64,000 bases of DNA. It comes from an uncultured bacterium (lineage in GTDB: Bacteria > Krumholzibacteriota > Krumholzibacteriia > Krumholzibacteriales > Krumholzibacteriaceae). The position numbers were made by a program, and so were the translations under genes. The DNA lies in contig CAZREW010000015.1 of the NCBI GenBank assembly GCA_964599375.1, positions 10,028 through 74,027 of the forward strand, read 5' to 3'. Positions 1 through 64,000 of the stretch are shown one piece after another; positions within the stretch are counted from its first letter, which is position 1; every line of letters starts with the position of its first letter. The notes under the pieces are model-generated. The model saw only the letters and a program-made list of their open reading frames with translations. It searched no databases and was not told the origin of the DNA.

Positions 1-87
1 GGGCATATAAATGCGTGATGCGAAATGCCGTCAGTGCACCTGAGTTAAAATATGAATGTCGGGGAGTAAATTCAAGCGATTTCTGGT

Positions 88-123
88 AAAAGGGGTGCCG
101 CGGCCCGTCGGCCGCGGCACCCC
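88..123 (-). terminator. Intrinsic terminator downstream of groEL
   Basis: Perfect 14-bp inverted repeat GGGGTGCCGCGGCC (92-105) / GGCCGCGGCACCCC (110-123) with a 4-nt loop, followed on the minus strand by TTTT; ~25 nt after the groEL stop. Confidence 0.85.
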
Positions 124-146
124 GTAGAAAGCGGGTCGGCGGAGAC

Positions 147-2097
<1,951 letters not shown>

Positions 2098-2149
2098 CTC
2101 GACCTCCTTTTTCCCTGGGTTAAGTTGTTACTTATTGATTTGCTTGCCG

Positions 2150-2176
2150 TTAGCACTCATATTCCACGAGTGCCAG
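2150..2176 (-). promoter_or_regulatory. CIRCE element (HrcA operator)
   Basis: TTAGCACTC-N9-GAGTGCCAG on +, matching consensus TTAGCACTC-N9-GAGTGCTAA with two mismatches in one arm; lies between the promoter and groES. Confidence 0.92.
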
Positions 2177-2189
2177 ATTCAGCAGGGAA

Positions 2190-2218
2190 AATATAATCCG
2201 GGAAGGACTTCATTTCAA
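2190..2218 (-). promoter_or_regulatory. sigma70-type promoter of groESL
   Basis: Minus strand TTGAAA (2218-2213), 17-nt spacer, TATATT (2195-2190), just upstream of CIRCE. Confidence 0.65.
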
Positions 2219-2268
2219 GTAAAATCGAAAAAAAATTCCGGGATTCTTGATAGGATATGGCGCGTTTT

Positions 2269-3003
2269 TTAGAACTGCCTGTAGTAAAGGCAGTTAAGGC
2301 CGTCAAAGACGAGGTCGGGATAGAGCTGTGGGGAGGGAGAGATCGAACCGGCCAGCAACCCGGCGTCTCCTCCTGTCAGGAATACGGGAGGTGTCTCGGC
2401 GAACCTGCCCGCCGAGAGTTCCAGGAGCCTCTGCGTACCCCCGATGAAGGCTCCGAGTACGCCTGCCCTGATCGCCGCCGCCGTGTCGCGCCCGGGAGGG
2501 ACATCGTCCCCGGCCGGGCCGACCACGATCCGTGGCAGGGCCGAGGTCCTCTCGCTCAGTGACCCGAGCATCATGCCGAGGCCGGGCATTATCGCGCCTC
2601 CGGCGAACCTGCCGCCGGTCAGGAGGTCTACCGTGACGGCCGTGCCTGCGTCTATTATCACGGCATCAGTCAGGCCGAGGCAGGCGACGGCCGCGGCCGC
2701 GCAGAGCCGGTCGGGGCCTATCGTCCCGGGGCTGTCGATATCGAGAGCGAAAGGCCATGGGGAATCGTGGGAGGCGAAGATGACGTTCGCTACGCCCGCG
2801 CTCCTGAGCGCGGACCCGCAGAGCTCGTTCCAGGCACGCACTACGCTCGAGACCGCCGCTCCTTCCGGCCGGGCCTCGAGAATCCACTCCCCGATCTCCG
2901 CCTCCCCATTGCCCGCCTTCCAGCGGGTCACGATCGTGCCGTCATCGATCAGCGCTCCCTTGACCGAGCTGTTGCCCCTGTCTATCGCGAGCACCCTGCT
3001 CAT
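2269..3003 (-). CDS. coaX: Type III pantothenate kinase
   Basis: IDRGNSSVK, GPDR, IDAGTAVTVD, GGAIMPG, VFLTGGDA motifs. Start reassigned to the ATG at 3003, which overlaps the birA stop (ATGA). Confidence 0.9.
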   Translation of the reverse strand: MSRVLAIDRGNSSVKGALIDDGTIVTRWKAGNGEAEIGEWILEARPEGAAVSSVVRAWNELCGSALRSAGVANVIFASHDSPWPFALDIDSPGTIGPDRLCAAAAVACLGLTDAVIIDAGTAVTVDLLTGGRFAGGAIMPGLGMMLGSLSERTSALPRIVVGPAGDDVPPGRDTAAAIRAGVLGAFIGGTQRLLELSAGRFAETPPVFLTGGDAGLLAGSISPSPQLYPDLVFDGLNCLYYRQF

Positions 3004-3797
3004 CTCTCCGCTCCCTTCCTCAGCGAGACGTCGCCCGATGAGTATACCCTCTCCCCCTCCGGTGTTTCCAGCCTGAGATACCCGTTGGCGGTGATTCCGG
3101 AAAGGACTCCCGGGACTGTCTCCGCTCCGGCGTCGAGAAGGACCGGCGAGCCTTTCCAGAGCAGGCGCCTCTCCATCTCGAAGCTCATCGGCCCGAACCC
3201 GTCCCTCTCCCATATCTCGTACTCATCCGAGAAGATCCCGAGAAGGGAGGCGAGAAGCTCTCCCCTGTCGAGCTTCCTCCCCGTGACGATCCTAAGGGAA
3301 ACGGCCGTCTCTTCAAGGTCCGGGGGAAAGGAGCCCGCCTCGTCGTTCACGTCTATTCCCATGCCGAGCACGACGCTCTCGCCCCTCGACTCGGCGAGTA
3401 TGCCGGCGACCTTCCTTTCGCCTATCCAGATGTCGTTCGGCCACTTGATCATCGCGCCGGCGCAGAGGCCGTCGAGCGCCCTGAGGGCCGAGAGAGCGAG
3501 CAGGGCGGTCAGCGTCTCGCCGCTTCGCGCAGGCCTGAGGACCAGCGAGAAGAGAAGGGAGCCGCCGGCGCTCGAGTACCACTCGCGGCCTTTCCTGCCC
3601 CGGCCCGCTGTCTGCCTGGCCGCCACGACTACCATGCCCTCCGGAGCTCCTGCAGAGGCCATCAGCGCCGCGGCCTCGTTGGTCGATCCGACCGATTCGA
3701 GGCAGACCACCGTATGGCCGGCCCTCGCGCCGCCGCAGAGGCGCGCGATGGAGGCTGGATGGAGGTCCCTGACGCCTTTCATTCGCGGTCCTTCCAT
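3000..3797 (-). CDS. birA: Biotin--protein ligase (no N-terminal HTH)
   Basis: [28 protein letters not shown] motifs. No winged-helix extension, so probably not a repressor. Confidence 0.93.
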   Translation of the reverse strand: MEGPRMKGVRDLHPASIARLCGGARAGHTVVCLESVGSTNEAAALMASAGAPEGMVVVAARQTAGRGRKGREWYSSAGGSLLFSLVLRPARSGETLTALLALSALRALDGLCAGAMIKWPNDIWIGERKVAGILAESRGESVVLGMGIDVNDEAGSFPPDLEETAVSLRIVTGRKLDRGELLASLLGIFSDEYEIWERDGFGPMSFEMERRLLWKGSPVLLDAGAETVPGVLSGITANGYLRLETPEGERVYSSGDVSLRKGAER

Positions 3798-3803
3798 GTC
3801 ACG

Positions 3804-4640
3804 TCATTCCACCAGGAGCGAAAGGTCGAGCGAGGGGGCCGACGCGGTCAGCGCGCCGACCGATATGAAGTCCACTCCATCTATCGCGTAGCTGCCGATG
3901 TTCTCGAGCGTGATCCCTCCCGAGACCTCTATCTCTGGGACCCGCTTCCATGAGCGGATCATCTCAACCGCCTCGCCGATAAGCGCCGGCGTGAAATTGT
4001 CCAGCATGACCCTGCCGGGCGGCGTCTCCGAGAGAGCCTGGAGCTCTCCAAGCTCGCATACTTCTATCTCACAACCGGAGAGAAACTCGCCGAGCCTCTC
4101 GAGCGCGGCGCCGACCCCGCCCGCCGAGGCGATGTGGTTCTCCTTGACGAGTATGTACGAGGCGAGGTCTTGCCTGTGGTTCGTACCGCCCCCGTCGGCT
4201 ACGGCCTTCTTCTCGACGGCGCGCAGCCCCGGCGTCGTCTTCCTCGTATCGAGGATTCGGACTCCAGTGCCCTGGACCTTCGCGACGAAGGCTGCCGTCA
4301 GCGTGGCCACGCCGGAGAGATGGCAGAGGAAGTTCAGCGCAGTGCGCTCGCCCGAGAGGATCCGGCCGAGCGGCCCCTCGAGGCGGGCGATGAGCGCGCC
4401 TGGAACGACGGCGGCGCCGTCAGGTTCGACCGCCTCGTACTCCACATCCCCGCCGAGCTGCCGGAACACCTCGGCCGCGCATTCCTGGCCGGATATCACG
4501 CCTGATGCCCGCGATATGATGCCCGCCCTTCCCTCGAGGGCGCCGGGGACGAGAAGCCTCGTCGTCACGTCCGCCGAAGACTCGTCCTCGGCCAGGGCGG
4601 CGGCGACGCAGCGCTCTATCTCTCCGCTGAGCCTGTCCAC
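3804..4640 (-). CDS. nadC: Nicotinate-nucleotide pyrophosphorylase (quinolinate phosphoribosyltransferase)
   Basis: ERTALNFL, LDTRKTTPGLR, NHR, LVKENH, MLDNF, EVSGGITL, ISVGALT motifs. Confidence 0.97.
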   Translation of the reverse strand: MDRLSGEIERCVAAALAEDESSADVTTRLLVPGALEGRAGIISRASGVISGQECAAEVFRQLGGDVEYEAVEPDGAAVVPGALIARLEGPLGRILSGERTALNFLCHLSGVATLTAAFVAKVQGTGVRILDTRKTTPGLRAVEKKAVADGGGTNHRQDLASYILVKENHIASAGGVGAALERLGEFLSGCEIEVCELGELQALSETPPGRVMLDNFTPALIGEAVEMIRSWKRVPEIEVSGGITLENIGSYAIDGVDFISVGALTASAPSLDLSLLVE

Positions 4641-4641
4641 T

Positions 4642-6642
4642 TTATCGCCTCCTGCTCGTGTACATCCTTATCTCCTCTATCCTGTCCCTGATGCTGGCCG
4701 CCTTCTCGAAGTTGAGGGCGTCGGCCTCGCGCAGCATCTCCTTCTCGAGCCCGGCGATCAGCCTCGGGTCGTCGACTCCGTCGGGTATGATCACCTCGTC
4801 TGCGGTCTCCCTTACCATCTCGGCCTTTCCCTTCGCGTCCGCGACCGACGTGGTCAGCCTGACCTCCTCGATCGACTTGACGATCGAACGCGGTGTTATG
4901 CCGTGCTCGATATTGTATTCGATCTGCTTCTCCCTGCGCCGGTTGGTCTCGTTTATGGCCCTCTCCATCGACCCCGTGACCCGGTCGGCGTAGAAGATGA
5001 CCTTGCCGTTTATGTTCCTCGCGGCCCTTCCCGCCGTCTGTATCAGGGATGTCCGCGACCTCAGGAAGCCCTCCTTGTCCGCGTCCAGGACGGCGACAAG
5101 CGTGACCTCGGGAAGGTCGAGGCCCTCCCTGAGAAGGTTTATCCCGACGAGGACGTCGAACTCGCCAAAGCGAAGGTCACGCAGTATCTCCACACGGTCG
5201 AGGGCGTCGATGTCGCTGTGCAGATACCTCACCTTGACGTCGAGCCCCGAGAGATAGGCCGTCAGGTCCTCCGACATCCTCTTTGTCAGCGTCGTCACGA
5301 GGACTCTCTCTTTCCTCTCCACAGTCGCCCTTATCTCCGCGAGAAGGTCGTCGACCTGCCCCGCGACAGGCCTTATCTCGATGGCAGGGTCTATAAGGCC
5401 GGTCGGGCGGACTATCTGCTCGACCACCTCCCCGCCGCACCTCCCGAGCTCGAAATCCCCGGGGGTGGCCGAGACGTATATGAAGGTGTCAATGATCGAC
5501 TCGAACTCGTCGTACGTCAGCGGCCTGTTGTCGAGCGCAGAGGGGAGCCTGAAGCCGTGCTCGACGAGCGTCAGCTTGCGGCTGCGGTCGCCGTTGTACA
5601 TCGCCCCGATCTGCGGCACGGTCACGTGCGACTCGTCTATGACGACTATGAAATCGCCGAGAAAATAGTCGATGAGCGTTGCCGGCCTCTCTCCGGGCTT
5701 CCTGCCGGCGAAGTATCTCGAGTAGTTCTCTATCCCCGTACAGTAACCTACCTCGCGCATCATCTCGAGGTCATATGTCGTCCTGGTCAGAAGCCTTCTG
5801 GCCTCGAGGTCGAGGCCGGCCCCCTCGAGCTCGGCTATCCTGGCCGCGAGGTCCTTCTCGATCTCGCCGATCGCGCTGTCGATCCCCTCCTGCGAGACGA
5901 CGAAATGGGACGATGGAAAGACGGTCAGCGAGGGGACCTCCCTGAGGATCTCGCCGGTGAGCGGGTGCACGACGGTTATCCTCTCGATCCCGTCGTCGAA
6001 CATCTCTATCCTTATCGCCTCCTCCATGTAGGCTGGACGCAGCTCGATTGTATCCCCCCTGACCCTGAAGGTGCCCCTGGCGAAATCGATGTCGTTGCGC
6101 GAATACCTGAGCCTTACGAGCTTTCGGAGAAGGCGGTCCCGGCCGTACTCCCCGCCCGCCTCGACGCTGAAGGTCATCCGCCGGAACTCCTCCGGCGAAC
6201 CGAGGCCGTATATACAGGATACGCTCGCGACGACGACAACGTCGCGCCTCGTCATGAGCGAGCCCGTCGCGCGCAGCCTCATCCTGTCGATGTCCTCGTT
6301 TATCGAGACGTCTTTCTCTATATAAGTGTCGGTCGACGGGATGAACGCCTCGGGCTGATAATAGTCGTAGTAACTTATGAAGTACTCGACGGCGTTATGC
6401 GGAAAGAACGACCTGAGTTCCCCGTAGAGTTGGGCGGCAAGCGTCTTGTTGTGGGAGATGATAAGCGCCGGGCGGTCGCACTCCGCGATTACGTTGGCTA
6501 TCGTGAAGGTCTTGCCCGAACCGGTCACTCCGAGAAGTGTCTGGTGCTTCGTTCCGCCCTTTACGCCCTCGACCAGCCTGCTGGCGGCCTGGGGCTGATC
6601 GCCGGTGAGATCGAACTCCGATTCGAGCTGGAAAAGAGACAT
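4642..6642 (-). CDS. uvrB: Excinuclease ABC subunit B
   Basis: [49 protein letters not shown] motifs; C-terminal UVR coiled coil. Confidence 0.99.
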
Positions 6643-6654
6643 CGCATGGCCCGG

Positions 6655-7611
6655 TCACCTGCCGCGTGATATCCTTATATCGCGTGGCAGCCTGCCCTCG
6701 ACGATCGGCACCTCGTACGGCCTCCCGTCGAGTTCTATGGTGAAGCCCTCGGTATTCCCGATCTTCTTTATGAAAAAGTACTCGTTCGAGGTGAAGGTCC
6801 TCGACTCGCCCGGCTCCAGTATGAAGTCCGTTTCCAGCGTATCGATCCCCGAGGCGGTCCGGTTGTAGACCGCCAGGTCGAACCAGGTCCTCTCCTCGGC
6901 GAGGATGCGAAGGCTCATTATCCCCGGCTCGGGACGTTCGGCCGGCGGCTCGGGTTTGACGGCGGCGGGGGCCGCCTGCCCGCTCCCGGGCTTATCCGCC
7001 TCGCCGACTTCCGTCTCGGGCTGCCCGGCGTCCATGTCGGTCCCTGGCGCTGTTTCACCCTGTTCGCCCGTCTTCGCGGCGCTTTCTCCGGCTGCCTGCC
7101 GCCCGGTCCCGGGCCGCGTCCCGGAGTCGCCCCTGTCCCCGTCATCTCCTCCGAATATCTTCCAGAGGATGATGATCACAACGACAAGTGTGATTGCGGG
7201 GATGACGAACTTTCTGAGCAGGTGCGGGGAGTCGAGTTTCTCCTCTACGACCTCTTCCTCTATCTCCCACAGGTCGCCCCTGCTCTTGTGGGTCTGCCCC
7301 GTCTGCACCTCGTACTTGTTTATGATCTGTGTCGGATCGAGGCCGAGGACCCTGGCGTAAGTCCTCAGGAAACCTGTGGCGTAGACTTTCGCCGGGATCG
7401 CCTCGAAGTTGTCGGTCTCAAGGTGCCGGAGCGTCGCGACGGGGACTTTGGTCTCCTGGCTGATCGCCTCTAGGGTCAGCCCCTTCTTCTCGCGGGCGGC
7501 CAGCAGCATCTCACCGACCGTCTCCTCGGCCCCGAGTTCCGCCTGCCCGGGCTCCGGGACAACTCCGGGCTCCTCCAGCTGCTCGCCGTTTTTCTCATTG
7601 TCTTCCGTCAA
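6655..7611 (-). CDS. rodZ: RodZ-like protein (HTH, single TM, periplasmic DUF4115-like domain)
   Basis: N-terminal XRE HTH (GEMLLAAREKKGLTLE...YATGFLRTYARVLGLD), one TM segment, low-complexity linker, C-terminal beta domain (KIGNTEGFTIELDG). Confidence 0.8.
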   Translation of the reverse strand: MTEDNEKNGEQLEEPGVVPEPGQAELGAEETVGEMLLAAREKKGLTLEAISQETKVPVATLRHLETDNFEAIPAKVYATGFLRTYARVLGLDPTQIINKYEVQTGQTHKSRGDLWEIEEEVVEEKLDSPHLLRKFVIPAITLVVVIIILWKIFGGDDGDRGDSGTRPGTGRQAAGESAAKTGEQGETAPGTDMDAGQPETEVGEADKPGSGQAAPAAVKPEPPAERPEPGIMSLRILAEERTWFDLAVYNRTASGIDTLETDFILEPGESRTFTSNEYFFIKKIGNTEGFTIELDGRPYEVPIVEGRLPRDIRISRGR

Positions 7612-10304
7612 GCGAGATCCTCCAGAATCCGTTCCAGCCTCCTCCTGCGGTCTTCCATCTCCCCGAACCTCTCCCTTTCCCTCGCCACGACATCCGCCGG
7701 AGCCCGCCGGGTGAATTTTTCATCCTCGAGCCGCTTCCCTATCTTAGCGCATTCCACCCCGAGTTTCTCTATCTCCTTGGTGAAACGCTCCCTTTCGGCG
7801 CCGAGATCGACGATCCCTCCGAGGGGCACGTAGATCTCCAGGCGGGTCAGGCCGGCCGCGGCGCTTCCCGCCGGTTTCTCCGCCCCGTCCTCCACGACGA
7901 GGTCTCCGATCCCGGCCATCCCCATGATCTGGCTCTCGAACCTTCCGATACCGGCGCAGAGGCCAGACCCCTGCTCAGTATTGATCACTACTGACAATTC
8001 CTTCTGGTAAGGGATGTTGAAGCTCTGCCTGATATTCCTTATCGCCGTGACTATCTCCATCATGAGCGATACGTCCGCGTCGAGCTCCGCGTCGCGCATA
8101 CCGGCCGGCTTCCCCCTGAAGTGGAAACCTGCCAGGAGCGGGGCCCCGGGCGAGAGCATGCTCCAGATCTCCTCGCTTATGAACGGCATGACCGGATGCA
8201 GCATCACCATCGAGGCTCCGAGGACGGTGCGCGCGGTAAGCGCGGCGCCCCCTGCCCTGTCGCCGCCGCCGCGCAGCGCCGGCTTCGAGAACTCGAGGTA
8301 CCAGTCACAGAACTCGTGCCAGAAGAACTCGTATATCGTCCTGGCGGCATCGTCGAACCTGTACGATCCGATGGCCACAGAGTATTCCTCCATCCTCGCC
8401 GCGAGCCTGCTCGCGATCCAGTGGTCCTCCCAGCCGGTTTCGAAGCTACCCGAAGGCGGAGCGCCGTAGAGTATCTCGAAGAGGCCCGTCATACAGTCCG
8501 GATCGCTCCGCAGGCCGCCTCCCGCGAAGAGGCTCTCTCCCTCCTCCTGCGAGAGGACGAACCTCGCCGCGTTCCAGATCTTGTTGGCGAAATGCTGCCC
8601 CACCTCGACCTTCTTCTCGTCAAAGAGAAGGTCCTGACCGGGGGGGGAGAGCATCATCAGGGAGAAGCGGAACGCGTCCGCCCCGTGCCTGTCGATGATA
8701 TCTATCATATCGGGGGAATTGCCGAGGGACTTGCTCATCTTGCGTCCCTGTGCGTCCCTTACGATCCCCGTGATATAGACGTCGGAGAAAGGGATCTCTT
8801 CCATGAACTCTATCGATGCCATGATCATCCTGGCGACCCAGAAGAATATTATGTCCCCGCCGGTGACGAGCACGTCGGTGGGATGGAACTTCCGCAGCTC
8901 CGCAGTCTGATCCGGCCACCCCATCGGGGAGAAGGTCCAGAGCCAGGAGGAGAACCAGGTGTCGAGGACGTCCTCGTCCTGCCTTAAATCCTTCGATCCG
9001 CAGGCTGCGCACTCCGACGGGTCCTCGCGGGCCACCATCTCGACGCCGCAGGCACCGCAGTACCAGACCGGTATCCTGTGGCCCCACCAGAGCTGTCGCG
9101 ATATGCACCAGTCCCTGATACCCTCCATCCAGCTCAGGTAGATGTTCCTCCACCTCTCGGGGAAGAAGACCGTCTCGCCTTCCTTCACAGAGGCTATCGC
9201 CGGGGCGGCGAGGCTCTCCATCCTGAGGAACCACTGCTTCGAGACGTACGGCTCGATCACATTGCCGCACCGGTCGTGATGCCCGACCGCGTGGCGATAG
9301 TCCTCGGTCTTTCTGAGCAGCCCCTGTTTTTCCAGCTCGCCGAGAACGGCTTTCCTCGCGGCGGATATGTCCATGCCGGTGAAATCACCGGCCTGTTCGT
9401 TCATCATCCCGTCCGAGCCGATCACGACGAACGGGTCGAGGCCGTGCCTCAGCCCGATCTCGAAATCGGTTGCGTCATGGGCGGGCGTGACCTTGAGGAA
9501 ACCGGTCCCGAACTCGGGATCGACCGCCTCGTCGAGTATGACCGGTATCTCGCGCCCCGTGAGCGGCAGGCGCACCATCCTGCCCTCGAGCCCCTTCGCC
9601 CTTTCGTGCAGCGGGCTCATAGCGACCGCCACGTCGCCGAGCATCGTCTCGGGCCTCGTCGTCCCGACGACTACCTCCCCGGTGCCGTCCGCGAAAGGGT
9701 ACGCGATATACCAGAGCTTCGAGTCCTCCTCGCGGAACTCGACTTCCTCGTCGCTGATCGCCGTGCCGCAGCGCGGGCACCAGTTGACTATGTACCGCCC
9801 CCGGTAGATCAGGCCCTTCTCGTGAAGCCGGACGAAGACTTCGCGCACCGCCCTTGAGACTCCCGGGTCGAGCGTGAACACCTCGCGCGACCAGTCGAGC
9901 GAGGCGCCGAGGCGGCCGAGCTGCTCGACTATCCTTCCATGGTAAAGTTCCTTCCATCTCCAGCATTCCTCGAGAAACTTCTCCCTGCCCAGCTCTATCC
10001 GGGACGTCCCGCGCTCGGCGAGAGAGCGTTCGACGACGTTCTGAGTGGCGATCCCGGCATGATCGGTCCCGCTCTGCCAGAGGACCTCGTGTCCGGTCAT
10101 CCTCTTCCACCTGCACAGGATATCCTGGACGGTGGTTCCGAGAGCGTGGCCGACGGTGAGCATGCCGGTGACGTTCGGAGGAGGCAGTATTATGCAATAT
10201 CCTGGGTCGGGGGAAGCCGGGTCGGCCTTGAAGATGCCCGCGCCGGACCACGCCCCGCTCCATCTCTTCTCTATATCACCTGGTTTGTAGACCTTCTCGA
10301 GCAT
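7608..10304 (-). CDS. valS: Valine--tRNA ligase
   Basis: PPPNVTG..GH, WCISRQLWWGHRIP, DVLDTWFSS, KMSKSLGN motifs; C-terminal coiled coil. Start set at MLEKVY (10304). Confidence 0.99.
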   Translation of the reverse strand: MLEKVYKPGDIEKRWSGAWSGAGIFKADPASPDPGYCIILPPPNVTGMLTVGHALGTTVQDILCRWKRMTGHEVLWQSGTDHAGIATQNVVERSLAERGTSRIELGREKFLEECWRWKELYHGRIVEQLGRLGASLDWSREVFTLDPGVSRAVREVFVRLHEKGLIYRGRYIVNWCPRCGTAISDEEVEFREEDSKLWYIAYPFADGTGEVVVGTTRPETMLGDVAVAMSPLHERAKGLEGRMVRLPLTGREIPVILDEAVDPEFGTGFLKVTPAHDATDFEIGLRHGLDPFVVIGSDGMMNEQAGDFTGMDISAARKAVLGELEKQGLLRKTEDYRHAVGHHDRCGNVIEPYVSKQWFLRMESLAAPAIASVKEGETVFFPERWRNIYLSWMEGIRDWCISRQLWWGHRIPVWYCGACGVEMVAREDPSECAACGSKDLRQDEDVLDTWFSSWLWTFSPMGWPDQTAELRKFHPTDVLVTGGDIIFFWVARMIMASIEFMEEIPFSDVYITGIVRDAQGRKMSKSLGNSPDMIDIIDRHGADAFRFSLMMLSPPGQDLLFDEKKVEVGQHFANKIWNAARFVLSQEEGESLFAGGGLRSDPDCMTGLFEILYGAPPSGSFETGWEDHWIASRLAARMEEYSVAIGSYRFDDAARTIYEFFWHEFCDWYLEFSKPALRGGGDRAGGAALTARTVLGASMVMLHPVMPFISEEIWSMLSPGAPLLAGFHFRGKPAGMRDAELDADVSLMMEIVTAIRNIRQSFNIPYQKELSVVINTEQGSGLCAGIGRFESQIMGMAGIGDLVVEDGAEKPAGSAAAGLTRLEIYVPLGGIVDLGAERERFTKEIEKLGVECAKIGKRLEDEKFTRRAPADVVARERERFGEMEDRRRRLERILEDLA

Positions 10305-10378
10305 CCCTTCTCCTCGCCGCTTGGCCTGCTGTCCTCGGGAATATATCAATCTAACACAGCTTACGGCACCGGTCAATA

Positions 10379-11200
10379 TCAGCCCCGGAGGGAGAACCAT
10401 ATAAAGGCCACCGTGCCCGCCGGGATAAGATACCAGGAGAACCGGTAGAACCTTCCCCTCTGGAGTATCCAGACGAGCAGCCTCAGGGCCGCGTATCCGC
10501 TCGCGAACGCCACTATCGCTGAGACGGCCATGACCGCCACCTCGCCCCCCGCCATCCCCGGCCCCTCCGATACCGTCTCCAGCAGGAGGGCGCCCAGGAT
10601 CGCCGGGATGGAGAGCAGGAACGAGAATTCGGCCGCAGCCGAGAAACCGAGGCCGCAGACCATCGCAGCCGTTATCGTAAACCCGCTTCTAGAGCAGCCC
10701 GGGAGGATCGCCACAGCCTGCGCCAGACCGATGACCACGGCCGTCTTCCACCCCATGCCCCAGGCGCCGCTCCTTCCCCTTGCGAGCAGGAGGAAGAGCC
10801 CGGTGGCCACAAGGCAGGCCGAGGCGAGCAGCGGCGACCCGAACGCTTCGGTCACCAGCCCTCGGAGGCCGAGCCCTACGGCCGCGGCCGGTATCGATCC
10901 GAGCGCGAGATATCCGATGTAGGTCATATCGTCCCCGACCGGACCCGCGGCCCTGAACCCGGAGCCGGCCCACGCGAATGTCGACCTGGCCAGGGAGGCG
11001 ATGCGGCTGCGGTAGTAGAGGATGACCGCGCCCAGTGTGCCGGCGTGCACCGCCGTCTCGAAGATGACGTCTTCTCCCGTGTTTCCGACACCGAGAAGGG
11101 CACCGCCGATTACAAGGTGCCCCGATGAGCTGACCGGCAGGAACTCCGTTATCCCCTGCACGATCGCCAGTATGAGCATTGATACCAGTCCGCCATGCAT
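10379..11200 (-). CDS. uppP: Undecaprenyl-diphosphate phosphatase (BacA/UppP)
   Basis: QGITEFLPVSSSGH, AQAVAILPGCSRSG, AAEFSFLLSIPA motifs. True start may be 11179. Confidence 0.95.
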   Translation of the reverse strand: MHGGLVSMLILAIVQGITEFLPVSSSGHLVIGGALLGVGNTGEDVIFETAVHAGTLGAVILYYRSRIASLARSTFAWAGSGFRAAGPVGDDMTYIGYLALGSIPAAAVGLGLRGLVTEAFGSPLLASACLVATGLFLLLARGRSGAWGMGWKTAVVIGLAQAVAILPGCSRSGFTITAAMVCGLGFSAAAEFSFLLSIPAILGALLLETVSEGPGMAGGEVAVMAVSAIVAFASGYAALRLLVWILQRGRFYRFSWYLIPAGTVAFIWFSLRG

Positions 11201-11221
11201 ATGTAATATCCCTTCCCTCTC

Positions 11222-12052
11222 TCACCCTGCCTTGATAGAGCCGAGGTAGAACGCAGCCACTCCGAAAAACATGCCTATCTTGAGAAGAAGGCTCGCCAGT
11301 CCGGGCGACCTCCGCCCGAGGCACAGCGCGCATGATACGACAAGGACCGGGAGGACGGAAAGCAGCATCACGAGCAGATACGCCTTCCCGTATATCCCCA
11401 GGATCCAGGGGACGGGGATCGCCGCCGCGAGCAGAGCGAAGATCACTGCCGCCGCCGAAAGGGCTGCGCCTGGGCCCGAGACCACCGGGACGGTCCTCGC
11501 CCCGAACTGGCGGTCTCCCGCCAGGTCCTCGGTATCCTTCACGAGTTCCCTGCCCAGCACGAAGAAGAAGGTGAACGCGGCAGGGACCGTTCCCGCCGGC
11601 GCGTTCCCCGCCGCGTACGCCCCCAGCAGGAAGGCGCTCGAGACGACAGATGCGACCAGAAGGTTGCCCGCCAGGTATACCCTCTTCGCCTTCCACGAAT
11701 AGAGATGCAGCAGGGCCGCCCATGCGGCGATCCAGACGGCCTGATGCGCCGGCAGGCGCGCCGCGCAGGCGGCCAGCGCCATCAGAAGCGCGATGTAGAG
11801 CACCATGGCCGCGCGGGGCCTGACGCCGCCCGACGGTATCGGCCGCCGCGGCTTGTTGACCGCGTCTATGTCGCGGTCGAACCAGTCGTTTATCACGTTG
11901 CCCGCGGCGGTAGCGAGCGTCGTCGCGAGCAGCAGGCGCAGGGGCAGGCGGCCACCTCCGCCGGCCATCGAAAAGCCGGCCGCGACGGACAGTACCGCGG
12001 CCGCTATGTTGTGAGGCCTGATAATGAGGAATGTCTTCAGAAGGGTCAGCAT
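11222..12052 (-). CDS. UbiA-family prenyltransferase, DGGGP-synthase-like
   Basis: GNVINDWFDRDIDAVNKPRRPIPSG, LYSWKAKRVYLAGNLLVA and RELVKDTEDLAGDRQFGARTVPV motifs; multiple TM helices. Confidence 0.85.
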   Translation of the reverse strand: MLTLLKTFLIIRPHNIAAAVLSVAAGFSMAGGGGRLPLRLLLATTLATAAGNVINDWFDRDIDAVNKPRRPIPSGGVRPRAAMVLYIALLMALAACAARLPAHQAVWIAAWAALLHLYSWKAKRVYLAGNLLVASVVSSAFLLGAYAAGNAPAGTVPAAFTFFFVLGRELVKDTEDLAGDRQFGARTVPVVSGPGAALSAAAVIFALLAAAIPVPWILGIYGKAYLLVMLLSVLPVLVVSCALCLGRRSPGLASLLLKIGMFFGVAAFYLGSIKAG

Positions 12053-13587
12053 CAGAAATCCCAGACGAATGAGAGGTGACCGAATCCCTCGTCCATGTCA
12101 TCGCCGCCGCCCGAGGCGGAGGCGTATCCCGCCGCCGCCTCGATGAACGACCCGTGCCCGAGATCGACATTCAGAGCGGCGCAGAAGGTCCGCTCGTTTT
12201 TGACTTCGCCGCTCGGGAACGGAGGATCTGGATCTTCTCCCCAGTCCCATTGCCGCATGTCGCTTCCCTCACCTCTGCGTACCCACGTCCCCTCGACCGA
12301 GAGCAGCGCCCTCGGATGCAGAGGCGTGGAGACCCTCAGCGACCATCTGTCGGCGTCGGGGCCGAGCATGTCCCCGATGATCCTGCCGGCCTTCTTCCCG
12401 CCGTCCCCGGTGACGTAGGCTGTCAGGATGCTGTCCTTGTGGGAGTATGTGTAGATACCGATCCTCGTGTACGAAGCCCGCAATCCGACATCGTGCCCCC
12501 AGGGTGTCACGAGCGCGTCGGCGCCGACCGTCCAGCCGAGCTTGTCCGGCGCCGGCGGATCACTCTCGTACTGGACGTCGTCCATCAGCAGCTCGCCAGA
12601 GATGACGAGCCCCCTTGTGACCGGTACCTTGATGTCGGCCGACCAGAGGATGTTGTCGTCCTCTTTCTCGCTGTACTGGTTGGCGTAGAAAGCGCCGAAG
12701 GGGACGAGGTATGCCCAGTCGAGATCCCTGCCTGTATACAGCACTGTCTCGCTTATCCCCGCGTATATCCTCGCCGGCAGCCTGATCTCGAGCCTGTGCC
12801 CGGCGAGCCTGCGCGGCGCGTACGGGTCGAGCATCGCCTGGAACATCCTCAGCGTGAACCTTCCCATCGATATGTCGAAGGCGATATGGTCGTGCGAACC
12901 GGAGGTCGACGACATGAGCAGGCCGCCTGGCCCCTGCGGGCCCCACTGGATGTAGTCCCTGCCGAGCTGCAGCCTCCACCTGCTCCCCGCGAACGCCACA
13001 TACCCGCGCTCGTATTCGAATGTCAGGCCGCGCCAGCTCCTTACCCTGTCGAGTTCCTCCTCCCTCTCCCTTTCCGGACCCGTCATCAGCACATAATCGG
13101 TCTCGAATGTGACTGCGCTCCCCATGCCGAGAAGGAATGTCGGGATAAGGAGCCCGTTCGCCTCTGCGTCGCCGTCCTCCTCGGCCCGCTTGACGAGCGA
13201 GCCGCCCGCTGCGAGGTCGATCGTGAAAAAACGCCTTCCCTCCCTCAAGGTCCAGAGCGGGCCGTCCTCCCTCTCTTCAGGTGAGTTTTCCATCCCCTGG
13301 AATTCCTCCCTGAGCCGCCCGAGGATGAACTCCTGGCGCGGCGTGAGAACCACGCACCCACCCTTCATCGACTGCATTATGCGATCGACGTACGCCTCGA
13401 CTTCCGATCTCGAGTAAGGGGACGCGGGATCGAGGGCGACCAGCCCGAGTGTCTCGAACGTCCTGAGCGCGGGATATATCCAGCTTCGCGGTGGTATCGT
13501 CTCGTCCGAGCAGAATGACGCCGAAGGCGCCAGCAGCAGGGCGGCCGCGACGAATATTGCTGCGGGGATCGATCTGCGGGGCGTCAT
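12052..13587 (-). CDS. Capsule assembly Wzi-family outer-membrane protein
   Basis: Signal peptide (MTPRRSIPAAIFVAAALLL), N-terminal helical segment (WIYPALRTFETLG), GRDYIQWG, LAGHRLE, GPDAD motifs, alternating beta strands, terminal Phe. Start at the ATGA overlap, 13587. Confidence 0.7.
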   Translation of the reverse strand: MTPRRSIPAAIFVAAALLLAPSASFCSDETIPPRSWIYPALRTFETLGLVALDPASPYSRSEVEAYVDRIMQSMKGGCVVLTPRQEFILGRLREEFQGMENSPEEREDGPLWTLREGRRFFTIDLAAGGSLVKRAEEDGDAEANGLLIPTFLLGMGSAVTFETDYVLMTGPEREREEELDRVRSWRGLTFEYERGYVAFAGSRWRLQLGRDYIQWGPQGPGGLLMSSTSGSHDHIAFDISMGRFTLRMFQAMLDPYAPRRLAGHRLEIRLPARIYAGISETVLYTGRDLDWAYLVPFGAFYANQYSEKEDDNILWSADIKVPVTRGLVISGELLMDDVQYESDPPAPDKLGWTVGADALVTPWGHDVGLRASYTRIGIYTYSHKDSILTAYVTGDGGKKAGRIIGDMLGPDADRWSLRVSTPLHPRALLSVEGTWVRRGEGSDMRQWDWGEDPDPPFPSGEVKNERTFCAALNVDLGHGSFIEAAAGYASASGGGDDMDEGFGHLSFVWDF

Positions 13588-14741
13588 TCGGCGGGCTGTC
13601 CCTGTTCCCCGGCGGTCACTTGTGATGCGCCGGCTGCCAAGCGGTAGCACTCGCTCGCCTTTCTCTTGTCGTCCTGCTTCTCGTACGAGATGCCGAGACC
13701 GAAATAGACCTTGGAGTCGTCGGGATTGATCTCGGTCACCTTCCTGAAATATTCCTGGGCCTTCTGCGGCTGCTCCAGCCTGTTGAAGCACTCGCCCACG
13801 TAGTAGAGTATCGTCGCGTTGCCTGGGTTGAGCCTGGCGGCCTGCTCGAGATGCTTGAGAGACTTGCCGTAGACTCCCTTGCGGTAATATATGAAACCGA
13901 GGTAGAAGAGAGCGTTCACGTTGTCGCCCTCCAGCTTCAGGATCTTCCTGAACTCGGCCGCCGCGTCGTCGTAGAGATTCTCGTTTATAAGCGCGAGGCC
14001 GAGGTTGTAATGTCCCTCGACCGAAGAAGGATCTATCTCCAGCCCGATCCTGAACTCCTTGATCGCCTGTTCCTTGTCGCCTTCCTCTCCATACAGCGCG
14101 CCGAGGTTGAAGTGCGCCTCGGCGTTGCGGGGGTTGTGCTGCACCGCCTTGCGGAACTGCTGAAGTGCGGCGCTGCGACGGCCCTCGAGATCAAGGATGT
14201 AGCCGAGGTTGGTATACGATTTCGAATGGGTCGGATCGGTGGCTATGGCCTGCCTGTACATCCTCTCGGCCTCGCCGTACCTGCGGCTTTTCGTATATGC
14301 CACTCCGAGCCGGTAATAGCATTCCGGATTGTCGGGCTCCCTCTCGATCGCCCTCATGTGGAACCCGATCGCCTCGTCGAACCGTCCCTGCAGCTCGAGG
14401 AGCCTGCCCATCCTGTAGAGGGGGAGAGCGTCGCCATCGCTCATCGCGTCGATCCGCCTGTAACCCTCGAGTGCCAGCTCGTACTTTCCGATCCTTTCGA
14501 ACATATTGCATGCCTCCAGGATCTCCTCTTCGTCGGCGTCCGTGCTTACTATAACGTCGCGAAGGCAGGCCTCTGCCCTCGGGCTGTTTCTCTTGCGCAG
14601 ATAGAGTTCCGCGAGCTCGAGGACTTCCTCGACATCAGCCTCGCCGAGGGAGGATTTCTTTCTCAGGCGGGCGATCTCCCTGCTCTCTTCCCGCACCTCA
14701 CCCCTGGTGAACTCGAGAAGCTTCTCCCATCGCAGGCCCAT
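13584..14741 (-). CDS. Tetratricopeptide-repeat protein
   Basis: About 9 tandem 34-aa TPR units (e.g. YYRLGVAY, AHFNLGALY, GHYNLGLAL). No signal peptide. Confidence 0.9.
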   Translation of the reverse strand: MGLRWEKLLEFTRGEVREESREIARLRKKSSLGEADVEEVLELAELYLRKRNSPRAEACLRDVIVSTDADEEEILEACNMFERIGKYELALEGYRRIDAMSDGDALPLYRMGRLLELQGRFDEAIGFHMRAIEREPDNPECYYRLGVAYTKSRRYGEAERMYRQAIATDPTHSKSYTNLGYILDLEGRRSAALQQFRKAVQHNPRNAEAHFNLGALYGEEGDKEQAIKEFRIGLEIDPSSVEGHYNLGLALINENLYDDAAAEFRKILKLEGDNVNALFYLGFIYYRKGVYGKSLKHLEQAARLNPGNATILYYVGECFNRLEQPQKAQEYFRKVTEINPDDSKVYFGLGISYEKQDDKRKASECYRLAAGASQVTAGEQGQPAE

Positions 14742-14787
14742 ACGCTACCCCCTGAAGATGATCCGGTCGTTGCATGCTCCCGGCAAC

Positions 14788-14817
14788 AGGCTAGAACAGG
14801 CCCCTGCCGCCTGTCAA
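14788..14817 (-). promoter_or_regulatory. Putative sigma70 promoter of the TPR-wzi-ubiA-uppP run
   Basis: Minus strand TTGACA (14817-14812), 18-nt spacer, TAGCCT (14793-14788). Confidence 0.5.
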
Positions 14818-14862
14818 GTATCATCGGGGCTGTATTTTACGGAAAGTCTGAAAGGCTTCGGA

Positions 14863-15333
14863 TCAGAATCCGAAGCCGCGCCTCGAATAGTAGGGGTTGA
14901 GATAGTTGCCCTGCGAGTACTGCAGCCTGACCATCAGGTTCTCGCTCGGTTTCCAGGTGACGTTTAAGTCCGGGATCATCACCTGGTAGCCGTTCATGCC
15001 ATCGCCGCCCATCATGTACGAGCCCACTCCGACATCCCAGTTTAGCGTGACGGAGCCGCCCATCTGATAGCTGAAGTGGCCCATGTAGTATCCCATGCCG
15101 ACGTCGCCGAATCCCTTCGACGAAGCGTAAGAGAATCCTACTGAGCTGTGGAAGTTCAGGCCGGGTATCCTGAGAAAGCCCGCTCCGGGGTCTACCGGAT
15201 TGAGATAGTCATCGAACACGCTCCGCTCGGGCGCGGGAGTCGTCACGGTCTGCTGCGCCACTGCGGAAGCTGCCAGCAGAGCGATGGCTGTCATCAACGC
15301 AATAGCGGATGTGATTCTTCTCATGATGCTCAC
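14863..15333 (-). CDS. Secreted beta-strand-rich hypothetical protein
   Basis: Sec signal peptide ending AVA-Q; several amphipathic Tyr/Gly-rich strands; terminal Phe. Start may be 15324. Confidence 0.7.
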   Translation of the reverse strand: MSIMRRITSAIALMTAIALLAASAVAQQTVTTPAPERSVFDDYLNPVDPGAGFLRIPGLNFHSSVGFSYASSKGFGDVGMGYYMGHFSYQMGGSVTLNWDVGVGSYMMGGDGMNGYQVMIPDLNVTWKPSENLMVRLQYSQGNYLNPYYSRRGFGF

Positions 15334-15338
15334 CCGGC

Positions 15339-15692
15339 TTACCCGCCGAGAAGTTCCCTGATCTTTTCCTTGAGGGGAGTGAGGTCCACGGACTTCACTA
15401 TATAGGCCTCGGCGGCCCAGGTCTTAAAGTTGTCCTTGAAGTCCGAATAGGCCGAATTGATTATCACCGGAAGATCCTTGCGGCGCTCGACTGTCATTAT
15501 CAGCGCGTCAATCCCGCTCTCGTCGCCGAGCTTCATGTCGAGGATCATCAGGTCCGGCGATTCCTTCTCGACGGACTCCAGCGCTTCAGCCACAGTCCCA
15601 GCCGATACCGTCTCATACCCCTCGCGACGCAACTCCTCGCTGTAGAGCTTCCTTACATTTATCTCGTCGTCTACTATAAGGATCTTTGCCAT
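15339..15692 (-). CDS. Single-domain response regulator (CheY-like receiver)
   Basis: KILIVDDE, PDLMILD (phospho-Asp), INSAY and VKS (conserved Lys); 117 aa with no output domain. Confidence 0.92.
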   Translation of the reverse strand: MAKILIVDDEINVRKLYSEELRREGYETVSAGTVAEALESVEKESPDLMILDMKLGDESGIDALIMTVERRKDLPVIINSAYSDFKDNFKTWAAEAYIVKSVDLTPLKEKIRELLGG

Positions 15693-15795
15693 CGGCTCCC
15701 CCGAATAAAAAACCGCGATTCAGCCGAATCCCGGTTCTATCATCGCCATAATTTGTACACCGGTCAAGTTCTTTTGTTCCGCCGGAGAGGTGAGA

Positions 15796-16953
15796 TCAGC
15801 CCGCATGGACCTTGATGTCGAGTATTACCTTTATAGGCACCTCGCTGCGGATCTCCTCCTCTGAAAGTTCGATCGGGACCGTGACCATCTTCGAGGGGCG
15901 TTCCTTGTTCTTCTCGGCCGAAACGGGCCCCTCGTCAGCGGCCACCTCCGGCTTTTCCTCCGGCAGATTGACGAGCGGATCGTTTATAAATCCTTCTTCT
16001 TTCTTCCCATGCGCCTCTACTACCTCCTGAGCCACAGCGACGCTGGATTTTACCTCCGCTTCCTGTCCCGCAGGTTCCCGGCCGTTGTCTCCGAGCTCGA
16101 CCATGTGCCCGTACTCCTCGTACCCTTCCCGAGCCATGCCGAGATCCTCGGCAGATTCTTTCTCACCCTCGGTCAGCACGTGATCGACAAACTCAGAGAC
16201 AGACTCGTGCTCCTCTTCTCTCTCCTCTGCGTAACCTGAAGTCTCGCTCTCGCCTGCCTCTGAGTCAATGCCCTTTGCCGCGCCCTGCGCTACTACCTCT
16301 GCGTCGACCAGTCCTTCGTCCTTGCCGCTTTTCTTACCCTCTTCCTTTCCGGCCTTGATGTCCTTGAGCTCACACCTGAGCTGCTTGAAGACCAGCTTGG
16401 CTATACCCTCGAATGTCTCGTACACCCCTCTGCCGTCGGTGGCCACGGCCTCGAACGAGGGGACTTTCCATTCGGAGTTAAGCCCCGCGTCGAGCTTCTT
16501 CCTGTCCATGCATCCCGGCACGTCCCTCTTGTTGTACTGCATCACCCAAGGGGTCCCGGAAAGTGACATCCCGATCTCATTGAGGTTCTCCTCGAGGTTA
16601 CTGAGGCTCTCGATATCGTCCTCCAGCCTGTCCGGGGAGGAATCAGCCACGAACACAAGGGCATCCACACCCTTGAGCACCAGCTTTCTGGTCGCGTTGT
16701 AATAGACCTGTCCGGGGACCGTATAAAGAAGGAACCTTACCTTGAGGCCGCCGAGTTCGCCGACCTCGATCGGAAGGAAGTCAAAAAAGAGCGTCCTGTC
16801 CGTACGCGTCTTCATCGAAACCATCTTGCCCTTGTTCTCGCGCGGGAGCTTGGAATACATGTACTCGAGGTTCGTAGTCTTACCGCTGAGCCCCGGGCCA
16901 TAATATACGATCTTAATGTTAACTTCTCCGCCTGCGTAGTTATAGACAGCCAT
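15796..16953 (-). CDS. mglA: MglA-family small Ras-like GTPase with ~190-aa acidic C-terminal extension
   Basis: KIVYYGPGLSGKTTNL, RTLFFDFLP, LYTVPGQVYYNATRKLVLKGVD, FVADS and QYNKRD motifs. Start at MAVYNY (16953) behind an AAGGAG RBS. Confidence 0.9.
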   Translation of the reverse strand: MAVYNYAGGEVNIKIVYYGPGLSGKTTNLEYMYSKLPRENKGKMVSMKTRTDRTLFFDFLPIEVGELGGLKVRFLLYTVPGQVYYNATRKLVLKGVDALVFVADSSPDRLEDDIESLSNLEENLNEIGMSLSGTPWVMQYNKRDVPGCMDRKKLDAGLNSEWKVPSFEAVATDGRGVYETFEGIAKLVFKQLRCELKDIKAGKEEGKKSGKDEGLVDAEVVAQGAAKGIDSEAGESETSGYAEEREEEHESVSEFVDHVLTEGEKESAEDLGMAREGYEEYGHMVELGDNGREPAGQEAEVKSSVAVAQEVVEAHGKKEEGFINDPLVNLPEEKPEVAADEGPVSAEKNKERPSKMVTVPIELSEEEIRSEVPIKVILDIKVHAG

Positions 16954-17198
16954 TATCAGCCACTCCTTGAAAAAGCCGGGGCGGGCTCCCGACCCGCTCA
17001 CCTGGTGCTGAAGACAAGGAAGCAGAATCCGGAGCAGGCGATACGTCACTTGAGCTAGGGTGTTCACTTCGTGATTCAAATGGAAGCGCCAACCCCGGCA
17101 GAGGGACAGAACCGCAAGTAACGTGCCACTGAAACATTATCAGCAGCATTTTTAACCCACTGTGAAAACGATGTTTAGGAAGGGTTACGCGATGTATG

Positions 17199-17231
17199 AA
17201 AAAAGTCCTCTCCCTGAAAATGAGAGAGGAC
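17199..17231 (-). terminator. Intrinsic terminator after the lipoprotein gene
   Basis: GTCCTCTC (17205-17212) / GAGAGGAC (17224-17231) stem, followed by T6 on the minus strand. Confidence 0.75.
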
Positions 17232-17275
17232 GACGTAAACTGCAAGTTACACTTTGCTGCCGTCGGCTGGAGACG

Positions 17276-17620
17276 TCAATCCGAACATTCGTGGCCGTCG
17301 CAGCTGTAAGTAAGGCTTTTCGTGCTGCCGTCAGAGACGGTCACCTGATCCGTCCAGCAGAAATATGCATTGCCGATCTTGGCGTTGCTGGCCATATAAA
17401 GATCATATGTCCCTGCCGCCAGCGGGAAGAAAGCGGGCTCCTCGGAAGAAGCGAGGCCCTGGTACTCGCCATCGACGAAGACCCACACGCCGAAGGAAAG
17501 GCAATCCGTGTAATTGAGCCTTATGCCCGTGGGTGCGACTTCGGTGCTGTTGTCTGAGCATCCTGCCAGCAGCACCGGCATCAGGGCCAGTACGAATATA
17601 ACGGCACCGAGCTGCCTCAT
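17276..17620 (-). CDS. Small Cys-containing lipoprotein, hypothetical
   Basis: Lipobox LLAG-C after a hydrophobic signal; short beta-sandwich (WVFVDGEYQG, GTYDLY), loosely PEGA-like; 3 further Cys. Confidence 0.7.
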   Translation of the reverse strand: MRQLGAVIFVLALMPVLLAGCSDNSTEVAPTGIRLNYTDCLSFGVWVFVDGEYQGLASSEEPAFFPLAAGTYDLYMASNAKIGNAYFCWTDQVTVSDGSTKSLTYSCDGHECSD

Positions 17621-17732
17621 CTGAACCTCCCTTTACAGTATTAAAGCCGGTCACCGGGCACTCCGGGGCCCCCGACCTGAAGGAAATCTAACAAATGAGA
17701 GGCGGAGCGACAAGTGAAAAACGGGCGGTCGG

Positions 17733-18209
17733 TCAGGCCTTCTGGAGCCTGGACCCGCACCAGGGGCAGAAATTGAACCTTTCGCTCACAGTGTGCCCGC
17801 AACCGCAGGGAACCTCCGGACCCTCGTCCTTTTCCCCTTCGGAAGAGACTGAGCTGAAGCAGTTTTTCTTGAGCTGGTCGTAGAGTTCCTGGGCCTTAGG
17901 CAGGACGAACTCGTAATCCCTTCCAGAGCAGACTATCACGCGGGGATGGAGGTCGCCTCCCTCGATGCGTACGTCATCGACAGTCGCGAGGTCGATCGAT
18001 ACACCTCTCATCCCGAAGGACGAATCGAGATGGGACACCTGGAAGTTAAGCCGGCAGTCGGTCATCTCGAGAACGCCCCGGGCTGCGATCAGGCGGCTGA
18101 CGTAGTATATCGCTTTTTGCATGAAAAGAGTCTTTTCCGTGCATACCTGCAACGTTTTACCTCCATCGATAGTATGTGCCTGATCTTTGCCAGAACCGTG
18201 CCATTTCAA
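17733..18209 (-). CDS. Hypothetical protein: PH/GRAM-like domain plus C-terminal zinc ribbon
   Basis: GVLEMTDCRLNF...SIDLATVDDV resembles a PH/GRAM fold; C-terminal CGCG...FNFCPWCGSRL zinc ribbon. Start uncertain. Confidence 0.6.
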   Translation of the reverse strand: MKWHGSGKDQAHTIDGGKTLQVCTEKTLFMQKAIYYVSRLIAARGVLEMTDCRLNFQVSHLDSSFGMRGVSIDLATVDDVRIEGGDLHPRVIVCSGRDYEFVLPKAQELYDQLKKNCFSSVSSEGEKDEGPEVPCGCGHTVSERFNFCPWCGSRLQKA

Positions 18210-18213
18210 AGGC

Positions 18214-18243
18214 TTGACAGCCCGCTGAACCGGGGAATATCCT
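18214..18243 (+). promoter_or_regulatory. Putative sigma70 promoter of the acyltransferase-GT4-MFS operon
   Basis: TTGACA (18214-18219), 18-nt spacer, TATCCT (18238-18243), just before the start codon. Confidence 0.55.
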
Positions 18244-18253
18244 CTTTGATGTT

Positions 18254-19105
18254 GTGAAAATGACGGGGAATACAGTATTCAGGTTCACGGCAGCCGTCCT
18301 TGACACGCTTCCCGGACGGATCCGAAGTATCGCCGCCGACGTCTCGGCCCTGGGTTGTTTCTGCCTCTCCCCGGGCAAGAGACGCAATGTGCGTCGCAAT
18401 CTCTCCATAGTGGGCGCTCCGCGCTCCCGAGGCGAAGTGCTGAGCGTCTTCAGGATTCATTCGATGAACATGATCGAGATGTTCGCCTCTTCGAGATGGG
18501 AAGAGGAGGAGATAACCGGCCGCATCGATTTCCCTCAGAGGCGCATGCTCGACGAAGCGCTCGCCGCCGGCAGGGGGGCTATCCTCGCAACGGCCCATAT
18601 CGGCAACTGGGAGCTTCCCGCTCTTCTTCTCGGCTCGCAGGGGTACCGGCTCAGCGTAGTGGCAGGCGAACAGATGAACTCCATCCTCACCGGCTCCCTG
18701 AAACGCGCCAAGGAAGCCAGGGGGATAGAGGTCATCGGCCCCGATCAGCCCTACAGGAGACTCTACCGGATCCTCAGGGACGGCGGCATAGTAGCCCTGC
18801 TCCTGGACGGGGACATCTTCGAGGGCGGTATCCCGATCGAGCTCTTCGGAAGGCAGGTCAACCTTCCGCGGGGGGCCGCGAGGCTCGCCATGAGCACCGG
18901 CGCGCCGGTGCTCGGCGCGTTTTGCAGGAGGATCAGCGACGACAGGTCGAGGATCACAATGGAGACGCTCCTGGGACCCACAGAGGCCGGGCGCATAGGC
19001 GAGACCGCTTCCCAGGACAGGATATTCCCGGCGATCGAGAGGTACATCCGCGAAAACGCTGACCAGTGGTGCATATTCAGGAGCTTCTGGGAGGGCGTCG
19101 CATGA
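18254..19105 (+). CDS. LpxL/PatA-family lysophospholipid acyltransferase
   Basis: ATAHIGNWEL acyltransferase motif; VALLLDGD, FGR..LPRGAARLAMSTGAPV and PDQW-like (ADQWCIF) C-terminus. Confidence 0.85.
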   Translation: MKMTGNTVFRFTAAVLDTLPGRIRSIAADVSALGCFCLSPGKRRNVRRNLSIVGAPRSRGEVLSVFRIHSMNMIEMFASSRWEEEEITGRIDFPQRRMLDEALAAGRGAILATAHIGNWELPALLLGSQGYRLSVVAGEQMNSILTGSLKRAKEARGIEVIGPDQPYRRLYRILRDGGIVALLLDGDIFEGGIPIELFGRQVNLPRGAARLAMSTGAPVLGAFCRRISDDRSRITMETLLGPTEAGRIGETASQDRIFPAIERYIRENADQWCIFRSFWEGVA

Positions 19106-20265
19106 AGATAGGGATCGTGACGCAGTCGTATTACCCCAAACCCGGCGGGGTCACCGAGGTCGTGCATCATACGGCCGCCGAGCTGCGTCGGCTGGGGCAT
19201 GATGTCACGATCATCACGACGAGGTACGGTCCCGGCAGGCAGAAGGAGCCCGGAGTAATAAGGATCGGGCGGAATGTCCTCTTTCCGGCAAACGGAGCAT
19301 GGACCAACGTGACGGCTGGCTGGAGGCTCCGCCACCAGCTCGAGGAGATATTCCGCAGGGAGAGTTTCGACATAATCCAGACCCACTGCCCTCTCGTGCC
19401 CACGCTTCCGGCCCTTACCCTTCTCGCCGACAGGCATGGAGCGAGACTCGTCGGCACCTTCCATGCCGCGGCCGACAGTAACTTCCTGTACGCACTCCTG
19501 CGCCCGCTGATCGAGTGGGGAGCCCGGAACCTCGACCACAGGATAGCGGTCTCAGGGCCCTGCAGGGATTTCAACGCAAAATACTTTCCGGGTTTTTACG
19601 AGATAATCCCGAACGGGATAGACTCTAAGCGGTTCCGTCCCGGCATCCCCCCGATCGAGGGACTCCGAGACGGAAAGCTCAACATCCTTTTCGTCGGAAG
19701 GATGGACAGACGCAAGGGCCTGCCCTACCTCTTCAAGGCACTGCCTCTGATCCAGCGATCGATCCCGCGCCTTGTCAGGCTGATCCTGGTCGGCGAGGGA
19801 AACCTGCGACGCAAAGTGATGCCGAGACCTATAAGCCTCGGCGGCGCGGAGATAATGGCCGTAGGGCGTGTCGACGCCGGGCTGCTGCCGAGCTACTACG
19901 CCTCTTCCGATATCTTCTGCGCTCCCGCCACGGGCAGAGAGAGCTTCGGAATAGTCCTTCTTGAGGCGATGGCCGCCGGCGTCCCCATAGTCGCCTCGGA
20001 CATCCCCGGTTTCAGCAAGGTGATCACGAGGGGAAAAGACGGCATTCTCACCGCCCCCGGGTCCCCCGCGGAATTGGCCGACGCGGTCGCCAGGATAGCC
20101 TCCGATCCCGGGATGGCGGCGAGGATGTCAGCCCTGGGGCGCCAGAAGGCCATATCCTACGACTGGGGATCGATCACCGCCAGGCTGGAAGAGAGCTTCC
20201 TGAGGGTCCTCACGGAAGGACCGGGGACGGCCGCACAGAGCAGGGAAAAGGCGGAGGTCCGATGA
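19102..20265 (+). CDS. GT4 glycosyltransferase, PimA-like
   Basis: MKIGIV..PGGV, FVGRMDRRKGL and APATGRESFGIVLLEAMAAGVPIVASDIPGF motifs. ATG at 19102 overlaps the upstream stop. Confidence 0.88.
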   Translation: MKIGIVTQSYYPKPGGVTEVVHHTAAELRRLGHDVTIITTRYGPGRQKEPGVIRIGRNVLFPANGAWTNVTAGWRLRHQLEEIFRRESFDIIQTHCPLVPTLPALTLLADRHGARLVGTFHAAADSNFLYALLRPLIEWGARNLDHRIAVSGPCRDFNAKYFPGFYEIIPNGIDSKRFRPGIPPIEGLRDGKLNILFVGRMDRRKGLPYLFKALPLIQRSIPRLVRLILVGEGNLRRKVMPRPISLGGAEIMAVGRVDAGLLPSYYASSDIFCAPATGRESFGIVLLEAMAAGVPIVASDIPGFSKVITRGKDGILTAPGSPAELADAVARIASDPGMAARMSALGRQKAISYDWGSITARLEESFLRVLTEGPGTAAQSREKAEVR

Positions 20266-21542
20266 AGGACCGAGGAGCCGGGAAGGAACGAAACGGCGAG
20301 GCGGCGGCAGTGGCGATATCGGGCGCCCTGCTTTCAGCGTTCTGGGCCGCACAGGCTGTATCGCTGTTCGGTGACAGGCTCAACAACTTCTCCCTCGTGG
20401 CTCTGGTGAACAGGTTCTCGAAAGATCCATCGCTTCAGCTCTCGGGTATATACGCGGCGATGTATCTGCCCGTCTTCCTTCTCGCCCCGGCGGCTGGAGT
20501 AGTCGTAGACAGATTGAACAAGAGATGGGTGCTTGCCGCGACTGACCTGGCGCGTGGTCTCCTCGTGCTGCTCATACCGGCGGCGTTCGCCGCGACCGGG
20601 AGCTTCATCCCTGTCATGGCGGTCGTCTTCCTCGTCGCATCCGGCAATCTTCTTTTCCTTCCAGCAAAATCCGGCTTCCTCCCCGAGATCGTCCCGCCCG
20701 AAAAGCTGGTCCGCGTGAACTCGATACTCTGGATCGCGGGGATCGCCGGAGTCATCGGAGGGTTCCTCGGCGGTGGTATCATCTTCGACTATTTTTCTTG
20801 GAAGGCATGCTTCTATCTCGACGGGGCTACCTATCTCATCTCCGCCTCGCTGCTGACTGCCATCGCGCTGCGGCTCCCACGCGGGCCGCAGCCCGCGCCA
20901 CGGGCGGGCCCGGCCGGGGAGTCCGCGCTCGCTGGATTCTGGCGCTCCGCCGCCGAGGGCCTTGCCGAGATAAGGGGCAACCGTTCTCTTGCCGCCCCGC
21001 TGGTCGTGCAGTCGCTGATATTTTTCGGCGCCGGCGGGTTCTCTGTCCTCGCGGTGGTCATGATCGGAGGAGTCTCGAAAGAGGGCAGTTCGATGGGGCT
21101 CGCCGCCGCTGGACTTTCGGCCGGGGCAGGGATGGCCGCCGGGTCCCTGCTCGCGCACCGCCTGGGCCGGAACGCGGGGCGGCCGGCCGAGGGCGCGCTT
21201 TTTCTCCTGTTCGCCCCCGCGGCTGCGGCCGTAGCCCTCTCCTCCTCGCTCGCGCCGGTGTGCGTAGGGATGTTCACGGCCGGACTCGCGGCCACGCCGC
21301 TCTTCGTGATCTCGGAGTCCCAACTCCAGGAGAGGATACCGGAAGGCCTTCGGGGCCGGGTCTTCGCGCTCAGGGAGGTGCTGACCCGCAGCCTCTTCCT
21401 CGCATCCTCCTTTCTCATGAGTTTTCTTGGCAGAGCGACAGGTAAAGGAGCCCTGCTCATACTGCTTGGCCTTTTTCTTGCAATCTCAGGATTGATCCGT
21501 GTCTTTTTATCCGGGTCCACCGATACCGATAACGATAACTGA
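20262..21542 (+). CDS. MFS transporter (12 TM)
   Basis: MFS motif A (GVVVDRLNKRWVL), LQERIPEGLRGRVFA; translationally coupled to the GT4 gene. Confidence 0.88.
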   Translation: MKDRGAGKERNGEAAAVAISGALLSAFWAAQAVSLFGDRLNNFSLVALVNRFSKDPSLQLSGIYAAMYLPVFLLAPAAGVVVDRLNKRWVLAATDLARGLLVLLIPAAFAATGSFIPVMAVVFLVASGNLLFLPAKSGFLPEIVPPEKLVRVNSILWIAGIAGVIGGFLGGGIIFDYFSWKACFYLDGATYLISASLLTAIALRLPRGPQPAPRAGPAGESALAGFWRSAAEGLAEIRGNRSLAAPLVVQSLIFFGAGGFSVLAVVMIGGVSKEGSSMGLAAAGLSAGAGMAAGSLLAHRLGRNAGRPAEGALFLLFAPAAAAVALSSSLAPVCVGMFTAGLAATPLFVISESQLQERIPEGLRGRVFALREVLTRSLFLASSFLMSFLGRATGKGALLILLGLFLAISGLIRVFLSGSTDTDNDN

Positions 21543-21553
21543 CGGGAGTCGCA

Positions 21554-21994
21554 ATGGAGATCACCGAGAAGATCCTCAGGGAAGTCTTTCACCGCCTGGT
21601 CAACATGGAGCCCGAAGACGAAGTATTCGAGAGGCTCAACGGCGTGATAAACGGGATGATGGATAAGTTCCAGGACACATTCGATCTTGACACGGTGCAG
21701 AGACAGAACACGTTCCGGGCGATCATATGCTCGATGTTCGTGCACGGGTGGGGTATCGGGATGCATCCGTTCAACAATCCCGACAGGAACCTCGACGAGA
21801 GGCCGATCGAGGTCCGCGTCAGCAAGGATATCCTCATCCCGATGGAGAACATCAAGGCCCTTCGCTACGTCAAGAAGGACCAGGATGGCCGGGTCAAGAA
21901 GGTCCTCTTCGAACCTGACCAGAACGAGCGCATCCGGGGACAGATAGACAATCTGCTCGACAAGATAGCCGGCGAGAAGTGGGGCGAGAAATGA
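21554..21994 (+). CDS. Hypothetical soluble protein
   Basis: 146-aa ORF with a GGGAG RBS and normal codon pattern, filling the gap before the converging gene. No recognisable motif. Confidence 0.7.
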   Translation: MEITEKILREVFHRLVNMEPEDEVFERLNGVINGMMDKFQDTFDLDTVQRQNTFRAIICSMFVHGWGIGMHPFNNPDRNLDERPIEVRVSKDILIPMENIKALRYVKKDQDGRVKKVLFEPDQNERIRGQIDNLLDKIAGEKWGEK

Positions 21995-21996
21995 CC

Positions 21997-22815
21997 TTAT
22001 GAGTCATTGAGCTTCTCGAGCTCGATGAGCCTGCCGCCGTTCCTGAACTCGACCAGATCCATCAGTTCCTTAATCAGGTAGATCCCCCTGCCCGAGCCCT
22101 TGTAGATGTTCTCCTGCTCGGTGGGATCGGAGATCTCCTCCGGGATGAACCCCTCCCCCTCGTCCTCGATCTGGATGCGTATGCGGCTGCTGCTGATATA
22201 TACGCGGACCCTCACCTTGAGCTTCTCGTCAGACCTGTTGCCATGCACTATGGCGTTACTGAGCGCCTCGTCCACGACCATCGGCAGGTTGACTCTGCTC
22301 TCCTCGGGAGGGAACCCGAACTCGGCGGAAAGAAACGAGATGAGGCGGTTGACCCCGAGTATCCGGGACAGCTTGCTCGGAACGACGAAATCAAGCCTCA
22401 CGTGTCCTTCCCTTATCAGCTCGTTGTTTCTCGGGAACGGGATGCCGCGGTCGGCGGCGTGGCGAAGGACGCCCTGCGCGTCCGCCCTGCTGAAAGGCGG
22501 TGTGATTATACCGTCGATCCCCATCGATATGTACGTCAGGTAGGCCCTCTCGTCGCACTCGCCGGTCACGATATACAGCGGCGATTCGATCATCGACAGC
22601 CTGAGCTGCCTCGTCTTGCCAGGATCGAGCTTTCCGGAGGGTAGAAAGAGGAGCAGGTTGGGACAGCAGTCTCCCGCCGACTGCAGCGCCTTGAGGAACC
22701 TCGGGAATGTCTTGTACGCCTTTACCTCGACATCCTCCGGGAGGCGTGCCTCGGCAAAGAACTGGTCATGCAGCGCAGGCTGCAGATTGAGTATATACAA
22801 TGAAAGTCTGTTCAC
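21997..22815 (-). CDS. Pseudo-receiver fused to an RsbW-like anti-sigma/Ser kinase (HATPase_c_2) domain
   Basis: C-terminal VDEALSNAIVHGN, IEDEGEGF and GSGRGIYLIKELMD boxes. N-terminal alpha/beta receiver-like pattern without the acidic residues. Confidence 0.8.
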   Translation of the reverse strand: MNRLSLYILNLQPALHDQFFAEARLPEDVEVKAYKTFPRFLKALQSAGDCCPNLLLFLPSGKLDPGKTRQLRLSMIESPLYIVTGECDERAYLTYISMGIDGIITPPFSRADAQGVLRHAADRGIPFPRNNELIREGHVRLDFVVPSKLSRILGVNRLISFLSAEFGFPPEESRVNLPMVVDEALSNAIVHGNRSDEKLKVRVRVYISSSRIRIQIEDEGEGFIPEEISDPTEQENIYKGSGRGIYLIKELMDLVEFRNGGRLIELEKLNDS

Positions 22816-22831
22816 ATCCGCCCGGGTATCG

Positions 22832-23431
22832 TCAGAATACCTGCTGCCCGTCTGCGAGTATCTCGTTAAGCGCTGTACGGAAATACTCGCTCGATTCGGT
22901 CACTTCGGAACCGATCTTCTCCTTGTAAGCCTCCCAGGCCTTCTTTATCTCGGGGCCCAGCAAGGTCATCAGGTCACCGTTGGCGAGTCCGCGGTCGCGC
23001 TTCTCCTGGTTATACACCAGGATGTCGCTCACGAAGACACGGGCGAGCCTTTTCGCCCTCTCGCGTTTCTTCCTGATCTCGGGCGTCTCGACTACCGTCT
23101 CCACGACAGCCGGCTTCGCCTCGAAAGCCGCGTCGTTCCCGGAGATCTCAGCCTCTTCCTCTAAGATCGCGGATTCAGGCTGCGTCATCACAGCGGCCGC
23201 CCTGTGCTGCTCGGGAGCTCCCCATCCCCCGCTCACCTGAGCCTCGGCCAGCGGAACGCCCGTGGCGTACTCGTTGGTCGTGATCTCGATCCCGGCATCC
23301 AGAGCCGCCGGAGGCGGAGTGAGTCTCCATATGAACCGGCACTTAGGGCATCTGACCCTGATCCCCGCGGAGGGGACCTTCTCATCCCCGAGCATGTATT
23401 TCGTCTGGCATCCGTCACAGGTGACGATCAT
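22832..23431 (-). CDS. MJ0042-type zinc-ribbon protein with a C-terminal RomX-like domain
   Basis: N-terminal MIVTCDGCQTKY...KVP..GIRVRCPKC; Ala/Glu/Pro linker; C-terminal AKRLARVFVSDILVYNQEK...YFRTALNEIL helical domain. GGAGG RBS before 23431. Confidence 0.75.
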   Translation of the reverse strand: MIVTCDGCQTKYMLGDEKVPSAGIRVRCPKCRFIWRLTPPPAALDAGIEITTNEYATGVPLAEAQVSGGWGAPEQHRAAAVMTQPESAILEEEAEISGNDAAFEAKPAVVETVVETPEIRKKRERAKRLARVFVSDILVYNQEKRDRGLANGDLMTLLGPEIKKAWEAYKEKIGSEVTESSEYFRTALNEILADGQQVF

Positions 23432-23479
23432 TTCGACCGATCCTCCATCCTGCACCGAGCCGGCCGTTCGATCGGTCCT

Positions 23480-24028
23480 TCAGAGTCCGAGTTCCTCTGA
23501 TATCGACCTCATCGCATCGAGCGATATCTCGAGAAATTCGTGCAGATCAAGACCCAGCTCGCTACAACTTGCAATCGCCTCACGGTTTGCGCCCGCGGCA
23601 AACCTCTTTTCCTTGAAACGCTTCCCCACGAATTCAGCGTCAGTTTCCGCCAGTTTCTTCGAAGGGTGCATCAGGGCTGAAGCAACAATCAAGCCAGTAA
23701 CGGGGTCGGCGGCGTATATCGCCCTGTCCATGTCGGTGTCCAGCCCCGCCCTGTCGCAGTGCGCGAGTATTGCGTGACGGACCTCCTCCGGGACGTCCAC
23801 TCCCTCGATCAGGTCCATCGTCACGCATCCATGCCTTTCCGGTTCCTCGAAGGTGCTCTCGTAGTCGAGGTCGTGAAGGAGGCCGGCCATGCCCCAGACG
23901 TCAGGGTCGCCGCCGTAACGCTTAGCCAAAGCTCGCATTATGGCTTCTACTGCAAGGACATGCTTGACGAGGTTCTTCTTCCTGAGGTGGGTGTTGACCA
24001 GCCCCAGTGCTTCTTCGCGCGTTATCAA
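23480..24028 (-). CDS. HD/HDIG-family metal-dependent phosphohydrolase
   Basis: KHVLAVE, GLLHDLD, H..AILAH, AADPVTGLI, KRFKEKRFAAG motifs. Confidence 0.88.
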   Translation of the reverse strand: MITREEALGLVNTHLRKKNLVKHVLAVEAIMRALAKRYGGDPDVWGMAGLLHDLDYESTFEEPERHGCVTMDLIEGVDVPEEVRHAILAHCDRAGLDTDMDRAIYAADPVTGLIVASALMHPSKKLAETDAEFVGKRFKEKRFAAGANREAIASCSELGLDLHEFLEISLDAMRSISEELGL

Positions 24029-24058
24029 ACCGTCTCCTTTCCCGCGGCGGCATACCGT

Positions 24059-26158
24059 TCAGCCGATATCTGCCAGTCCCATCCTGCCCCTATAATACTG
24101 CCGGAAATAATCGGCAACAACCCTGTTTTCCGGCTTGTCCAGCCCCGGGTCGCCGGCGAGAAGATCGCCGCTCTCCCTCCATGACCGTTGGACAAGGTCA
24201 CTGTCGCTGAGGGGATTTATCAGCCTGAACGCCGGATATCCCGACTGTCTCGTGCCCCAGACCTCCCCAGGACCGCGCATCTCGAGATCGATCTCCGCCA
24301 CCCGGAACCCGTCCGTAGTGGAGGCGAACATCTCAAGGCGCCGCGCCGATGCCCCTGACGCGTCCTCGTCGACCAGGAGGTAGCATACGCCCCCGCTGCC
24401 ACCTCTGCCGATCCTCCCGCGGAGCTGGTGGAGTTGAGCGAGCCCGAACCGCTCCGGATGATTTATAAGCAGGAAGGAGGCATTAGGAATATCCACCCCT
24501 ACCTCTATCACGGTCGTCGTGACCAAGCCGAGGATCTCCCCGGCGCGGAACATCGATATCGCGCGCATCTTCTCTTCGAAACTCATCCTGCCGTGCAGAA
24601 GGCCTATCGGGAGACCGGAGAACTCTTCCGCCGAGAGGCGCTCGAACTCCTCGGTCGCGGCCTTCAGCTCGAGCCCCTCGCTCTCCTCGACCAGGGGGTA
24701 AAGGATGAAGGCCTGCCGCCCCTCCCTCATACCGTCCCGGACCGTCGCATAGGCAGATTCCGCTTCGCCGGCCAGCACGATCTCGGTCCTCACGTCCCTG
24801 CTACCGAAGGGCATCTCGTCTATCACTGAGAGGTCGAGGTCTCCGTATACGGTCTGCGCGAGGCTGCGGGGTATCGGCGTCGCTGTCATCACGAGAAAAT
24901 GCGGAAGCAGGTCCCCGGAGCCGAGCGTCGCCCTCTGCCGCACGCCGAAACGGTGCTGCTCGTCTATGACCGCGAGGCCAAGCTGCCTGAACGATATCGA
25001 TTCCTGTATAAGCGCGTGCGTGCCTACGACCAGGTCGATCTCTCCCGAGGCGAGCCTCCTGTGGACATCCCTCTTCTGGGCCTGTCTCATCGAACCGAGG
25101 AGCAGGGCGGTCGTGACCCCGAGCCCCTCGAGATACTCCTCCATCCTCATCGCGTGCTGCTGGGCGAGGATCTCGGTCGGTGCCATCATCGCGGCCTGAT
25201 GCCCCGCGCCGACAGCGAGGAGCATGGACGCGAGCCCGACGACGGTCTTGCCCGAGCCGACGTCTCCCTGCAGGAGCCTCGAGAGGCCTTTCTCGCTCTC
25301 TACGTCAGCCCTTATCTCCCCCAGCACCCTCTTCTGGGCCCCTGTCAGGGAGAAGGGAAGGTTCTCCAGGAAGCGGCGCGCCAGTCTGTGGGGAGGAGCT
25401 ATCACGGGACGCTTCCTCCCCTCGCGTACGAGTATCGACTTCTCCCTGATAAGGAGGTGGAGGAAGAATACCTCCTCGAACTTCAGCCTCCTGACGGCCG
25501 TCTCGAGAGCGGGCTCGTCATCGGGATAGTGGATCTGGAAAAGAGCTTGCTCCCTACCCGGAAAGCCCATGCCGCGGAGCAGCCCGCCGGGCAGGTTCTC
25601 CGGGATCATGCCCCGGGCGCGGTCGAGTGCCGCCTTTACTATCCTGCGCATCATCCTCTGCGAGATCCCAGCGGTCAGCGGATAGACCGGCACTATCCTT
25701 CCGGCGTTGAGGAGCTGCTCGTCCTCCCCGCCGCCGGTCATCTCCCACTCCGGTCCGACCATCTGCTTGCGGTCCCTGTACAGCTTGACGCGGCCGCTTG
25801 CGATGACTCTCGATCCCTTGCGGAAATACTTGTCCAGGTAGGACTGGTTGAAGAAGACGAGCTGGAGCGCCCCGGTGCCGTCATCGATGGCGACTGTAAG
25901 CATGCTCCTGCGGGAGCCCAGCCTTCGAGAATGCGCGGTCAGCACCTCACCGCTCACCGTCACCGTCTCCCCGACGGGGGCCGACCCGATCGACACGAGG
26001 CTGGTGCGGTCGTAGTAAGCTCTCGGGTAATGCCTGATAAGGTCGTCGACCGTCTCTATCCCGAGCCGTGAAAGGAGCTTCTGGCGCGCCGGGCCTACGC
26101 CCCTGACGAACTGGCTGCTCGTCCCGAGTATCTTTTCTTCTGCCTTTTCACTGACCAT
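24059..26158 (-). CDS. recG: ATP-dependent DNA helicase RecG
   Basis: Wedge OB fold; LLQGDVGSGKT, DEQHRFGV, MTATPIPR, ERFGLAQLHQLRGRIGRG and DLEMRGPGE motifs. Confidence 0.98.
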   Translation of the reverse strand: MVSEKAEEKILGTSSQFVRGVGPARQKLLSRLGIETVDDLIRHYPRAYYDRTSLVSIGSAPVGETVTVSGEVLTAHSRRLGSRRSMLTVAIDDGTGALQLVFFNQSYLDKYFRKGSRVIASGRVKLYRDRKQMVGPEWEMTGGGEDEQLLNAGRIVPVYPLTAGISQRMMRRIVKAALDRARGMIPENLPGGLLRGMGFPGREQALFQIHYPDDEPALETAVRRLKFEEVFFLHLLIREKSILVREGRKRPVIAPPHRLARRFLENLPFSLTGAQKRVLGEIRADVESEKGLSRLLQGDVGSGKTVVGLASMLLAVGAGHQAAMMAPTEILAQQHAMRMEEYLEGLGVTTALLLGSMRQAQKRDVHRRLASGEIDLVVGTHALIQESISFRQLGLAVIDEQHRFGVRQRATLGSGDLLPHFLVMTATPIPRSLAQTVYGDLDLSVIDEMPFGSRDVRTEIVLAGEAESAYATVRDGMREGRQAFILYPLVEESEGLELKAATEEFERLSAEEFSGLPIGLLHGRMSFEEKMRAISMFRAGEILGLVTTTVIEVGVDIPNASFLLINHPERFGLAQLHQLRGRIGRGGSGGVCYLLVDEDASGASARRLEMFASTTDGFRVAEIDLEMRGPGEVWGTRQSGYPAFRLINPLSDSDLVQRSWRESGDLLAGDPGLDKPENRVVADYFRQYYRGRMGLADIG

Positions 26159-26165
26159 AAATCGC

Positions 26166-26194
26166 TTGCGTTCGAGGGGTTTATCGTCTAAATT
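26166..26194 (+). promoter_or_regulatory. Putative sigma70 promoter of rpmB
   Basis: TTGCGT (26166-26171), 17-nt spacer, TAAATT (26189-26194); GGAGG RBS at 26216-26220. Confidence 0.5.
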
Positions 26195-26226
26195 ATACTC
26201 TCGCTTACATGAAGCGGAGGAGAATC

Positions 26227-26418
26227 ATGAGCAGAGTCTGCGCTATATGCGGAAAAAAGCCGATAACGGGACACAACGTCAGCCACGCCCATAATCTTAC
26301 CAACCGCCGCTGGCTGCCGAATCTCCAGAAGATCCGTGTCGAGATAGACGGCAAACCGAAAAGGGCCTACGTCTGCACGCAGTGCATCAGGAGCGGGGCT
26401 GCCAGGAAAATAGTCTAG
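26227..26418 (+). CDS. rpmB: 50S ribosomal protein L28 (zinc-binding form)
   Basis: [10 protein letters not shown]...GHNVSHA...RRWLPNLQ...VCTQC motifs; both CxxC pairs intact. Confidence 0.97.
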
Positions 26419-26460
26419 GATAGCGGCACCTTCCGACGCGGGTCTGTTTCAATCGATATC

Positions 26461-26493
26461 AACTGGCCGGGAAGACCTCTTTCCCGGCCAGTT
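26461..26493. terminator. Inverted repeat between convergent rpmB and radical SAM genes (probable bidirectional terminator)
   Basis: Perfect 13-bp stem AACTGGCCGGGAA / TTCCCGGCCAGTT with a 7-nt loop. No long U-tract. Confidence 0.6.
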
Positions 26494-26621
26494 ATCGTAT
26501 TCCGGGGCCTTTCCCATATCTTCTTTTCCCATGACCACTTCGGGATCTCTTTTTCTATCCTGCAGGGATTATATATGTACCGCCCGGTCCGCTCAACAGA
26601 ATTGATGGGATATGGATGATC

Positions 26622-28142
26622 TCACCTTAGCAGGGCACGGTATCGTCTCAGCAGAGCGTCCCTGCCGCCGTCACCCGAGGACTTTTCCCACGGCAGTGGA
26701 TCATCGAGCCCCCTCTCGGCGTGAATGAAATCGGGGTCGACGCCCTCGTCCCTGAGCGCTCTCTTCCACGATGTGCCGCCCGCGGCGTACCTCACTGCGG
26801 CCCTTCCGACCTCCTCGCCGCCGAGCGCTATCCTGGCCTGGTTCATCGATGATCTCTGTCCCTTCGCGGAGATCCTGACCCCAGCGGACCTGCACACCGC
26901 CGCCATCGAATCGACCGAAGCTTTTATCTCCGTGCGGCCTGGCATCGCCATGAACTGAAGCGGGGTCCGCGGCTTGGGCACTAGTACGTTGAGGTTGACC
27001 TCTACGCGGGCGCCTCCCGCCGCCTTTGAGAATGCTGAGAGAAACCGCTCCGAATCCACGAACGTCCCTGCATCCTCGCCGGGGAGCCCCGCGAGCATGT
27101 AGAGGGTGAACCGAGACACTCCCGCTCCGCGCAGCAGTCGGGCCGCGCCGAGATATTCCTGGTCGGGAGACCTCTTGCCGAGCCTGACCCTCATGCTCTC
27201 GCTCCCCGACTCGGGAGCGAGGCTGACACTCCTTATGCCGGCCCTGCCTATCGCCTCCGCCCTTTCAGCGTCGATATCCCCGGCCCGCAGCGAGCTGAGC
27301 CCGACCCTTCCCCCCCTCGCCTCGACCGCTCTCATCAAGCCGGTGAAATCGGGATGCGCAGCCGCCGCCGTGCTGACAAGGCCGACGTTCAGTGGAGCCG
27401 AGCCCGCGGCCCCGCGGGCCTCATCGAGGATCGACTCGAACCTCTCCAGAGGCATCGTCCTGAACGGCCTGTAGATCGAGGTCGCCATGCAGAACGCGCA
27501 AGCTCCGGGACACCCCCTCGAGACCTCGACCAGAAACATGTCCGGGAACGCCGTGCCGTGCGCGATTATGGCGGAATGTTGAAAGAGCTCGGGAGCCGCC
27601 GGCCCCGCGGGGGCAGCCGTCTCGTGACGACCGGGCAGTATGATGCCTCCGGCGCCGGAAAGCCTCGCGGCGATCGTGTCCATGTCCTGCCACTCGCCGG
27701 CGACTGCATCTATTATCCTCGGCATCACCGGCTCTCCCTCGCCGGCGGCAAGCACATCCGCCAGGGGGAAGAAAGGCACAGGATTGGACGAGACTACGGG
27801 GCCACCCGCGATCACCAGGGGGCCGCCGGCCCTTCTTTCCCTCAGCGGGTCGATACCGAGTGAGACAAGTATCCTCACCAGATTGAGCAGGTCCTCCTCA
27901 TATGAGACGGTGAAGAAGACAGCGGCGGGCGCCTCGCGGCCGGGAGGATCGCCGAGAAAACACCTGCCGATCCTGAACCTGCCGCTTCTCGAAAGGGATG
28001 AATAGATGAAATGGTATCCGAGATTCGACATCCCGGTGGCGTATCTGTTCGGGTAGGCCACTATCACCAGAGGCGCCCCTGACGGGGGCACGGGATAGGT
28101 CTCAAGAACTGTCTCGCCGGCGTATCTCGGGGGATCGGTCAC
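26622..28142 (-). CDS. Radical SAM protein with N-terminal B12-binding-like domain, uncharacterised family
   Basis: YPNRYATGMSNLG, IAGGP, GEGE, EVSRGCPGACAFC (CxxxCxxC), SLAPESGS, LYMLAGLPGE and VPKPRTPLQ motifs. Confidence 0.88.
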   Translation of the reverse strand: MTDPPRYAGETVLETYPVPPSGAPLVIVAYPNRYATGMSNLGYHFIYSSLSRSGRFRIGRCFLGDPPGREAPAAVFFTVSYEEDLLNLVRILVSLGIDPLRERRAGGPLVIAGGPVVSSNPVPFFPLADVLAAGEGEPVMPRIIDAVAGEWQDMDTIAARLSGAGGIILPGRHETAAPAGPAAPELFQHSAIIAHGTAFPDMFLVEVSRGCPGACAFCMATSIYRPFRTMPLERFESILDEARGAAGSAPLNVGLVSTAAAAHPDFTGLMRAVEARGGRVGLSSLRAGDIDAERAEAIGRAGIRSVSLAPESGSESMRVRLGKRSPDQEYLGAARLLRGAGVSRFTLYMLAGLPGEDAGTFVDSERFLSAFSKAAGGARVEVNLNVLVPKPRTPLQFMAMPGRTEIKASVDSMAAVCRSAGVRISAKGQRSSMNQARIALGGEEVGRAAVRYAAGGTSWKRALRDEGVDPDFIHAERGLDDPLPWEKSSGDGGRDALLRRYRALLR

Positions 28143-28160
28143 TGGAACGCTCCGGTATCT

Positions 28161-29798
28161 TTACGGCTCGAGATCGAGCGGCCCGCGTCCGACAAGATTG
28201 CGGGCAAGGACGTTCTCAGGCTCGAACTCGAGTATCTTGTCGAGCAGTTTCCCCGCCTCCTCCTCATGGCCCTTCTTGCGCAGTGTAAGAGCCAGCGAGA
28301 TCACCGCTTCGCTGTACTCCGAGTTGACGTCGAGGCTCTTTCGGTAGAGGTCCTCCGCTTCATCCAGATCGCCCCGGTAGTACTTGATGTCACCCATTAT
28401 CTTGTAGATGTCGGCGAAATCCTCGCCGTTCTTGCCAAGGATCTCCTCGGCCCCAGCGTAATCCTCCCTTCGGACGAGCAGCACGGCGAGCTTCTCCCGC
28501 GCGCGGAGGAACACGGGGTTGATCTCGAGAGAACGCCTGAAGAGCTCTTCCGCCTCGACGGGACGGTCCATCCTCATGTAGACCTCGCCGAGGAAATAGA
28601 GGACGTCCGCGCTCTCGCCGCCGGCGTCGAGCACCTCCTTGAGGACGTGCATCGCCTCCTCCAGGTTCCCCTCCTTCAGATAGACGAGCGCGAGGTTTAT
28701 GCTTGCCGAGCCTGGACGCTCCATCTCCGGTATCCCCCCTGAAAGGTATTCCACCGCATCCTTCTTCTCGCCCAGGGCGTACAGCAGAAGCCCGTAATAG
28801 TAGCGGGCCTTAGGGTAGCCCGGGGAGAGCTCGAGGGCCCGTTCAAGTACTGAGCGCGCCTTTTTGAGCTCCCCTGTATAGAAATACGTCGATCCCAGGT
28901 AACAGTGGAGGTCAGCGTAGTCCGGCTTCTCGAGGACGGCCCGCTCGAAGTGGGGCAGCGCTTCCCTGTACAGCTTCATATCGAGATATGAGACTCCAAG
29001 GTAGAAGCGGGCTTCCGTGTAGTGCTCGTTTATCTTCAGGGCCTCGAGCAGCTGGACGCGGGCATTCTCGTGGTCGCCGCCGCGGAGCATCGACAGGCCC
29101 AGCTTGAAACGTACGTCGGCATAATCGGGATGTACCACGGCGGCCTCGCTGAAGAGCCCGGTGGCCCTTTCGTAATGGCCGGTGTTGTACGACTCCACTC
29201 CCTCCCGCATCAGGGAATCGAAATCCGTATCGGTATACATGATCTCCCTGAGTCTGGCCAGCGGCGGGATCTCGGTCGCCCTTCCGGCTATGTGGTCGCT
29301 GAGAAACTTGCTTATCGGACCGGGATTGTCCGCTCCAAGCTCCAATGCCCGCTTGAACACCGCGTCGGCGTCATCCTTCATTCCCTTCTCGTACAGGACG
29401 ATCCCGAGAAAGCACACTGCCTCGAAGTAAGCCTTGTTCAGGCTGATCGCCCTGCCCAACATCCCGAGTGACTCGTCGAGTTCTCCGCGCTCATGGTGGA
29501 TGACACCCATCCTGTAGTAGAGGTCGGGGTACGTGGGGTTCTCCTTTACCGCGACAGAGAAATGATCGAACGCGGCGTCGAGCTCCCCCGCGTGAAAACG
29601 CGCCGTTCCCAGGTGCACGTGCGACTCGGCGGCATAGAACATCCCGAGGGCATAGGTCGGGTCGCCCGGCCCGAGGGACGCGATCGCCTTCTCGAGCGCC
29701 TCGACTGCCTCCGCATACCGGCCCTCATTGAAGTACCTGATGCCGAGCTCGTACTCGGGGTTCTTCTCCACTCCGAATATTCTTCCCCAGAACGACAA
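28161..29798 (-). CDS. Long tetratricopeptide-repeat protein
   Basis: About 13 TPR units with recurring P(T/D)Y(P/A)D(L/V) caps; directly downstream of ftsZ. Confidence 0.9.
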   Translation of the reverse strand: MSFWGRIFGVEKNPEYELGIRYFNEGRYAEAVEALEKAIASLGPGDPTYALGMFYAAESHVHLGTARFHAGELDAAFDHFSVAVKENPTYPDLYYRMGVIHHERGELDESLGMLGRAISLNKAYFEAVCFLGIVLYEKGMKDDADAVFKRALELGADNPGPISKFLSDHIAGRATEIPPLARLREIMYTDTDFDSLMREGVESYNTGHYERATGLFSEAAVVHPDYADVRFKLGLSMLRGGDHENARVQLLEALKINEHYTEARFYLGVSYLDMKLYREALPHFERAVLEKPDYADLHCYLGSTYFYTGELKKARSVLERALELSPGYPKARYYYGLLLYALGEKKDAVEYLSGGIPEMERPGSASINLALVYLKEGNLEEAMHVLKEVLDAGGESADVLYFLGEVYMRMDRPVEAEELFRRSLEINPVFLRAREKLAVLLVRREDYAGAEEILGKNGEDFADIYKIMGDIKYYRGDLDEAEDLYRKSLDVNSEYSEAVISLALTLRKKGHEEEAGKLLDKILEFEPENVLARNLVGRGPLDLEP

Positions 29799-29822
29799 TA
29801 CTGTCCTCCAGCTCTTTCCCTC

Positions 29823-31028
29823 TCAGTCGAGCTGCTTACGCAGAAAGGTCGGTATGTCGAGGTTCAGCTCGTGAGCCACCGTAGTCACGCCGGCCGCCAC
29901 AAAGTCTACCTCCGGCCTGTCGGCCGCCTCGGGCTCTCTCTGCCTCGAGGCGAACACCGCCTGTTCTACCGTGACCGGTTCCATCACGGGGGCCGCGGTC
30001 GCGGCTACCGGCTGCCTCGCGGGCTCCGATACGCGCCTTCTCGCCTCGTAATCGGGGTATATCTCGCGCTCGGAATGCTCGAAACCAGTCGCTATCACGG
30101 TCACATGCATCGCGTCGGTATTACCGCTGCTGACGACGGCTCCGAAGATGACGTTCGCGTCCTCACCGGCCTCTTCACTGATTATCGCGGTGGCCTGTGA
30201 GACTTCGTGCAACGTCATCTTCTCATCGCCCGTGATATTGACCAGGACACCCTTGGCGCCCCTGATCGAGATGTCGTCGAGAAGCGGGCTGCTCAGCGCC
30301 ATGCGCGCGGCCTCGACCGCCCTGTTCTCGCCCTCGGCGACGCCGGTACCCATAAGCGCGTCGCCCATTCCGCTCATGATAGAGCGGACGTCGGCGAAGT
30401 CAAGGTTTATGAGCCCGGGGATCATTATCAGGTCGGATATCCCTTTTGTCGCGTGATGAAGGATGCCGTCGGCCTTGGAGAACGCGGCGGACAGCGGCGT
30501 ATCGGCGCCGACGATCGATAGAAGCCTGTCGTTCTGGATCACGATCAGGGTGTCGACTTCCCTTTTCAGCTCCTCGATACCGGCGAGCGCCTGGTTCTCC
30601 CTGCGCTTTCCCTCGAAGGAGAAGGGCCTGGTTATGATGCCTACTGTAAGCGCGCCGAGCTCACGGGCCGTCCTCGCGACCGTCGGGCTGGCGCCAGTGC
30701 CGGTGCCTCCGCCCATGCCGGCCGTTACGAATACCATGTCGGCTCCATCGATCGTCTCGCGTATCAGGTCGATGTCTTCCTCGATCGCCTTTCTTCCGAC
30801 ATCGGGATTTCCCCCCGAGCCGAGTCCCTTAGTAAGCCTTCCACCTATCTGGATCTTCTTGTGAGCCTGTGACAGCTCGAGCACCTGCGCGTCGGTGTTC
30901 ACCGCGACAAACTCGACCCCCTGCAGTCCGGCTGCGATCATACGGTTGACGGCATTGCCTCCGGCGCCGCCGACGCCGATGACCTTCAGAGCGGCCAGCT
31001 CGCCGAAGTCATCGAATTCAAATCTCAT
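29823..31028 (-). CDS. ftsZ: Cell division protein FtsZ
   Basis: [29 protein letters not shown] motifs; C-terminal [10 protein letters not shown] peptide. Start at MRFEF (31028). Confidence 0.99.
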
Positions 31029-31047
31029 GTCCTGCCCCCTTTTCAAG

Positions 31048-32271
31048 TTAGAACATACTCGCAAGTCTTTTAAGGTTACCCATCATCTTTCCGAAGCGCC
31101 CACGGCCCCTGATCTCTTGCTCCTCGCGTTCGAGCCTGTCCTTCTCATAGAGGAGCAGTCCGACCGCCGCGCTCCAGCTTTCGTTCGAGACGATCTCCGA
31201 GAGACCGCCGAGCCCCCAGGGACGTCCGGTCCTGACAGGCCTGCCGAAGACCTGGCCGGCGACCCCCGCAAGCCCTTCTATCTTCGATCCGCCCCCGGTC
31301 AGGACTACCGTGCTCCCGGCCGCCTGAAAGTGCGGGGCGTTCGATACCGCCGACTTGATCATGCTGAAGATCTCCTCGCATCTCGGCTCGATGATCGCGG
31401 CGATTATCTGTCTTCTTATCTCTCCCTCGCCGTTCCCGGTCCCCGGCATGGTGACGATCTCTTCATCCGACGCCATAGACGCCAGCGCCAGCCCCCAGCG
31501 CAACTTGACCTCATCGGCCGTGCCTTTAGGGATCCTCAACCCGACGGCGAGGTCGTTGGTCACATTCTCGCCCCCGGCGCCGAGGACACCGCTAGATCGG
31601 ATACTTCCCTTGCCGTAAAGGGCGAATGAGCTGGAACAGGCTCCCATGTCAATCAACAGGCATCCCGCGTCGATCTCCTCTTCGAGAAGCACAGCGTGGG
31701 CCGCCGCGAGGGGGTTGAAGACCACGTTAACGACCTCGAACCCCGCCTTTTCAATGACCTTGACGGCGTTCTCGACGTGCACGGCCAGCACCGAGACGAG
31801 ATGCACCTCGGTGCCGAGCCTCGAGGCTGTCATGCCGACCGGGTCGCTGATACCCCTGTGGGCGTCCACGACATAGTCCTGCGGAACCGAATGAAGGATC
31901 TCCATCTCGGAAGGAAGTGTTATGTCGCACGCTATCGTGTTGACGTGCTCGACGTCTGCGGCGGTTATTTCCCTGCGCTCTTTCGGGATCGAGATCATCC
32001 CCCTGCTGTTGAAGCTCCTTATGTGAGGAACGCTTATGCCGACGCAGACACAGTCGATCTCGACTCCAGCCATCCGCGCGGCATGACCGGCCGTCTCGCG
32101 GACACACTCGGCCGCTTCCTCCATATCGACGACAGCGCCTTTCCTTATCCCGGATGACGGCCTCGATGAGGCGCCGATGATCCGCAGGGTGCCGTCTGAC
32201 ACTATTTCGCCTACGAGAACGGCCGTTCTCTCCGATCCGAGATCGATGCTTACTATGAATTCCGGTAGCAT
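31048..32271 (-). CDS. ftsA: Cell division protein FtsA
   Basis: Actin-like fold, [12 protein letters not shown]2 1C insert, [15 protein letters not shown]-terminal amphipathic helix; lies between ftsQ and ftsZ. Confidence 0.95.
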
Positions 32272-32302
32272 GCCGGCCGATTCACCTCCCGAGCGGCTGG
32301 AA

Positions 32303-33070
32303 TCACCGCACTATTACCTGTCTGTCGAACCTCAGGTCTATCTGGGCGGGCAGCCCTCCCTGCTCGCGGAGCGAGTGGTAGACCGCCCTGAACTTCCTGA
32401 TCCTTTCCTCGAACCCGTCCCTTCCGACACGCACGAGCGTCCCTGAATTCATCCACACGAGAACGACCTCGTCGCCGTCGATATTGATCTCCGAGAGCTG
32501 CTCCGCGGGCGAGAACCCGAACTCTTTGAGAAGCCCGAGCACCTCGAGCGCCTTGCCGACGTCCCGCTTCCCCGATTCATCACCGAGATCCCTGCCGGCC
32601 AGTCCCGTGATCACGGGAAGATCTATCTCAGTCGACCTGCCGCTCGAGGGGATTACGACGCCTTCGGCGTCGACCTCGGCCATATTCTCCAGGTTGAGCA
32701 GAGCTACCGGCTCCCTCCCGCGCAGGTAACAGTCGAGCCTGTGCGGAAGCTTGCGCCGGAATGTGACCGAGCCGACCGAAGGATCGCTCTTGAGGATCTC
32801 CCTGATCTTAGAGAGCGGGACCGTGAAGGCGTTCGCGCCCACCCATGTCTCGGCCTTCCGGCTCAGCGTCTCGACGGGCAAGTCCCTGCCGCCGTGGACG
32901 CGGATCTCGCGCAGGTCGAAAAGCCCGGTCAGGAAGACGGTGCATAAGAGAACCGCGAGCGCCACGGCGGCCGCGGCCGGCATGAGCCAGACTCGGCGGC
33001 TGACCTTCTTCTTCTCCCTGAGGCGCCGGGCCATCGGCGGCGGTACCATCCTGCTTCTTTTTGTCCTCAT
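32303..33070 (-). CDS. ftsQ: Cell division protein FtsQ/DivIB
   Basis: Basic N-terminus, one TM, POTRA domain (FRRKLPHRL..EPVA), C-terminal IDLRFDRQVIVR; canonical position. Confidence 0.88.
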   Translation of the reverse strand: MRTKRSRMVPPPMARRLREKKKVSRRVWLMPAAAAVALAVLLCTVFLTGLFDLREIRVHGGRDLPVETLSRKAETWVGANAFTVPLSKIREILKSDPSVGSVTFRRKLPHRLDCYLRGREPVALLNLENMAEVDAEGVVIPSSGRSTEIDLPVITGLAGRDLGDESGKRDVGKALEVLGLLKEFGFSPAEQLSEINIDGDEVVLVWMNSGTLVRVGRDGFEERIRKFRAVYHSLREQGGLPAQIDLRFDRQVIVR

Positions 33071-34461
33071 CGGCCTTTCCTGATCCTTTCAAGCAGCTCA
33101 TCGCCGGACTTCCATATGTCGCCGGCCCCTAGCGTCAGCACGAGGTCCCCGCTCCTGACCGTCGACGCGAGGGCGTCGAGCAGATCGGAGCGGTCCGGAA
33201 TATACACCGCATTCTTCGCGCCGCCTCCGAGAGCGGCCCTGTAGATGAGCTCTCCAGTGATCCCCGGTATGGGCGCCTCTGAGGCGCCGTATATGTCGGT
33301 GATGAAAACGAGGTCAGCGTCGAGAAAGCACCTGTCGAAGCTCTCGTGCAGATCCCTCGTCCTCGTGAACCTGTGCGGCTGGAAGACCACGACCACGCGC
33401 CTGTCGAAGCTTCTTCTCGCGGTCTCGACCGCCGCCCTTATCTCCGTGGGATGGTGTCCGTAATCGTCGATGACCAGCACGCCGCCCTCCTCGCCCCTGC
33501 GCTCGAACCTGCGCCCTACTCCACCGAAGTTTTCCAGCGCCCGCCTGACCGCCCCTATCTCGATATCGAGCTCGAGCGCAAGGGCGCAGACCGCGACGGC
33601 GTTCGTGACGTTATGCCTGCCGGGGAGCGGGAGCCTTATCGTCCCGAGGTCACTGCCGCGGGCGTGGAGCCTGAAGACAGAGCCCGCCCCGTCCTCCTCC
33701 TCGATCACGCCTCTTACGTCCGCGTCGGGACCGAGTCCGTATGTCGTGATCTTTCTCTCTATCGACTTCATTATCGCCCGTACATTCGCGTCGTCTACGC
33801 AGCAGATGACCTCGCCGTGGAAGGGCACCCTCGAGGCGAATCTCAGGAACGCCTCCTGTACCTTCTCGAGCCCGCCGTAGAAATCGAGGTGCTCGGCGTC
33901 GATATTGGTGATTATCGCTATCGACGGCGTGAGCCTGACGAAATTACCGTCGCTCTCGTCGACCTCTGCCACGAGATACTGCCCCCGCCCGAGCATCGCG
34001 TTCGCGCCGAGACTCTTGACCTTCCCGCCGACGACTATGGTCGGGTCGAGTCCCGCCTCCTGCAGAACGACTGCGGCGAGGGAAGTCGTGGTGGTCTTGC
34101 CGTGCGCCCCGGCGATCGCTATGCCGGTCCTTATCCTCATCAGTTCGCCGAGCATGTCGGACCGCGGTATCAGCGGTATCCCCGCCTCGGCAGCCGCCTT
34201 CACCTCGGGATTGTCGTGTCTTATCGCGGAGGAGAGTACGACGATGTCGGCGCCTCTGACGTTCTCCCCGCTGTGTCCCTTCGAGATCACGGCGCCGAGG
34301 GAGGCGAGATGGCCGGTGATCGCTGTCGTCTCCACGTCAGACCCGCTGACCTCGAAGCCAAGATTGATCAGGACCTCCGCTATCCCGCTCATGCCGATAC
34401 CGCCTATACCGACGAAATGGATGTGCCTGGCCTTGACGAGCAGCTCGCTGCCTTTTACCAT
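33067..34461 (-). CDS. murC: UDP-N-acetylmuramate--L-alanine ligase
   Basis: HFVGIGGIGMSG, GAHGKTTTTS, EVDESDG and DDYGHHPTEI motifs. Confidence 0.98.
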   Translation of the reverse strand: MVKGSELLVKARHIHFVGIGGIGMSGIAEVLINLGFEVSGSDVETTAITGHLASLGAVISKGHSGENVRGADIVVLSSAIRHDNPEVKAAAEAGIPLIPRSDMLGELMRIRTGIAIAGAHGKTTTTSLAAVVLQEAGLDPTIVVGGKVKSLGANAMLGRGQYLVAEVDESDGNFVRLTPSIAIITNIDAEHLDFYGGLEKVQEAFLRFASRVPFHGEVICCVDDANVRAIMKSIERKITTYGLGPDADVRGVIEEEDGAGSVFRLHARGSDLGTIRLPLPGRHNVTNAVAVCALALELDIEIGAVRRALENFGGVGRRFERRGEEGGVLVIDDYGHHPTEIRAAVETARRSFDRRVVVVFQPHRFTRTRDLHESFDRCFLDADLVFITDIYGASEAPIPGITGELIYRAALGGGAKNAVYIPDRSDLLDALASTVRSGDLVLTLGAGDIWKSGDELLERIRKGR

Positions 34462-35549
34462 TCAGCACCTCCCGCCAATATTTCCATGTCGTCCGCTATG
34501 ACGGCCGCGGCGCGATGACCCTGGAAGGGCTTGAGCGCCGCCCGCATCCCGCCGAGGAGACCGGGGTCGTCCAGCATCGGGTCGATCTCAGCGGACAGCG
34601 AGTCGCTGTCGAGCCTGCCGTCTTCTATCATCCGGGCCCCTCCAGCCTCTACCAGCACGGACGCGTTGTGTCTCTGATGGTCGTCGGCGCAATGAGGATA
34701 GGGCACGAGGACCGATGGTAGTCCCGCAGCGGCAAGCTCGGAGACGCTGAGCGCCCCGGCCCTCGCCAGCGCGAGATCGGCGGCCGCGTAGGCCCTGTCG
34801 ATCTTTTCTATATATGGAGAGACGAAGATCCTCCCCGACTCCCCGGAGAGCATCCCCCGTATCTCGTCGTATCCATTCTCTCCGGTCTGGATCATCGCCT
34901 GGACGCCTGGGCGCCGTAGCAGGTACCCGGCGGCCGCACGGCTCAGCGTCATCGCGCCCTGGCTCCCTCCGAAGACGAGCAGTACGGGCCCGTCCCCGGA
35001 AAGACCGAAGTCCTTTCGCGCGCTTCTGTCCGGTCCAGGCCTGATCGCCCCGCGCAGCGGATTGCCCGTGACCATCACCGGCGCGCCCTTTCTGAAGTAA
35101 CCGCGGGCCTTTTCAAACCCCAGGTACAGCCTTCTGGCCATCGGGGCCAGCGTCCTGTTGGCGAGCCCCGGTATCGAGTTCTGTTCCTGGAGCACGACGG
35201 GCTTTCTCATAAGCCACGCGGCGCAGACCGCGGCGACGCTGGCGTAGCCTCCCGAGCCGAAGACCAGATCGGGCCGAAACCTCCTGATTATCCCCATCGC
35301 CTGCAGAGTGCCCGCCGCGAGCATCGCCCCTGTGACGGCCTTTCCGGCCGCGCCCTTGCCCCGCGCTCCGCGGGATGATATGAGCTCGAGGCCGTACCCC
35401 GAGGCGGGGATCACCCTTGACTCGATCCCGCGGCTTGTTCCGACGAACAGCGCCTCGAACCCGGCACGCCTCGACGACAGCTCCTCGGCGACTGCCAGGG
35501 CGGGGTAGAGATGGCCTCCAGTGCCTCCTCCGGCGAAGATCACCCTCAT
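34455..35549 (-). CDS. murG: Lipid II GlcNAc transferase MurG
   Basis: GGGTGGHLYP, GSGGY, EQNSIPG, TGNP, GGSQGA, ARAGA and DDHQ..NA motifs. Confidence 0.98.
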   Translation of the reverse strand: MRVIFAGGGTGGHLYPALAVAEELSSRRAGFEALFVGTSRGIESRVIPASGYGLELISSRGARGKGAAGKAVTGAMLAAGTLQAMGIIRRFRPDLVFGSGGYASVAAVCAAWLMRKPVVLQEQNSIPGLANRTLAPMARRLYLGFEKARGYFRKGAPVMVTGNPLRGAIRPGPDRSARKDFGLSGDGPVLLVFGGSQGAMTLSRAAAGYLLRRPGVQAMIQTGENGYDEIRGMLSGESGRIFVSPYIEKIDRAYAAADLALARAGALSVSELAAAGLPSVLVPYPHCADDHQRHNASVLVEAGGARMIEDGRLDSDSLSAEIDPMLDDPGLLGGMRAALKPFQGHRAAAVIADDMEILAGGAEW

Positions 35550-36739
35550 CACCGTTTCCTTCCATCCGCGATCCGCGCGGCCGTGGTGCGCCTCGCGTAA
35601 TCCGCGTTTCTCATGCTCCGAGTCCTGCCCCTTCCGGCGGGAGGTTCAGGATCCCTCCCGTAAGTGGAGATATTGAGCAGTATCCCCGCCGCGGCCATGG
35701 ATGTGATCAGCGACGACCCCCCGTAACTGACGAACGGGAGGGGCAGTCCGGCTGTCGGCAGGAGCCCGGTCGTCATGGCCATGTTGATCACGGCCGTGGA
35801 GAATATCGTCAGCCCGATACCTATCGCGAGAAACCTCCCGAACTCGTTCGGCGCTCTCCTCGAGATCCGCATGGCCCGCCTGAAGATCAGCGCGAAGAGC
35901 AGCAGAACGATCGCCGCTCCCACGAAACCCAGCTCCTCTCCGACGATCGAGTAGATGAAATCGGTGTGAGCGTCGGGGAGAAACAGGTATTTCTGGTGTC
36001 CCCTCCCGGGGCCGCACCCGAATATGAAGCCGGAGCCGAACGCTATCAGGGACTGCCTCGTCTGCCATCCTATGCCGCTCACATCGGTCGACGGGCTGAA
36101 CAGGACCGTCAGCCTCTGGCGGATGTGCTCCATCCGGTAAAGCAGCGGGACCGCGACTATCGCTGCCGCGCCGGCGAAGGCGCCGAGATGCCTTAGCCTG
36201 CATCCGCCGATGAAGAGCAGCGTCACGGTAAGCATCGAGATCAGGATGGCGTTGCTGATATTTGGCTGGAGCCCCACCATCACGGCCATCGCGACCGCGG
36301 CACCGACCAGAGGCAGAAAGCCCTTCTCAAGGTCGGAGAGCTTCTTGCGCCCCTCGGCGAGGCGGGCGGCCAGGAATATCACGAGTGAATACTTGGCCGC
36401 CTCGACCGGCTGGATGGTGAACATGAATATCCTCAGCCACCTCTCCGCGCCACGGACACTGTTGCCCCAGATAAATATCGAAGCGAGCATCAGAAGCGCC
36501 GCGGCGAGGATCCAGAAGTTGAACCTCCTGTAGATCCCGTAAGGTATCTTCATGAAGACGTAGAGGAAGAAGAGGCCCAGCCCAACTCTTATCGCGTGCC
36601 TCTGGAAGAAGAAGAACGGAGAGGAGAACTGTTCGCCAGCTATGACCCTGCTCGCGGAGAAGACCATGACCAGGCCGAGGGCCACGAGCGATATCACCGC
36701 GCAGAACAGCTTCAGATCGTATACGGGTTTTTTACTCAT
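35549..36739 (-). CDS. ftsW: SEDS peptidoglycan polymerase FtsW
   Basis: GAERWL, QPVE, FLPDAHTDFIYS and LPLPFVSYGGSS motifs; ~10 TM. Confidence 0.97.
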   Translation of the reverse strand: MSKKPVYDLKLFCAVISLVALGLVMVFSASRVIAGEQFSSPFFFFQRHAIRVGLGLFFLYVFMKIPYGIYRRFNFWILAAALLMLASIFIWGNSVRGAERWLRIFMFTIQPVEAAKYSLVIFLAARLAEGRKKLSDLEKGFLPLVGAAVAMAVMVGLQPNISNAILISMLTVTLLFIGGCRLRHLGAFAGAAAIVAVPLLYRMEHIRQRLTVLFSPSTDVSGIGWQTRQSLIAFGSGFIFGCGPGRGHQKYLFLPDAHTDFIYSIVGEELGFVGAAIVLLLFALIFRRAMRISRRAPNEFGRFLAIGIGLTIFSTAVINMAMTTGLLPTAGLPLPFVSYGGSSLITSMAAAGILLNISTYGRDPEPPAGRGRTRSMRNADYARRTTAARIADGRKR

Positions 36740-38101
36740 CTATTCCCCCGCACCTCTCTCCCTGACCAATCCCATGACGCTGTCTCGGAACACCCTGCCC
36801 CTGTGCTCGAAATCGTCGAACATGTCGAAGCTGGCGCACGCAGGAGACAGCACTACGAACCATCCTTCCCGGGCGCGCTCGGCGGCCATCCTTACCGCCT
36901 CCTCCATCGAGCCCGCCCTGGCGCACGGTATCCTCCCCCCGGAAGCTCCCTCGATAAGCCCGGCCGCCTCGCCGATCGTGATGATAGAGCGCACCACATC
37001 GGTCAGTTCGAACAGCTTCGAAAAATCCCCGCCCTTGTCGTGCCCGCCGGCGATCAGGACGACCGGCGCGCCGAGACCCTTCAGGGACTTGACCGCCGCC
37101 TCCACATTTGTCGCCTTTGAGTCATTGAAGAACGATACTCCCGCGTGGCGGGCAACGAACTCCATCCTGTGAGGAAGACCGGTAAAGCCGGCCAGGGCTC
37201 TTCTGCACGAATCAGCTGCAACCCTGAAGGGAGTGACCGCCGCGATCGCGGCAAGCGCGTTCTCGACATTGTGTATCCCGACCGCCCTGATTTCGCGGCG
37301 GTCGCAGACTATCTCCTCAGTCCCGTCGGCGCTCTCCCTTATGAGGAATCCCCCGTCGAGATAGACCCCGCCCGGGATCCTGCCAGACGAAGAGAACGGC
37401 ACCTTGACCGCCTCGGTCCTCTCTGCCAGAGCTGCGCAGAGCGGATCATCGGCGTTGTAGAAGAAATGATCGTCAGGCGCTATATTCTCGAGCAGCCGTT
37501 CCTTGGCTTCGAAATAATCCTGCAGCGACCTGTACCTGTCGAGGTGGTCCGGTGTAAGATTGAGCATACCGGCGCACACGGGATGGAACCTGTCGACCGT
37601 CTCGAGCTGAAACGAGCTGACCTCTATGACGAATATCCCGTCCTCGCCTATGTCTCCCGTGACCGAGCTGAACGGAGTGCCGGTATTGCCCGCCACTACC
37701 GCGTTCCATCCGTCCTCCCGCAGCATCGCTCCCGTCATCTCGACCGTAGTCGACTTGCCGTTCGTACCCGTGATCGCGATGACCGGGGCCGACGCGAATC
37801 TGAAGGCCAGCTCCAGCTCCCCTATCACCTGTATCTTCCGTCTCGAGGCGGCCTCGAACAGGGGATGGCTGTCGGGAACCCCGGGGCTGACGATTATCAG
37901 GTCGACTTCTTCGATGATCTCCTCGCGAAAATGGCCCAGGTGCGTCTCGATGGCCGTCAGGTCGGGCGGTATCTGGACCTTTTCGTTTTCGTCGGCGCCG
38001 CACACCCTGGCGCCTGCCCCGAGCAGAAGGCGCATGGCGGCGAAGCCGCTCCTTGCCAGCCCGAAAACGAGTATGTGCCTGCCCATGTACTCTTCCATCA
38101 T
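36740..38101 (-). CDS. murD: UDP-MurNAc-L-Ala--D-glutamate ligase
   Basis: FGLARSG, VSPGVP, ITGTNGKST, EVSSFQL, LNLTPDHLDRY, NDSKATN and SPACASFD motifs. Confidence 0.98.
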   Translation of the reverse strand: MMEEYMGRHILVFGLARSGFAAMRLLLGAGARVCGADENEKVQIPPDLTAIETHLGHFREEIIEEVDLIIVSPGVPDSHPLFEAASRRKIQVIGELELAFRFASAPVIAITGTNGKSTTVEMTGAMLREDGWNAVVAGNTGTPFSSVTGDIGEDGIFVIEVSSFQLETVDRFHPVCAGMLNLTPDHLDRYRSLQDYFEAKERLLENIAPDDHFFYNADDPLCAALAERTEAVKVPFSSSGRIPGGVYLDGGFLIRESADGTEEIVCDRREIRAVGIHNVENALAAIAAVTPFRVAADSCRRALAGFTGLPHRMEFVARHAGVSFFNDSKATNVEAAVKSLKGLGAPVVLIAGGHDKGGDFSKLFELTDVVRSIITIGEAAGLIEGASGGRIPCARAGSMEEAVRMAAERAREGWFVVLSPACASFDMFDDFEHRGRVFRDSVMGLVRERGAGE

Positions 38102-38144
38102 ATTGCCCCGGGGCGGCCGGAACCATGCCCTCCGGCCTTCCCAA

Positions 38145-39224
38145 CTAGCGCAGCTTCAATGTGCTCATGCCCAGCAGCAGAAGCAACGCGGCCACTATCC
38201 AGAATCTCACCACTATCTGGCTCTCCGACCACCCCTTCAGCTCGAAGTGGTGGTGAAGGGGAGCCATCTTGAATATCCTTTTACCACGCAGGCGGAACGA
38301 ACCGACCTGCAGTATCACCGATACGGTCTCGGCGACGAAGACCCCGCCTATTATAAGAAGAAGAAGCTCGGACTTGAGCAGTACGGCGACGGTGCCGAGC
38401 GCTCCCCCGAGGGCCAGCGAACCTGTGTCTCCCATGAAGATCCTGGCGGGGTGCGTGTTGAACCACAGGAAGCCGAGCGCCGCCCCGACGACCGACATGC
38501 AGTAGATCGTCAGCTCGCCCGCTCCCGGCAGATAGAATATCTGGAGGTAGTCCGCGAAGACGGCGTTACCGCTCAGGTAAGCTATCAGAGCGAAGGCGAG
38601 GAAGCAGAAGGCCGATATCCCCGTCGCCAGGCCGTCGAGGCCGTCGGTGAGGTTCACCGCGTTGGAAGTGCCGGTGATTATTATCATCACCAGAGGGATA
38701 TAGAAGACCCCCCATTCTATGTAAAGGTGCTTGAAGAACGGCACGACCGTCCTCGTCCCATCGGGAGACATCGGGTTCATGTACAGATATATGCCCAGTG
38801 CGAGGCCGAAGACGAGCTGGCCGATCAGCTTATACCTTCCGACGAGCCCCTTGTCCCTTTTCTTTATCACACCGAGGTAATCGTCGATGAATCCGATAGC
38901 GCCGGTCCATACCGTCACAACGAGCGCGAGCTGGATATAGGGATTGTTCAGGTCGGCCCACAGGAGCGTAGGGATGACGATGGCGCATATCATCAGCATC
39001 CCGCCCATCGAAGGAGTCCCCGCCTTCCCGCTGTGCCTTTCGGGCACGTCTATCCTCACCTTGCCGATCTGCAGCGAAGAAAGCCACCTGATCATCTTCG
39101 GGCCGAAGATGAAGCATATCAGCAGGGCCGTCACGGTGGCGTAAGCCGAGCGGAAGGTGATGTACCTGAAAACGTTGAATCCGAAAAAGTAATCCCTCAG
39201 AGGATAGAGGAGGTGGTACAGCAT
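38145..39224 (-). CDS. mraY: Phospho-MurNAc-pentapeptide transferase
   Basis: KAGTPSMGG, GFIDDY, SNAVNLTDGLDGL, FMGDTGS and MAPLHHHFE motifs. Confidence 0.99.
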   Translation of the reverse strand: MLYHLLYPLRDYFFGFNVFRYITFRSAYATVTALLICFIFGPKMIRWLSSLQIGKVRIDVPERHSGKAGTPSMGGMLMICAIVIPTLLWADLNNPYIQLALVVTVWTGAIGFIDDYLGVIKKRDKGLVGRYKLIGQLVFGLALGIYLYMNPMSPDGTRTVVPFFKHLYIEWGVFYIPLVMIIITGTSNAVNLTDGLDGLATGISAFCFLAFALIAYLSGNAVFADYLQIFYLPGAGELTIYCMSVVGAALGFLWFNTHPARIFMGDTGSLALGGALGTVAVLLKSELLLLIIGGVFVAETVSVILQVGSFRLRGKRIFKMAPLHHHFELKGWSESQIVVRFWIVAALLLLLGMSTLKLR

Positions 39225-40663
39225 CAGCCGGGCCTCCTTCTCTGCGAGCCGCGACTCTTCTCGATCTCCGTGATCACCGTCTCCATCCTCATCCCCCGCG
39301 AACCCTTCAGGAGCACTCCGTCGCCCTCCTCCAGGAGGCCGTCGAGATAGGAGGCCAGGTTCACCGCGTCGAGGAAGTGGCTGATTATCTCCGGCGCTCT
39401 TCGCTGGACGGACGCAACCCTGTTGAGTTCGACGGTCGCGTCTCCGAGAGTGATGATCCCGTCGACGCCTGCCTTGCCGCAGTAGGCCCCCGCCTCCTCG
39501 TGCAACTCTCCCGCGGACTCTCCAAGTTCGAGCATATCGCCGAGGACGAGCCAGCGTTTCCCTTCCAGAGGCATCTCCATGAACGCTCCCACGGCCGCCC
39601 GCAGGGACGCAGGGTTGGAGTTGTAAGTCTCGTCTACGATCGTTATGCCCGCCACGTCGTAGACGGCGCCGCGGCCGTCGAACGCCGCGGCTCCGGCGAT
39701 GGCCGCCGCCGTCTCCGCCTGCGGTACTCCCAGCAGCCCGGCGACGGCGGCGGCGGCTCCCGCATTCAGAAGGTTATGCCTTCCAAATCGCCGAATCTCC
39801 ATGCCCGCTCCGCCGATCGCGAAGGTATACCCTCCGCCTTCCCTGCTTTCGATATCCTCTATCCTCACGTCGGCCTTCTCCGAGAACCCGAAGGATACGA
39901 CTCCCGCTTTCGTCCTTTCGGAGAGAAACTCGAAGAAATCGTCGTCGGCCGGAAGGACTGCGGTCCCTTCCTCGCCGAGAGACTCCACGAGCTCCGCTTT
40001 CGCCCTGGCCACGCCCTTCAGCGTGCCGAAGAACTCAAGGTGGCCCGGGCCGATATTCGTCACCACTCCTATATCGGGGCGGGCGATGGCGCAAAGAGCC
40101 GCGATCTCGCCCCTGTGATTGGCTCCCATCTCTGTGACGAGCACCTCGGTCCCTTCCGGCATCGACAGTATCGTCAGGGGGACCCCGATATGGTTGTTGA
40201 GGTTCCCCGAGGTCGCGTGGACCGTGTACTTCCGCTCCAGGACCGCCGCGGTCATCTCCTTGACTGTCGTCTTTCCGCTGCTGCCTGTGATCGCCACTAC
40301 TTTCGGGCCGACCCTGTCCCTCCATGCCGCGGCTAGCGCCTGCAGTCCCTTGAGCGTGTCCCTCACCTCGAACACGGGAAGCCCAGGGGCGGCCTTCCTG
40401 GCCTCGTCCCCCCGGCCCCGCTCGACGAGAAAAGCCGATGCTCCACCAGCGGCCGCGTCGACGATGTAGTCGTGTCCGTCCGCCGTTCCGCCTTTCAAGG
40501 CGACGAACAGCTTCCCTTCAGCGCCGGTACGCGAATCGGTCGTCACTCCCTCGACGACCGTTTTCTCGACTTTATTTCCCCCGAAGCCCGCCGCTTCGAG
40601 CGCGCCCTCTATCCAATCGCTGTCGACTCTGATGTCGGCCCTCCAGACGTCACTGCGTCCCAT
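39224..40663 (-). CDS. murF: UDP-MurNAc-tripeptide--D-Ala-D-Ala ligase
   Basis: TDSR, TGSSGKTTVKE, NNHIGVP, EMGANH, DETYNSNP, GDMLELG and KGSRGMRM motifs. Start set at 40663. Confidence 0.96.
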   Translation of the reverse strand: MGRSDVWRADIRVDSDWIEGALEAAGFGGNKVEKTVVEGVTTDSRTGAEGKLFVALKGGTADGHDYIVDAAAGGASAFLVERGRGDEARKAAPGLPVFEVRDTLKGLQALAAAWRDRVGPKVVAITGSSGKTTVKEMTAAVLERKYTVHATSGNLNNHIGVPLTILSMPEGTEVLVTEMGANHRGEIAALCAIARPDIGVVTNIGPGHLEFFGTLKGVARAKAELVESLGEEGTAVLPADDDFFEFLSERTKAGVVSFGFSEKADVRIEDIESREGGGYTFAIGGAGMEIRRFGRHNLLNAGAAAAVAGLLGVPQAETAAAIAGAAAFDGRGAVYDVAGITIVDETYNSNPASLRAAVGAFMEMPLEGKRWLVLGDMLELGESAGELHEEAGAYCGKAGVDGIITLGDATVELNRVASVQRRAPEIISHFLDAVNLASYLDGLLEEGDGVLLKGSRGMRMETVITEIEKSRGSQRRRPG

Positions 40664-40664
40664 T

Positions 40665-42143
40665 CTATTTTCGACTCGCCGCGCCGACGAGTGCCTTCTC
40701 CGCTTCCTCGATATCGCTGAAATGTATCTTCCCGCCGGCAAGGACCTGGTAGTCCTCGTGCCCCTTGCCGGCCAGCACTACCATCTCCTTATCGGCCGCC
40801 AGACCTATCGCTGTCCTTATCGCCACCGCCCTGTCCGATATGACCTCGATCGGGGTGCCAGAACCAGACATCCCCTCGAGTATGTCCCGTATGATCGCGT
40901 CCGGGTCCTCCGATCTCGGATTGTCGCTCGTCACATAGACCATGTCGCTGAGATCAGCAGCCACCTTTCCCATCATCGGCCGCTTTCCCTTGTCGCGGTC
41001 GCCTCCGGCCCCGAACACGGTCACCAGCTTCGCCGGCGAGAGCTCGCGGCAGAAGAGAAGCAGTTTCTCGAGAGCGTCCGGCGTGTGCGCGTAGTCCACT
41101 ATCACGGTCGGACCGCCGCCAGACCTGATGAGATGGAACCTCCCCGGGATCTCTTCCATATCTGACAGGCCCGCAGCGATCGCGTCCGGGCCCGCCCCGG
41201 AGACGCGGGCCGCCGCCGCAGCTCCCAGCGCGTTCAGCGCGGAGAATCTGCCGAGCAGGCGCATATCTACGCGGAGATCGAGATCCGGGGCGGCGATGGT
41301 GAACCTCGTCCCCGAGAGATCAGCGGCAAGGTCTTCACATCTGAAAACGGCTTCTCTGGAGGTTCCGAACGATATCTTCGGCCCGGAGTATCTCGAGCCG
41401 ACTTCTGCCACGTTAGCGTCATCGATGTTGTACACAAGTGTCCCGGCACCCTTGGCCCTGCCGGGAGCCGACAGGGACCGGACAAAGGTCTCCTTGGCCT
41501 CTATATATCTTCCCAGGGTACCGTGATAATCCATGTGGTCCCTCGAGATGTTCGTAAAGACGCCTATGTCGAACTCGAGCCCGCCTGTCCTGCCCTGGGC
41601 GGCGGCGTGCGAGCTGACCTCCATCACCACCGACCTGCAGCCGCTGCCGACGAAACCGGCGATTATCCTGTTAATATCCGAAGACGAGGGGGTCGTGTTG
41701 GCCGACGCACTCAGCTTTCCGCCCGTCCCGAATCCTACCGTCCCGATGATGCCGGCCGGTCCATTCGACCTCTGCAGTATCGATTGGAGCATGAAAGCAG
41801 TAGAGGTCTTGCCGTTCGTGCCGGTGATACCGACGAGCAGGACCTTCGATGAAGGGTCTCCGAAAAAAACGCGGGCGAGCGACGCCTCGGCCGCCGAAGT
41901 ATTATCAACGACGACAACGGGAATGTCAGCTTCGACCGGACTTTCGACGACAAGCGCCGCCGCGCCCGCATTTACCGCATGATCCACATAATCGTGGCCG
42001 TCCGCCTCATGTCCCCTGACTGCCACGAAAAGTTCTCCCTCTGATATCGACCTGGAGTCGGTCGATATCCCTTTTATCTCGACATCGCGCCATCCGTGGC
42101 GCGATATGACGTCAATGTCCCTGAGCAGTTCCTCGAGCTTCAC
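40665..42143 (-). CDS. murE: UDP-MurNAc-dipeptide--meso-DAP ligase
   Basis: GITGTNGKT, MEVSSH, FTNISRDHMDYH, VDYAHTPDAL, DNPR (meso-DAP specificity) and AGKGHE motifs. GTG start overlaps the ftsI stop. Confidence 0.97.
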   Translation of the reverse strand: MKLEELLRDIDVISRHGWRDVEIKGISTDSRSISEGELFVAVRGHEADGHDYVDHAVNAGAAALVVESPVEADIPVVVVDNTSAAEASLARVFFGDPSSKVLLVGITGTNGKTSTAFMLQSILQRSNGPAGIIGTVGFGTGGKLSASANTTPSSSDINRIIAGFVGSGCRSVVMEVSSHAAAQGRTGGLEFDIGVFTNISRDHMDYHGTLGRYIEAKETFVRSLSAPGRAKGAGTLVYNIDDANVAEVGSRYSGPKISFGTSREAVFRCEDLAADLSGTRFTIAAPDLDLRVDMRLLGRFSALNALGAAAAARVSGAGPDAIAAGLSDMEEIPGRFHLIRSGGGPTVIVDYAHTPDALEKLLLFCRELSPAKLVTVFGAGGDRDKGKRPMMGKVAADLSDMVYVTSDNPRSEDPDAIIRDILEGMSGSGTPIEVISDRAVAIRTAIGLAADKEMVVLAGKGHEDYQVLAGGKIHFSDIEEAEKALVGAASRK

Positions 42144-44266
42144 CTTGCCGCCCCTCCGGCGAGCGCCAGTTCGCTGCCTTCGTTGTTTTTCGCCGCGCTG
42201 CACCTGATCGATACGGTGGTCCCCTTCGACACCTTTCTTCCCGGAGGCGGGTCCTGCTTCTGCACTCTCCCCGAACCGGCGATCCTGCTCCTGAGGCCCG
42301 ATTCGATCAGCATACGCCTTGCCTGTCTTATCGAAAGCCCCCGGAGGTCAGGGACCATCACACCAGCCTCTTTAGCGCCGCCCTCCGATATGAACGACAG
42401 GGAGACCTTCCCGCCTTTCTGCACGAGTGTGCCAGGACCGGGGACCTGCGAATAGACTTCCCCCTCGCCGCTCGTGTACGCGAGATACAGGTCGCAGTCG
42501 CTTGCCAGCTGCTCAGCCTCGGCACACCTGAGCCTGAAGAAACTCGGTACTGCGATCATGTCCTTCGCCCGCTGTCCCGGATCGACGGCGATCTCAGCCT
42601 CGGGAGCGAAAAGATCGGAAGCGAGGTTTATACCCTCCACTATCTCGCTGAAGACCAGGGCCGAGGACGACCCGCCATAGTGCCATCTGTAATCGGGCTC
42701 TTTGAGAACGACCATGCAGACCAGCTTTGGATCGTCCGCCGGAGCAAACCCGGCAAAGCTCGCGATCCAGGTATTCTCAAGGTACCTCGAACCGTCGGCC
42801 ACCTGGGCCGTGCCGGTCTTGCCCGCCGTCTCGATACCGTCGACCGCCGCGTTGACGCCGGTCCCGTCGACCACCACTTCGCGGCAGAACCCCCTGAGCT
42901 TCCTGGCCGTTTCAGGAGAGAGCACCTTTCTGACCCTTACTGGATCGAACTTTCTGACAAGCCCGCCTTCGGGGTCCCTGACTTCCCGCGCTATCCTCGG
43001 CACCATCAGGTCCCCTCCGTTCGCGACCGCGCAGTAGGCCATGGCCATCTGGACAACCGTCACGCCTATCTCCTGCCCGATCGCCATGCTCGGCAGCGAC
43101 CTCGCCGACCAGTCTTCCGGTCTGCGGAGCGCTCCCGCTGACTCGGCGGGCAGGTCGATACCGGTCCTGCTGCCGAAACCGAACCGCAGAAGGAACGCAT
43201 AAAAATCATCCCTGTCGGTGTCCATGACCGCTTTGATCGTGCATATATTGCTCGATTTCTTGAAAGCCTCCTTGAATGTCAACCACCCGAACTTGTGGTC
43301 GTCATTGAAGGTCCCGAACCAGAAATCGGCCCTTCCTTCCTCACCGTAGAACACATCGTAAGGATCGACCTCCCCCTGCTCGAGCAGGTAGGCGGCGGTG
43401 ACCAGCTTGAACGTCGATCCGGGCTCGTAGATGCAGCCGGTCGAATACAGCCCGTTGCCCGTCTTTATCTTTCCCGCTTTCGAGCCTTCCTTTTCGGCCA
43501 GAGCGTATATCTCGCCCGTCCACGGGTCGACGACGACGGCAGCGCCCGAAGCGGCACCATATCTCGAGACGGCCTGCTCGAGCTCGAAATCGACTATCGC
43601 CTGGATCCTTGAGTCGATCGTGAGATAGAGATCGTGGCCGTTCTCCGGTCTGCGTCCGGGCGCGTCCGTGCGTCGATAAAGTCTTCCTCTAGCATCTCTT
43701 ATCATCAGCTTCCATCCGTCGGTACCCCTGAGATAGTCGTCGAACATCAGCTCGAGACCTCCCTTGCCCGCGTTGTCGTCACCGACAGAGCCTAGAAGCA
43801 GTGGAGCCATGCAGTGGAACGGGTTTATCCGTTCAGGGTCCGGGTCGAGCCTGACTCCCTGCATCGATGAAAGCTTTTCCTCCTGCTGGCAGGAGAGCGA
43901 GACCTTCCTGGCGAGGCGTATGTAGTCGTCTTTCCGGTTCAGGAGACGGCGGATAAACGACCTGTTAATCGAGGCGGCGTCGGAGAGAACCTCGAGCTCA
44001 TCGTCATCGCCAGGAAGGTCCCGGGGGGTGACGCCAAGAACATAAGTCCTGTGTGAAACGGCCAGGGGAAGGCCGTTGCGGTCGAAGATGCTGCCGCGGC
44101 TGGCGAGCCAGGAGACCCTCTTCTCGCTGTTGAGGTGCGCATCTTCGATGATCTCGTCATGATCTATTATCTGTACGTCGACTATCCGGAGAAAGATCGC
44201 GCAGACGGCGGCAAGCGAAAGCACATCGACCGTTATCATCCGCCAGTTTTTTAGACGCGACGTCAT
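42140..44266 (-). CDS. ftsI: Class B PBP FtsI with two C-terminal PASTA domains
   Basis: EPGSTFK (SxxK), SSN (SxN) and GKTGTAQ (KTG) motifs; two PASTA repeats (VPSFFRL..., VPDLRGL...). Start at MTSRL (44266). Confidence 0.95.
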   Translation of the reverse strand: MTSRLKNWRMITVDVLSLAAVCAIFLRIVDVQIIDHDEIIEDAHLNSEKRVSWLASRGSIFDRNGLPLAVSHRTYVLGVTPRDLPGDDDELEVLSDAASINRSFIRRLLNRKDDYIRLARKVSLSCQQEEKLSSMQGVRLDPDPERINPFHCMAPLLLGSVGDDNAGKGGLELMFDDYLRGTDGWKLMIRDARGRLYRRTDAPGRRPENGHDLYLTIDSRIQAIVDFELEQAVSRYGAASGAAVVVDPWTGEIYALAEKEGSKAGKIKTGNGLYSTGCIYEPGSTFKLVTAAYLLEQGEVDPYDVFYGEEGRADFWFGTFNDDHKFGWLTFKEAFKKSSNICTIKAVMDTDRDDFYAFLLRFGFGSRTGIDLPAESAGALRRPEDWSARSLPSMAIGQEIGVTVVQMAMAYCAVANGGDLMVPRIAREVRDPEGGLVRKFDPVRVRKVLSPETARKLRGFCREVVVDGTGVNAAVDGIETAGKTGTAQVADGSRYLENTWIASFAGFAPADDPKLVCMVVLKEPDYRWHYGGSSSALVFSEIVEGINLASDLFAPEAEIAVDPGQRAKDMIAVPSFFRLRCAEAEQLASDCDLYLAYTSGEGEVYSQVPGPGTLVQKGGKVSLSFISEGGAKEAGVMVPDLRGLSIRQARRMLIESGLRSRIAGSGRVQKQDPPPGRKVSKGTTVSIRCSAAKNNEGSELALAGGAAR

Positions 44267-44691
44267 CTGCTCTCCGGAACATCCGCCGGGGTGGAGGGGA
44301 GACTTCCCTCTCCACCCCTTGCGGCCCAACGGGCTCTTTCTTCGTCAGTGATATCACCAGGTTCGCAGTAGGCGATCCTGTGTATCTGGTCCGGCGCTCC
44401 CGGCTTCATACCCGCCGCTTCCGCCAGGGGGATGATCCGTTCGGCCGATGCCAGTTCGTTTCTGCGCGTCATGAGGCAGATCCTCTCATCCTTGAGAGCC
44501 TGCCTGAGCCTCGTCCCCTCCTCGATCCTCTTGGAGATCCCGTCCAGGTGCACGTGCAGGGAGATATAGAGGAGCACGAGGCTGGAGAAGAAGCCCAGGA
44601 TGATCAGGAAATTGAACGGCCCCATCCTTCCTTCGAGGGCCCTTTTCACTATCATCGACAGGTGATCGAAATATCTCTGTCCCGTGTTCAT
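44263..44691 (-). CDS. ftsL: Cell division protein FtsL
   Basis: One TM followed by a coiled coil ending LASAERIIPLAEAAGM; lies between rsmH and ftsI. Confidence 0.75.
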   Translation of the reverse strand: MNTGQRYFDHLSMIVKRALEGRMGPFNFLIILGFFSSLVLLYISLHVHLDGISKRIEEGTRLRQALKDERICLMTRRNELASAERIIPLAEAAGMKPGAPDQIHRIAYCEPGDITDEERARWAARGGEGSLPSTPADVPESR

Positions 44692-44719
44692 TCCTGATCC
44701 TCTCCTTGTGTCGGGCCGG

Positions 44720-45631
44720 TCAGGCCAGCCGCTCGGCAGCTCTCAGCCTGGCGCTTCGCGCCCTCGGGTTTTCGGATATCTCCTCTTCGCCGGGTACCAC
44801 CGGGCGCCTTGTCAGGACCTTCAGCCGCGGCTGCCTGCCGCAGGCGCATTCCGGGAAATCGGAAGGACAGATGCATCCCTTCTCCTCGGCCTGGAAAAAT
44901 CTCTTTACTGTCCTGTCCTCGAGCGAGTGATAGCTGATCAGGACAAGTCTCCCACCCGGAACACACAGCTCAAGAGAGGCCGGCAGAAATGCGGCCAGTG
45001 CCTCGAGTTCCCTGTTTGCCCATATTCTCAGCGCCTGAAAGACCCTCGCCAGCGTGGAGATCATATCCCTGGCGGGAGCGGCCTTTTCAACAGCGGCCCT
45101 GAGCCTCGCCGTGCTCTCGATCCGCCCTGCTGAGCGTTCCCTGCAGATCTCGCGGGCGACCGCCCTGCTCCGGCGCTCTTCCCCGTATTCGCGGATGATT
45201 CGGGCGAGTTCCCGTTCTGAGGCTGTATTGATAAGCTCTTTGACATCGCCGCCGCCGGGCCCCATCGCCATATCGAGCGGGCCGTCGGCGAGATAGCTGA
45301 ATCCCCGTTCCCTGTCGGCTATCTGAAGCGATGAGAGGCCCAGGTCGAGAAGGATCCCCTCACACTTCCCGCCGGAAAGATGCTGTGATATCTCGGAGAA
45401 ATCGCCTCGGACGAGCGTAACACGGTCGCCGAACCGCCTGAGCCTGTCAGAGGCTGCGTCAAGCGCTTTCGGATCGCGGTCGATCCCGATGAGCCTGACC
45501 TTTTCGCCGCCTGCCTCGAGAATAGCCTCGGCGTGCCCGCCCATCCCAACCGTTCCGTCGATGTATTTCCCTTCCCTTCCTGTCATCAGAAACCTCACGA
45601 CCTCATCGACCAGGACAGGCGTATGTATCAC
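44720..45631 (-). CDS. rsmH: 16S rRNA m4C1402 methyltransferase RsmH (MraW)
   Basis: HTPVL, DGTVGMGGH, DLGLSSLQ, GPLDM, FQALRI, ISYHSLEDR and NPRARSARLR motifs. GTG start at 45631 overlaps the upstream stop. Confidence 0.97.
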   Translation of the reverse strand: MIHTPVLVDEVVRFLMTGREGKYIDGTVGMGGHAEAILEAGGEKVRLIGIDRDPKALDAASDRLRRFGDRVTLVRGDFSEISQHLSGGKCEGILLDLGLSSLQIADRERGFSYLADGPLDMAMGPGGGDVKELINTASERELARIIREYGEERRSRAVAREICRERSAGRIESTARLRAAVEKAAPARDMISTLARVFQALRIWANRELEALAAFLPASLELCVPGGRLVLISYHSLEDRTVKRFFQAEEKGCICPSDFPECACGRQPRLKVLTRRPVVPGEEEISENPRARSARLRAAERLA

Positions 45632-46029
45632 CTGCCGTCCACCTCCAGCGGGCAGCCCGCCGCCTCCCCTTTTCCGGAGGCGTACGCGCCCATTTTCCCT
45701 CTTTCGACCTTCAGATACCTGAAGGCCTTCCTCCAGTCTGAAAAAACGGGGGTCATCTTCGTTCTGCTTACGAAAGCGAAGATACTGAGGAGATAATCGT
45801 TGAATCCGCTGAAGATGACCCCGGGGCTCGTTCCGATCAACCTGTCGAGCGACTGAAACACCCTGTAATCGGCGTGACGGACTCCGGCGAAATCGAGGAT
45901 GCAGCAGCCTCCGGACACAGCGGGCGCGCACCCGATGTGGCTCGCGAGCATCTCGGCGTCACTGTCGTCGATGACGCCTGAGATCCTCAGGACCTCGATG
46001 CCGTCCCGGTCTGTGCGATGGACCCTCAT
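45628..46029 (-). CDS. STAS-domain (anti-anti-sigma-like) protein inside the dcw operon
   Basis: VLRISGVID, ILDFAGVRHAD, SGFNDYLLSIF and VFSDWRKAF follow the STAS pattern; GGAG RBS; TGA overlaps the rsmH start. Confidence 0.72.
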   Translation of the reverse strand: MRVHRTDRDGIEVLRISGVIDDSDAEMLASHIGCAPAVSGGCCILDFAGVRHADYRVFQSLDRLIGTSPGVIFSGFNDYLLSIFAFVSRTKMTPVFSDWRKAFRYLKVERGKMGAYASGKGEAAGCPLEVDGR

Positions 46030-46046
46030 CCCTGCTCCCTGCCGGA

Positions 46047-46481
46047 CTAGTATTCCCACTCGCCGTCGAGGAAAGTGTCGTCAGCTTCGTGGCTGACCTT
46101 CTCGTAGTCCTCGATCGACCAGATCTCGATATAGTTGAGGACCCCGACTACCATTACCTTCTTAGGCCCGCCCAGAGCCTCGAGCATCGCCGGAGGGATC
46201 GCGATCCTTCCCGACTTGTCGAGGTTGAGCGTCCGTGATTTGCTGCTGTAGAACCTGATGTAGTTCCTCTTCTTCGGGCCCGGAGGAAGCTTGTGCAGCT
46301 CGCTGACGACGACCTCGTTCCACTCGTTGAGCGGGTAGAGGTTGAGGCATCGCTCCTTGCCCATCGATATGACGTACATCGCGGCTGATACTTCCGGGAC
46401 AAGATGCCTGAACTTCGCGGGAACCATCAGGCGTCCCTTCGCGTCGATCGTGCATTCGAAATTTCCAAGGAAGTTCTGCAT
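46047..46481 (-). CDS. mraZ: Division/cell-wall cluster transcriptional repressor MraZ
   Basis: FLGNFECTIDAKGRLMVPAKFR, CLNLYP, LDKSGRIAIP and GVLNYIEIWS motifs (two SpoVT/AbrB repeats). Confidence 0.97.
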   Translation of the reverse strand: MQNFLGNFECTIDAKGRLMVPAKFRHLVPEVSAAMYVISMGKERCLNLYPLNEWNEVVVSELHKLPPGPKKRNYIRFYSSKSRTLNLDKSGRIAIPPAMLEALGGPKKVMVVGVLNYIEIWSIEDYEKVSHEADDTFLDGEWEY

Positions 46482-46588
46482 CTTTCCGGCCTTTCAGAGG
46501 TCCTCCCCATCCTACCTCACGGCCGGAATATCGGTCGGCGCCGGCAGTGACGATCTTTACATTTTGGGGACTAACCTCTCCATTTCGA

Positions 46589-46613
46589 CCCACTTTATCC
46601 CACTCTCTCCCAC
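46589..46613 (-). promoter_or_regulatory. MraZ operator: three GTGGG direct repeats at 10-bp period
   Basis: CCCAC at 46589, 46599 and 46609 on + (GTGGGAGAGAGTGGGATAAAGTGGG on -). Confidence 0.85.
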
Positions 46614-46621
46614 AGTGTCAA
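46592..46621 (-). promoter_or_regulatory. sigma70 promoter of the dcw operon (Pmra)
   Basis: TTGACA (46621-46616), 18-nt spacer, TAAAGT (46597-46592); overlaps the MraZ repeats. Confidence 0.7.
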
Positions 46622-46789
46622 GGGAAAATATCGTAACATGCCCTTAATTCTCATATTTTACTGTGTTGTATAATAAAGAGTTAGCGGATACAGGAAAAAA
46701 AATCCACAGGGTTCCGTGTTTTCCCCGATCTACCACCGGTTCCCACCTGTCCAAAGGGCCCGGTCATCCTGAAATGGAAGGATCTGCCT

Positions 46790-47653
46790 TTAGCTGGCGT
46801 CGGCCGGCCGATCCGGGGGGATGCCCGGCCTGACAGCGGCGAGGACCAGGGTCGATGCGAGGAGCGAAATGGGAGGGGTCCTCTCCATGACGGCCTCAAG
46901 CCCCCTGGCCAGCGGGAAGACCGGATCCGGCAGGTTCTTCAGAACGAAGATGATCCTCTGCGAACCCGTTACCTCGAACCCCTCATCCTCGAGCATCGAC
47001 CTGATCTCCCCCTCAGGAGAGGGCCTGTGGTATCTGTACGGATGGTAGTCGGACCGCTCGATCTCACCTACGGGATAGCACATCCCGGGGAGCGCCCTCT
47101 TGAGGAACGGCAGCCTGTTGGCGACCCGCTTCCCTGTCTCGACGAACGAGTAGTAGTTTGGAGTGGAAAGGACGAGGGCGCCCCCCGGCTCGAGAACGCG
47201 CCACGCCTCACGGACAGCTGACCGGCGGTCGGGGTGAAAGACATGCTCGAATGTCTCAACCGCCGTGACCGCGGCAAAGGTACCGTCGCCGAAGGGAAGA
47301 GCGCTCATGTCGGCGCAGCTGAGCCTTGACTGCGTGCCGTTCGCAGCCGCGATCATCGATGCCGCCGCGAAATCGTTCTGCACAATGTCTATCCCGTACG
47401 GGGCGTAGCCGCGAAGCCCTAGAAGAAAGAGGTTGTATCCCCACCCGCAACCGACGTCGAGTGCCCGGCGCCCCATCCCGGCCGGGAGCATCCCGGTCAC
47501 CGCCACGAAGCGCCTGCGGCTGAGCCACCTCTTCGCCTTCGAGCCGAGAAACCAGTTCTCTAAAAGGCTCGGCATCCGATCCGCCTGTATCCCCACCGGG
47601 ATAACAGGCTCGGGAAGGTCTTTCATCTCCAGGCCGGGCCGATCCGTATTCAT
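46790..47653 (-). CDS. Class I SAM-dependent methyltransferase
   Basis: ALDVGCGWG, ADMSALPFGDGTF, ETFEHV and LEPGGALVLSTPN motifs; last gene of the glycan operon. Confidence 0.9.
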   Translation of the reverse strand: MNTDRPGLEMKDLPEPVIPVGIQADRMPSLLENWFLGSKAKRWLSRRRFVAVTGMLPAGMGRRALDVGCGWGYNLFLLGLRGYAPYGIDIVQNDFAAASMIAAANGTQSRLSCADMSALPFGDGTFAAVTAVETFEHVFHPDRRSAVREAWRVLEPGGALVLSTPNYYSFVETGKRVANRLPFLKRALPGMCYPVGEIERSDYHPYRYHRPSPEGEIRSMLEDEGFEVTGSQRIIFVLKNLPDPVFPLARGLEAVMERTPPISLLASTLVLAAVRPGIPPDRPADAS

Positions 47654-49179
47654 CGCGCTTCCCCCTCACCCGCGGGATCGATCCTGTAAAGCGTGTACGT
47701 GACCGGCTCCGGCTTGCGGATCCCGAGATTCGAGACTGTACCCTCCCTCACCGCGGTAAAGCGGAAGCCCCTTATGACCGATCCGTCGAAGCGGCGCGGC
47801 TCAGGGTGCCGGTCGACGAGATAATCCGCGCCGAGGTCGAGATAGAGCCCCTCGTCGATGATACGCTGCACATCTATCCTTCTGCGCATATCGTTGATCT
47901 CCGGTGTGACGAGCCCTCCGAGGTCGAGCACCCTGCGCCCGGAGAAATACCCGATGGCCCCGATGTCCGGTGTCGCGACTACCGACCCCGGCGGCGAATT
48001 CTCCGCCAGCCAGATCCCCATCGGCACGAGAACCTCCCGCAGGCCTCTCGAGAATTCCCTCGTCGGGCGCACCGCTACCGCGAAATAGAATGTGAGGCTC
48101 TGCAGCATCGTCAGGACGGCCATCGCAGCGATCAGTCTTCGCGCCGTCCCCGTGGAGACGCCCCGCAGCAGCCTGGCCGCTCCTGTGAAACCCACGGCTA
48201 TCAGAGCGGGGAAGACCGGCAACAGGTATCTGGACAGAACGTGAAAATCGAATATCACATATACCGCCGGAAGCAGGAAGGCCCAGATAAGAAGGAGAAA
48301 AAACCCCCCGCGCGATACACCGGCGGCCGGCTCGAAGAGTCGCCCGCGGCGGAATATCCCGGCGACCGTGAATGCCGCCGCGACCGCAGCCGGCAGAAGA
48401 AGGGTCGCGCCTATCACCTTGATCGGGACGAGCGCGGACGCGAGCATCGCTGCGCCGAAGGCCGGCCTCCCCTGTTTGGCTCCGGCGGTCAGGGGAAGGA
48501 ATGTGCCTGTATGAGCTCGTACGGCGATGAGCCAGCACGCCATCAGGGCCGAGAAGACGAGGAGCCAGAGGAATCGTCTTTTCAGCGGGGTGTGCCGTTC
48601 GGCCGCCGCGAACGCGACGAAGGCCGCCGGGACCATCAGGCCCGCTTCCGGCCTCGCGAGACAGGCGAGGAAGAGGAGCAGGCCGAAGACGGCGCTCCTT
48701 GAGGCCGAGCGCGTTGCCGTCAGCGCCGCGAAGAGGCATACCAGGACGGCTAGCATCGCGAAAGAGGATTCCATGCCTGTGGCGCTCCACCTGAGCAGCC
48801 AGGCCTCGCATGCCAGCACCGCCGCCGCGGCCGCGGCGACCATCCTGGTCCCGTCGAGCTTCCTGACGAAGAAATAGATCGTGATTATCGAAATGGCTCC
48901 TGCCGCCCATGAGAACACACGGATCCAGACCGCGAGATCGCCGCCGGCCAGATACGTCAGGGCGAGCAGACCGACCCACAGCGGGCTGGTGGCGCCGTAC
49001 GAAGGGTCCCCCCTGTTGAACGCGAGCTCCCCCGTCTCGGCAAGGTTACGCGCGTACTGCATATGTATATAAGTATCGTCGGTCATCGATCCGGCCAGAG
49101 GGATGCTGGCGGCCGCGAAGAGAGCGACGCAGGCCGCGACCACGGCGATATCTGTTTTATTCACATGGCCTGCCATCAC
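47650..49179 (-). CDS. Polytopic membrane protein, putative GT-C glycosyltransferase
   Basis: Periplasmic DDTYIHMQYARNL...GATSPLW loop, GMES, LARPEA, RYLLP and DIGAIGYF motifs; ~11-13 TM. Confidence 0.7.
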   Translation of the reverse strand: MMAGHVNKTDIAVVAACVALFAAASIPLAGSMTDDTYIHMQYARNLAETGELAFNRGDPSYGATSPLWVGLLALTYLAGGDLAVWIRVFSWAAGAISIITIYFFVRKLDGTRMVAAAAAAVLACEAWLLRWSATGMESSFAMLAVLVCLFAALTATRSASRSAVFGLLLFLACLARPEAGLMVPAAFVAFAAAERHTPLKRRFLWLLVFSALMACWLIAVRAHTGTFLPLTAGAKQGRPAFGAAMLASALVPIKVIGATLLLPAAVAAAFTVAGIFRRGRLFEPAAGVSRGGFFLLLIWAFLLPAVYVIFDFHVLSRYLLPVFPALIAVGFTGAARLLRGVSTGTARRLIAAMAVLTMLQSLTFYFAVAVRPTREFSRGLREVLVPMGIWLAENSPPGSVVATPDIGAIGYFSGRRVLDLGGLVTPEINDMRRRIDVQRIIDEGLYLDLGADYLVDRHPEPRRFDGSVIRGFRFTAVREGTVSNLGIRKPEPVTYTLYRIDPAGEGEAR

Positions 49180-50468
49180 GCGTCCCTCCTCCTGCCGGCT
49201 ATCAGCTCGAGCTCGCGGGCCAGACTCTCGGCTGCGGCCCTTCTCGAAAACTCCGGTCTCGGCGACAGATCGTAGGCCGACTCGAGCGTCCCGTCCCTGT
49301 ACGCCGAATATATCCGCCTCAGCGCTGTCGCGACTTCGCCGGCGTCACCCGGCCCGGCGACCTCGCCCCTGCGCAGATTCCTGACAAGATCGGCCGCCTC
49401 CCCCGGCGGAGCCAGGGCAAGAACGGGCCTGCGGGCGCCTATGTACTCGTAGAGCTTGCCCGGAACGAGCCCGTTGTATCTCGGGTCGTCGTGCTTGATC
49501 AGCAGGAGCACGTGGCTCCTGCGCTCCCGTTCGATGCACTCGGTGTGCGGCATGTTATCCTCGAACACTACGCACTTCCCGATCCCGTCGAACCCCTCGA
49601 GATCCTCGTTCGCCGATTCCCTGGCCCCGATGAATTCGACCCTGATCCTTCCATTCGCCTCAGGCACCGCTGTGAGAAACCGCGAAAATCCTTCGAGAAA
49701 GACACGTGACCTGCGGCCAAGCGTCAGCATCCCGCAGTGCGTAATCAGCAGGGGGCCGCCGGGAGGCCGTTGCGGCTCCGAGGTGAAATCCTCCTCGTCG
49801 TACCCGTTCGGTATCCTCACGACATTGCATGAAGGGACGCTCCGCGACAATTCGTCCTGCTGCCACCTTGTAGTTACAACTATGGTATCAGCGCCGTGCT
49901 CGACCCGCCTTTCCATGCCCTCGAGGATAGACCTGTGAACTGCGGAGACCGGATCGCGGAGGTAGAGAGATATCCATGGATCCCTGAAATCGGCGAGCCA
50001 CGGCAACCCCGTCCTCCTGGCGACCTTCAGCGCGGCCAGATGAGTGGAGTCGGGCGGGCTTGTCGAGTAGAGAGCGTCGAACCTCTCATTGCGGCAGAGC
50101 CTGAGAGCCTCGCTTACGGCGAACGGCCTCCATCCCGTATAGGTGTCGGGCAGAAGGAATGATTCCCCGGCCCTTCTCATCAATTCGAAACCGCCGGAAG
50201 ACCTCGCGCCGGCCCGTCGGCCCCTCAGATTGCCGAGGATCCTCGACGCCGACAGTGAACCTGTCCTGATGACGCGGACGCCCGCCGGAATCTGCCTTTC
50301 CAGAGAAGGGTCGTTGATCCAGAACTCGCCGGGCTTCGGCGTGACCACGGTGATACCCCAGCCCGTCCTCGAGAGATACTTTACAAAAGAAAGCGGCCGG
50401 TACACCCCTCCCCCGCCTGCGGGCGGGAAGAAGTTGATCATCATCAGCAGCTTTCGAGAAGACATCAT
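49176..50468 (-). CDS. GT4-family glycosyltransferase
   Basis: FFPPAGGGGVYR, STSPP..HL, DFRDPW, IPNGYD and PGKLYEYIGARRPVL motifs. Confidence 0.88.
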   Translation of the reverse strand: MMSSRKLLMMINFFPPAGGGGVYRPLSFVKYLSRTGWGITVVTPKPGEFWINDPSLERQIPAGVRVIRTGSLSASRILGNLRGRRAGARSSGGFELMRRAGESFLLPDTYTGWRPFAVSEALRLCRNERFDALYSTSPPDSTHLAALKVARRTGLPWLADFRDPWISLYLRDPVSAVHRSILEGMERRVEHGADTIVVTTRWQQDELSRSVPSCNVVRIPNGYDEEDFTSEPQRPPGGPLLITHCGMLTLGRRSRVFLEGFSRFLTAVPEANGRIRVEFIGARESANEDLEGFDGIGKCVVFEDNMPHTECIERERRSHVLLLIKHDDPRYNGLVPGKLYEYIGARRPVLALAPPGEAADLVRNLRRGEVAGPGDAGEVATALRRIYSAYRDGTLESAYDLSPRPEFSRRAAAESLARELELIAGRRRDA

Positions 50469-52009
50469 CCCTCCAGTGATAGCACCCAGCGTACCAGCCC
50501 CGCGCCGGGACGGCCGGCTATCATCGCCGCCAGCGTCTCCGATTCACCGTGGTCGAGCAGGAACAGCTTCCTGACCGCCAGACGCAGAAGGAAGGGGGAC
50601 AGCAGGATGCATGCCGCGGCGGCGGAAACCCCCCAGGCAGCGCACGCTACTGCTCCGGCGACCGCGAATATCAGCGAGGCGCCGGCGGCCCTGAGCATGG
50701 CGGAACCGCCCGTGCCGGGAAAGAGCCCTTCCCTCCTGGCGAGCCATACGGCGACGGCGGCCTGGACGGCAGACGCTGTCAGCTGGGCAACTGCCGTGCC
50801 TGTCAGCCCGACATGCGGGACTATGATGAAGAGGCCGGAGAAGTAGACGGCCATCCAGGACAGGTCGCAAACCACCGCCCATTTCATGTAATGCAGCCCC
50901 TTCATGGCCGCGGTAAGGGGCGCTATGAAGGCGGCAACCGGCACCGTCGGCAGTAGCATGAGCAGAAGCCTGTACGTGCCATGGTATCCCGGACCGCTTA
51001 TCAGGCTGATCATCACCCCTCCGATGGCGGCTGCGACGGCCGATATCGCCAGGGCCGCCGTTACGCTCGCCTTTGTGAAAAGGCCGATTCGGCCGGAGAG
51101 GTCGTCCCACCTTCCCTCCTCATATATCCTGGTAAGCTCCGGCTGGAGCGCGACGACGGGGAATCCGAGGAATCTCTTTATCAGCTGGTTTATTCTCGAA
51201 GCGACGTGATACACAGATATCGCTGCGACGGGAAGCAGGGATGACATCATGAACCTGTCCACGTCAGAGAAAGCCAGCGCAGCATAGCTGAGCGCAAGCG
51301 CGCTTCCCCAGTAACCGGCCAGCGGAGGAAGGACCACGCCTCCCGAGGCGCCTGAACCGCCGTGAGAGAAATTCCATCTCATGATCAGAAGGTACGCGGG
51401 TATTCCCGCCACCCAGGTCAGGGCGTTGAGGACGAACATCGCCTTGAAAAGGACCTCCACATCGAGACGGTCACGCCAGATCAGGACAAAGGCCGTAAGG
51501 AGGACCTGGAAAGCGAGCTCGAATATCATCTGCATCCGCATCTCCCGGAGCCCGTTGAACCCGCCGTACAGGACGAGCTTGAGGCCGAGCGCAGCCGACG
51601 CCAGTATCATCCATTTCAGAGTTCCGCCCGGTACGGAGAGGCTTTTCGGCATAAGGCCCACCCAGTGTGGAGCGGAAAAAAGCAGGATAGCCCCGAGCAC
51701 GATCACGGCGGCTGAAAAGAGGAGGAACCAGGCGGCGGCGCTGCCGCGCTTCCCTCTCCTCTGGAATGAGGGAAGGTAACGGACAAGGACCTGTGGGAAT
51801 CCGACGATGATGACCGTGGTGAGCAGGAGAGCGAAGCCCCTCAGCGCGACATACAGGCCAAAGCGCTCCCCGCCGAGATGCCTGCTCAGCATGCTGAGCT
51901 GCACAAGCGTGAAGATCATCTGCAGAGCGCCGGCGACCGCGAGGGCGACCGTATTCTCCGCTATCCTCGACCGGCCTCTCTCTACCGTCTCTTCAGCCAC
52001 TCGATCCAT
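50465..52009 (-). CDS. Wzx-like oligosaccharide flippase (MOP family)
   Basis: About 13-14 TM; LSRHLGGERFGLY, DVDRFMMSSLL..ISVYHVA and LISGPGY patterns. Confidence 0.82.
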   Translation of the reverse strand: MDRVAEETVERGRSRIAENTVALAVAGALQMIFTLVQLSMLSRHLGGERFGLYVALRGFALLLTTVIIVGFPQVLVRYLPSFQRRGKRGSAAAWFLLFSAAVIVLGAILLFSAPHWVGLMPKSLSVPGGTLKWMILASAALGLKLVLYGGFNGLREMRMQMIFELAFQVLLTAFVLIWRDRLDVEVLFKAMFVLNALTWVAGIPAYLLIMRWNFSHGGSGASGGVVLPPLAGYWGSALALSYAALAFSDVDRFMMSSLLPVAAISVYHVASRINQLIKRFLGFPVVALQPELTRIYEEGRWDDLSGRIGLFTKASVTAALAISAVAAAIGGVMISLISGPGYHGTYRLLLMLLPTVPVAAFIAPLTAAMKGLHYMKWAVVCDLSWMAVYFSGLFIIVPHVGLTGTAVAQLTASAVQAAVAVWLARREGLFPGTGGSAMLRAAGASLIFAVAGAVACAAWGVSAAAACILLSPFLLRLAVRKLFLLDHGESETLAAMIAGRPGAGLVRWVLSLEG

Positions 52010-52950
52010 CTCCTCTTCTTCTCAAGGACAGGATAGAGATATTCCGTGCCGCCCATCGATTCCTTGAAGAAGATCATGCCTGCGTCCCCGCCACTGCTGC
52101 CCAGATTGAAGACGGAAGTGCCCCTGCCGATCGCCTCACGCACTGCGACCATTACGAGATAGGCCGCGGCGTCGTACTCGCTCGCCAGAGGAGCCACACC
52201 CGCCTGCCAGGCCTGGGCCGTCCTGCCGAAATAGAAATCAACGTGGGCGGCAAGCAGGGAGTCCCCGAGAAACGCTCCCCAGAAACATACACCCTCGCTA
52301 CCCCGGCGCAGCAGGCTCCTGAAGAATTCCATGGGGTACGGATGGACCCCTCCCCATCCTGTGGCTCCGTGGAGATATATATCGTAGAACAGCCCGAAAT
52401 CGTCCTCGCCCTCGAGCCTTCTGGCGATGATCCCCTCGCGTTCGCACCTGTTGCACAGCTGGCGCCTTTTACGGCTCATCCCCCTGCTCCTGTACTCCTC
52501 GAACGAACCGGGAAGCGTGATGATCCTGCACTCCTCCATCCTGCGTCTCCAGCCCCTGGGGTTCTCCCACTCTTCCACGAACCCTATCAGATTGGCGCCG
52601 GCGCGGGCGCATCTGGGAGAGGAAGCGATCTCGCAGAACCTGTCCAGGACCGCCCTTCGGACATCCGGATCGGAAGAGAGCGGATCGCCGTATGTGCCGA
52701 ATGGAAGCGAATGCAACATGAAGGCAGGGCCCTTGGTCACCCTGACCACAGGCATCAGGCCCTTCAGGCTACCGCCCCTGCGGGCGGCGAGCCAGCCACA
52801 CTCGAAACGCGGAAAGGCCTCCGCAAGTATCTCCAGCCATGTGGGGGAATGGAAGAATGTGGCGCCCTCGAAGGCCGAGACGAACTCGAGGACCTCCTCG
52901 CGGGAAAGATCAGTCTCGAAGCGGATCTCCACGGGCCCTCCGTTGATCAC
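51982..52950 (-). CDS. GNAT/FemAB-like acyltransferase
   Basis: TFFHSPTW, SLPFGTYG, SRKRRQ, PYP..FF and FNLGSSGG...FKESMGG motifs. Confidence 0.8.
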   Translation of the reverse strand: MINGGPVEIRFETDLSREEVLEFVSAFEGATFFHSPTWLEILAEAFPRFECGWLAARRGGSLKGLMPVVRVTKGPAFMLHSLPFGTYGDPLSSDPDVRRAVLDRFCEIASSPRCARAGANLIGFVEEWENPRGWRRRMEECRIITLPGSFEEYRSRGMSRKRRQLCNRCEREGIIARRLEGEDDFGLFYDIYLHGATGWGGVHPYPMEFFRSLLRRGSEGVCFWGAFLGDSLLAAHVDFYFGRTAQAWQAGVAPLASEYDAAAYLVMVAVREAIGRGTSVFNLGSSGGDAGMIFFKESMGGTEYLYPVLEKKRRWIEWLKRR

Positions 52951-54389
52951 GAGCTTCGTCCCGGGTCATCTCCGAAGCCGGGGATCAGCTCCGACATCAT
53001 CCGGAGAACGCCGTCCCTGTCCCCTTTCTCTGCCGCTTTGATGAGCCTGTCAACACCGGCCCCGAAATCTTTGCCCACAGCAGCGGGCGATCTGGCGAGC
53101 ATGATCTTTTCTCCGGAAACTGGCGGCTCCAGGATCTCGTCCTCTCCGATGAGGACTTCGTGGAGCTTCTCACCCTCCCTGAGCCCGGAAAATTCTATCG
53201 GTATCTCTTCATCCGGATCGTGCCCGGTAAGCATGATGATGTCCCTGGCCATCTCGAGGATGTTGAGCGCCTCGCCCATATCGAGTATGTACGTCTCCCC
53301 GCCTTTGCCGGACACCGATGCCTGTATCACGAGGAGCGTTGCCTCCCTGACCGTCATGAAGAACCTGGTGGCTCCGGGATGGCTGACAGTGACCGGCCCT
53401 CCCCTCGCGATCTGGTCCACGAAAAGCGGGACGACACTGCCTGTGCTGCCGATGACGTTTCCGAACCGGACGGTGATGAACCTGCAGGCGCTTTCCGGAT
53501 CGATCCCGCGCAGGTACATCTCGACCAGCCGCTTTGTGGCGCCCATCACTCCTTTGGGATCTGCCGCCTTGTCGGTCGATATGAACACAAACCGCTCAGC
53601 GCCGCATTTTTCGACCGCTTTCACGAGGTTTATGGTAGCCGCGACGTTGTTCAGCACGGCCTCTTCGGGATCACGTTCCATGTAGTGCACGTGCTTGTGC
53701 GCTGCGGTGTGATATACCACGTCCGGGGCAAGCCTCTTCATCAACTTCAGGAGCCTTTCGGGCTCGCGCAGATCGTTGATGACGGTGACTATCTCGAACC
53801 CAGGATTGTCGGCTCTTATCTCCTGCTCGATCGCGAAGATCCTGTTCTCGCCGCGGCCCAACATGATCAACGCCGCGGGCTTGACGCGGGCAAGCTGCCT
53901 GCACAGCTCGCTGCCGATCGTGCCGCCTGCTCCGGTGACAAGTATCCTCTTGCCTGCCAGGCTTCTGGCGGCCGATTCGAGATCGAAGCTTACCGTCTCC
54001 CTGCCGAGGAGATCCTCCACTCTCACTTCGCGGATCTGGTCGATGTGGACCGTCCCGCGGATGATCTCCATGAGGCCCGGCACGATCTTGTACTCAACAC
54101 CGGCCCTGCGGCACCGCCTGACGATGTCGCGTACAAACCTGCCCGGGGCGGTCGGAATCGATATGATGACCTCGTCTATGCCGCGATCCGCGACGACCGA
54201 TTCGAGCTCGGTCGTCCTGCCAAGCACGGGCGCGCCCTCGATCTCCGCCCCGGCCAGGGTCACGTCGTCATCGAGAAAACCCTCTATCGTCGCGTTGATC
54301 TCGGCAGAACAGCTGATCTCCGAGGCGATCATACGCGCGGCCTCGCCCGCGCCGACTATCAGTACCCTCCTGCACCTGTCACCGATCAC
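52947..54389 (-). CDS. CapD/PglF/WbpM-type UDP-HexNAc 4,6-dehydratase, without N-terminal TM region
   Basis: LIVGAGEA (CoA-binding-like domain), EDLLGR, TGAGGTIGSEL, AAHKHV, STDKA, MGATK, RFGNVIGS and TRFFMT motifs. Confidence 0.92.
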   Translation of the reverse strand: MIGDRCRRVLIVGAGEAARMIASEISCSAEINATIEGFLDDDVTLAGAEIEGAPVLGRTTELESVVADRGIDEVIISIPTAPGRFVRDIVRRCRRAGVEYKIVPGLMEIIRGTVHIDQIREVRVEDLLGRETVSFDLESAARSLAGKRILVTGAGGTIGSELCRQLARVKPAALIMLGRGENRIFAIEQEIRADNPGFEIVTVINDLREPERLLKLMKRLAPDVVYHTAAHKHVHYMERDPEEAVLNNVAATINLVKAVEKCGAERFVFISTDKAADPKGVMGATKRLVEMYLRGIDPESACRFITVRFGNVIGSTGSVVPLFVDQIARGGPVTVSHPGATRFFMTVREATLLVIQASVSGKGGETYILDMGEALNILEMARDIIMLTGHDPDEEIPIEFSGLREGEKLHEVLIGEDEILEPPVSGEKIMLARSPAAVGKDFGAGVDRLIKAAEKGDRDGVLRMMSELIPGFGDDPGRSS

Positions 54390-56716
54390 CTTACCACCGC
54401 GACCTTTCTCATGGACGTTCCCCCGGTTCCTTTCACGAATACTATGTAGATCCCCGAAGCGGCCTGATAACCGTTCATCGTCAGGAGGTCCCAGGCCACC
54501 TCGCCCTCGGCCACTCCTGCCACTTCATGGACCAGTTCGCCCTCCAGCGTGTAGACACGTATATCGACCAGGCCGCTTATCCGGGATATCCGCAGCTCGC
54601 TGTCCCCCCTGGCGGCATGGACTGGATTCGGGAAGAGGATCATCTCCGACATCGGCGTTATCACTTCCACCGGCTCGTTCGCGTCGAACCTGGCCAGCCC
54701 GTTATCCGTTCCGATCCACATGAATCCTCCCGCCGGATCGTAGACCAGCGCCCTGCAGATATGATCGGGAAGCGGGGATATGACGTCTTCAGCCTTGTAG
54801 ATCAGGTTGAGCTCGTTCTGCCACTCGAGTGCGGTGGTATACGCCTCGGCGATGTTCCCGTCCCCCTCGATCCTGTTCATGCCTCTGTTCGTGGCGACCC
54901 ACAGCCCGCCGCGCCCGTCGAACTCGATATCATATACCGTGCCTCCTATCAGGCCCTCGTCGCGGTCCCGGGTCTTTTCGGTAAATGAATGGATCGTTCC
55001 CTGAGAATACCTGACGAGCCCCGCCGAAGTCCCTGCCCATATGCTGCCGTCAGGTCCCCGCTCCACCGCCCACAGCTCCGTGCTGGGAAGCTGGCCGGAG
55101 CCTATGACGGTGATCCAGTAGTCGCCCGAGTTCGAGGTCAGGGTCGGCCAGTCGAAACCTCCCGTGTGCCAGTACATCACTCCGTAACCTCTGATGGCGA
55201 TATACGCCCCCTGGTCATCGAAGGCGCAGTCGAATATACTGCCGCCTTCCATCTGGGGATAGCTCTCAGGATCGACCGACAACCAGTCGTCCCCGGCCCT
55301 GCTGGCTATGTTGATCCCCCACATCCCGCTCTCGAATCCGACGTCGTCGGACATGAACCACCTGTTGCCGCCCGGATCCTCACGGGCTTTGACAAACCTG
55401 TCAGACGTTATCGTCCCGGTGCCGACCGCGAAATGCGCCCAGATATCATCGTCCTTGTCGAGCGGATCCCCGATCTCGATCCTGTCGAGATCGTAGTCCA
55501 GGGAGTTGCACCAGAGAAAACCCTGTGAATCATTCAGCAGGGCAAGGTTGTTTATAAAATAGGAAAGCGCGTCGTCGTTACCAACGTCGCTCCTTATCTT
55601 TGTGTAAGCCACCCACCGGTCGCCGGTAGAACGCAGCGAGATCCCGTACCTCCCCGTGCTCGCCCAGACATTCCCCGCCTGATCGCAGTCGAGGGCTACT
55701 ATCATGTTCTGGCTGAGTCCCTCGGGCCGGAAAGATGTCCACCCCACCCCGCTTGATCCGAAGAGGTAGATCCCCCTGGCGCCCTCCTCATAGAAACCGC
55801 CTGTCCACGGCGTTCCTCCGCCGTCGACCGCGAGAGCTCCGAGGATATTCTGGCTCCAGCCGATCCTGTACTCCTGAAGCTGCAGGTTCTTGAGCTCGAC
55901 GGCGGCCTGAAGGGCCCAGTAGGCGCCGTTCCACATGTATACCTGTTCAAGGGTCACACAGCACAGATTCCCTCCCCCTGAGGCGACAGCCACCGGGGCC
56001 ATGTGCAGGCCCCCGCCGAGCACCGGCCATGATCCGTCACCGAGGTGAAGGATATCGGGACCCGACACGCAGTAGACATCTCCTTCATGCACACAGACCG
56101 ACAAGACTTCTCCGACATCATAGAAGGTATATGCGAAGGTCTCGCGATCGTAACTCGCTATCCCTTTTTCGCAGGCTACCCACAAAAGACCGCTGGAAGG
56201 GTCCCAGGCGAGGTCGTACACAGTCCTTCCCTCCATGCTGTCGGTAAGGACAGGCTCTGTAGCCGGTGTATTCTCGTAGAACTTCGCCACTCCCCCGGTT
56301 CCGCCATAGTAGATATCGTCATCGACCGTCAGGAGGCACATCACGCTGTCGCTCAGTATGCCATCGAGCGTCTCGGTATATTCCTTCACGACGCGACCAC
56401 CGTCCGGGTCGTCTATCCGTGCTACACCGGCGACCCTCATCGCCGCCCATATGCTCCCTCTCCCGTCGACAGTCACAGCTGTGATATCGTTCGATCTGAG
56501 ATCGAGCCCGTCGAGGTATTTCGTAAAAGTCGAGTCCCGGAGGTCAAAGAGGAGGATCCCTCCCCTAGTCCCGCACCAGAGGCTGTCTCCCAGAGCCGTG
56601 ACCCTGTTGATCGCGCTGGCATCCATATATACGTTCCAGTCTCCCGGCGCCCCGTCGGCACTCGCGCCGGCACAGACGATCAGCGCCGCGAACAGGATAA
56701 ATCTGATCGTTTTCAA
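54386..56716 (-). CDS. PorZ-like secreted beta-propeller protein with T9SS type-A C-terminal domain
   Basis: Signal peptide; many propeller blades (AVTVDGRGSIW, DIEFDGRGGLWVAT, WIGTDNGLARF); C-terminal FPNP...RVYTLEGELV...WD...ASGIY...KVAVVR. TTG start at 56716 overlaps the upstream stop; 776 aa. Confidence 0.75.
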   Translation of the reverse strand: MKTIRFILFAALIVCAGASADGAPGDWNVYMDASAINRVTALGDSLWCGTRGGILLFDLRDSTFTKYLDGLDLRSNDITAVTVDGRGSIWAAMRVAGVARIDDPDGGRVVKEYTETLDGILSDSVMCLLTVDDDIYYGGTGGVAKFYENTPATEPVLTDSMEGRTVYDLAWDPSSGLLWVACEKGIASYDRETFAYTFYDVGEVLSVCVHEGDVYCVSGPDILHLGDGSWPVLGGGLHMAPVAVASGGGNLCCVTLEQVYMWNGAYWALQAAVELKNLQLQEYRIGWSQNILGALAVDGGGTPWTGGFYEEGARGIYLFGSSGVGWTSFRPEGLSQNMIVALDCDQAGNVWASTGRYGISLRSTGDRWVAYTKIRSDVGNDDALSYFINNLALLNDSQGFLWCNSLDYDLDRIEIGDPLDKDDDIWAHFAVGTGTITSDRFVKAREDPGGNRWFMSDDVGFESGMWGINIASRAGDDWLSVDPESYPQMEGGSIFDCAFDDQGAYIAIRGYGVMYWHTGGFDWPTLTSNSGDYWITVIGSGQLPSTELWAVERGPDGSIWAGTSAGLVRYSQGTIHSFTEKTRDRDEGLIGGTVYDIEFDGRGGLWVATNRGMNRIEGDGNIAEAYTTALEWQNELNLIYKAEDVISPLPDHICRALVYDPAGGFMWIGTDNGLARFDANEPVEVITPMSEMILFPNPVHAARGDSELRISRISGLVDIRVYTLEGELVHEVAGVAEGEVAWDLLTMNGYQAASGIYIVFVKGTGGTSMRKVAVVR

Positions 56717-58773
56717 CGGCCGACCCCCTTGCTGTAAAACCATTCCGGATATCTGCCGGCCAGACAGGGGATGACCGACCGGACCATGAGCAGGATTCTT
56801 CCCGCAAAAGTCTGATTGTTCAACATCAATATTTCGTCTTCCACCGCTTCGGACGGTCCGGCGGCCGGCCGGAGGCGCCACTCGCCCGATACGCCCGGCC
56901 TTAAAACGGATCTTCCCCCGGGGATCTCCACGGGCAGGGCGGGGGGTCCGATAAGAGAGAGCCGGCCCGTCAAGAGATGAAGCGCGAGCAGCGGCTTGAC
57001 CGCATCAGACGCCTCGCGTCCGGACCTTAGAACCGCTCTCGGCCAGCGCAGGTCACTGCGCGCCCCCCTCCTCTTCTCAGTGAAGATCCTGACCCCTCCG
57101 AAGGTCCTGCCAATCGCCGCGAAGGGGAGCCAGCATAAGGCGCAGACGGGGAGGAGGAGCAGGCCTGCCGCAAGATCTATCAGCCTCTGCATCCAGCGGG
57201 TCAGGAGGAAAGACGTCCCTCTTTCAATGGTGAACATGTAAACGCCGCCAAGATTCTCCGAGCGTGTGTCGCGTCCCGTGACCCTGGCCGCGGGAGATAT
57301 GATGTTTATCCTTATCGACCTCGATACAGGGCCTGTCATTATCTTCACTATCCCGTCGTCCTTTGCCGCAGACGGCAGAATAACCATTTCCTGGACCCTG
57401 AACCTGTCTACGATCGATTGAAGGTCCTCCGGACCGCCGAGCGACCCTTCGCCCGCGCCGACCCTCCCGATTATATCGATGCCGGCCTCAGGGTGCTCCA
57501 GGGCGTTGGCCGCGAAATCGGCCGCTTCCTCCGCGTCCCCAGCGAGAAGCACCCTGCGCAGATCGAAACTAGCCATGACGAGGGCCCTGTGGGACCGCCG
57601 TATCAGCCTCCTCAGAGCCGTCACGAGGACGGCGGAAAAGACCGCGTGCCCGAGGATGACCGCGCGGGAGAAGATCCTCACCTTGGTCAGGTAAGACGCG
57701 GTCAGGAGCACTGCGAAGACTATGAGCACCGCTCTTGCGACGGCGGAGAACTCCTCGGCTGCTCCCGTGCCCCTTCGTATCCTGTAAAGCCCCGTCGAGG
57801 CAAAAGTCAGCAGGAAAAGGAAATTGTACAGTATTATGAATATCGAGTACCAGTCGAGCGGGTACAGGCGGTTCACGAACATCGGCTGAAGTGAGTTCCG
57901 CAGAAAGTACGCAGCGATGAAGCTCGCGTTGACCGCAATAAGGTCGCTCGCGACGAAGGCGAGCGATTTTATCGTCCCCCTGTTCCGCCTCAGGAAATGG
58001 AACACCGTGTTCCATTTCTCGTAATACCTCATCAGGCTGAGCATGTGCAGGAGAAACGGCCTGCTCAACACCGACTTCGCGCTGGAGCGCTCGTACAGGT
58101 GGACCATCACGGAGCCGGGATCGTACCAGACTTCCCAGCCGTGCTGCTTCATCCTGTAGCACCAGTCGGTATCCTCGAAGTACAGGAAGAACCTCTCGTC
58201 CATCAGCCCGACCTCGGCGACCGCATCACGGCGGACGATCATGCAGGCTCCTATGACCCAGTCGACCTGCCTCGCCTCGGCATGGTCGTAATCGCGCATC
58301 AGGTGCTGCCGCAGCGCCTTCGCCCGGGGAAAGATCCTGCCCAGGAACGTACGCCTGAGAAAGAGGGCCGTGATCGTATAGAACGACCTGCAGGATGGCT
58401 GAAGGGAGCCGTCAGGGAATACGAGCTTCGAGCCGGCGATTCCCGCGCCCGGCCTGTCGTCCATGAAACGCACCAGGGCGTCTATCGAGTCCTCATCGAC
58501 GATGATGTCAGGGTTCAGGATCAGGAAGTACCTTCCCGAAGAGGCGAGGAAAGCCTGGTTCACGCCCTTTGAATATCCCCTGTTGTCGTCGTTCGCGATC
58601 AGCCTTACCGACGGGAACGATCCGCGGATCATCTCGGGGGTCCCGTCGCCGCTCGCGTTGTCGACCACCAGGACTTCGTACTCGCAGCCCGGAGGATACT
58701 GCTCGAGGGAACGGAGGCATTTCCCCACCGGGGAAAGGCTGTTATGGGTGACGATGACAATAGATAGATCCAT
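56713..58773 (-). CDS. GT2 glycosyltransferase fused to 4 TM, a CoA-binding-like domain and a degenerate WcaJ-type phosphoglycosyltransferase domain
   Basis: N-terminal VVDNAS, LNPD, DWVIGACM and FLYFEDTDWC motifs. C-terminal QRLIDL...GRLSLIGP...RPGVSG lacks KFRSM and DELPQ. Confidence 0.8.
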   Translation of the reverse strand: MDLSIVIVTHNSLSPVGKCLRSLEQYPPGCEYEVLVVDNASGDGTPEMIRGSFPSVRLIANDDNRGYSKGVNQAFLASSGRYFLILNPDIIVDEDSIDALVRFMDDRPGAGIAGSKLVFPDGSLQPSCRSFYTITALFLRRTFLGRIFPRAKALRQHLMRDYDHAEARQVDWVIGACMIVRRDAVAEVGLMDERFFLYFEDTDWCYRMKQHGWEVWYDPGSVMVHLYERSSAKSVLSRPFLLHMLSLMRYYEKWNTVFHFLRRNRGTIKSLAFVASDLIAVNASFIAAYFLRNSLQPMFVNRLYPLDWYSIFIILYNFLFLLTFASTGLYRIRRGTGAAEEFSAVARAVLIVFAVLLTASYLTKVRIFSRAVILGHAVFSAVLVTALRRLIRRSHRALVMASFDLRRVLLAGDAEEAADFAANALEHPEAGIDIIGRVGAGEGSLGGPEDLQSIVDRFRVQEMVILPSAAKDDGIVKIMTGPVSRSIRINIISPAARVTGRDTRSENLGGVYMFTIERGTSFLLTRWMQRLIDLAAGLLLLPVCALCWLPFAAIGRTFGGVRIFTEKRRGARSDLRWPRAVLRSGREASDAVKPLLALHLLTGRLSLIGPPALPVEIPGGRSVLRPGVSGEWRLRPAAGPSEAVEDEILMLNNQTFAGRILLMVRSVIPCLAGRYPEWFYSKGVGR

Positions 58774-58791
58774 ACTGCTTCGATCGAGGGG

Positions 58792-59508
58792 TTATTTCCA
58801 TCGCCTGGGATTCATGAACCTCAGTCTCCAGACCATGAACATCGCTTCCCAGATGATCTTGCGCGACATCTTCGAGATGCCTACCCGCCTGTCGGTAAAG
58901 ATGATCGGTATCTCGACCATACGGAATCCCTTTTTCCAGGCGAAGAAATTCATCTCTATCTGGAACGAGTATCCGTCGCTCCTGATCGTATCGAGGGGCA
59001 GCTTTTCGAGTGTCCCGCGTCTGAAACACTTGAAGCCCCCCGTAGAGTCCTTCAGGGGAAGGCCGGTGATGATATGCGTATAGACGTTCGCCCCGTAACT
59101 GAGTATCAACCTGCTGAGAGGCCAGTTGATCACCGTTATTCCGTGAAGATACCTCGAGCCGATCACGAGGTCCCGGTCCTTCGCCGCTTCGAGAAATTCA
59201 GGGATCGCGCCCGGGTCGTGGGAGAAATCGGCGTCCATCTCGAAGATGAACTGCGCGTCGGTATTTGCCAGAGCCCATTTGAATCCAGCTATATAAGCGG
59301 ATCCCAGCCCCAGCTTTCCTTCACGGTGGATCACGTGCACTCGCGGCTCTGATCCGGCGAGCCTGTCGACGATCTCCCCTGTGCCGTCTGGAGAATTATC
59401 ATCGACGATCAGGACCTCGATACCTTCGCCCTGCGCAAGGACGGCATCGATGATATTCTCGATATTTTCCTTCTCGTTGTATGTAGGTACGACTATCAGG
59501 GCTTTCAA
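58792..59508 (-). CDS. Polyprenol-monophosphomannose synthase (Dpm1/Ppm1-like GT2)
   Basis: VPTYNEKENI, VDDNSPDGT, GLGSAY, MDADFSHDP, GSRY, DSTGGFKCFR, GYSFQIEM and FTDRRVGISKMS motifs. Confidence 0.92.
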   Translation of the reverse strand: MKALIVVPTYNEKENIENIIDAVLAQGEGIEVLIVDDNSPDGTGEIVDRLAGSEPRVHVIHREGKLGLGSAYIAGFKWALANTDAQFIFEMDADFSHDPGAIPEFLEAAKDRDLVIGSRYLHGITVINWPLSRLILSYGANVYTHIITGLPLKDSTGGFKCFRRGTLEKLPLDTIRSDGYSFQIEMNFFAWKKGFRMVEIPIIFTDRRVGISKMSRKIIWEAMFMVWRLRFMNPRRWK

Positions 59509-59512
59509 ATCT

Positions 59513-61981
59513 CTATGCCTTTCTTACAGCGGATAATGAGGCGATCACAGCCAGCGCGGCGGCGAAGACCAGTGAGGTGATCGACAGGACAAGAGACTTC
59601 CTGATCACCGGGGACCTGTATTCGAACGTTATCTCATGGTCCCCCGCCTCGAGAGGTATGGCCCTGAGGCAGTAGTTCGCCGTCAGGATCTCCCTCTCCT
59701 CCTTTCCGACAGTGGCGATCCAGTCCGGATAGTAGATCTCGCTGAGCACCATGATGCACGGTCTCTCCACATGAGCCTTTATCCCTATCGAGTTCAACCT
59801 GAATGAGACGATCTCGGCCGAGCTTCCCTCGGCCGACACCGGGACGATCCGCGGCTCCTTCTCGAGCAGCGTCACCGAGGCCGGATCGAAATCCTGCCTG
59901 CTCATCTCGGCCAGGGCCTCACTGTGCCCCATGACCCTGAAACCGCCCGTCATGTATACTCTCGGAAGCGCGTAGGGATTCTCGTAGACGTAGCTGTTTT
60001 CCGCCTGGAAGACCAGGGGGAACGGCGAATCCTCCCTGAAGAGTGGGAACATCGAATGGAAATATCTCGCGTTGAGCATGTCGAGCACGGGAAGCGGCAT
60101 GCCCCCGCCGTTGAAGACGCCGAACATGGCGTCCATCACGTCCTGGTAGTTCTTCAGCTTGGCCGCGTGGTACCCGCCCAGGGAAAACACGCCCGCCATC
60201 ATGTAGCTGTTGTCGCTGAAGGGGAAGACGTTGTGGCTCCACCCGCCCGGCCTCGCGGCTGGAACGGGAAATACCCTGAAGTAACCCTCCCTGCCGGAGA
60301 GCCACTCGATCGTCTCGGTCGGCCTGGTCAGTCCTTCCTTCTCTGAAAGAGGCTTGATAAGCCTGTAGCTGGAGGACCGCCACGTCTTCTCCGGCCTGAC
60401 GACCGACTGGTCGACAGTCATCAGGTCCGCAATACCGATCAGGGCCACCGCCCCGATGATGAGCCCGGACTTTGTCCTGCCGCGCGCCGCGAGGAATATC
60501 GCACCGACGGTCATCAGAAGGAAGGTGAATGTCCGGGCAAGGTCGCTCGCGTACCTGCCGGCGGCGAACGTTGCCCAGTCGCCCTTCACCCTCGCCCTGA
60601 CCGCCGCGTCCGCCGAGATGCCCGAGCGTATCGAGCCGCCGGCCGCGAGGACGATCAACAGAGCGGCGGCACAGGCTACCAGGACCCACCTGACTCTGCT
60701 GGGCCCGAGATATCCCGGAAGGGAGCCGTTCTCCGCCCTGCGCAGCAGCTCCTCGATGCCCATGGCCGCCAGTACGACCATCGTGAGCTGCTGGACGATC
60801 AGGACCATCACCGGCACGCGGAACTTGTCGAACCAGGGCATGAACCTGAACATGGGGCCGTAAAGCAGAGGGAAATGCCTTCCGAAGCTTATCAGCACGG
60901 CAAGCACCGCCGCCGTCAGCAGGAACCATTTCGCGCGACCTTTCACGATCAGCGCCCCTATGAGCGCGAAAAGAGCGGTCACCTGCCCGATATAGTTTGG
61001 ATAATCGGTGAACGGCATGCTTCCCCAGTATGTCGCCTTGCCGAACCCGAACGACCACGGGAACAGGAAGGTGATGATCTCCTTCGGGGCCAGGCTCCAC
61101 CCGGTGGCGTAATCATAGTCGAGCCCCCCGCCGCTTCCACCGCGGATCGACCAGTGGGCGTAGTCGCGCACCGGGAATACGAGCACGGCGGCTATCCCGA
61201 CGGCCAGTACGAAGGAGGCCGCAAGCAGGGCAGTCCCCGCGGCCGCTTCCCGTCCCCTGCCCTCCCTGAGATTCCCTGCTGTCTCGAAGACGTAATAAAG
61301 ACCGATCAGAAGGAAGGTATAATAGGAGATCTGTATGTGCCCTCGGAGCATCTGCATGCCTAGGACTATGGCGAGAAGCGCTACCGAGCTGATCCTGTCC
61401 CTGCCGCCGAGCACCCTTCTGGCGAAGAGGAGGGCCAGGGGCATCCATGCGACAGCCCCCGCCTGGGACCCGTGGCCGTTGGCGCCGGCCGCAATATAAT
61501 TGGGCATTATCATGAACAGCGCGCCCGCCATCAGGGAGATAGAAGGGCGGACGCCGAAAGACCTGGCCAGCAGATACATACCGACCCCGGCCAGGAGGTA
61601 GTGAAGCAGGAGCCAGGTCATCGCGGGGAACCCGGCGTACGTATAGAGCAGGTGCGTCAGGAAGGCTACGGGGTAGACGTACGGCGTGTAGGCAAGGCTC
61701 GAGAAACTCGGCATGCCGCAGAATATATAAGGGTTCCAGAGTGGGTAGGTCCCCTCCTCGAGGCTCGCCCTGCCGACCGTCCTGAAGCTCATCGGGGCCT
61801 TCGTGTCGGGGGCGATGAAGACGTCGTCGAGAAAGACCAGCTCGGGCACGAGGATAGCCAGCACGGCCACGAGGATCACGGCCGCCGCGATACCCCTTTT
61901 CCACCCCTTCATGGAATCGAAGCCGCCGACGGGATCGAACGCTCTACGGACCGGCCCGGCCGGCTTGCTCTTTCCAGCCAA
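59513..61981 (-). CDS. YfhO-family GT-C membrane protein
   Basis: PLWNPYIFCGMP, many TMs, RVP; C-terminal LSEIYYPDWIATV...ANYCLRAIPLEAGDHEITFEY domain. Confidence 0.85.
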   Translation of the reverse strand: MAGKSKPAGPVRRAFDPVGGFDSMKGWKRGIAAAVILVAVLAILVPELVFLDDVFIAPDTKAPMSFRTVGRASLEEGTYPLWNPYIFCGMPSFSSLAYTPYVYPVAFLTHLLYTYAGFPAMTWLLLHYLLAGVGMYLLARSFGVRPSISLMAGALFMIMPNYIAAGANGHGSQAGAVAWMPLALLFARRVLGGRDRISSVALLAIVLGMQMLRGHIQISYYTFLLIGLYYVFETAGNLREGRGREAAAGTALLAASFVLAVGIAAVLVFPVRDYAHWSIRGGSGGGLDYDYATGWSLAPKEIITFLFPWSFGFGKATYWGSMPFTDYPNYIGQVTALFALIGALIVKGRAKWFLLTAAVLAVLISFGRHFPLLYGPMFRFMPWFDKFRVPVMVLIVQQLTMVVLAAMGIEELLRRAENGSLPGYLGPSRVRWVLVACAAALLIVLAAGGSIRSGISADAAVRARVKGDWATFAAGRYASDLARTFTFLLMTVGAIFLAARGRTKSGLIIGAVALIGIADLMTVDQSVVRPEKTWRSSSYRLIKPLSEKEGLTRPTETIEWLSGREGYFRVFPVPAARPGGWSHNVFPFSDNSYMMAGVFSLGGYHAAKLKNYQDVMDAMFGVFNGGGMPLPVLDMLNARYFHSMFPLFREDSPFPLVFQAENSYVYENPYALPRVYMTGGFRVMGHSEALAEMSRQDFDPASVTLLEKEPRIVPVSAEGSSAEIVSFRLNSIGIKAHVERPCIMVLSEIYYPDWIATVGKEEREILTANYCLRAIPLEAGDHEITFEYRSPVIRKSLVLSITSLVFAAALAVIASLSAVRKA

Positions 61982-62054
61982 TAAACTCTCCTCTATCGAT
62001 ACAGGGGCATGCTACCTTACTGATTGTATCATTATCACATCAGCCCATAAAAGG

Positions 62055-62963
62055 TCAAAATCCGCTCTCCCGCTCATCCTTCCGCGCCCCGAGAACCCTG
62101 GCCGCCCCCCTCATCGCCGCGGCGAGGAGCCTCCATCTCCCGGTCAGAAGAAGCCCCAGCGCCAGCCCCAGGAATCCCACCGCGTGGACCGGCAGCAGGA
62201 TGACCCTCCACCACAGCGGCCTGTGCCTGACCAGCAGCTTCCACGTGCTCGCTATCCTGTTTTCCAGCTTGAAGGGAGTCATCCCGCCTCCGCTGCTGGA
62301 ACTGACTTTGTGCCATACCTTTGCGGCCGGAACATACTTCAGCGTCCAGCCCGCTTCAGCCGCCCTGAGACAGAGATCGACGTCCTCGCAATAGATCCTG
62401 TACGAGGGATCAAGGCCCCCCGTCTGCTCGAAGACCTCCCGCCTGGCCATCAGCGCGCATCCTGTCACCCAGCCTGTCGGCCCCGGCTTCTCTTCGAACG
62501 AACCCTCGATCCTGCGCAGGCCGCGGTGAAAGGGCACGCCCGTGAGCCAGTTAAACCCGCCTCCGCCGTACCAGATCCTCTCCGGATCGTCGTAATAGAA
62601 TATCTTCGGACCAGCTATCCCGGTCCGCGGGTCATCGAAGGCTCCGAGCATCTCTGCCACGAACCGGGGATCGACCTCAGTATCGTTGTTCAGCAGGAGG
62701 ATGAACTCAGCGCCCCTCTCGAGGGCAGCCCTAATGCCGACGTTGTTCCCGGCGGCGAAGAGGAGGTTCCTGCCGTTCTCTATAAGCTCGACTCCCTTAA
62801 ACTCACGCCGGACCGTCTCAGGCGAGGAATCTGTAGAACCGTTATCGACTACTATTATCTCTAAGGCGGGCTCGCTGACGCGCGAGAGGGATTCGAGGCA
62901 GGGCTTGAGCACCGCTTCGCCGTTCCAGTTGAGTATGATGACGAATATCCTTCCAGGGTCCAT
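62055..62963 (-). CDS. GT2 glycosyltransferase (WbbL/RfbF-like)
   Basis: ILNWNG, VDNGSTD, LLLNND, WVTGCALM, YCEDVDLC and KVWHKVS motifs. Start set at MDPGR (62963). Confidence 0.9.
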   Translation of the reverse strand: MDPGRIFVIILNWNGEAVLKPCLESLSRVSEPALEIIVVDNGSTDSSPETVRREFKGVELIENGRNLLFAAGNNVGIRAALERGAEFILLLNNDTEVDPRFVAEMLGAFDDPRTGIAGPKIFYYDDPERIWYGGGGFNWLTGVPFHRGLRRIEGSFEEKPGPTGWVTGCALMARREVFEQTGGLDPSYRIYCEDVDLCLRAAEAGWTLKYVPAAKVWHKVSSSSGGGMTPFKLENRIASTWKLLVRHRPLWWRVILLPVHAVGFLGLALGLLLTGRWRLLAAAMRGAARVLGARKDERESGF

Positions 62964-62964
62964 C

Positions 62965-64000
62965 TCAATCTCTCCGGGAGGCTGCCGTGTAAAGGTCAAC
63001 GACTGTGTCAGCGAGGGATGACCAGGAGAAACGCTTCTTCTCCTCTTCGAACATGGGAGCCATCCTCTCTCCCCATCCCTCTTCGAAGAACTTCGCCACG
63101 GCGCCCGCCATCGCCGCTGGATCGGCTGGAGGGACCAGGAATCCCGTCCTGCCCTCCGAGACGACCTCGGGCAGTCCTCCCACCCGGGTCGCTATCATGG
63201 GCCGGTCGAACGCCACCGCTACCTGGGCGATCGCGCTCTGCGTCGCGGAGATATAAGGGAGCATGACCAGGTCTGCGGCATTGAAGTAGTCGGCGACCTC
63301 CTCGTTTGCCACGTACCTGTCGATGAACACGATCATGTCGGAGACTCCCAGTTCGCGCGCCAGGTCGAAGTAAGGCGTGCTGTCCTCGTAGAACTCGCCG
63401 ACGACCAGGAGCCTCGCTCCCGTCCGCTTCACGATCTCCGGCATCGCCTCTATGAGGTAGGCTAGCCCCTTGTAAGGGCGTATCAGGCCGAAAAAGAGCA
63501 GGAGCGGGCCCGCGCCCTCTCCGATCCTGGAGCGCGCCTGTTCCCCGGTCATCTCCACGCTCCTGAAAAAATCGAAGATCGGAAGCGGATGCGAAGCGAC
63601 ATTCGCCTTCTTCCTTATCCTCAGCAGGTTGGTCCTGTCCTCGTCAGACTGTACGACGAACGCGTGCGGCGCGAGAAAAGCGATCGATGACAGGGCCCTG
63701 TCGACCGGCGACGTCTCGTGCGGAACGACGTTGTGACAGATAAAGATGATCTTCGTGCGGCTCAGCAGCCTCAGAAGAGCGCATATCGTCACAAGCGCCG
63801 GCGCGAAGTAGGGGTGCCACCACTGCACGACCGTGATGTCCGGCTTCATCCTTGCGATCCTGAATCCCGCTCTTATCCAGGAGAACGGGTTTATCGAGTC
63901 GATCAACCTCGCGGACTCGACCCTGTGCTCCGAACCGCTCTCATCGTACTGGGTCTTTCCCGGGAACAGGAAACCTGGATAGAGCCTCGAATAATTTACG
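62965..64000 (-). CDS. GT4 glycosyltransferase, 5'-truncated by the window edge
   Basis: Frame is open to position 64000 (…NYSRLYPGFLFPGKTQ…DSINP); FFGLIRPYKGL, PYISATQS and ATRVGGLPE motifs. Confidence 0.9.
   Translation of the reverse strand, partial: VNYSRLYPGFLFPGKTQYDESGSEHRVESARLIDSINPFSWIRAGFRIARMKPDITVVQWWHPYFAPALVTICALLRLLSRTKIIFICHNVVPHETSPVDRALSSIAFLAPHAFVVQSDEDRTNLLRIRKKANVASHPLPIFDFFRSVEMTGEQARSRIGEGAGPLLLFFGLIRPYKGLAYLIEAMPEIVKRTGARLLVVGEFYEDSTPYFDLARELGVSDMIVFIDRYVANEEVADYFNAADLVMLPYISATQSAIAQVAVAFDRPMIATRVGGLPEVVSEGRTGFLVPPADPAAMAGAVAKFFEEGWGERMAPMFEEEKKRFSWSSLADTVVDLYTAASRRD

What the first reader, a model, noticed from the sequence alone, without database searches (positions are those of the whole stretch)
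22832..23431. Zinc ribbon fused to a RomX-like (MglA-GEF) domain
The last ~80 aa (22832-23075: AKRLARVFVSDILVYNQEK..G....L...L..EI....E.YK.......YF..ALNEIL) reproduce, as I recall it, the pattern of M. xanthus RomX (A.RLAR.I.SDI.LYN..K..G...LE.G...Y...FF..AIN). RomX is a small stand-alone protein that acts with RomR as the MglA GEF. Here it is fused via an acidic/Pro linker to an MJ0042-type zinc ribbon of the kind found at the N-terminus of gliding protein GltJ/AgmX. I do not know this architecture from characterised proteins, and an MglA gene lies about 6 kb away. The RomX match is from memory and needs confirming.
Basis: partly seen in the sequence, partly recalled or inferred. Interest (0 to 1): 0.8.

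Follow-up and report, generated by a model that had tools for sequence, protein, structure and literature searches.

The report
Zinc ribbon fused to RomX-like domain
A 199-residue protein of an uncultured Krumholzibacteriota bacterium joins a GltJ/ZitP-type zinc ribbon, through a disordered acidic linker, to a true homologue of RomX (the Myxococcus protein that binds the polarity GTPase MglA), and this uncharacterised fusion family always lies near an mglA gene in several candidate phyla.

Summary
The ORF at 22832-23431 (-) encodes three parts:
- an MJ0042-type zinc ribbon (Pfam 4e-13);
- a 79-residue acidic, Ala/Pro-rich disordered linker;
- a C-terminal helical bundle homologous to M. xanthus RomX (PDB 8ZNA). 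Single sequence gives E=5.9e-9, a family profile gives 2.6e-20, and 8ZNA is the top Foldseek hit (TM 0.73).

The RomX residues needed for MglA-GTP binding (R11, R14, D19) are kept as R128, R131 and D136. The RomR-binding determinants are lost: the L-R motif is now A-D, and the tail ending in W87 is missing.

The architecture is not unique.
- At least 522 species-level genomes encode it (Krumholzibacteriota, Latescibacterota, Eisenbacteria and relatives).
- A RomX preprint already lists zinc-finger proteins among Foldseek hits with the RomX fold.
- No member has been characterised.

Support for a link to MglA:
- In 41 of 41 loci with enough flank, a gene matching the window's MglA lies 0.7-6.1 kb downstream on the same strand.
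- Natural MglA-RomX-like fusion proteins exist.

Most likely this is an MglA-GTP-binding adaptor whose zinc ribbon engages a second partner, as in the GltJ switch. It is not a RomR-dependent GEF, and RomX's own GEF role is now disputed. I rate it a new variant of a known kind, of moderate interest.

The parts
22832..23431 (-). Complete CDS (199 aa plus TGA stop) of the ZnR-linker-RomX-like protein.
   Evidence: The start is set by homologue alignment, by the HMM register and by the SD GGAGGA at 23446-23441.
23321..23431 (-). MJ0042-type zinc ribbon, residues 1-37 (C5, C8, C28, C31).
   Evidence: PF13717 at 4e-13; TIGR02098 at 3e-10; 7zok (GltJ ZnR) at 3.8e-6; 2nb9 (ZitP) at 1.8e-3, and Foldseek rank 2 with TM 0.69. 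All four Cys are invariant in 17 homologues.
23084..23320 (-). Acidic Ala/Pro-rich disordered linker, residues 38-116. It contains short conserved motifs: E49 (in [FI]E[IV]) and W70 (in G-x-W).
   Evidence: Composition. pLDDT <50 for residues 44-112. Invariant E49 and W70 within Krumholzibacteriota. Linker length varies from about 70 to 290 aa across phyla.
22835..23083 (-). RomX-like helical bundle, residues 117-199. Helix 1 carries R128, R131 and D136. The C-terminus is ...ALNEILADGQQVF.
   Evidence: The invariant residues are listed.
21997..22815 (-). Downstream gene, 16 nt away and probably co-transcribed. It has a probable pseudo-receiver N-terminal domain and an RsbW/SpoIIAB-type HATPase_c_2 domain.
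   Evidence: PF13581 at 7.4e-21. RsbW 6m36 at 1.2e-7 and SenB 9qih at 2.1e-7. For the N-terminal profile, 6 of the 7 best (non-significant, E 0.6-1.6) PDB hits are receiver domains in collinear register. Present in 44 of 67 loci.
23480..24028 (-). Upstream HD-domain protein (182 aa), in the same strand run.
   Evidence: PF01966 at 1.1e-9. Conserved upstream only in the Krumholzibacteriota-type loci.
24059..26158 (-). recG, the head of the same-strand gene run.
   Evidence: RecG_wedge, DEAD, Helicase_C and RecG_dom3_C. Found upstream of the ZnR-RomX-like gene in 66 of 80 loci.
21554..21994 (+). Convergent 146-aa orphan protein. It is highly conserved and lies between the finding and mglA.
   Evidence: 48 invariant columns in 11 sequences. 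No Pfam, PDB or Foldseek match. Present in 51 of 67 loci.
15796..16953 (-). mglA: G domain (residues 1-195) plus a ~190-aa acidic low-complexity C-terminal extension.
   Evidence: 3t12 at 1e-68; M. xanthus MglA at about 1e-67. G21, R53, T78 and Q82 are kept. D108/E111/E115 correspond to M. xanthus E108/E111/E115.
13584..14741 (-). TPR protein conserved downstream of mglA; a candidate MglA effector.
   Evidence: TPR families. A TPR gene follows mglA in most loci with enough flank.

Best explanation
The gene encodes a soluble cytoplasmic adaptor of the MglA polarity GTPase module.

Shown:
- The C-terminal helical bundle is a divergent RomX-family domain.
- It keeps the helix-1 residues that RomX needs to bind MglA-GTP.
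- It has lost the residues and the tail that RomX uses to dock on the receiver domain of RomR.

Inferred:
- The domain binds the GTP form of the MglA encoded 5.9 kb downstream. It acts as a nucleotide-state-specific effector or stabiliser rather than as a RomR-dependent exchange factor.
- The N-terminal MJ0042-type zinc ribbon is a second protein-protein interaction module, tethered by a 70-290-residue disordered linker. In its two characterised relatives this kind of ribbon binds MglB (GltJ) or the polar hub PopZ (ZitP).
- The protein therefore links MglA-GTP to a second partner. That partner could be a GAP, a polar scaffold, or the co-transcribed pseudo-receiver/RsbW-like kinase.
- It may work as a GltJ-type switch, in which MglA-GTP binding frees the ribbon for its partner.
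For: 1. Homology to RomX. Single sequence E=5.9e-9. Profile E=2.6e-20, with the next PDB hit at 0.35. Foldseek top hit 8zna, TM 0.73.

2. MglA-binding residues. RomX R11/R14 (the double alanine mutant loses MglA-GTP binding and exchange activity) and D19 (loses exchange activity) align to R128/R131/D136. These are invariant in 17 Krumholzibacteriota homologues. R14, S18 and D19 are at least 90% conserved across 149 cluster representatives holding RomX-like domains.

3. Gene neighbourhood. In the best 80 genome loci, 78 of 78 complete genes carry the zinc ribbon. All 41 of 41 loci with at least 8 kb downstream encode a protein matching the window's MglA on the same strand, 0.7-6.1 kb away. This holds although intervening genes (MFS-GT4-LpxL, the HD protein, the kinase, the orphan) come and go.

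4. Rosetta-stone fusions. Three representatives (P0257, P0305, P0364) have an N-terminal MglA G domain (E=1e-48 to 1e-53 against the window's MglA), followed by 2-3 RomX-like domains.

5. The window's MglA keeps an acidic D108/E111/E115 patch matching the M. xanthus residues that an AlphaFold model places against RomX R11/R14.

6. Precedent. GltJ combines a zinc ribbon, a flexible linker and an MglA-GTP-binding element. MglA-GTP releases the ribbon, which then recruits MglB.
Against: - No binding data exist, and no complex prediction could be run here.
- recG is conserved next to the gene almost as strictly (66 of 80 loci). Part of the mglA linkage may therefore be inherited synteny near the dcw cluster rather than functional coupling.
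- The MglA acidic patch is not strictly conserved across loci; only E115 is near-constant.
- In some lineages the neighbouring GTPase appears to lack R53/T78/Q82. That alignment is weak.
- No MglB, RomR or PopZ homologue was seen in the annotated part of the window. The partner of the zinc ribbon is therefore unknown.
- Conservation of helix 1 could also serve folding, or a different ligand.
Confidence: 0.55

Rival explanations
1. It is a functional RomX orthologue. It would work as the small subunit of a RomR/RomX-type complex (GEF or polar recruiter), docking on a receiver domain. Candidates are the probable pseudo-receiver of the downstream RsbW-like kinase, or the single-domain response regulator next to mglA (15339-15692). 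The zinc ribbon would be an add-on.
For: - RomX binds RomR's receiver domain.
- The RomX fold often co-occurs with receiver domains and zinc fingers in one protein. 12 of 149 representatives carry Response_reg, for example P0241 with ZnR, REC and 5 RomX-like domains.
- A gene with a probable pseudo-receiver follows at 16 nt.
- A canonical REC gene follows mglA in Krumholzibacteriota.
Against: - The RomR-binding determinants are not conserved. The RomX L-R motif (L76-R77 by my count of P0122; L75/R76 in the paper) is A193-D194 here, a charge reversal that is invariant in the family.
- The 10-residue tail ending in W87 is absent.
- The kinase gene is missing from 23 of 67 loci, including all Eisenbacteria-type loci, and REC117 is confined to Krumholzibacteriota. 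The mglA linkage is universal.
- The receiver assignment of the kinase N-terminus is not statistically significant.
- GEF activity of RomRX itself is disputed.
Confidence: 0.15
2. It is a regulator of the co-transcribed RsbW/SpoIIAB-like serine kinase or anti-sigma protein, in a partner-switching-type circuit. It would have no direct role with MglA. The RomX-like bundle would simply be a receiver-binding or kinase-binding helical module.
For: - Tight operon arrangement with a 16-nt gap.
- Co-occurrence in 44 of 67 loci across Krumholzibacteriota, Latescibacterota and Fibrobacter-like MAGs.
- The HATPase_c_2 domain is clear.
Against: - The kinase gene is dispensable in a third of the loci, while the C-terminal motif ...ALNE[IM]LA[DE]G..[IV]F and helix 1 stay almost unchanged.
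- Natural MglA-RomX-like fusions point to MglA as the general ligand of this domain.
Confidence: 0.12
3. It is a nucleic-acid-binding zinc-ribbon protein acting with RecG and the HD phosphohydrolase in DNA repair or nucleotide metabolism. The similarity to RomX would reflect only a common small helical fold.
For: - It lies directly downstream of recG in 66 of 80 loci.
- Zinc ribbons in general can bind nucleic acids (stated in PMC11135422).
Against: - The RomX match is sequence homology, not only fold (E=2.6e-20).
- The two characterised MJ0042-type ribbons closest to it bind proteins.
- The linker is acidic.
- The HD gene is absent outside Krumholzibacteriota.
Confidence: 0.05

Closest known systems
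RomX of Myxococcus xanthus (87 aa; PDB 8ZNA)
   Same: - Homologous helical bundle: about 29% identity over about 75 residues, profile E=2.6e-20, TM 0.73.
- The helix-1 motif A-x-R-L-A-R-x-[ILV]-x-S-D-I-x-x-Y-N is kept, including R11, R14 and D19, which are required for MglA-GTP binding or exchange activity.
- An mglA gene is present in the same genome.
   Different: - RomX is a stand-alone protein. Here the domain is the C-terminus of a 199-aa protein with a zinc ribbon and a long disordered linker.
- The RomX helix-3 L-R motif and the C-terminal tail ending in W87, which dock on RomR-REC, are replaced by an invariant A-D-G-x-x-x-F end.
- The ZnR-fused domains form their own tight subgroup. 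They are 43-71% identical to the window's domain, against about 29% for RomX.
GltJ (AgmX) N-terminal ZnR-Linker-GYF switch of M. xanthus (PDB 7ZOK; PMC11135422)
   Same: - Same MJ0042-type ribbon at the extreme N-terminus (Cys at 5, 8, 28, 31 in both), followed by a flexible linker and an MglA-GTP-binding element on the same chain.
- It suggests the same switch logic.
   Different: - GltJ is a 671-aa membrane protein of the gliding machine with a GYF domain. The NCBIfam GltJ model scores only 30 bits against a cut-off of 450.
- In GltJ, MglA-GTP binds a linker peptide, not a RomX-like domain.
- No MglB was found in this window.
ZitP of Caulobacter crescentus (zinc finger, PDB 2NB9)
   Same: It is the best structural match for the ribbon (Foldseek rank 2, TM 0.69). 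The ribbon is an N-terminal protein-binding module of a polarity factor.
   Different: - ZitP is a membrane protein that binds PopZ.
- It has no RomX-like domain and no link to MglA.
ZnR-REC-RomX-like response regulators and 'Zn finger/thioredoxin putative domain' proteins listed as RomX-fold Foldseek hits (Chakraborty and Gayathri, bioRxiv 10.1101/2024.02.20.581209, Fig. 1 and Table S2)
   Same: - Same combination of an MJ0042-type zinc finger with a RomX-like bundle.
- The window's protein belongs to the class listed there as zinc-finger proteins with the RomX fold.
   Different: - The preprint describes the zinc finger as associated with receiver-containing hits. It gives no sequence-level, genomic-context or taxonomic analysis.
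- The window's family has no receiver domain in the same chain.

Membership tests
RomX family (M. xanthus RomX type) | Sequence-detectable homology to the RomX three-helix bundle. | tested here: met
   phmmer E=5.9e-9. Profile E=2.6e-20 with the next hit at 0.35. Foldseek top hit 8zna, probability 1.0, TM 0.73.
RomX family (M. xanthus RomX type) | Helix-1 residues required for MglA-GTP binding or exchange activity (R11, R14, D19). | tested here: met
   They align to R128, R131 and D136. These are invariant in 17 homologues. They read RRD in most of the loci compared; MRD occurs in 4 loci, all with a divergent GTPase.
RomX family (M. xanthus RomX type) | Helix-3 L-R motif and the C-terminal tail with W87 that bind the RomR receiver domain. 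| tested here: not met
   The L-R motif is A193-D194 here, and the protein ends 6 residues later at F199. The tail with W87 is absent.
RomX family (M. xanthus RomX type) | Small stand-alone protein (about 87-90 aa). | tested here: not met
   The protein is 199 aa with a zinc ribbon and a linker. 78 of 78 complete orthologues are fusions.
RomX family (M. xanthus RomX type) | Physical binding to MglA-GTP, and co-occurrence with a RomR orthologue. | not testable with these tools
   No multimer prediction or whole-genome search was available. No RomR-like gene lies in the annotated part of the window.
MJ0042-type zinc ribbon (TIGR02098 / PF13717) | A pair of CxxC knuckles, with an HMM score above the curated cut-off. 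| tested here: met
   C5-x2-C8 ... C28-x2-C31. PF13717 scores 49.5 bits against 30.3; TIGR02098 scores 39.6 against 20.9.
GltJ (NF033761, adventurous gliding motility protein) | Full-length match including the GYF, transmembrane and periplasmic regions. | tested here: not met
   30 bits against a cut-off of 450. Only residues 1-31 match.
MglA (for the neighbouring gene 15796-16953) | MglA-type G domain with an intrinsic Arg finger (R53), T78 in place of the Ras-family Asp, and Q82. | tested here: met
   E=1e-68 and about 1e-67 to solved MglA structures. The residue pattern GRTQ is kept.

The most novel reading that the evidence does not exclude
The ZnR-linker-RomX-like proteins are self-contained MglA-GTP sensors.
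- They would merge the two Myxococcus solutions (RomX-type GTP-state recognition and GltJ-type zinc-ribbon recruitment of a GAP or scaffold) in one chain.
- They would be the general RomR-independent way of positioning or timing MglA in the Fibrobacterota-Chlorobiota-Bacteroidota-related candidate phyla.
- Together with the natural MglA-RomX-like fusions, this would show that the ancestral job of the RomX domain is effector-like binding of MglA-GTP, not nucleotide exchange.
Probability: 0.25. Interest if true: 0.7.

Novelty: new variant of a known kind. Interest (0 to 1): 0.55.

Why it matters
Whether RomX is an exchange factor or an effector of MglA is currently disputed, and all the data come from one organism.

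A large, sequence-coherent family offers an independent test of what the RomX domain does. In this family the RomX domain has shed its RomR interface, gained a GltJ-like zinc ribbon, and stays beside mglA across several phyla.

The family, together with chains in which MglA itself is fused to RomX-like domains, also shows that MglA polarity modules with RomX-type partners exist far outside Myxococcota, in uncultured lineages where nothing is known about cell polarity or motility.

These proteins are currently annotated only as 'zinc-ribbon domain-containing protein'. This analysis gives them a better annotation.

Tried and rejected
1. Pfam and NCBIfam have no model for the C-terminal domain. 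Homology had to come from PDB sequence and profile searches.

3. I tested whether the N-terminus of the downstream kinase is a receiver domain.
- hhalign against the REC117 family gave E=0.31.
- A profile against the PDB gave only sub-significant hits, E 0.6-1.6.
- The hits are mostly receivers in the right register, so I call it 'probable pseudo-receiver', not shown.

4. I tested whether the conserved 146-aa orphan is MglB/Roadblock-like.
- It has no Pfam hit and no PDB profile hit.
- The AlphaFold2 model has only pLDDT 68, and Foldseek found nothing.
- The idea is rejected for lack of evidence.

5. The listing of cluster members returned no taxonomy for the multi-repeat, REC-fused and other representatives looked up.

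6. A literature search for 'SenB' (PDB 9qih, similar to the downstream kinase) found nothing useful.

7. I looked for a second RomX-like domain or MJ0042 ribbon in the window and found none.

8. I looked for co-variation between RomX-like R128 and MglA E115. All 4 loci with M at position 128 have S at position 115. They have similar divergent GTPases and may be one lineage, so this is only a hint.

Full report
**1. What is at the coordinates**

On the minus strand an ORF runs from ATG 23431 to the stop at 22832-22834 and encodes 199 aa. The mechanical ORF list starts it at GTG 23455. Three things place the real start at 23431:
- All 16 aligned homologues begin MI[VI][TA]C.
- The zinc-ribbon models match from residue 1.
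- A GGAGGA motif lies 9 nt upstream of ATG 23431.

The gene sits in a same-strand run with gaps of 30, 48 and 16 nt, so an operon is likely. The run is:
- recG (24059-26158);
- an HD protein (23480-24028);
- this gene;
- a 272-aa protein (21997-22815).

**2. The three parts**

*Zinc ribbon (residues 1-37).* This is an MJ0042-type ribbon.
- PF13717 matches at E=4e-13 and TIGR02098 at 3e-10.
- The solved GltJ ribbon 7zok matches at 3.8e-6 and ZitP 2nb9 at 1.8e-3.

*Linker (residues 38-116).*
- It is acidic (14 D/E against 2 K/R, pI 4.05) and rich in Ala and Pro.
- AlphaFold2 predicts disorder, with pLDDT <50 for residues 44-112.

*Helical bundle (residues 117-199).*
- AlphaFold2 gives a confident helical bundle, pLDDT about 90.
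- Residues 122-193 align without gaps to residues 5-76 of M. xanthus RomX (PDB 8ZNA) at E=5.9e-9.
- A profile of 15 such C-terminal domains finds RomX at E=2.6e-20. The next PDB sequence is at E=0.35.
- The model's best PDB match by Foldseek is 8ZNA: E=8e-4, probability 1.00, TM 0.73, rmsd 2.0 A over 80 columns.

**3. Which RomX features are kept and which are lost**

The RomX structure preprint (10.1101/2024.02.20.581209) reports two interfaces.
- Helix 1 contacts MglA-GTP. R11A/R14A abolishes binding and exchange activity, and D19A abolishes exchange activity.
- Helix 3 and the C-terminal tail dock on the RomR receiver domain, through an L-R motif and W87.

In the window's protein:
- R11, R14 and D19 correspond to R128, R131 and D136. 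They are invariant in 17 homologues.
- Across 149 cluster representatives holding RomX-like domains, the A-R...S-D...Y core is at least 90% conserved.
- The L-R motif is A193-D194 here, a charge reversal that is invariant in the family. By my count of the 87-aa RomX sequence P0122 the motif is L76-R77; the paper numbers it 75/76.
- The protein ends 6 residues later at F199, so the tail carrying W87 is missing.

The domain therefore looks competent for MglA but not for RomR.

**4. The MglA**

The ORF 15796-16953 (-) matches solved MglA structures at E=1e-68 (T. thermophilus) and about 1e-67 (M. xanthus).
- It keeps G21, R53, T78 and Q82.
- It has D108/E111/E115 where M. xanthus MglA has E108/E111/E115. 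The preprint's model places that patch against RomX R11/R14.
- It carries a ~190-aa acidic low-complexity C-terminal extension.
- Its start is 5.9 kb from the finding's stop, on the same strand.

**5. How common the architecture is**

*Close homologues.* A search with the full protein found 382 relatives. The best 120 are full-length proteins of 187-217 aa. They are named only 'zinc-ribbon domain-containing protein' or 'predicted Zn finger-like uncharacterized protein', from Candidatus Krumholzibacteria and related bins.

*RomX-like domains in general.* A RomX-like profile searched against 1.84 billion cluster representatives found 3685 clusters at E<=1e-3 and 1277 at E<=1e-10. The best 149 break down as follows:
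- 36 have ZnR, linker and a single C-terminal RomX-like domain (165-395 aa), plus several truncated copies.
- 10 have a ZnR-like start plus 2-5 tandem RomX-like domains.
- Response_reg is found in 12 of the 149, for example P0241 with ZnR, REC and 5 RomX-like domains.
- Roughly 60-70 are stand-alone RomX proteins that match the profile through the W tail.
- Three have an N-terminal MglA G domain (E=1e-48 to 1e-53 against the window's MglA) followed by 2-3 RomX-like domains.

*The ZnR-fused subgroup.* These domains are a tight subgroup ending ...ALNE[IM]LA[DE]G..[IV]F. They match the profile only to position 79, which means they lack the RomX tail.

*Genomes.* In one genome per species (GTDB), at least 522 stretches encode a relative. 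The best 80 are Krumholzibacteriota, Latescibacterota, Eisenbacteria and Fibrobacter-like or unclassified MAGs. All 78 complete genes among them start with the zinc ribbon. The linker varies from about 70 to 290 residues and is Pro/Ala-rich.

*Prior notice.* The preprint reports that 47 of 471 Foldseek hits with the RomX fold carried a zinc-finger domain. [quoted passage not shown] The co-occurrence has therefore been seen. I found no paper that analyses or characterises the family.

**6. Genomic context across relatives**

Across the 80 related loci the order is as follows, with optional genes in brackets:
- recG - (HD) - ZnR-RomX-like - (pseudo-receiver/HATPase_c_2 kinase), on one strand;
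- the 146-aa orphan, then (MFS - GT4 - LpxL), on the opposite strand;
- then mglA - (REC, small secreted protein) - TPR protein, on the first strand again.

Counts:
- All 41 loci with at least 8 kb downstream have a gene matching the window's MglA on the same strand, 0.7-6.1 kb from the stop of the ZnR-RomX-like gene.
- The kinase gene is present in 44 of 67 loci with enough flank.
- The orphan is present in 51 of 67.
- recG is upstream in 66 of 80.

The link to mglA survives gain and loss of the genes in between, which argues for functional coupling. recG is conserved almost as well, however. Inherited synteny beside the dcw cluster (ftsA and ftsZ lie at 29.8-32.3 kb) must account for part of the signal.

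**7. Mechanism**

*What is known about the relatives.*
- RomX binds only the GTP form of MglA.
- The 2026 Nat Commun study found no acceleration of GDP-to-GTP exchange by RomX or RomRX. It found slowed GTP release, as for the effector SgmX. The preprint still measures exchange activity.
- GltJ has a zinc ribbon that folds back on a linker. MglA-GTP displaces it, and the freed ribbon recruits MglB and raises GAP efficiency fourfold.
- ZitP's ribbon binds PopZ.

*Proposal.* I propose that the window's protein is an MglA-GTP-binding adaptor. Helix 1 of the RomX-like domain would bind MglA-GTP. The zinc ribbon, on a long flexible tether, would bind a second protein, possibly in a GltJ-like, MglA-gated manner.

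*Shown and inferred.* Homology, residue conservation, gene linkage and the existence of MglA-RomX-like fusions are shown. Binding, nucleotide specificity and the ribbon's partner are inferred.

**8. Rivals**

*(a) A true RomX working with a receiver protein.* The lost L-R/W87 interface and the patchy distribution of both candidate receiver genes argue against this.

*(b) A regulator of the co-transcribed RsbW-like kinase only.* The kinase gene is absent from a third of loci while the domain stays unchanged.

*(c) A nucleic-acid-binding partner of RecG.* This is unlikely given sequence-level homology to RomX and the protein-binding relatives of the ribbon.

**9. Verdict**

- The 'GEF' label is disputed.
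- The RomR interface is absent.
- The architecture belongs to a large, already-glimpsed but uncharacterised family.

I rate it a new variant of a known kind, with interest 0.55.

Noticed in passing
window 21554-21994 (+): A 146-aa orphan protein with extreme conservation: 48 invariant columns in 11 sequences, including QNTFRA..CSM..HGWG.GMHP and LFEPDQ. It lies between the ZnR-RomX-like operon and mglA in 51 of 67 loci. It has no Pfam, PDB-sequence or Foldseek match. The AlphaFold2 model has only pLDDT 68.
   Followed up: yes
window 15796-16953 (-): The MglA carries a ~190-residue acidic, low-complexity C-terminal extension after a canonical G domain. The MglA ORFs in related loci are similarly long, so the extension seems to be a clade feature.
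   Followed up: partly
proteins P0257, P0305, P0364: Natural fusions of an N-terminal MglA G domain (E=1e-48 to 1e-53 against the window's MglA) to a long coiled or disordered region and 2-3 RomX-like domains. Their taxonomic origin is unknown.
   Followed up: partly
proteins P0241-P0246, P0252, P0254, P0255, P0314: Proteins of 394-987 aa with a zinc-ribbon-like N-terminus and two to five tandem RomX-like domains. P0241 also has a receiver domain, and Response_reg is found in 12 of the 149 representatives overall. This is the architecture of the Desulfuromonas example in the RomX preprint, but multiplied.
   Followed up: partly
window 21997-22815 (-): A 272-aa protein with an RsbW/SpoIIAB-type HATPase_c_2 domain. 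Its N-terminal domain looks like a receiver that lacks the phospho-acceptor Asp (LLLFLP in place of the usual D). It resembles PDB 9qih 'SenB' over both halves.
   Followed up: partly
loci L044, L049, L050, L058, L061, L075, L080, L081 (GTPase gene downstream of the match): In Fibrobacter-like and some other MAGs the GTPase next to the ZnR-RomX-like gene is a divergent MglA relative (E=1e-9 to 1e-21). It appears to lack R53, T78 or Q82. In four loci RomX-like R128 is Met and the residue aligned to MglA E115 is Ser. The alignment is weak, and the loci have similar divergent GTPases and may be one lineage.
   Followed up: partly
window 15339-15692 (-) and 13584-14741 (-): A canonical single-domain response regulator (117 aa) follows mglA in Krumholzibacteriota. 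A 385-aa TPR protein follows mglA in most loci with enough flank. This recalls the TPR effector SgmX of MglA.
   Followed up: no
window 17733-18209 (-): A 158-aa protein conserved upstream of mglA in Krumholzibacteriota, with a C-terminal short zinc ribbon (CGCG...CPWCG) and an unassigned N-terminal domain.
   Followed up: no
loci L010 and L012: Two nearly identical copies of the whole recG-to-TPR region lie on two contigs of the same MAG (CAVVEY01). This suggests strain heterogeneity or a duplicated bin rather than paralogy.
   Followed up: no
window 26622-32271 (-): Upstream of recG lie a radical SAM protein, a 545-aa TPR protein, and then ftsZ and ftsA. The whole block is conserved next to the finding in most loci, so the MglA module sits at the edge of the division and cell-wall cluster.
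   Followed up: partly

Follow-up and report, generated by a model that had tools for sequence, protein, structure and literature searches.

In most bacteria, the cluster of division and cell-wall genes starts with mraZ and rsmH, whose functional relationship is still unclear. In the stretch of bacterial DNA analyzed here (the window, 64,000 nucleotides), a third gene is found exactly between the two. The question raised by this locus is what the intervening gene encodes, how long and in which lineages it has held this place, and what it might do beside its two neighbors.

The intervening ORF is located on the minus strand at positions 45628–46029 and encodes 133 amino acids, of which residues 1–117 make up the folded core and residues 118–133 a tail predicted to be disordered. 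It is preceded by mraZ (46047–46481, minus strand, 144 aa; Pfam MraZ 2.7e-26, TIGR00242 6.3e-28) and followed by rsmH (44720–45631, minus strand, 303 aa; PF01795 2.8e-98 from model position 3, TIGR00006 9.4e-87). In the ORF list, these genes are succeeded by an ftsL-like gene (44263–44691, minus strand), whose product gave no Pfam match, and by ftsI as the next gene in the operon (42140–44329, start uncertain), and the same order of the ftsL-like gene and ftsI was observed in all related loci. The TAG stop codon of mraZ (46049–46047) is separated by exactly 17 nt (tccggcagggagcaggg) from the ATG of the intervening gene at 46029, and this spacer contains a Shine–Dalgarno sequence, AGGGAG (46040–46035, minus strand), 5 nt before the ATG. 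A longer, GTG-started frame (46059) was also considered and found to be unsupported, as the homologs all start at MRV(Y/H)RTD. At the other end, the TGA stop codon (45630–45628) overlaps the GTG start of rsmH (45631–45629) as GTGA, while the rsmH Shine–Dalgarno sequence, GGAGGTG (45640–45646, minus strand), is embedded in the last codons of the upstream gene (L-E-V-D-G-R), 8 nt before the GTG. The initial annotation had described a 133-aa STAS-like ORF with this spacing and this overlap, and all of these features are indeed present in the sequence.

Further upstream, a single sigma-70-like site was identified in the region 44200–46900, a promoter-like TTGACA-18-TAAAGT (Pmra; 46592–46621, minus strand) located ~110 nt upstream of mraZ, and a terminator-like hairpin (46718–46705) closes the unit upstream of it. 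Three GTGGG direct repeats with a 10-nt period (46589–46613, minus strand; individual repeats at 46613–46609, 46603–46599, and 46593–46589) overlap the Pmra spacer and its −10 element and, as read from the sequence, form a putative MraZ operator. The form of these repeats agrees with the MraZ binding repeats described previously (10.1101/2022.02.09.479790). The TGGG-N6-TGGG-N6-TGGG pattern occurs only once in the 64-kb window when both strands are searched. Among the nine Krumholzibacteria families that we sampled (f1–f9, with f1 and f2 being the window's family and one sister family), 16 f1/f2 loci out of 23 and one f3 locus carry the same pattern 116–143 nt ahead of mraZ, and one f5 locus carries it at a distance of 66 nt. 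No promoter or terminator was detected between mraZ, the intervening ORF, and rsmH. In addition, the region 44200–47000 gave no Rfam match at E ≤ 1, and the repeats around the locus were short ones only, of a size expected by chance. The gene thus reads as the second cistron of a mraZ-led dcw operon, placed behind the sole promoter-like site with its three repeats, in agreement with the operon membership proposed at the outset.

We found ~190 homologs of the ORF, with 49 protein clusters at 57–87% identity. The dN/dS ratio of the whole gene was 0.16–0.31, as compared with 0.07–0.27 for mraZ and 0.12–0.24 for rsmH, and that of the folded core was 0.10–0.20, similar to both neighbors. Furthermore, a comparison of 22 relatives showed 26 invariant residues, and the frame is intact in 42/42 f1/f2 loci. 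The tail codons (114–133) displayed a dN/dS above 1 at low dS, which points to constraint on the nucleotides rather than on the peptide, and the tail is missing in relatives of 118–126 aa. Together, these findings establish that the ORF is a genuine protein-coding gene and that purifying selection acts on it; an unconserved frame, a case that the initial annotation had allowed for, is incompatible with this number of homologs and with the ratio measured for the core.

Structure prediction of the encoded protein with AF2 yielded a model (pLDDT 78, pTM 0.71; residues 115–131 below 50) with strands at residues 2–8, 11–20, 42–53, and 71–74 and helices at residues 22–33, 55–67, 78–87, and 99–117. 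This is the arrangement of the STAS/SpoIIAA fold, in which a beta-hairpin is followed by a beta-alpha core with four helices. A Foldseek search with the model returned 33 matches at E ≤ 0.001, every one of them a STAS protein or a STAS domain; RsbS (6jhk) was the top match (TM 0.80–0.81), and SpoIIAA and RsbV were also matched. At the sequence level, the window protein matched only STAS_2 in Pfam (12.4 bits, cut-off 29.2, E 0.18) and had no NCBIfam match at E ≤ 1. Its relatives are more readily recognized, as PF01740 was matched at E ≤ 1 by 20 of 22 close relatives (best 1.7e-6), and the positional counterparts exceeded the Pfam STAS or STAS_2 cut-off in 8/9 cases in families f4–f7, while those outside the phylum passed in 4/5 cases. 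The window protein is, therefore, predicted to be a stand-alone STAS-fold protein, and the fold assignment made initially is upheld by the model, the structural search, and the Pfam matches of the counterparts. Homologs are currently annotated as 'hypothetical', 'STAS domain-containing', or 'anti-anti-sigma factor', and some carry the JGI label 'MlaB component'. For reasons given below, the label 'anti-anti-sigma factor' is probably misleading for these proteins.

Is the gene, as the word 'inserted' in the initial annotation implied, a local novelty? The genome survey suggested there for the mraZ-STAS-rsmH order argues otherwise. The order was found in 42 of 42 f1/f2 loci, and in four other Krumholzibacteria families (f4–f7) the slot is taken by STAS genes that have diverged further, such that six of the nine sampled families are occupied. 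Outside the phylum, the arrangement was identified in 5/53 sampled genomes, among them those of Candidatus Edwardsbacteria and candidate division KSB1; this wider distribution comes from whole-genome searches, while the protein searches gave Krumholzibacteria-like relatives only. In a tree of 38 proteins (unrooted, built from short sequences, and with a canonical set from Krumholzibacteria only), one branch with support 88/88 split 9 canonical from 29 dcw-linked STAS proteins, and the dcw-linked proteins of other phyla were found nearest the canonical group. STAS genes that may form a single lineage occupy exactly the place between mraZ and rsmH in most Krumholzibacteria as well as in some other phyla, and the arrangement is old and widespread. 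Families f3 (of the same order as the window's family), f8, and f9 have no insert between mraZ and rsmH. Their mraZ and rsmH genes displayed no visible change despite the absence of the STAS gene, indicating that the protein is dispensable. A relocated copy in these families was also considered, and the weak matches found elsewhere in them turned out to be canonical SSTG-type STAS proteins. Our literature searches on mraZ/rsmH with STAS or anti-sigma antagonist and on the Krumholzibacteriota dcw cluster found no description of this arrangement. The dcw-linked serine-less STAS proteins are hence an informal group, for which we found no published definition.

Further features of this group were revealed at the site that bears the phospho-serine in SpoIIAA/RsbV. 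The loop and helix start corresponding to this site read His52-Ala-Asp-Tyr55-Arg-Val57 in the window protein (codons 45859–45876, minus strand), with residues 54–57 being D-Y-R-V (45870–45859). Tyr55 falls on the phospho-serine column in the HMMER alignment to anti-sigma antagonists, in the hhalign alignment to a canonical STAS protein of the same genome, and in the MAFFT alignment, whereas canonical STAS paralogs read ISSAG or ISSTG at this site. As judged from these alignments, the window protein has neither Ser nor Thr at the phospho-acceptor position. TIGR00377 (cut-off 53.45 bits) gave 14–35 bits for the dcw-type relatives and 63.2 bits for a canonical paralog of the same genome. The earlier suggestion that the protein is not a normal RsbW substrate is well founded in both respects, and the same applies to SpoIIAB. 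In a census of 190 family proteins, His52 was kept in 188 and Tyr79 in 189, while position 55 was Tyr or Phe in 181 and Ser in only 2. Tyr79 (codon 45793–45795, minus strand) is located at the start of helix 3 and constitutes a near-invariant family signature, at a position where the canonical paralogs have Asp or Arg. Ser74-Gly75 is invariant within family f1. Outside the phylum, the His/Tyr signature is partly kept, with I-T-S-H in the KSB1 protein and Thr at position 79 in another. A redox switch at Cys42-Cys43 was considered and set aside, as the pair is kept in close relatives only.

How might such a protein work? The reading that we favor, and hold with about as much confidence as doubt, is that it acts as a binding module of the STAS type that needs no phosphorylation and whose dose Pmra sets, with MraZ or RsmH as our guess for the partner. 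His52, the aromatic residue at position 55, Tyr79, and Ser74-Gly75 would cluster where strands 3 and 4 reach their C-terminal ends and helices 2 and 3 have their N-termini, a placement derived from the STAS topology and not from coordinates. In SpoIIAA, the matching face bears Ser58 and docks the partner kinase, so that a partner protein or a small ligand would be expected at this face in the window protein. As a phospho-switch would be absent, activity would depend on how much of the protein is made. This amount would follow transcription from Pmra, with MraZ as its repressor, and, in the window's genus, would also be tied to rsmH through the overlap of the stop codon with the rsmH start. Across deep divergences, the gene has stayed between mraZ and rsmH and not moved elsewhere in the dcw cluster, and it is for this reason that MraZ or RsmH is our guess. 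In the last and weakest step, the STAS protein may modulate MraZ repression or RsmH activity and, thereby, ftsL/ftsI expression.

A third gene held exactly between mraZ and rsmH across deep lineages provides a concrete candidate partner for the two, and the conserved STAS protein is likely an undescribed partner of the MraZ/RsmH module. A more specific version, in which it is a third component of MraZ-RsmH that acts as a MraZ anti-repressor or as an RsmH binder and so tunes ftsL/ftsI, is tentative and, in our estimate, improbable as it stands. AbbA, which acts on the AbrB fold, related to that of MraZ, offers an analogy for a STAS anti-repressor. If true, a MraZ- or RsmH-binding STAS protein would be the missing physical link behind the antagonism of MraZ and RsmH. 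Co-expression of MraW/RsmH relieves the toxicity of MraZ overexpression in E. coli, an effect that is unexplained, and this relief is not seen in B. subtilis (10.1101/2022.02.09.479790). Two possible traces of a partnership were considered. Natural fusions with MraZ or RsmH were suggested by long frames near some matches, but these frames proved to have arisen by chance in GC-rich DNA, and no fusion was seen; the G099 locus has the normal three-gene arrangement. Co-variation with the C-terminal tail of MraZ was uninformative, as f3 has the DWEY-type tail too although it has no STAS gene, and the tails did not differ between lineages with and without it.

A different partner is envisaged if the protein is a non-phosphorylatable, always-active antagonist that titrates an RsbW/SpoIIAB-type kinase, such that sigma factor release would be proportional to dcw transcription. 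We consider this unlikely. In its favor, anti-sigma-factor antagonists and RsbS are the nearest matches by sequence and structure, at least 8 HATPase_c_2 proteins above the Pfam cut-off are encoded in the genome, and the S58A variant of SpoIIAA is a constitutively active antagonist. With relatives of this kind, a kinase partner elsewhere in the genome is possible. However, the window protein fails TIGR00377, and its bulky Tyr/Phe at the acceptor position and its His52 set it apart from the canonical paralogs with their kinase-docking motif. Moreover, the STAS gene never adjoins a kinase or sigma factor gene in ~70 loci; no linkage to a kinase, PP2C phosphatase, or sigma factor was found, the neighbors being mraZ and rsmH in every locus. 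The initial annotation had named the RsbW-like kinase among several possible interactors. This REC-like/HATPase_c_2 protein of the window (21997–22815), one of those above the cut-off, has no STAS neighbor, and its gene is the nearest of the HATPase_c_2 genes, 23 kb away. It does not co-occur with the STAS gene, as it is present in f3, f8, and f9, which have no STAS gene, whereas many STAS-bearing f7 genomes have only a weak match or none, and we accordingly rejected it as the partner. Throughout the class, this orphan kinase gene keeps its synteny with the dcw cluster.

The same conserved residues could instead line a pocket. If His52, Tyr55, and Tyr79 bound a nucleotide or a precursor from cell-wall synthesis or metabolism, the protein would be a small-ligand sensor that reports to the division machinery. 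His52 and Tyr79 are near-invariant, position 55 is aromatic, and by secondary structure the residues would be found at the strand-end crevice that is the usual ligand site of alpha/beta folds. Some STAS domains are known to bind nucleotides or acyl carrier protein, and the YchM STAS domain with ACP (3ny7) was among the fold matches. On the other hand, no ligand-binding motif was recognized by any library searched, and the signature is incomplete outside the phylum, as the KSB1 protein and the protein with Thr at position 79 demonstrate. We judge a sensor of this kind to be quite unlikely, albeit compatible with the favored binding module, which it does not exclude. A scaffold or a ligand sensor had been among the suggestions of the initial annotation, and either role is conceivable.

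The initial annotation also raised the prospect of a tyrosine-phosphorylated regulator, in which a tyrosine kinase would phosphorylate Tyr55 in the place of Ser. Tyr is indeed found in the window protein, in 45/54 close relatives, in 81 of 102 f7-type proteins, and at the acceptor column of 4/5 dcw-linked STAS proteins outside the phylum. Yet the remaining 9/54 close relatives have Arg, His, Ser, Phe, or Leu, including a relative of the same genus with Arg and an otherwise intact gene, and Phe occupies the position in 21/102 f7-type and in 29 of 34 f4/f5/f6-type proteins, with Ile or Leu also occurring in f6. The dominance of Phe in whole families argues against a conserved Tyr-phosphate switch, and the locus has no linked gene for a tyrosine kinase; the proposal is, therefore, a weak one that we deem very improbable. 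The pattern at position 55 is what would be expected if the aromatic ring, and not the hydroxyl, were conserved. Finally, a decaying or functionless STAS remnant carried in the operon, for which one could cite scores below every curated STAS threshold and loss from three families without visible consequence, is effectively refuted by the selection on the core (dN/dS 0.10–0.20), the 26 invariant residues, the confident fold prediction, and the frame intact in all 42 f1/f2 loci.

Among the closest known systems are SpoIIAA and RsbV (TIGR00377, TIGR02886; 1th8, 1h4z, and 6m36), which share its predicted fold (TM 0.69–0.78), are likewise stand-alone proteins of ~110–130 aa, and are the nearest remote sequence matches of the window protein; the conserved residues also appear to map to the same face. 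However, the window protein has Tyr or Phe in place of the Ser/Thr acceptor, carries its own His52/Tyr79 signature, and remains below the TIGR00377 cut-off. In addition, the genes of SpoIIAA and RsbV adjoin those of the RsbW/SpoIIAB kinase and a sigma factor, whereas the window gene is located between mraZ and rsmH. RsbS, the STAS core of the stressosome (6jhk, 2vy9, and 3zxn), is also a single STAS domain and is the closest structural match, but its conserved Ser is phosphorylated by RsbT and it is encoded with rsbR and rsbT; the window protein has no such Ser, and its gene has no such context. The STAS domains of SLC26/SulP proteins, which appeared as fold matches only in Foldseek, are C-terminal domains fused to a membrane transporter, unlike the stand-alone 133-aa window protein.

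Two further systems illustrate how a STAS protein may work without serine phosphorylation. RsfA (Rv1365c) of Mycobacterium tuberculosis is reportedly a phosphorylation-independent anti-sigma antagonist that is redox-controlled via cysteines and acts on UsfX. It is a STAS antagonist whose regulation, as would be the case for the window protein, does not involve serine phosphorylation, but Cys42-Cys43 is confined to close relatives of the window protein, and the locus has no linked anti-sigma gene. MlaB is the stand-alone STAS partner of the ABC ATPase MlaF and works by partner binding with no phospho-switch. The MlaB model NF033618 gave only 13–13.5 bits against a cut-off of 90 bits, and no mla genes (mlaFED) were found in the locus; MlaB therefore shows a possible way of working for a Ser-less STAS protein and not the family to which the window protein belongs. 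With its own His/Tyr signature and no phospho-switch, the dcw-linked branch would widen the known uses of a common signaling domain.

At the head of the dcw cluster, mraZ (46047–46481, minus strand; Pfam MraZ 2.7e-26, TIGR00242 6.3e-28) ends at a TAG stop codon (46049–46047) and is followed, after a spacer of 17 nt, by a 133-codon STAS ORF that runs on the same strand from ATG 46029 to TGA 45630–45628, with AGGGAG located in the spacer five bases 5′ of the ATG. In the window's genus, the STAS stop codon overlaps the GTG start of rsmH as GTGA (start 45631–45629, minus strand; PF01795 2.8e-98, aligned from model position 3), and rsmH is followed by an ftsL-like gene and then ftsI. The layout described in the initial annotation was correct in every detail, with only the strand (minus) left unstated. 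A longer STAS frame from GTG 46059 is not used, because every homolog starts at MRV(Y/H)RTD. In another genome of the genus (G049, locus L003, 4370–4460), the STAS stop codon TGA is replaced by TGC, and the frame extends 11 codons into rsmH. The STAS coding region also contains a 12-nt inverted repeat (45749–45760 and 45811–45822), perfectly matched around a 50-nt loop, which may be a chance occurrence.

Conservation and purifying selection both mark the STAS ORF as a real gene. Among 5.8 billion proteins searched, 49 protein clusters match it at 57–87% identity, an exhaustive search of representatives added members down to 32% identity, and 26 residues are invariant among 22 relatives. Compared with six relatives, the dN/dS of the STAS ORF (0.16–0.31) stands beside those of mraZ (0.07–0.27) and rsmH (0.12–0.24), and the values of 0.10–0.20 for residues 1–113 exclude a decaying remnant. 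The last 20 codons displayed a dN/dS above 1 with low dS, and the C-terminal tail is predicted to be disordered and is not present in the relatives of 118–126 aa. Since the tail codons CTG GAG GTG GAC GGC AGG TGA include GGAGGTG, the rsmH Shine-Dalgarno sequence, the conserved 'EVDGR' ending is mostly a nucleotide-level constraint.

Taken alone, the window protein scored 12.4 bits against Pfam STAS_2 (cut-off 29.2) and had no match in NCBIfam; PF01740 was matched at E ≤ 1 by 20 of its 22 relatives (best 1.7e-6). A profile search of PDB sequences returned 16 matches (E from 0.015), 14 of which, including all of the top eight, are anti-sigma antagonists or RsbR. The AlphaFold2 model (pLDDT 78, pTM 0.71) has the strand and helix order of STAS, the top Foldseek matches were RsbS (6jhk, TM 0.80–0.81), SpoIIAA, RsbV, and SLC26 STAS domains, and all 33 matches at E ≤ 0.001 were STAS. 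The predicted STAS fold and the conserved homologs both run against what would have refuted the initial annotation, a non-STAS fold or a lack of conservation. Its identity as MlaB was excluded by score (13 bits against a cut-off of 90), and a transporter-fused STAS domain by the stand-alone nature of the protein.

The mraZ–STAS–rsmH order was borne out well beyond the window when genomes were surveyed. Eight loci from named MAGs all belong to Candidatus Krumholzibacteriota, and all read mraZ–STAS–rsmH–ftsL–ftsI. Among 208 genomes of the phylum, strong matches (E ≤ 1e-30) occurred in the window's family (f1; 41 of 42 genomes) and in the one genome of its sister family (f2), and 42 of 42 loci examined in these two families have the same gene order. 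In 31 other genomes, mraZ was located and its distance to rsmH was then measured. Families f4, f5, f6, and f7 have gaps of 508–685 nt, each with one ORF of 131–207 aa; these ORFs match the f1 profile weakly, and eight of nine exceed the Pfam STAS or STAS_2 cut-offs (e.g. STAS_2 4e-13). The slot is therefore filled by STAS in six of the nine sampled families, and it is the f1 version that departs furthest from the Pfam models. In f3, f8, and f9, the gap is only 52–138 nt with no insert, and the weak matches elsewhere in these genomes are canonical STAS of the SSTG type, with no relocated dcw-type gene found; f3 has thus lost its copy rather than moved it. At four loci of f3, which shares the window's order (L075–L078), mraZ and rsmH lie 52–132 nt apart, again with no relocated dcw-type STAS. 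Within a clade whose other members always carry the gene, f3 represents a clean secondary loss, and these genomes offer natural 'knock-outs' for comparative work.

Outside the phylum, MraZ and RsmH coordinates were compared in 53 genomes, each of a different family. The two genes could be placed side by side on one contig in 33, with a gap of at least 350 nt in seven of these; five of the seven gaps, and hence 5 of the 53 genomes, contain a STAS ORF with a match to the Krumholzibacteria profile (E 1e-19 to 1e-6), four of them above Pfam cut-offs. A direct search of all 53 genomes revealed no further STAS case adjacent to rsmH. One carrier is Candidatus Edwardsbacteria (exact sequence MDQ7797963.1, 'STAS domain-containing protein') and another is candidate division KSB1 (exact sequence MBL7073901.1, 'hypothetical protein'). 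In two further genomes outside the phylum (G232, locus L105; G214, locus L108), mraZ and rsmH are ~365–480 nt apart, and the interval has no STAS-like ORF, nor does its gene strand carry any ORF of at least 70 aa; these gaps could hold a small gene or RNA. Maximum-likelihood analysis placed all 29 dcw-linked proteins on one side of a single branch (support 88/88) and the nine canonical STAS proteins from Krumholzibacteria on the other, which is compatible with, and not proof of, one origin, as the tree is unrooted and built from short sequences, its canonical set is from Krumholzibacteria only, and the proteins of other phyla lie closest to the canonical group.

Within 44200–46900, a single sigma-70-like site was found, TTGACA-18-TAAAGT (46621–46592, minus strand); a terminator-like hairpin on its upstream side ends the preceding unit. 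GTGGG is repeated three times at a 10-nt period (46613–46589, minus strand), overlapping the spacer and the −10 element of this site, and TGGG-N6-TGGG-N6-TGGG occurs once in the whole window, both strands scanned. Sixteen of 23 f1/f2 loci and one f3 locus carry the same pattern 116–143 nt ahead of mraZ, and in one f5 locus it precedes the gene by 66 nt. The repeats resemble in form the B. subtilis MraZ binding repeats, three GTGG[A/T]G motifs with a 10-nt period that mediate repression of the mra operon, and other species are reported to have similar ones (10.1101/2022.02.09.479790). The interval from mraZ through STAS to rsmH contains neither a promoter-like nor a terminator-like site. From these unique, conserved repeats at the sole promoter-like site and the uninterrupted interval behind it, we infer on good grounds that the STAS gene is under MraZ control; the initial annotation had claimed as much, and putative MraZ boxes at the shared promoter-like site now add to that claim. 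The untranslated leader that separates mraZ from the promoter-like site (46482–46592, minus strand; ~110 nt) has no Rfam match at E ≤ 1.

The segment H52-A-D-Y55-R-V aligns with Y/W-I-S-S-A/T-G of the canonical, Ser-motif paralogs, and since HMMER, hhalign against canonical STAS of the same genome, and MAFFT agree, Tyr55 is placed on the phospho-serine column. We took a census of position 55 in 190 family proteins: the 54 f1-type proteins have Tyr (45), His, Arg, Ser, and Phe (2 each), and Leu (1); the 34 f4/f5/f6-type proteins have Phe (29), Tyr (3), Ile (1), and Met (1); and the 102 f7-type proteins have Tyr (81) and Phe (21). One Arg belongs to the same G049 protein whose stop codon became TGC. 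Among the five proteins outside the phylum, the column holds Tyr in four and His in one, and the Edwardsbacteria protein has the complete H-x-D-Y-R plus Tyr79 signature. What is conserved here is evidently an aromatic ring, not a hydroxyl; truly fixed are His52 (188/190) and Tyr79 (189/190), and Ser74-Gly75 is fixed within f1. By STAS topology and the predicted secondary structure, these residues and Tyr55 probably sit where strands 3 and 4 end and helices 2 and 3 begin. The corresponding face of SpoIIAA bears Ser58 and meets SpoIIAB.

Taking together the conserved gene, a predicted STAS fold devoid of the acceptor, the fixed slot, the MraZ-box promoter, and the rsmH overlap, we infer that the dcw-linked STAS acts as a phosphorylation-independent binding module, whose activity would follow from its amount, as set by Pmra, and whose binding would employ the canonical interaction face (His52, the aromatic at 55, and Tyr79). 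MraZ or RsmH is the favored candidate partner by position, because the slot is kept across phyla and other dcw positions are unused. Against such a partnership stand the loss of the gene from f3, f8, and f9, the lack of natural STAS fusions with MraZ or RsmH at the loci examined, and MraZ tails that showed no co-variation with the presence of the gene.

The protein could instead constitutively antagonize an RsbW-type kinase encoded at a distance, which we consider unlikely. The genome encodes several such kinases and 13 canonical STAS domains, mostly paired or fused, and no kinase, phosphatase, or sigma gene lies beside the dcw STAS gene in any locus examined. The window contains one RsbW-like protein that is unpaired (21997–22815, minus strand; 272 aa); it combines a receiver-like N-terminal half with an RsbW-type HATPase_c_2 C-terminal half, has no adjoining STAS gene, and is encoded ~21–26 kb from mraZ throughout the class; it was rejected as a specific partner because families devoid of the STAS gene have it, and many f7 genomes with the STAS gene lack it at E ≤ 1e-8. 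A role as ligand sensor seems slightly more doubtful still. Least likely is the Tyr-phosphate switch: Tyr prevails in f1 and f7, but the retention of the ring rather than the hydroxyl, with Phe common elsewhere and Arg in a relative of the same genus, argues against the Tyr-phosphorylated regulator of the initial annotation, whose observation was confirmed and whose interpretation was partly supported, for the fold, the place inside the mra operon, and the departure from a normal RsbW substrate.

Full-text searching of the literature turned up no account of a STAS gene in the mraZ–rsmH slot, and public labels of these proteins read 'hypothetical', 'STAS domain-containing', or 'anti-anti-sigma factor'. 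The STAS fold is already known; what appears to be undescribed is the lineage that lacks the serine, sits in the dcw cluster, and has a signature of its own. The gene is real and conserved within a much-studied operon, and its confirmed carriers are uncultured. Elsewhere in the window's own genome (contig C3, ~74155–78114, outside the window; L009, L011, L012, L017), a 1455-aa frame that joins an RsbW-type HATPase_c_2 domain to three downstream STAS domains appears to be a very large partner-switching protein, complete in itself, and many Krumholzibacteria genomes have frames of 1350–1900 aa that match STAS. Canonical STAS proteins of the same genome bear the Ser motif, and one passes the anti-sigma-factor antagonist model TIGR00377 at 63.2 bits; in contrast, the dcw-type proteins score 14–35 bits, below the cut-off of 53.45.

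What the first reader, a model, noticed from the sequence alone, without database searches (positions are those of the whole stretch)
54386..56716. PorZ-like T9SS protein embedded in a glycan biosynthesis operon
The protein has a signal peptide, repeated propeller blades and a type-A T9SS CTD, and is 776 aa, about the size I recall for PorZ. In Porphyromonas, PorZ binds A-LPS and hands it to the PorU sortase that anchors T9SS cargo (established). Here the gene overlaps sugar-pathway genes on both sides (TTGA and GTGA junctions). This suggests the operon makes the glycan anchor for a T9SS-like surface-attachment system in a non-Bacteroidota lineage, and would genetically identify that anchor's biosynthesis genes.
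Basis: partly seen in the sequence, partly recalled or inferred. Interest (0 to 1): 0.7.

Follow-up and report, generated by a model that had tools for sequence, protein, structure and literature searches.

The report
PorZ-like surface propeller in glycan operon
A secreted double-propeller protein that looks like PorZ, the glycan carrier of the Bacteroidota type IX secretion system, is built into a sugar-polymer gene cluster next to the cell-division genes across the uncultured phylum Krumholzibacteriota and related lineages, which ties it to that glycan, although I could not show that these bacteria have the rest of the secretion machinery.

Summary
Window 54386-56716 (-) encodes a 776-aa protein with a signal peptide, two Reg_prop beta-propellers and a C-terminal T9SS type-A sorting domain. 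Its start and stop overlap the neighbouring genes (TTGA, GTGA).

- **Organism:** Krumholzibacteriota, from a salt marsh.
- **Fold:** a confident AlphaFold model (pLDDT 88) matches the PorZ crystal structure 5M11 best (TM 0.58-0.60), ahead of sensor-kinase propellers (TM 0.25-0.35).
- **Profile comparison:** the family aligns end to end with PorZ (E 2e-33). It aligns equally well with sensor propellers over the propellers only.
- **Curated models:** it fails both PorZ models (NCBIfam 94 bits against a cut-off of 260; no Pfam PF21544 hit). It is a PorZ-like relative, not a canonical PorZ.
- **Synteny (the strongest result):** in eight loci of three groups, down to 25% identity, the gene sits in the same place. 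It lies between a GT2/phosphoglycosyltransferase-like fusion and a CapD-type dehydratase or FemAB-like transferase, in a cluster ending at mraZ. Two canonical PorZ genes sit beside recO with no glycan genes.
- **Unresolved:** the window holds no T9SS core genes, and two motif scans were uninformative.

Verdict: a glycan-coupled PorZ-like protein is well supported; the T9SS anchor role is plausible but unproven.

The parts
54386..56716 (-). PorZ-like protein, 776 aa, TTG start, TGA stop at 54386-54388
   Evidence: ORF. Start supported by orthologue N-termini and junction sequence. Reg_prop and TIGR04183 hits. AlphaFold model with PorZ 5M11 as top structural hit.
56657..56716 (-). Signal peptide, residues 1-20, predicted cleavage after A-S-A
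   Evidence: Read from the sequence. Low-pLDDT N-terminal helix 2-14. This is the least conserved segment of the family.
55853..56644 (-). N-terminal beta-propeller, about residues 25-288; begins with the invariant W27 strand that aligns with PorZ W31
   Evidence: DSSP strand pattern of the model. hhalign to the PorZ alignment starts at residue 2. Invariant columns.
54662..55852 (-). C-terminal beta-propeller, about residues 289-685, carrying the best Reg_prop repeats
   Evidence: Reg_prop best stretch 588-611. Strand pattern. Matches to 4a2l/3v9f and to PorZ 531-758.
54389..54652 (-). T9SS type-A C-terminal sorting domain, residues 689-776 (LFPNPV...SGIYIV...RKVAVVR)
   Evidence: TIGR04183 above cut-off. 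Most conserved segment of the family. 5014 CTD-like matches in the representative library.
56713..58773 (-). Upstream gene, 686 aa: GT2 + CoA_binding_3 + divergent polyprenyl-phosphate glycosylphosphotransferase-like C-terminus. Its stop overlaps the target's start.
   Evidence: Pfam and NCBIfam. Orthologues carry Bac_transf hits. Degenerate motifs.
58792..59508 (-). GT2, 238 aa, polyprenyl-phosphate sugar synthase-like (PpgS/AglJ/DPM-like). Most conserved gene of the cluster.
59513..61981 (-). YfhO-like polytopic membrane protein, 822 aa, putative GT-C glycosyltransferase
   Evidence: Weak Pfam YfhO hit. Orthologues in all loci.
62055..62999 (-). GT2 glycosyltransferase, 314 aa
62965..63906 (-). 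GT4 glycosyltransferase. The ORF caller gives 313 aa; the same gene is called at 389 aa on a short contig of the same organism.
52947..54389 (-). Downstream gene, 480 aa: CapD/PseB-like UDP-sugar 4,6-dehydratase (Polysacc_synt_2). Its GTG start overlaps the target's stop.
51982..52950 (-). FemAB-like / Acetyltransf_6 N-acyl (possibly aminoacyl) transferase, 322 aa
   Evidence: Present next to or near the target in L001-L003, L006, L204, L205.
50465..52009 (-). Wzx-type flippase (Polysacc_synt), 514 aa
49176..50468 (-). GT4 glycosyltransferase, 430 aa
47650..49179 (-). PMT_2-like polytopic membrane protein, 509 aa, putative GT-C
   Evidence: Orthologues.
46790..47653 (-). SAM-dependent methyltransferase, 287 aa, last gene of the cluster
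   Evidence: A terminator-like hairpin at 46718-46705 follows it (consensus match only).
46047..46481 (-). mraZ, first gene of the division/cell-wall (dcw) cluster that borders the glycan cluster in every locus
   Evidence: ORF. MraZ Pfam hits in orthologous loci.

Best explanation
The gene encodes a cell-surface glycan-binding protein of the PorZ type.

Shown:
- It has a Sec signal peptide, two beta-propellers and a T9SS type-A C-terminal sorting domain.
- It is homologous along its full length to PorZ.
- It has stayed at one position in one glycan-synthesis cluster across three diverged groups.

Inferred mechanism:
1. After Sec export, the C-terminal domain directs it across the outer membrane through a T9SS-type route.
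2. As in PorZ, the C-terminal domain is kept and holds the protein on the surface.
3. The propellers bind the glycan, probably a lipid-linked one, that the surrounding operon makes and flips outward.
4. The protein presents that glycan to a surface attachment step. The most likely such step is a PorU-like transpeptidase that anchors other CTD-bearing proteins.

The operon would then be the anchor-glycan pathway of this lineage.
For: Architecture and homology:
- Reg_prop repeats plus TIGR04183.
- AlphaFold pLDDT 88.3, pTM 0.80.
- Foldseek top hit is PorZ 5M11: E 7e-32, TM 0.58/0.60, full length. Sensor propellers reach only TM 0.25-0.35.
- hhalign of the family against a PorZ alignment: probability 99.9, E 2e-33, 710 columns, residues 2-773 against 1-766. 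This includes the N-terminal Trp strand and the CTD.

Glycan binding as the likely activity: both characterised relatives bind glycans. PorZ binds A-LPS (PMC12398890). The BT4663-type sensor domain is a heparin/heparan sulphate sensor (PDB title).

Coupling to the operon:
- Same position in L001-L004, L006, L204 and L205 at 25-53% identity, while mraW in the same loci is 42-60% identical.
- Start or stop overlaps, or short gaps, in several loci.
- Two canonical PorZ loci have no glycan genes.

A retained, functional CTD is suggested because it is the most conserved segment (73% against 61-66%). PorZ and PorU keep their CTDs.

The P. gingivalis anchor needs WbaP, Wzx, an aminotransferase, the VimA acyl/aminoacyl transferase and glycosyltransferases (PMC7468200). 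The same enzyme classes are here.

Many other proteins of varied size carry closely similar CTDs in the representative library, so a cargo set may exist. Their organisms are mostly unknown.
Against: - The family fails the curated PorZ equivalog model: 94 bits against a cut-off of 260, where true PorZ scores 491-661. A sensor kinase scores 112 on the same model.
- It has no Pfam PorZ_N_b_propeller hit.
- Sequence profiles rank sensor-kinase propellers at or above PorZ.
- No T9SS core gene lies in the 64-kb window.
- Motif scans for canonical PorV and GldM found none attributable to this lineage, although their sensitivity was low.
- No PorU was among the 7 long CTD proteins I scanned.
- No paper links Krumholzibacteriota with T9SS.
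- The cluster's three GT-C-like enzymes and its polyprenyl-phosphate sugar synthase fit protein or polymer decoration as well as an anchor glycolipid.
- No WaaL-type ligase was seen.
Confidence: 0.4

Rival explanations
1. A surface lectin or assembly factor for the operon's own polysaccharide, with no sortase hand-off. The protein is ordinary T9SS cargo or a surface protein. It binds the exported glycan and organises or retains it on the outer membrane, much as Wzi retains K30 capsule.
For: The same synteny and glycan-binding relatives as in the main explanation. No PorU or PorV was detected. Sub-threshold on PorZ models. A Wzi-like outer-membrane protein elsewhere in the window shows the organism handles surface polysaccharide.
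Against: The global fold and domain order match PorZ better than any other solved protein. The unusually conserved CTD fits a retained, interacting domain better than a cleaved signal. Neither point excludes this reading.
Confidence: 0.3
2. The protein is the acceptor, not the binder. It would be a major surface glycoprotein that the cluster's GT-C enzymes (YfhO-like, PMT_2-like, TMEM260-like with TPR) glycosylate in the periplasm, using polyprenyl-phosphate sugars made by the 238-aa GT2.
For: Three GT-C-like membrane proteins and a polyprenyl-phosphate sugar synthase are conserved with it. The YfhO-like gene and the 238-aa GT2 sit just upstream of the GT2 fusion that directly precedes the target, in every locus that covers that side. 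From established knowledge, PMT and TMEM260 enzymes are protein O-mannosyltransferases.
Against: Nothing in the sequence marks it as a substrate. Propellers of this class are known as ligand binders. The cluster also has a Wzx flippase and a full set of cytoplasmic glycosyltransferases, which is typical of a lipid-linked oligosaccharide or polymer.
Confidence: 0.15
3. A stand-alone extracytoplasmic sensor domain derived from hybrid two-component sensors. It would report glycan status to a separate transducer.
For: The best sequence-level PDB matches are BT4663, BT3049 and BT4673 sensor domains. hhalign E 8e-34 over both propellers. JGI names the family 'ligand-binding sensor domain-containing protein'.
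Against: There is no Y_Y_Y domain, transmembrane segment, kinase or receiver. The protein ends in a secretion/sorting domain. TM-scores to the sensors are only 0.25-0.35. No regulator is conserved beside it.
Confidence: 0.05

Closest known systems
PorZ (PG1604/PGN_0509) of Porphyromonas gingivalis, T9SS attachment-complex component; PDB 5M11; NCBIfam NF052228; Pfam PF21544
   Same: Signal peptide, two beta-propellers and a type-A-like CTD. Same length, 776 aa. Best structural match. Collinear profile alignment over 710 columns. The conserved Trp strand directly after the signal peptide.
   Different: About 16-18% identity. Fails both curated PorZ models. Its blades are Reg_prop-type, as in sensor kinases. 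It lies inside a glycan cluster, whereas the two canonical porZ genes examined sit beside recO. Partners PorU, PorV and PorQ were not shown in this lineage.
Periplasmic sensor domains of Bacteroides hybrid two-component systems (BT4663, BT3049, BT4673; PDB 4A2L/4A2M, 3V9F, 3OTT/3VA6)
   Same: Double propeller built of Reg_prop repeats. Strongest sequence-level similarity. Glycan-binding function (PDB title).
   Different: The sensors continue into Y_Y_Y, a transmembrane segment, kinase and receiver domains. This protein ends in a T9SS CTD. The relative orientation of the propellers differs (TM 0.25-0.35).
Wbp/Vim anchor (A-LPS linking sugar) pathway of P. gingivalis
   Same: Enzyme classes: a WbaP-type initiating transferase, a Wzx flippase (PorS), a DegT aminotransferase (PorR; present in L004, L006 and L204), an N-acyl/aminoacyl transferase (VimA-like role for the FemAB-like protein) and glycosyltransferases.
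   Different: Orthology was not tested because I had no VimA, PorS or PorR sequences to compare. In P. gingivalis these genes are scattered and not linked to porZ. The window itself lacks the aminotransferase. The cluster adds GT-C enzymes absent from the described pathway.
CsbB/YfhO-type two-step extracytoplasmic glycosylation (Firmicutes teichoic acid glycosylation)
   Same: A small GT2 polyprenyl-phosphate sugar synthase sits directly next to a large YfhO-like membrane protein.
   Different: The Pfam YfhO hit is weak: 26.8 bits, below the 28.5 cut-off, and covers the C-terminus only. The organism is presumably Gram-negative, since the window encodes a lipid A acyltransferase-like protein and a Wzi-like outer-membrane protein. 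The acceptor is unknown.

Membership tests
PorZ (T9SS A-LPS delivery protein) | Architecture: Sec signal peptide, two beta-propellers, C-terminal T9SS CTD, about 740-800 aa | tested here: met
   The protein is 776 aa, the same as P. gingivalis PorZ.
PorZ (T9SS A-LPS delivery protein) | Score above the curated NCBIfam NF052228 equivalog cut-off (260 bits) | tested here: not met
   93.7 bits. Orthologues score 91-95 and more distant relatives 40-103. True PorZ scores 491-661. A sensor kinase reaches 112.
PorZ (T9SS A-LPS delivery protein) | Pfam PF21544 PorZ N-terminal beta-propeller | tested here: not met
   No hit at E <= 10. Canonical PorZ proteins carry it.
PorZ (T9SS A-LPS delivery protein) | Three-dimensional similarity to the PorZ crystal structure, including the arrangement of the three domains | tested here: met
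   5M11 is the top hit of 350,542 chains: E 7e-32, TM 0.58/0.60, rmsd 8.4 A. The match is moderate but clearly better than to sensor propellers.
PorZ (T9SS A-LPS delivery protein) | Genome also encodes the attachment-complex partners PorU, PorV and PorQ and the SprA/PorKLMN core | tested here: inconclusive
   None in the window. Codon-biased motif scans for PorV and GldM found only Bacteroidota-type genes but had low sensitivity.
PorZ (T9SS A-LPS delivery protein) | Binds the anchor glycan and presents it to PorU; CTD retained | not testable with these tools
   Only indirect evidence: the CTD is the most conserved segment, and the gene is fixed inside a glycan cluster.
T9SS type-A CTD proteins | C-terminal domain matching TIGR04183 / PF18962 at the extreme C-terminus | tested here: met
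   TIGR04183 scores 25.9-30.6 bits against a cut-off of 23. Pfam PF18962 is below its cut-off (19 against 27), but is recorded for many orthologues.
T9SS type-A CTD proteins | Secretion depends on a T9SS translocon in the same organism | tested here: inconclusive
   Same evidence as the PorU/PorV/SprA row above. A review states that CTD proteins are limited to the FCB superphylum (PMC12398890). NCBI taxonomy places Krumholzibacteriota directly under Bacteria. Its FCB affiliation is my recollection.
Hybrid two-component sensor (HTCS) periplasmic domain | Double Reg_prop propeller | tested here: met
Hybrid two-component sensor (HTCS) periplasmic domain | Followed by Y_Y_Y (PF07495), a transmembrane helix and histidine kinase/receiver domains | tested here: not met
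   None of these domains is present; the protein ends in a CTD.

The most novel reading that the evidence does not exclude
Krumholzibacteriota and at least two sister groups may have a divergent T9SS-type surface-attachment system. In it, the PorZ equivalent is genetically hard-wired to the pathway that builds the anchor glycan, beside the cell-division genes. The cluster would then name the anchor's biosynthetic genes outright: the GT2/PGT-like fusion, CapD-like dehydratase, FemAB-like transferase, Wzx flippase and the GT-C enzymes. It would also show that PorZ evolved from, or alongside, Reg_prop glycan-sensor propellers.
Probability: 0.3. Interest if true: 0.75.

Novelty: new variant of a known kind. 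Interest (0 to 1): 0.55.

Why it matters
In Bacteroidota the genes for PorZ, the sortase PorU and the anchor glycan are scattered. Finding the anchor pathway there took years of genetics.

Here a PorZ-like gene has been kept inside one glycan cluster across deep divergence. That gives a direct, testable guess at which glycan it handles.

If a T9SS is present in these bacteria, this would be the first genetic handle on cargo anchoring outside Bacteroidota. It would also link PorZ to the carbohydrate-sensor propellers.

If no T9SS is present, a conserved type-A sorting domain in a lineage without the machinery would itself need explaining.

Either way the cluster lies next to mraZ in every locus seen. 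That marks it as a probable core envelope function of an uncultured phylum.

Tried and rejected
- **CTD-profile word search:** meant to find other cargo and PorU. It returned only fragments of the same family.
- **Seven long CTD proteins scanned for PorU:** none was PorU.
- **Genome-contig scan:** a codon-biased PorV motif, PDAR(AGG)xxxMG[DG]. It gave 74 hits: about 40 Bacteroidota PorV genes, the rest chance. The one Gemmatimonadales hit was a trehalose-phosphate enzyme. No hit came from Krumholzibacteriota.
- **Metagenome-contig scan:** a GldM motif, PRQKMI..MYLV. It gave 120 or more canonical GldM genes, none with window-like codon use.
- **Why both scans are inconclusive:** I later found that the AGG-rich arginine usage I relied on is confined to the window and L001 lineages. 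I therefore treat both scans as inconclusive, not negative.
- **Extending the window's own contig:** found only a 5-kb contig.
- **Literature searches linking Krumholzibacteriota or other FCB phyla with T9SS:** empty.
- **Broad-profile search for the taxa of the distant relatives:** swamped by sensor kinases. Cluster look-ups gave no organism names.
- **PDB sequence searches for the FemAB-like, YfhO-like and PMT_2-like proteins:** nothing found.
- **Rejected reading:** chance insertion of an unrelated gene, because the position is conserved in eight loci down to 25% identity.

Full report
**What is there.** The minus strand of the window carries an ORF at 54386..56881. The 776-aa reading from TTG 56716 is the right one. 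Orthologues begin 'MK' at that position. The TTG overlaps the upstream gene's TGA as TTGA, and a purine-rich AAGGGGG lies about 7-13 bases upstream.

The N-terminus, MKTIRFILFAALIVCAGASA|DG, reads as a Sec signal peptide without a canonical lipobox. Pfam finds five Reg_prop repeats (E 1e-13). NCBIfam's T9SS type-A sorting domain TIGR04183 is above its cut-off at residues 694-774, although Pfam's PF18962 is below its own. The stop overlaps the GTG start of the next gene as GTGA.

**Organism and habitat.** A tight family of about 770-aa proteins at 45-80% identity is named 'T9SS type A sorting domain-containing protein' from Candidatus Krumholzibacteria/-ota by NCBI. The window sequence occurs in salt-marsh metagenomes. 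The rest of the window is ordinary chromosome: groEL, uvrB, valS, recG and the ftsZ-to-mraZ division cluster.

**Is it PorZ-like?** An AlphaFold2 model built on 46 family members is confident (pLDDT 88.3, pTM 0.80). It shows two beta-propellers followed by a beta-sandwich.
- Against 350,542 PDB chains the best hit is the PorZ crystal structure 5M11 (E 7e-32, TM 0.58/0.60, full length).
- The Bacteroides sensor domains 4A2L/4A2M, 3V9F and 3OTT/3VA6 follow at E 1e-26 to 1e-22, but with TM only 0.25-0.35. The blades match but the domain arrangement does not.

I took real PorZ sequences from the supplement of PMC7323717 and aligned them with three database proteins that score 491-661 bits on the NCBIfam PorZ model. 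The family profile aligns with this PorZ profile from residue 2 to 773 (probability 99.9, E 2e-33, 710 columns). The alignment includes the Trp-containing first strand and the CTD.

The same family profile aligns equally strongly with sensor-kinase propellers (E 8e-34), but only over residues 46-674. Plain sequence and profile searches of the PDB rank the sensors above PorZ.

The family fails both curated PorZ definitions. It scores 94 bits on NF052228 against a cut-off of 260, and a sensor kinase scores 112 on the same model, so this sub-threshold score carries no information. It has no PF21544 hit.

The fair statement is this. It has PorZ's architecture and overall shape and is a remote full-length homologue, but it is not a canonical PorZ. 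Its blades are of the sensor (Reg_prop) type.

**Gene neighbourhood.** This is the strongest result. Orthologues at 45-53% identity lie in the same cluster (L001-L003). So does a fragment-bearing contig (L006). So does a second group of 771-836-aa proteins at about 30% identity (L004/L005, L204). So does a third group of 736-748-aa proteins at 25% identity, from a locus of 72% G+C (L205).

The shared order is:
- TMEM260-like GT-C with TPR
- epimerase
- GT2, GT4, GT2
- YfhO-like membrane protein
- 238-aa GT2
- GT2 + CoA_binding_3 + phosphoglycosyltransferase-like fusion
- this gene
- CapD-like dehydratase (with a DegT aminotransferase in some loci)
- FemAB-like transferase
- Wzx flippase
- GT4
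- PMT_2-like membrane protein
- methyltransferase
- then mraZ, mraW, ftsL, ftsI

tblastn confirms orthology gene by gene. The target diverges somewhat faster than mraW (25-53% against 42-60%). Junctions are overlaps or short gaps. All three groups keep a CTD-like tail.

By contrast, two canonical PorZ genes (PF21544) sit beside recO among housekeeping genes. The coupling of a PorZ-like gene to a glycan cluster is therefore real, old and specific to this family.

**What the cluster makes.** NCBIfam hits are all sub-threshold and generic: a PseB/FnlA-like 4,6-dehydratase, a WbaP/EPS-type sugar transferase, a FemAB family protein and a polyprenyl-phosphate sugar synthase.

The phosphoglycosyltransferase-like end of the fusion protein looks degenerate in all orthologues. 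The Asp is kept, but the neighbouring Glu and the KFRTM-type motif are not. This judgement rests on motifs I recall, not on a test.

There are three GT-C-like membrane proteins. The 238-aa GT2 next to the YfhO-like protein is the most conserved gene of the cluster. This mix fits a lipid-linked glycan that is flipped and then further built or transferred outside the cytoplasm.

The enzyme classes overlap with those needed for the P. gingivalis cargo anchor: WbaP, Wzx/PorS, WbpE/PorR, the VimA acyl/aminoacyl transferase and glycosyltransferases (PMC7468200). Such classes are common in glycan clusters, and I could not test orthology.

**The T9SS question.** The window has no T9SS core gene, and only the family itself carries a CTD in the loci I hold. 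A CTD profile finds 5014 matches in the representative library, including many proteins of other sizes. Their organisms are mostly unknown, and none of the seven I scanned is PorU.

I scanned the genome collection for a codon-biased PorV motif and the metagenome collection for a GldM motif. Both returned only Bacteroidota-type genes. Afterwards I found that the AGG-rich arginine usage on which I based the patterns is confined to the window's own sub-lineage. The scans are therefore uninformative rather than negative.

No paper connects this phylum with T9SS. One describes flagellar motility in a Krumholzibacteriota genome. A review states that CTD proteins and the T9SS are confined to the FCB superphylum. 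NCBI does not place the phylum there, and its FCB affinity is my recollection.

**Mechanism.** I commit to the following, with steps marked.
- Shown: a secreted double propeller with a type-A sorting domain, homologous to PorZ, fixed inside a glycan pathway.
- Inferred from both characterised relatives being glycan binders: the propellers bind the operon's glycan.
- Inferred from the CTD being the most conserved segment and from PorZ and PorU keeping theirs: the CTD is retained and tethers the protein at the surface.
- Least certain: it hands the glycan to a PorU-like sortase that anchors other CTD proteins.

I give the whole chain about 0.4. The rivals, all compatible with the data, are a plain surface lectin or assembly factor for the polysaccharide (0.3), the protein being the glycosylation substrate (0.15), and an orphan sensor (0.05).

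**Novelty.** Databases already label the protein a T9SS sorting-domain protein or a ligand-binding sensor domain protein. What is new is three things together: the recognition of a PorZ-type fold, a family spanning three diverged groups, and its invariant placement in a glycan/GT-C cluster abutting the division genes. That makes it a new variant of a known kind. It is of moderate to good interest, with a clear computational test (T9SS HMMs on the complete genomes) that I could not run here.

Noticed in passing
window, 19 genes between 147 and 61981: AGG supplies 47% of arginine codons in a 61% G+C genome. The bias is shared by locus L001 but not by other relatives' loci (L002-L006).
   Followed up: partly
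window 56713-58773 (-): The 686-aa GT2 + CoA_binding_3 + phosphoglycosyltransferase-like fusion has a C-terminal domain whose catalytic-type motifs look degenerate in the window and in all five orthologues aligned. No other initiating transferase is visible in the cluster.
   Followed up: partly
window 58792-59508 and 59513-61981 (-); 47650-49179 (-); L001-L004 and L204 first gene: A small polyprenyl-phosphate sugar synthase-like GT2 sits next to a YfhO-like membrane protein, with a PMT_2-like and (in relatives) a TMEM260-like/TPR protein also present. That makes three putative GT-C enzymes in one cluster, which suggests extracytoplasmic glycosylation of a protein or polymer.
   Followed up: partly
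window 45628-46718: The glycan cluster ends at a terminator-like hairpin (46718-46705). A promoter-like site (46621-46592) precedes mraZ (46047-46481), which is followed by a small STAS-like ORF (45628-46059) before mraW. The same border with mraZ is seen in every related locus.
   Followed up: partly
L205 8133-10343; proteins P0306, P0279, P0298: A third, very G+C-rich group (72%) of 736-748-aa propeller proteins with CTD-like tails sits in the same neighbourhood, with 4-base overlaps on both sides. Its taxon is unknown.
   Followed up: partly
L202 8001-10241; L203 8001-10298: Canonical PorZ genes (Pfam PF21544) lie immediately upstream of recO in two unrelated metagenomic contigs.
   Followed up: no
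window 10379-13791 (-): A Wzi-like outer-membrane protein (12052-13791) sits next to a UbiA-family prenyltransferase (11222-12052) and the BacA/UppP undecaprenyl-pyrophosphate phosphatase (10379-11200).
   Followed up: no
window 15796-17079 (-): A 427-aa protein with a weak Arf/Ras-like small-GTPase domain. Its function is unknown.
   Followed up: no
window 18254-21542 (+): A short plus-strand island in an otherwise minus-strand window: a lipid A acyltransferase-like gene, a GT4 and an MFS transporter.
   Followed up: no
protein P0263: A 1434-aa protein on a 1.03-Mb contig carries both Reg_prop and PorZ_N_b_propeller Pfam domains. It may be an intermediate or a fusion between the two propeller types.
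   Followed up: no
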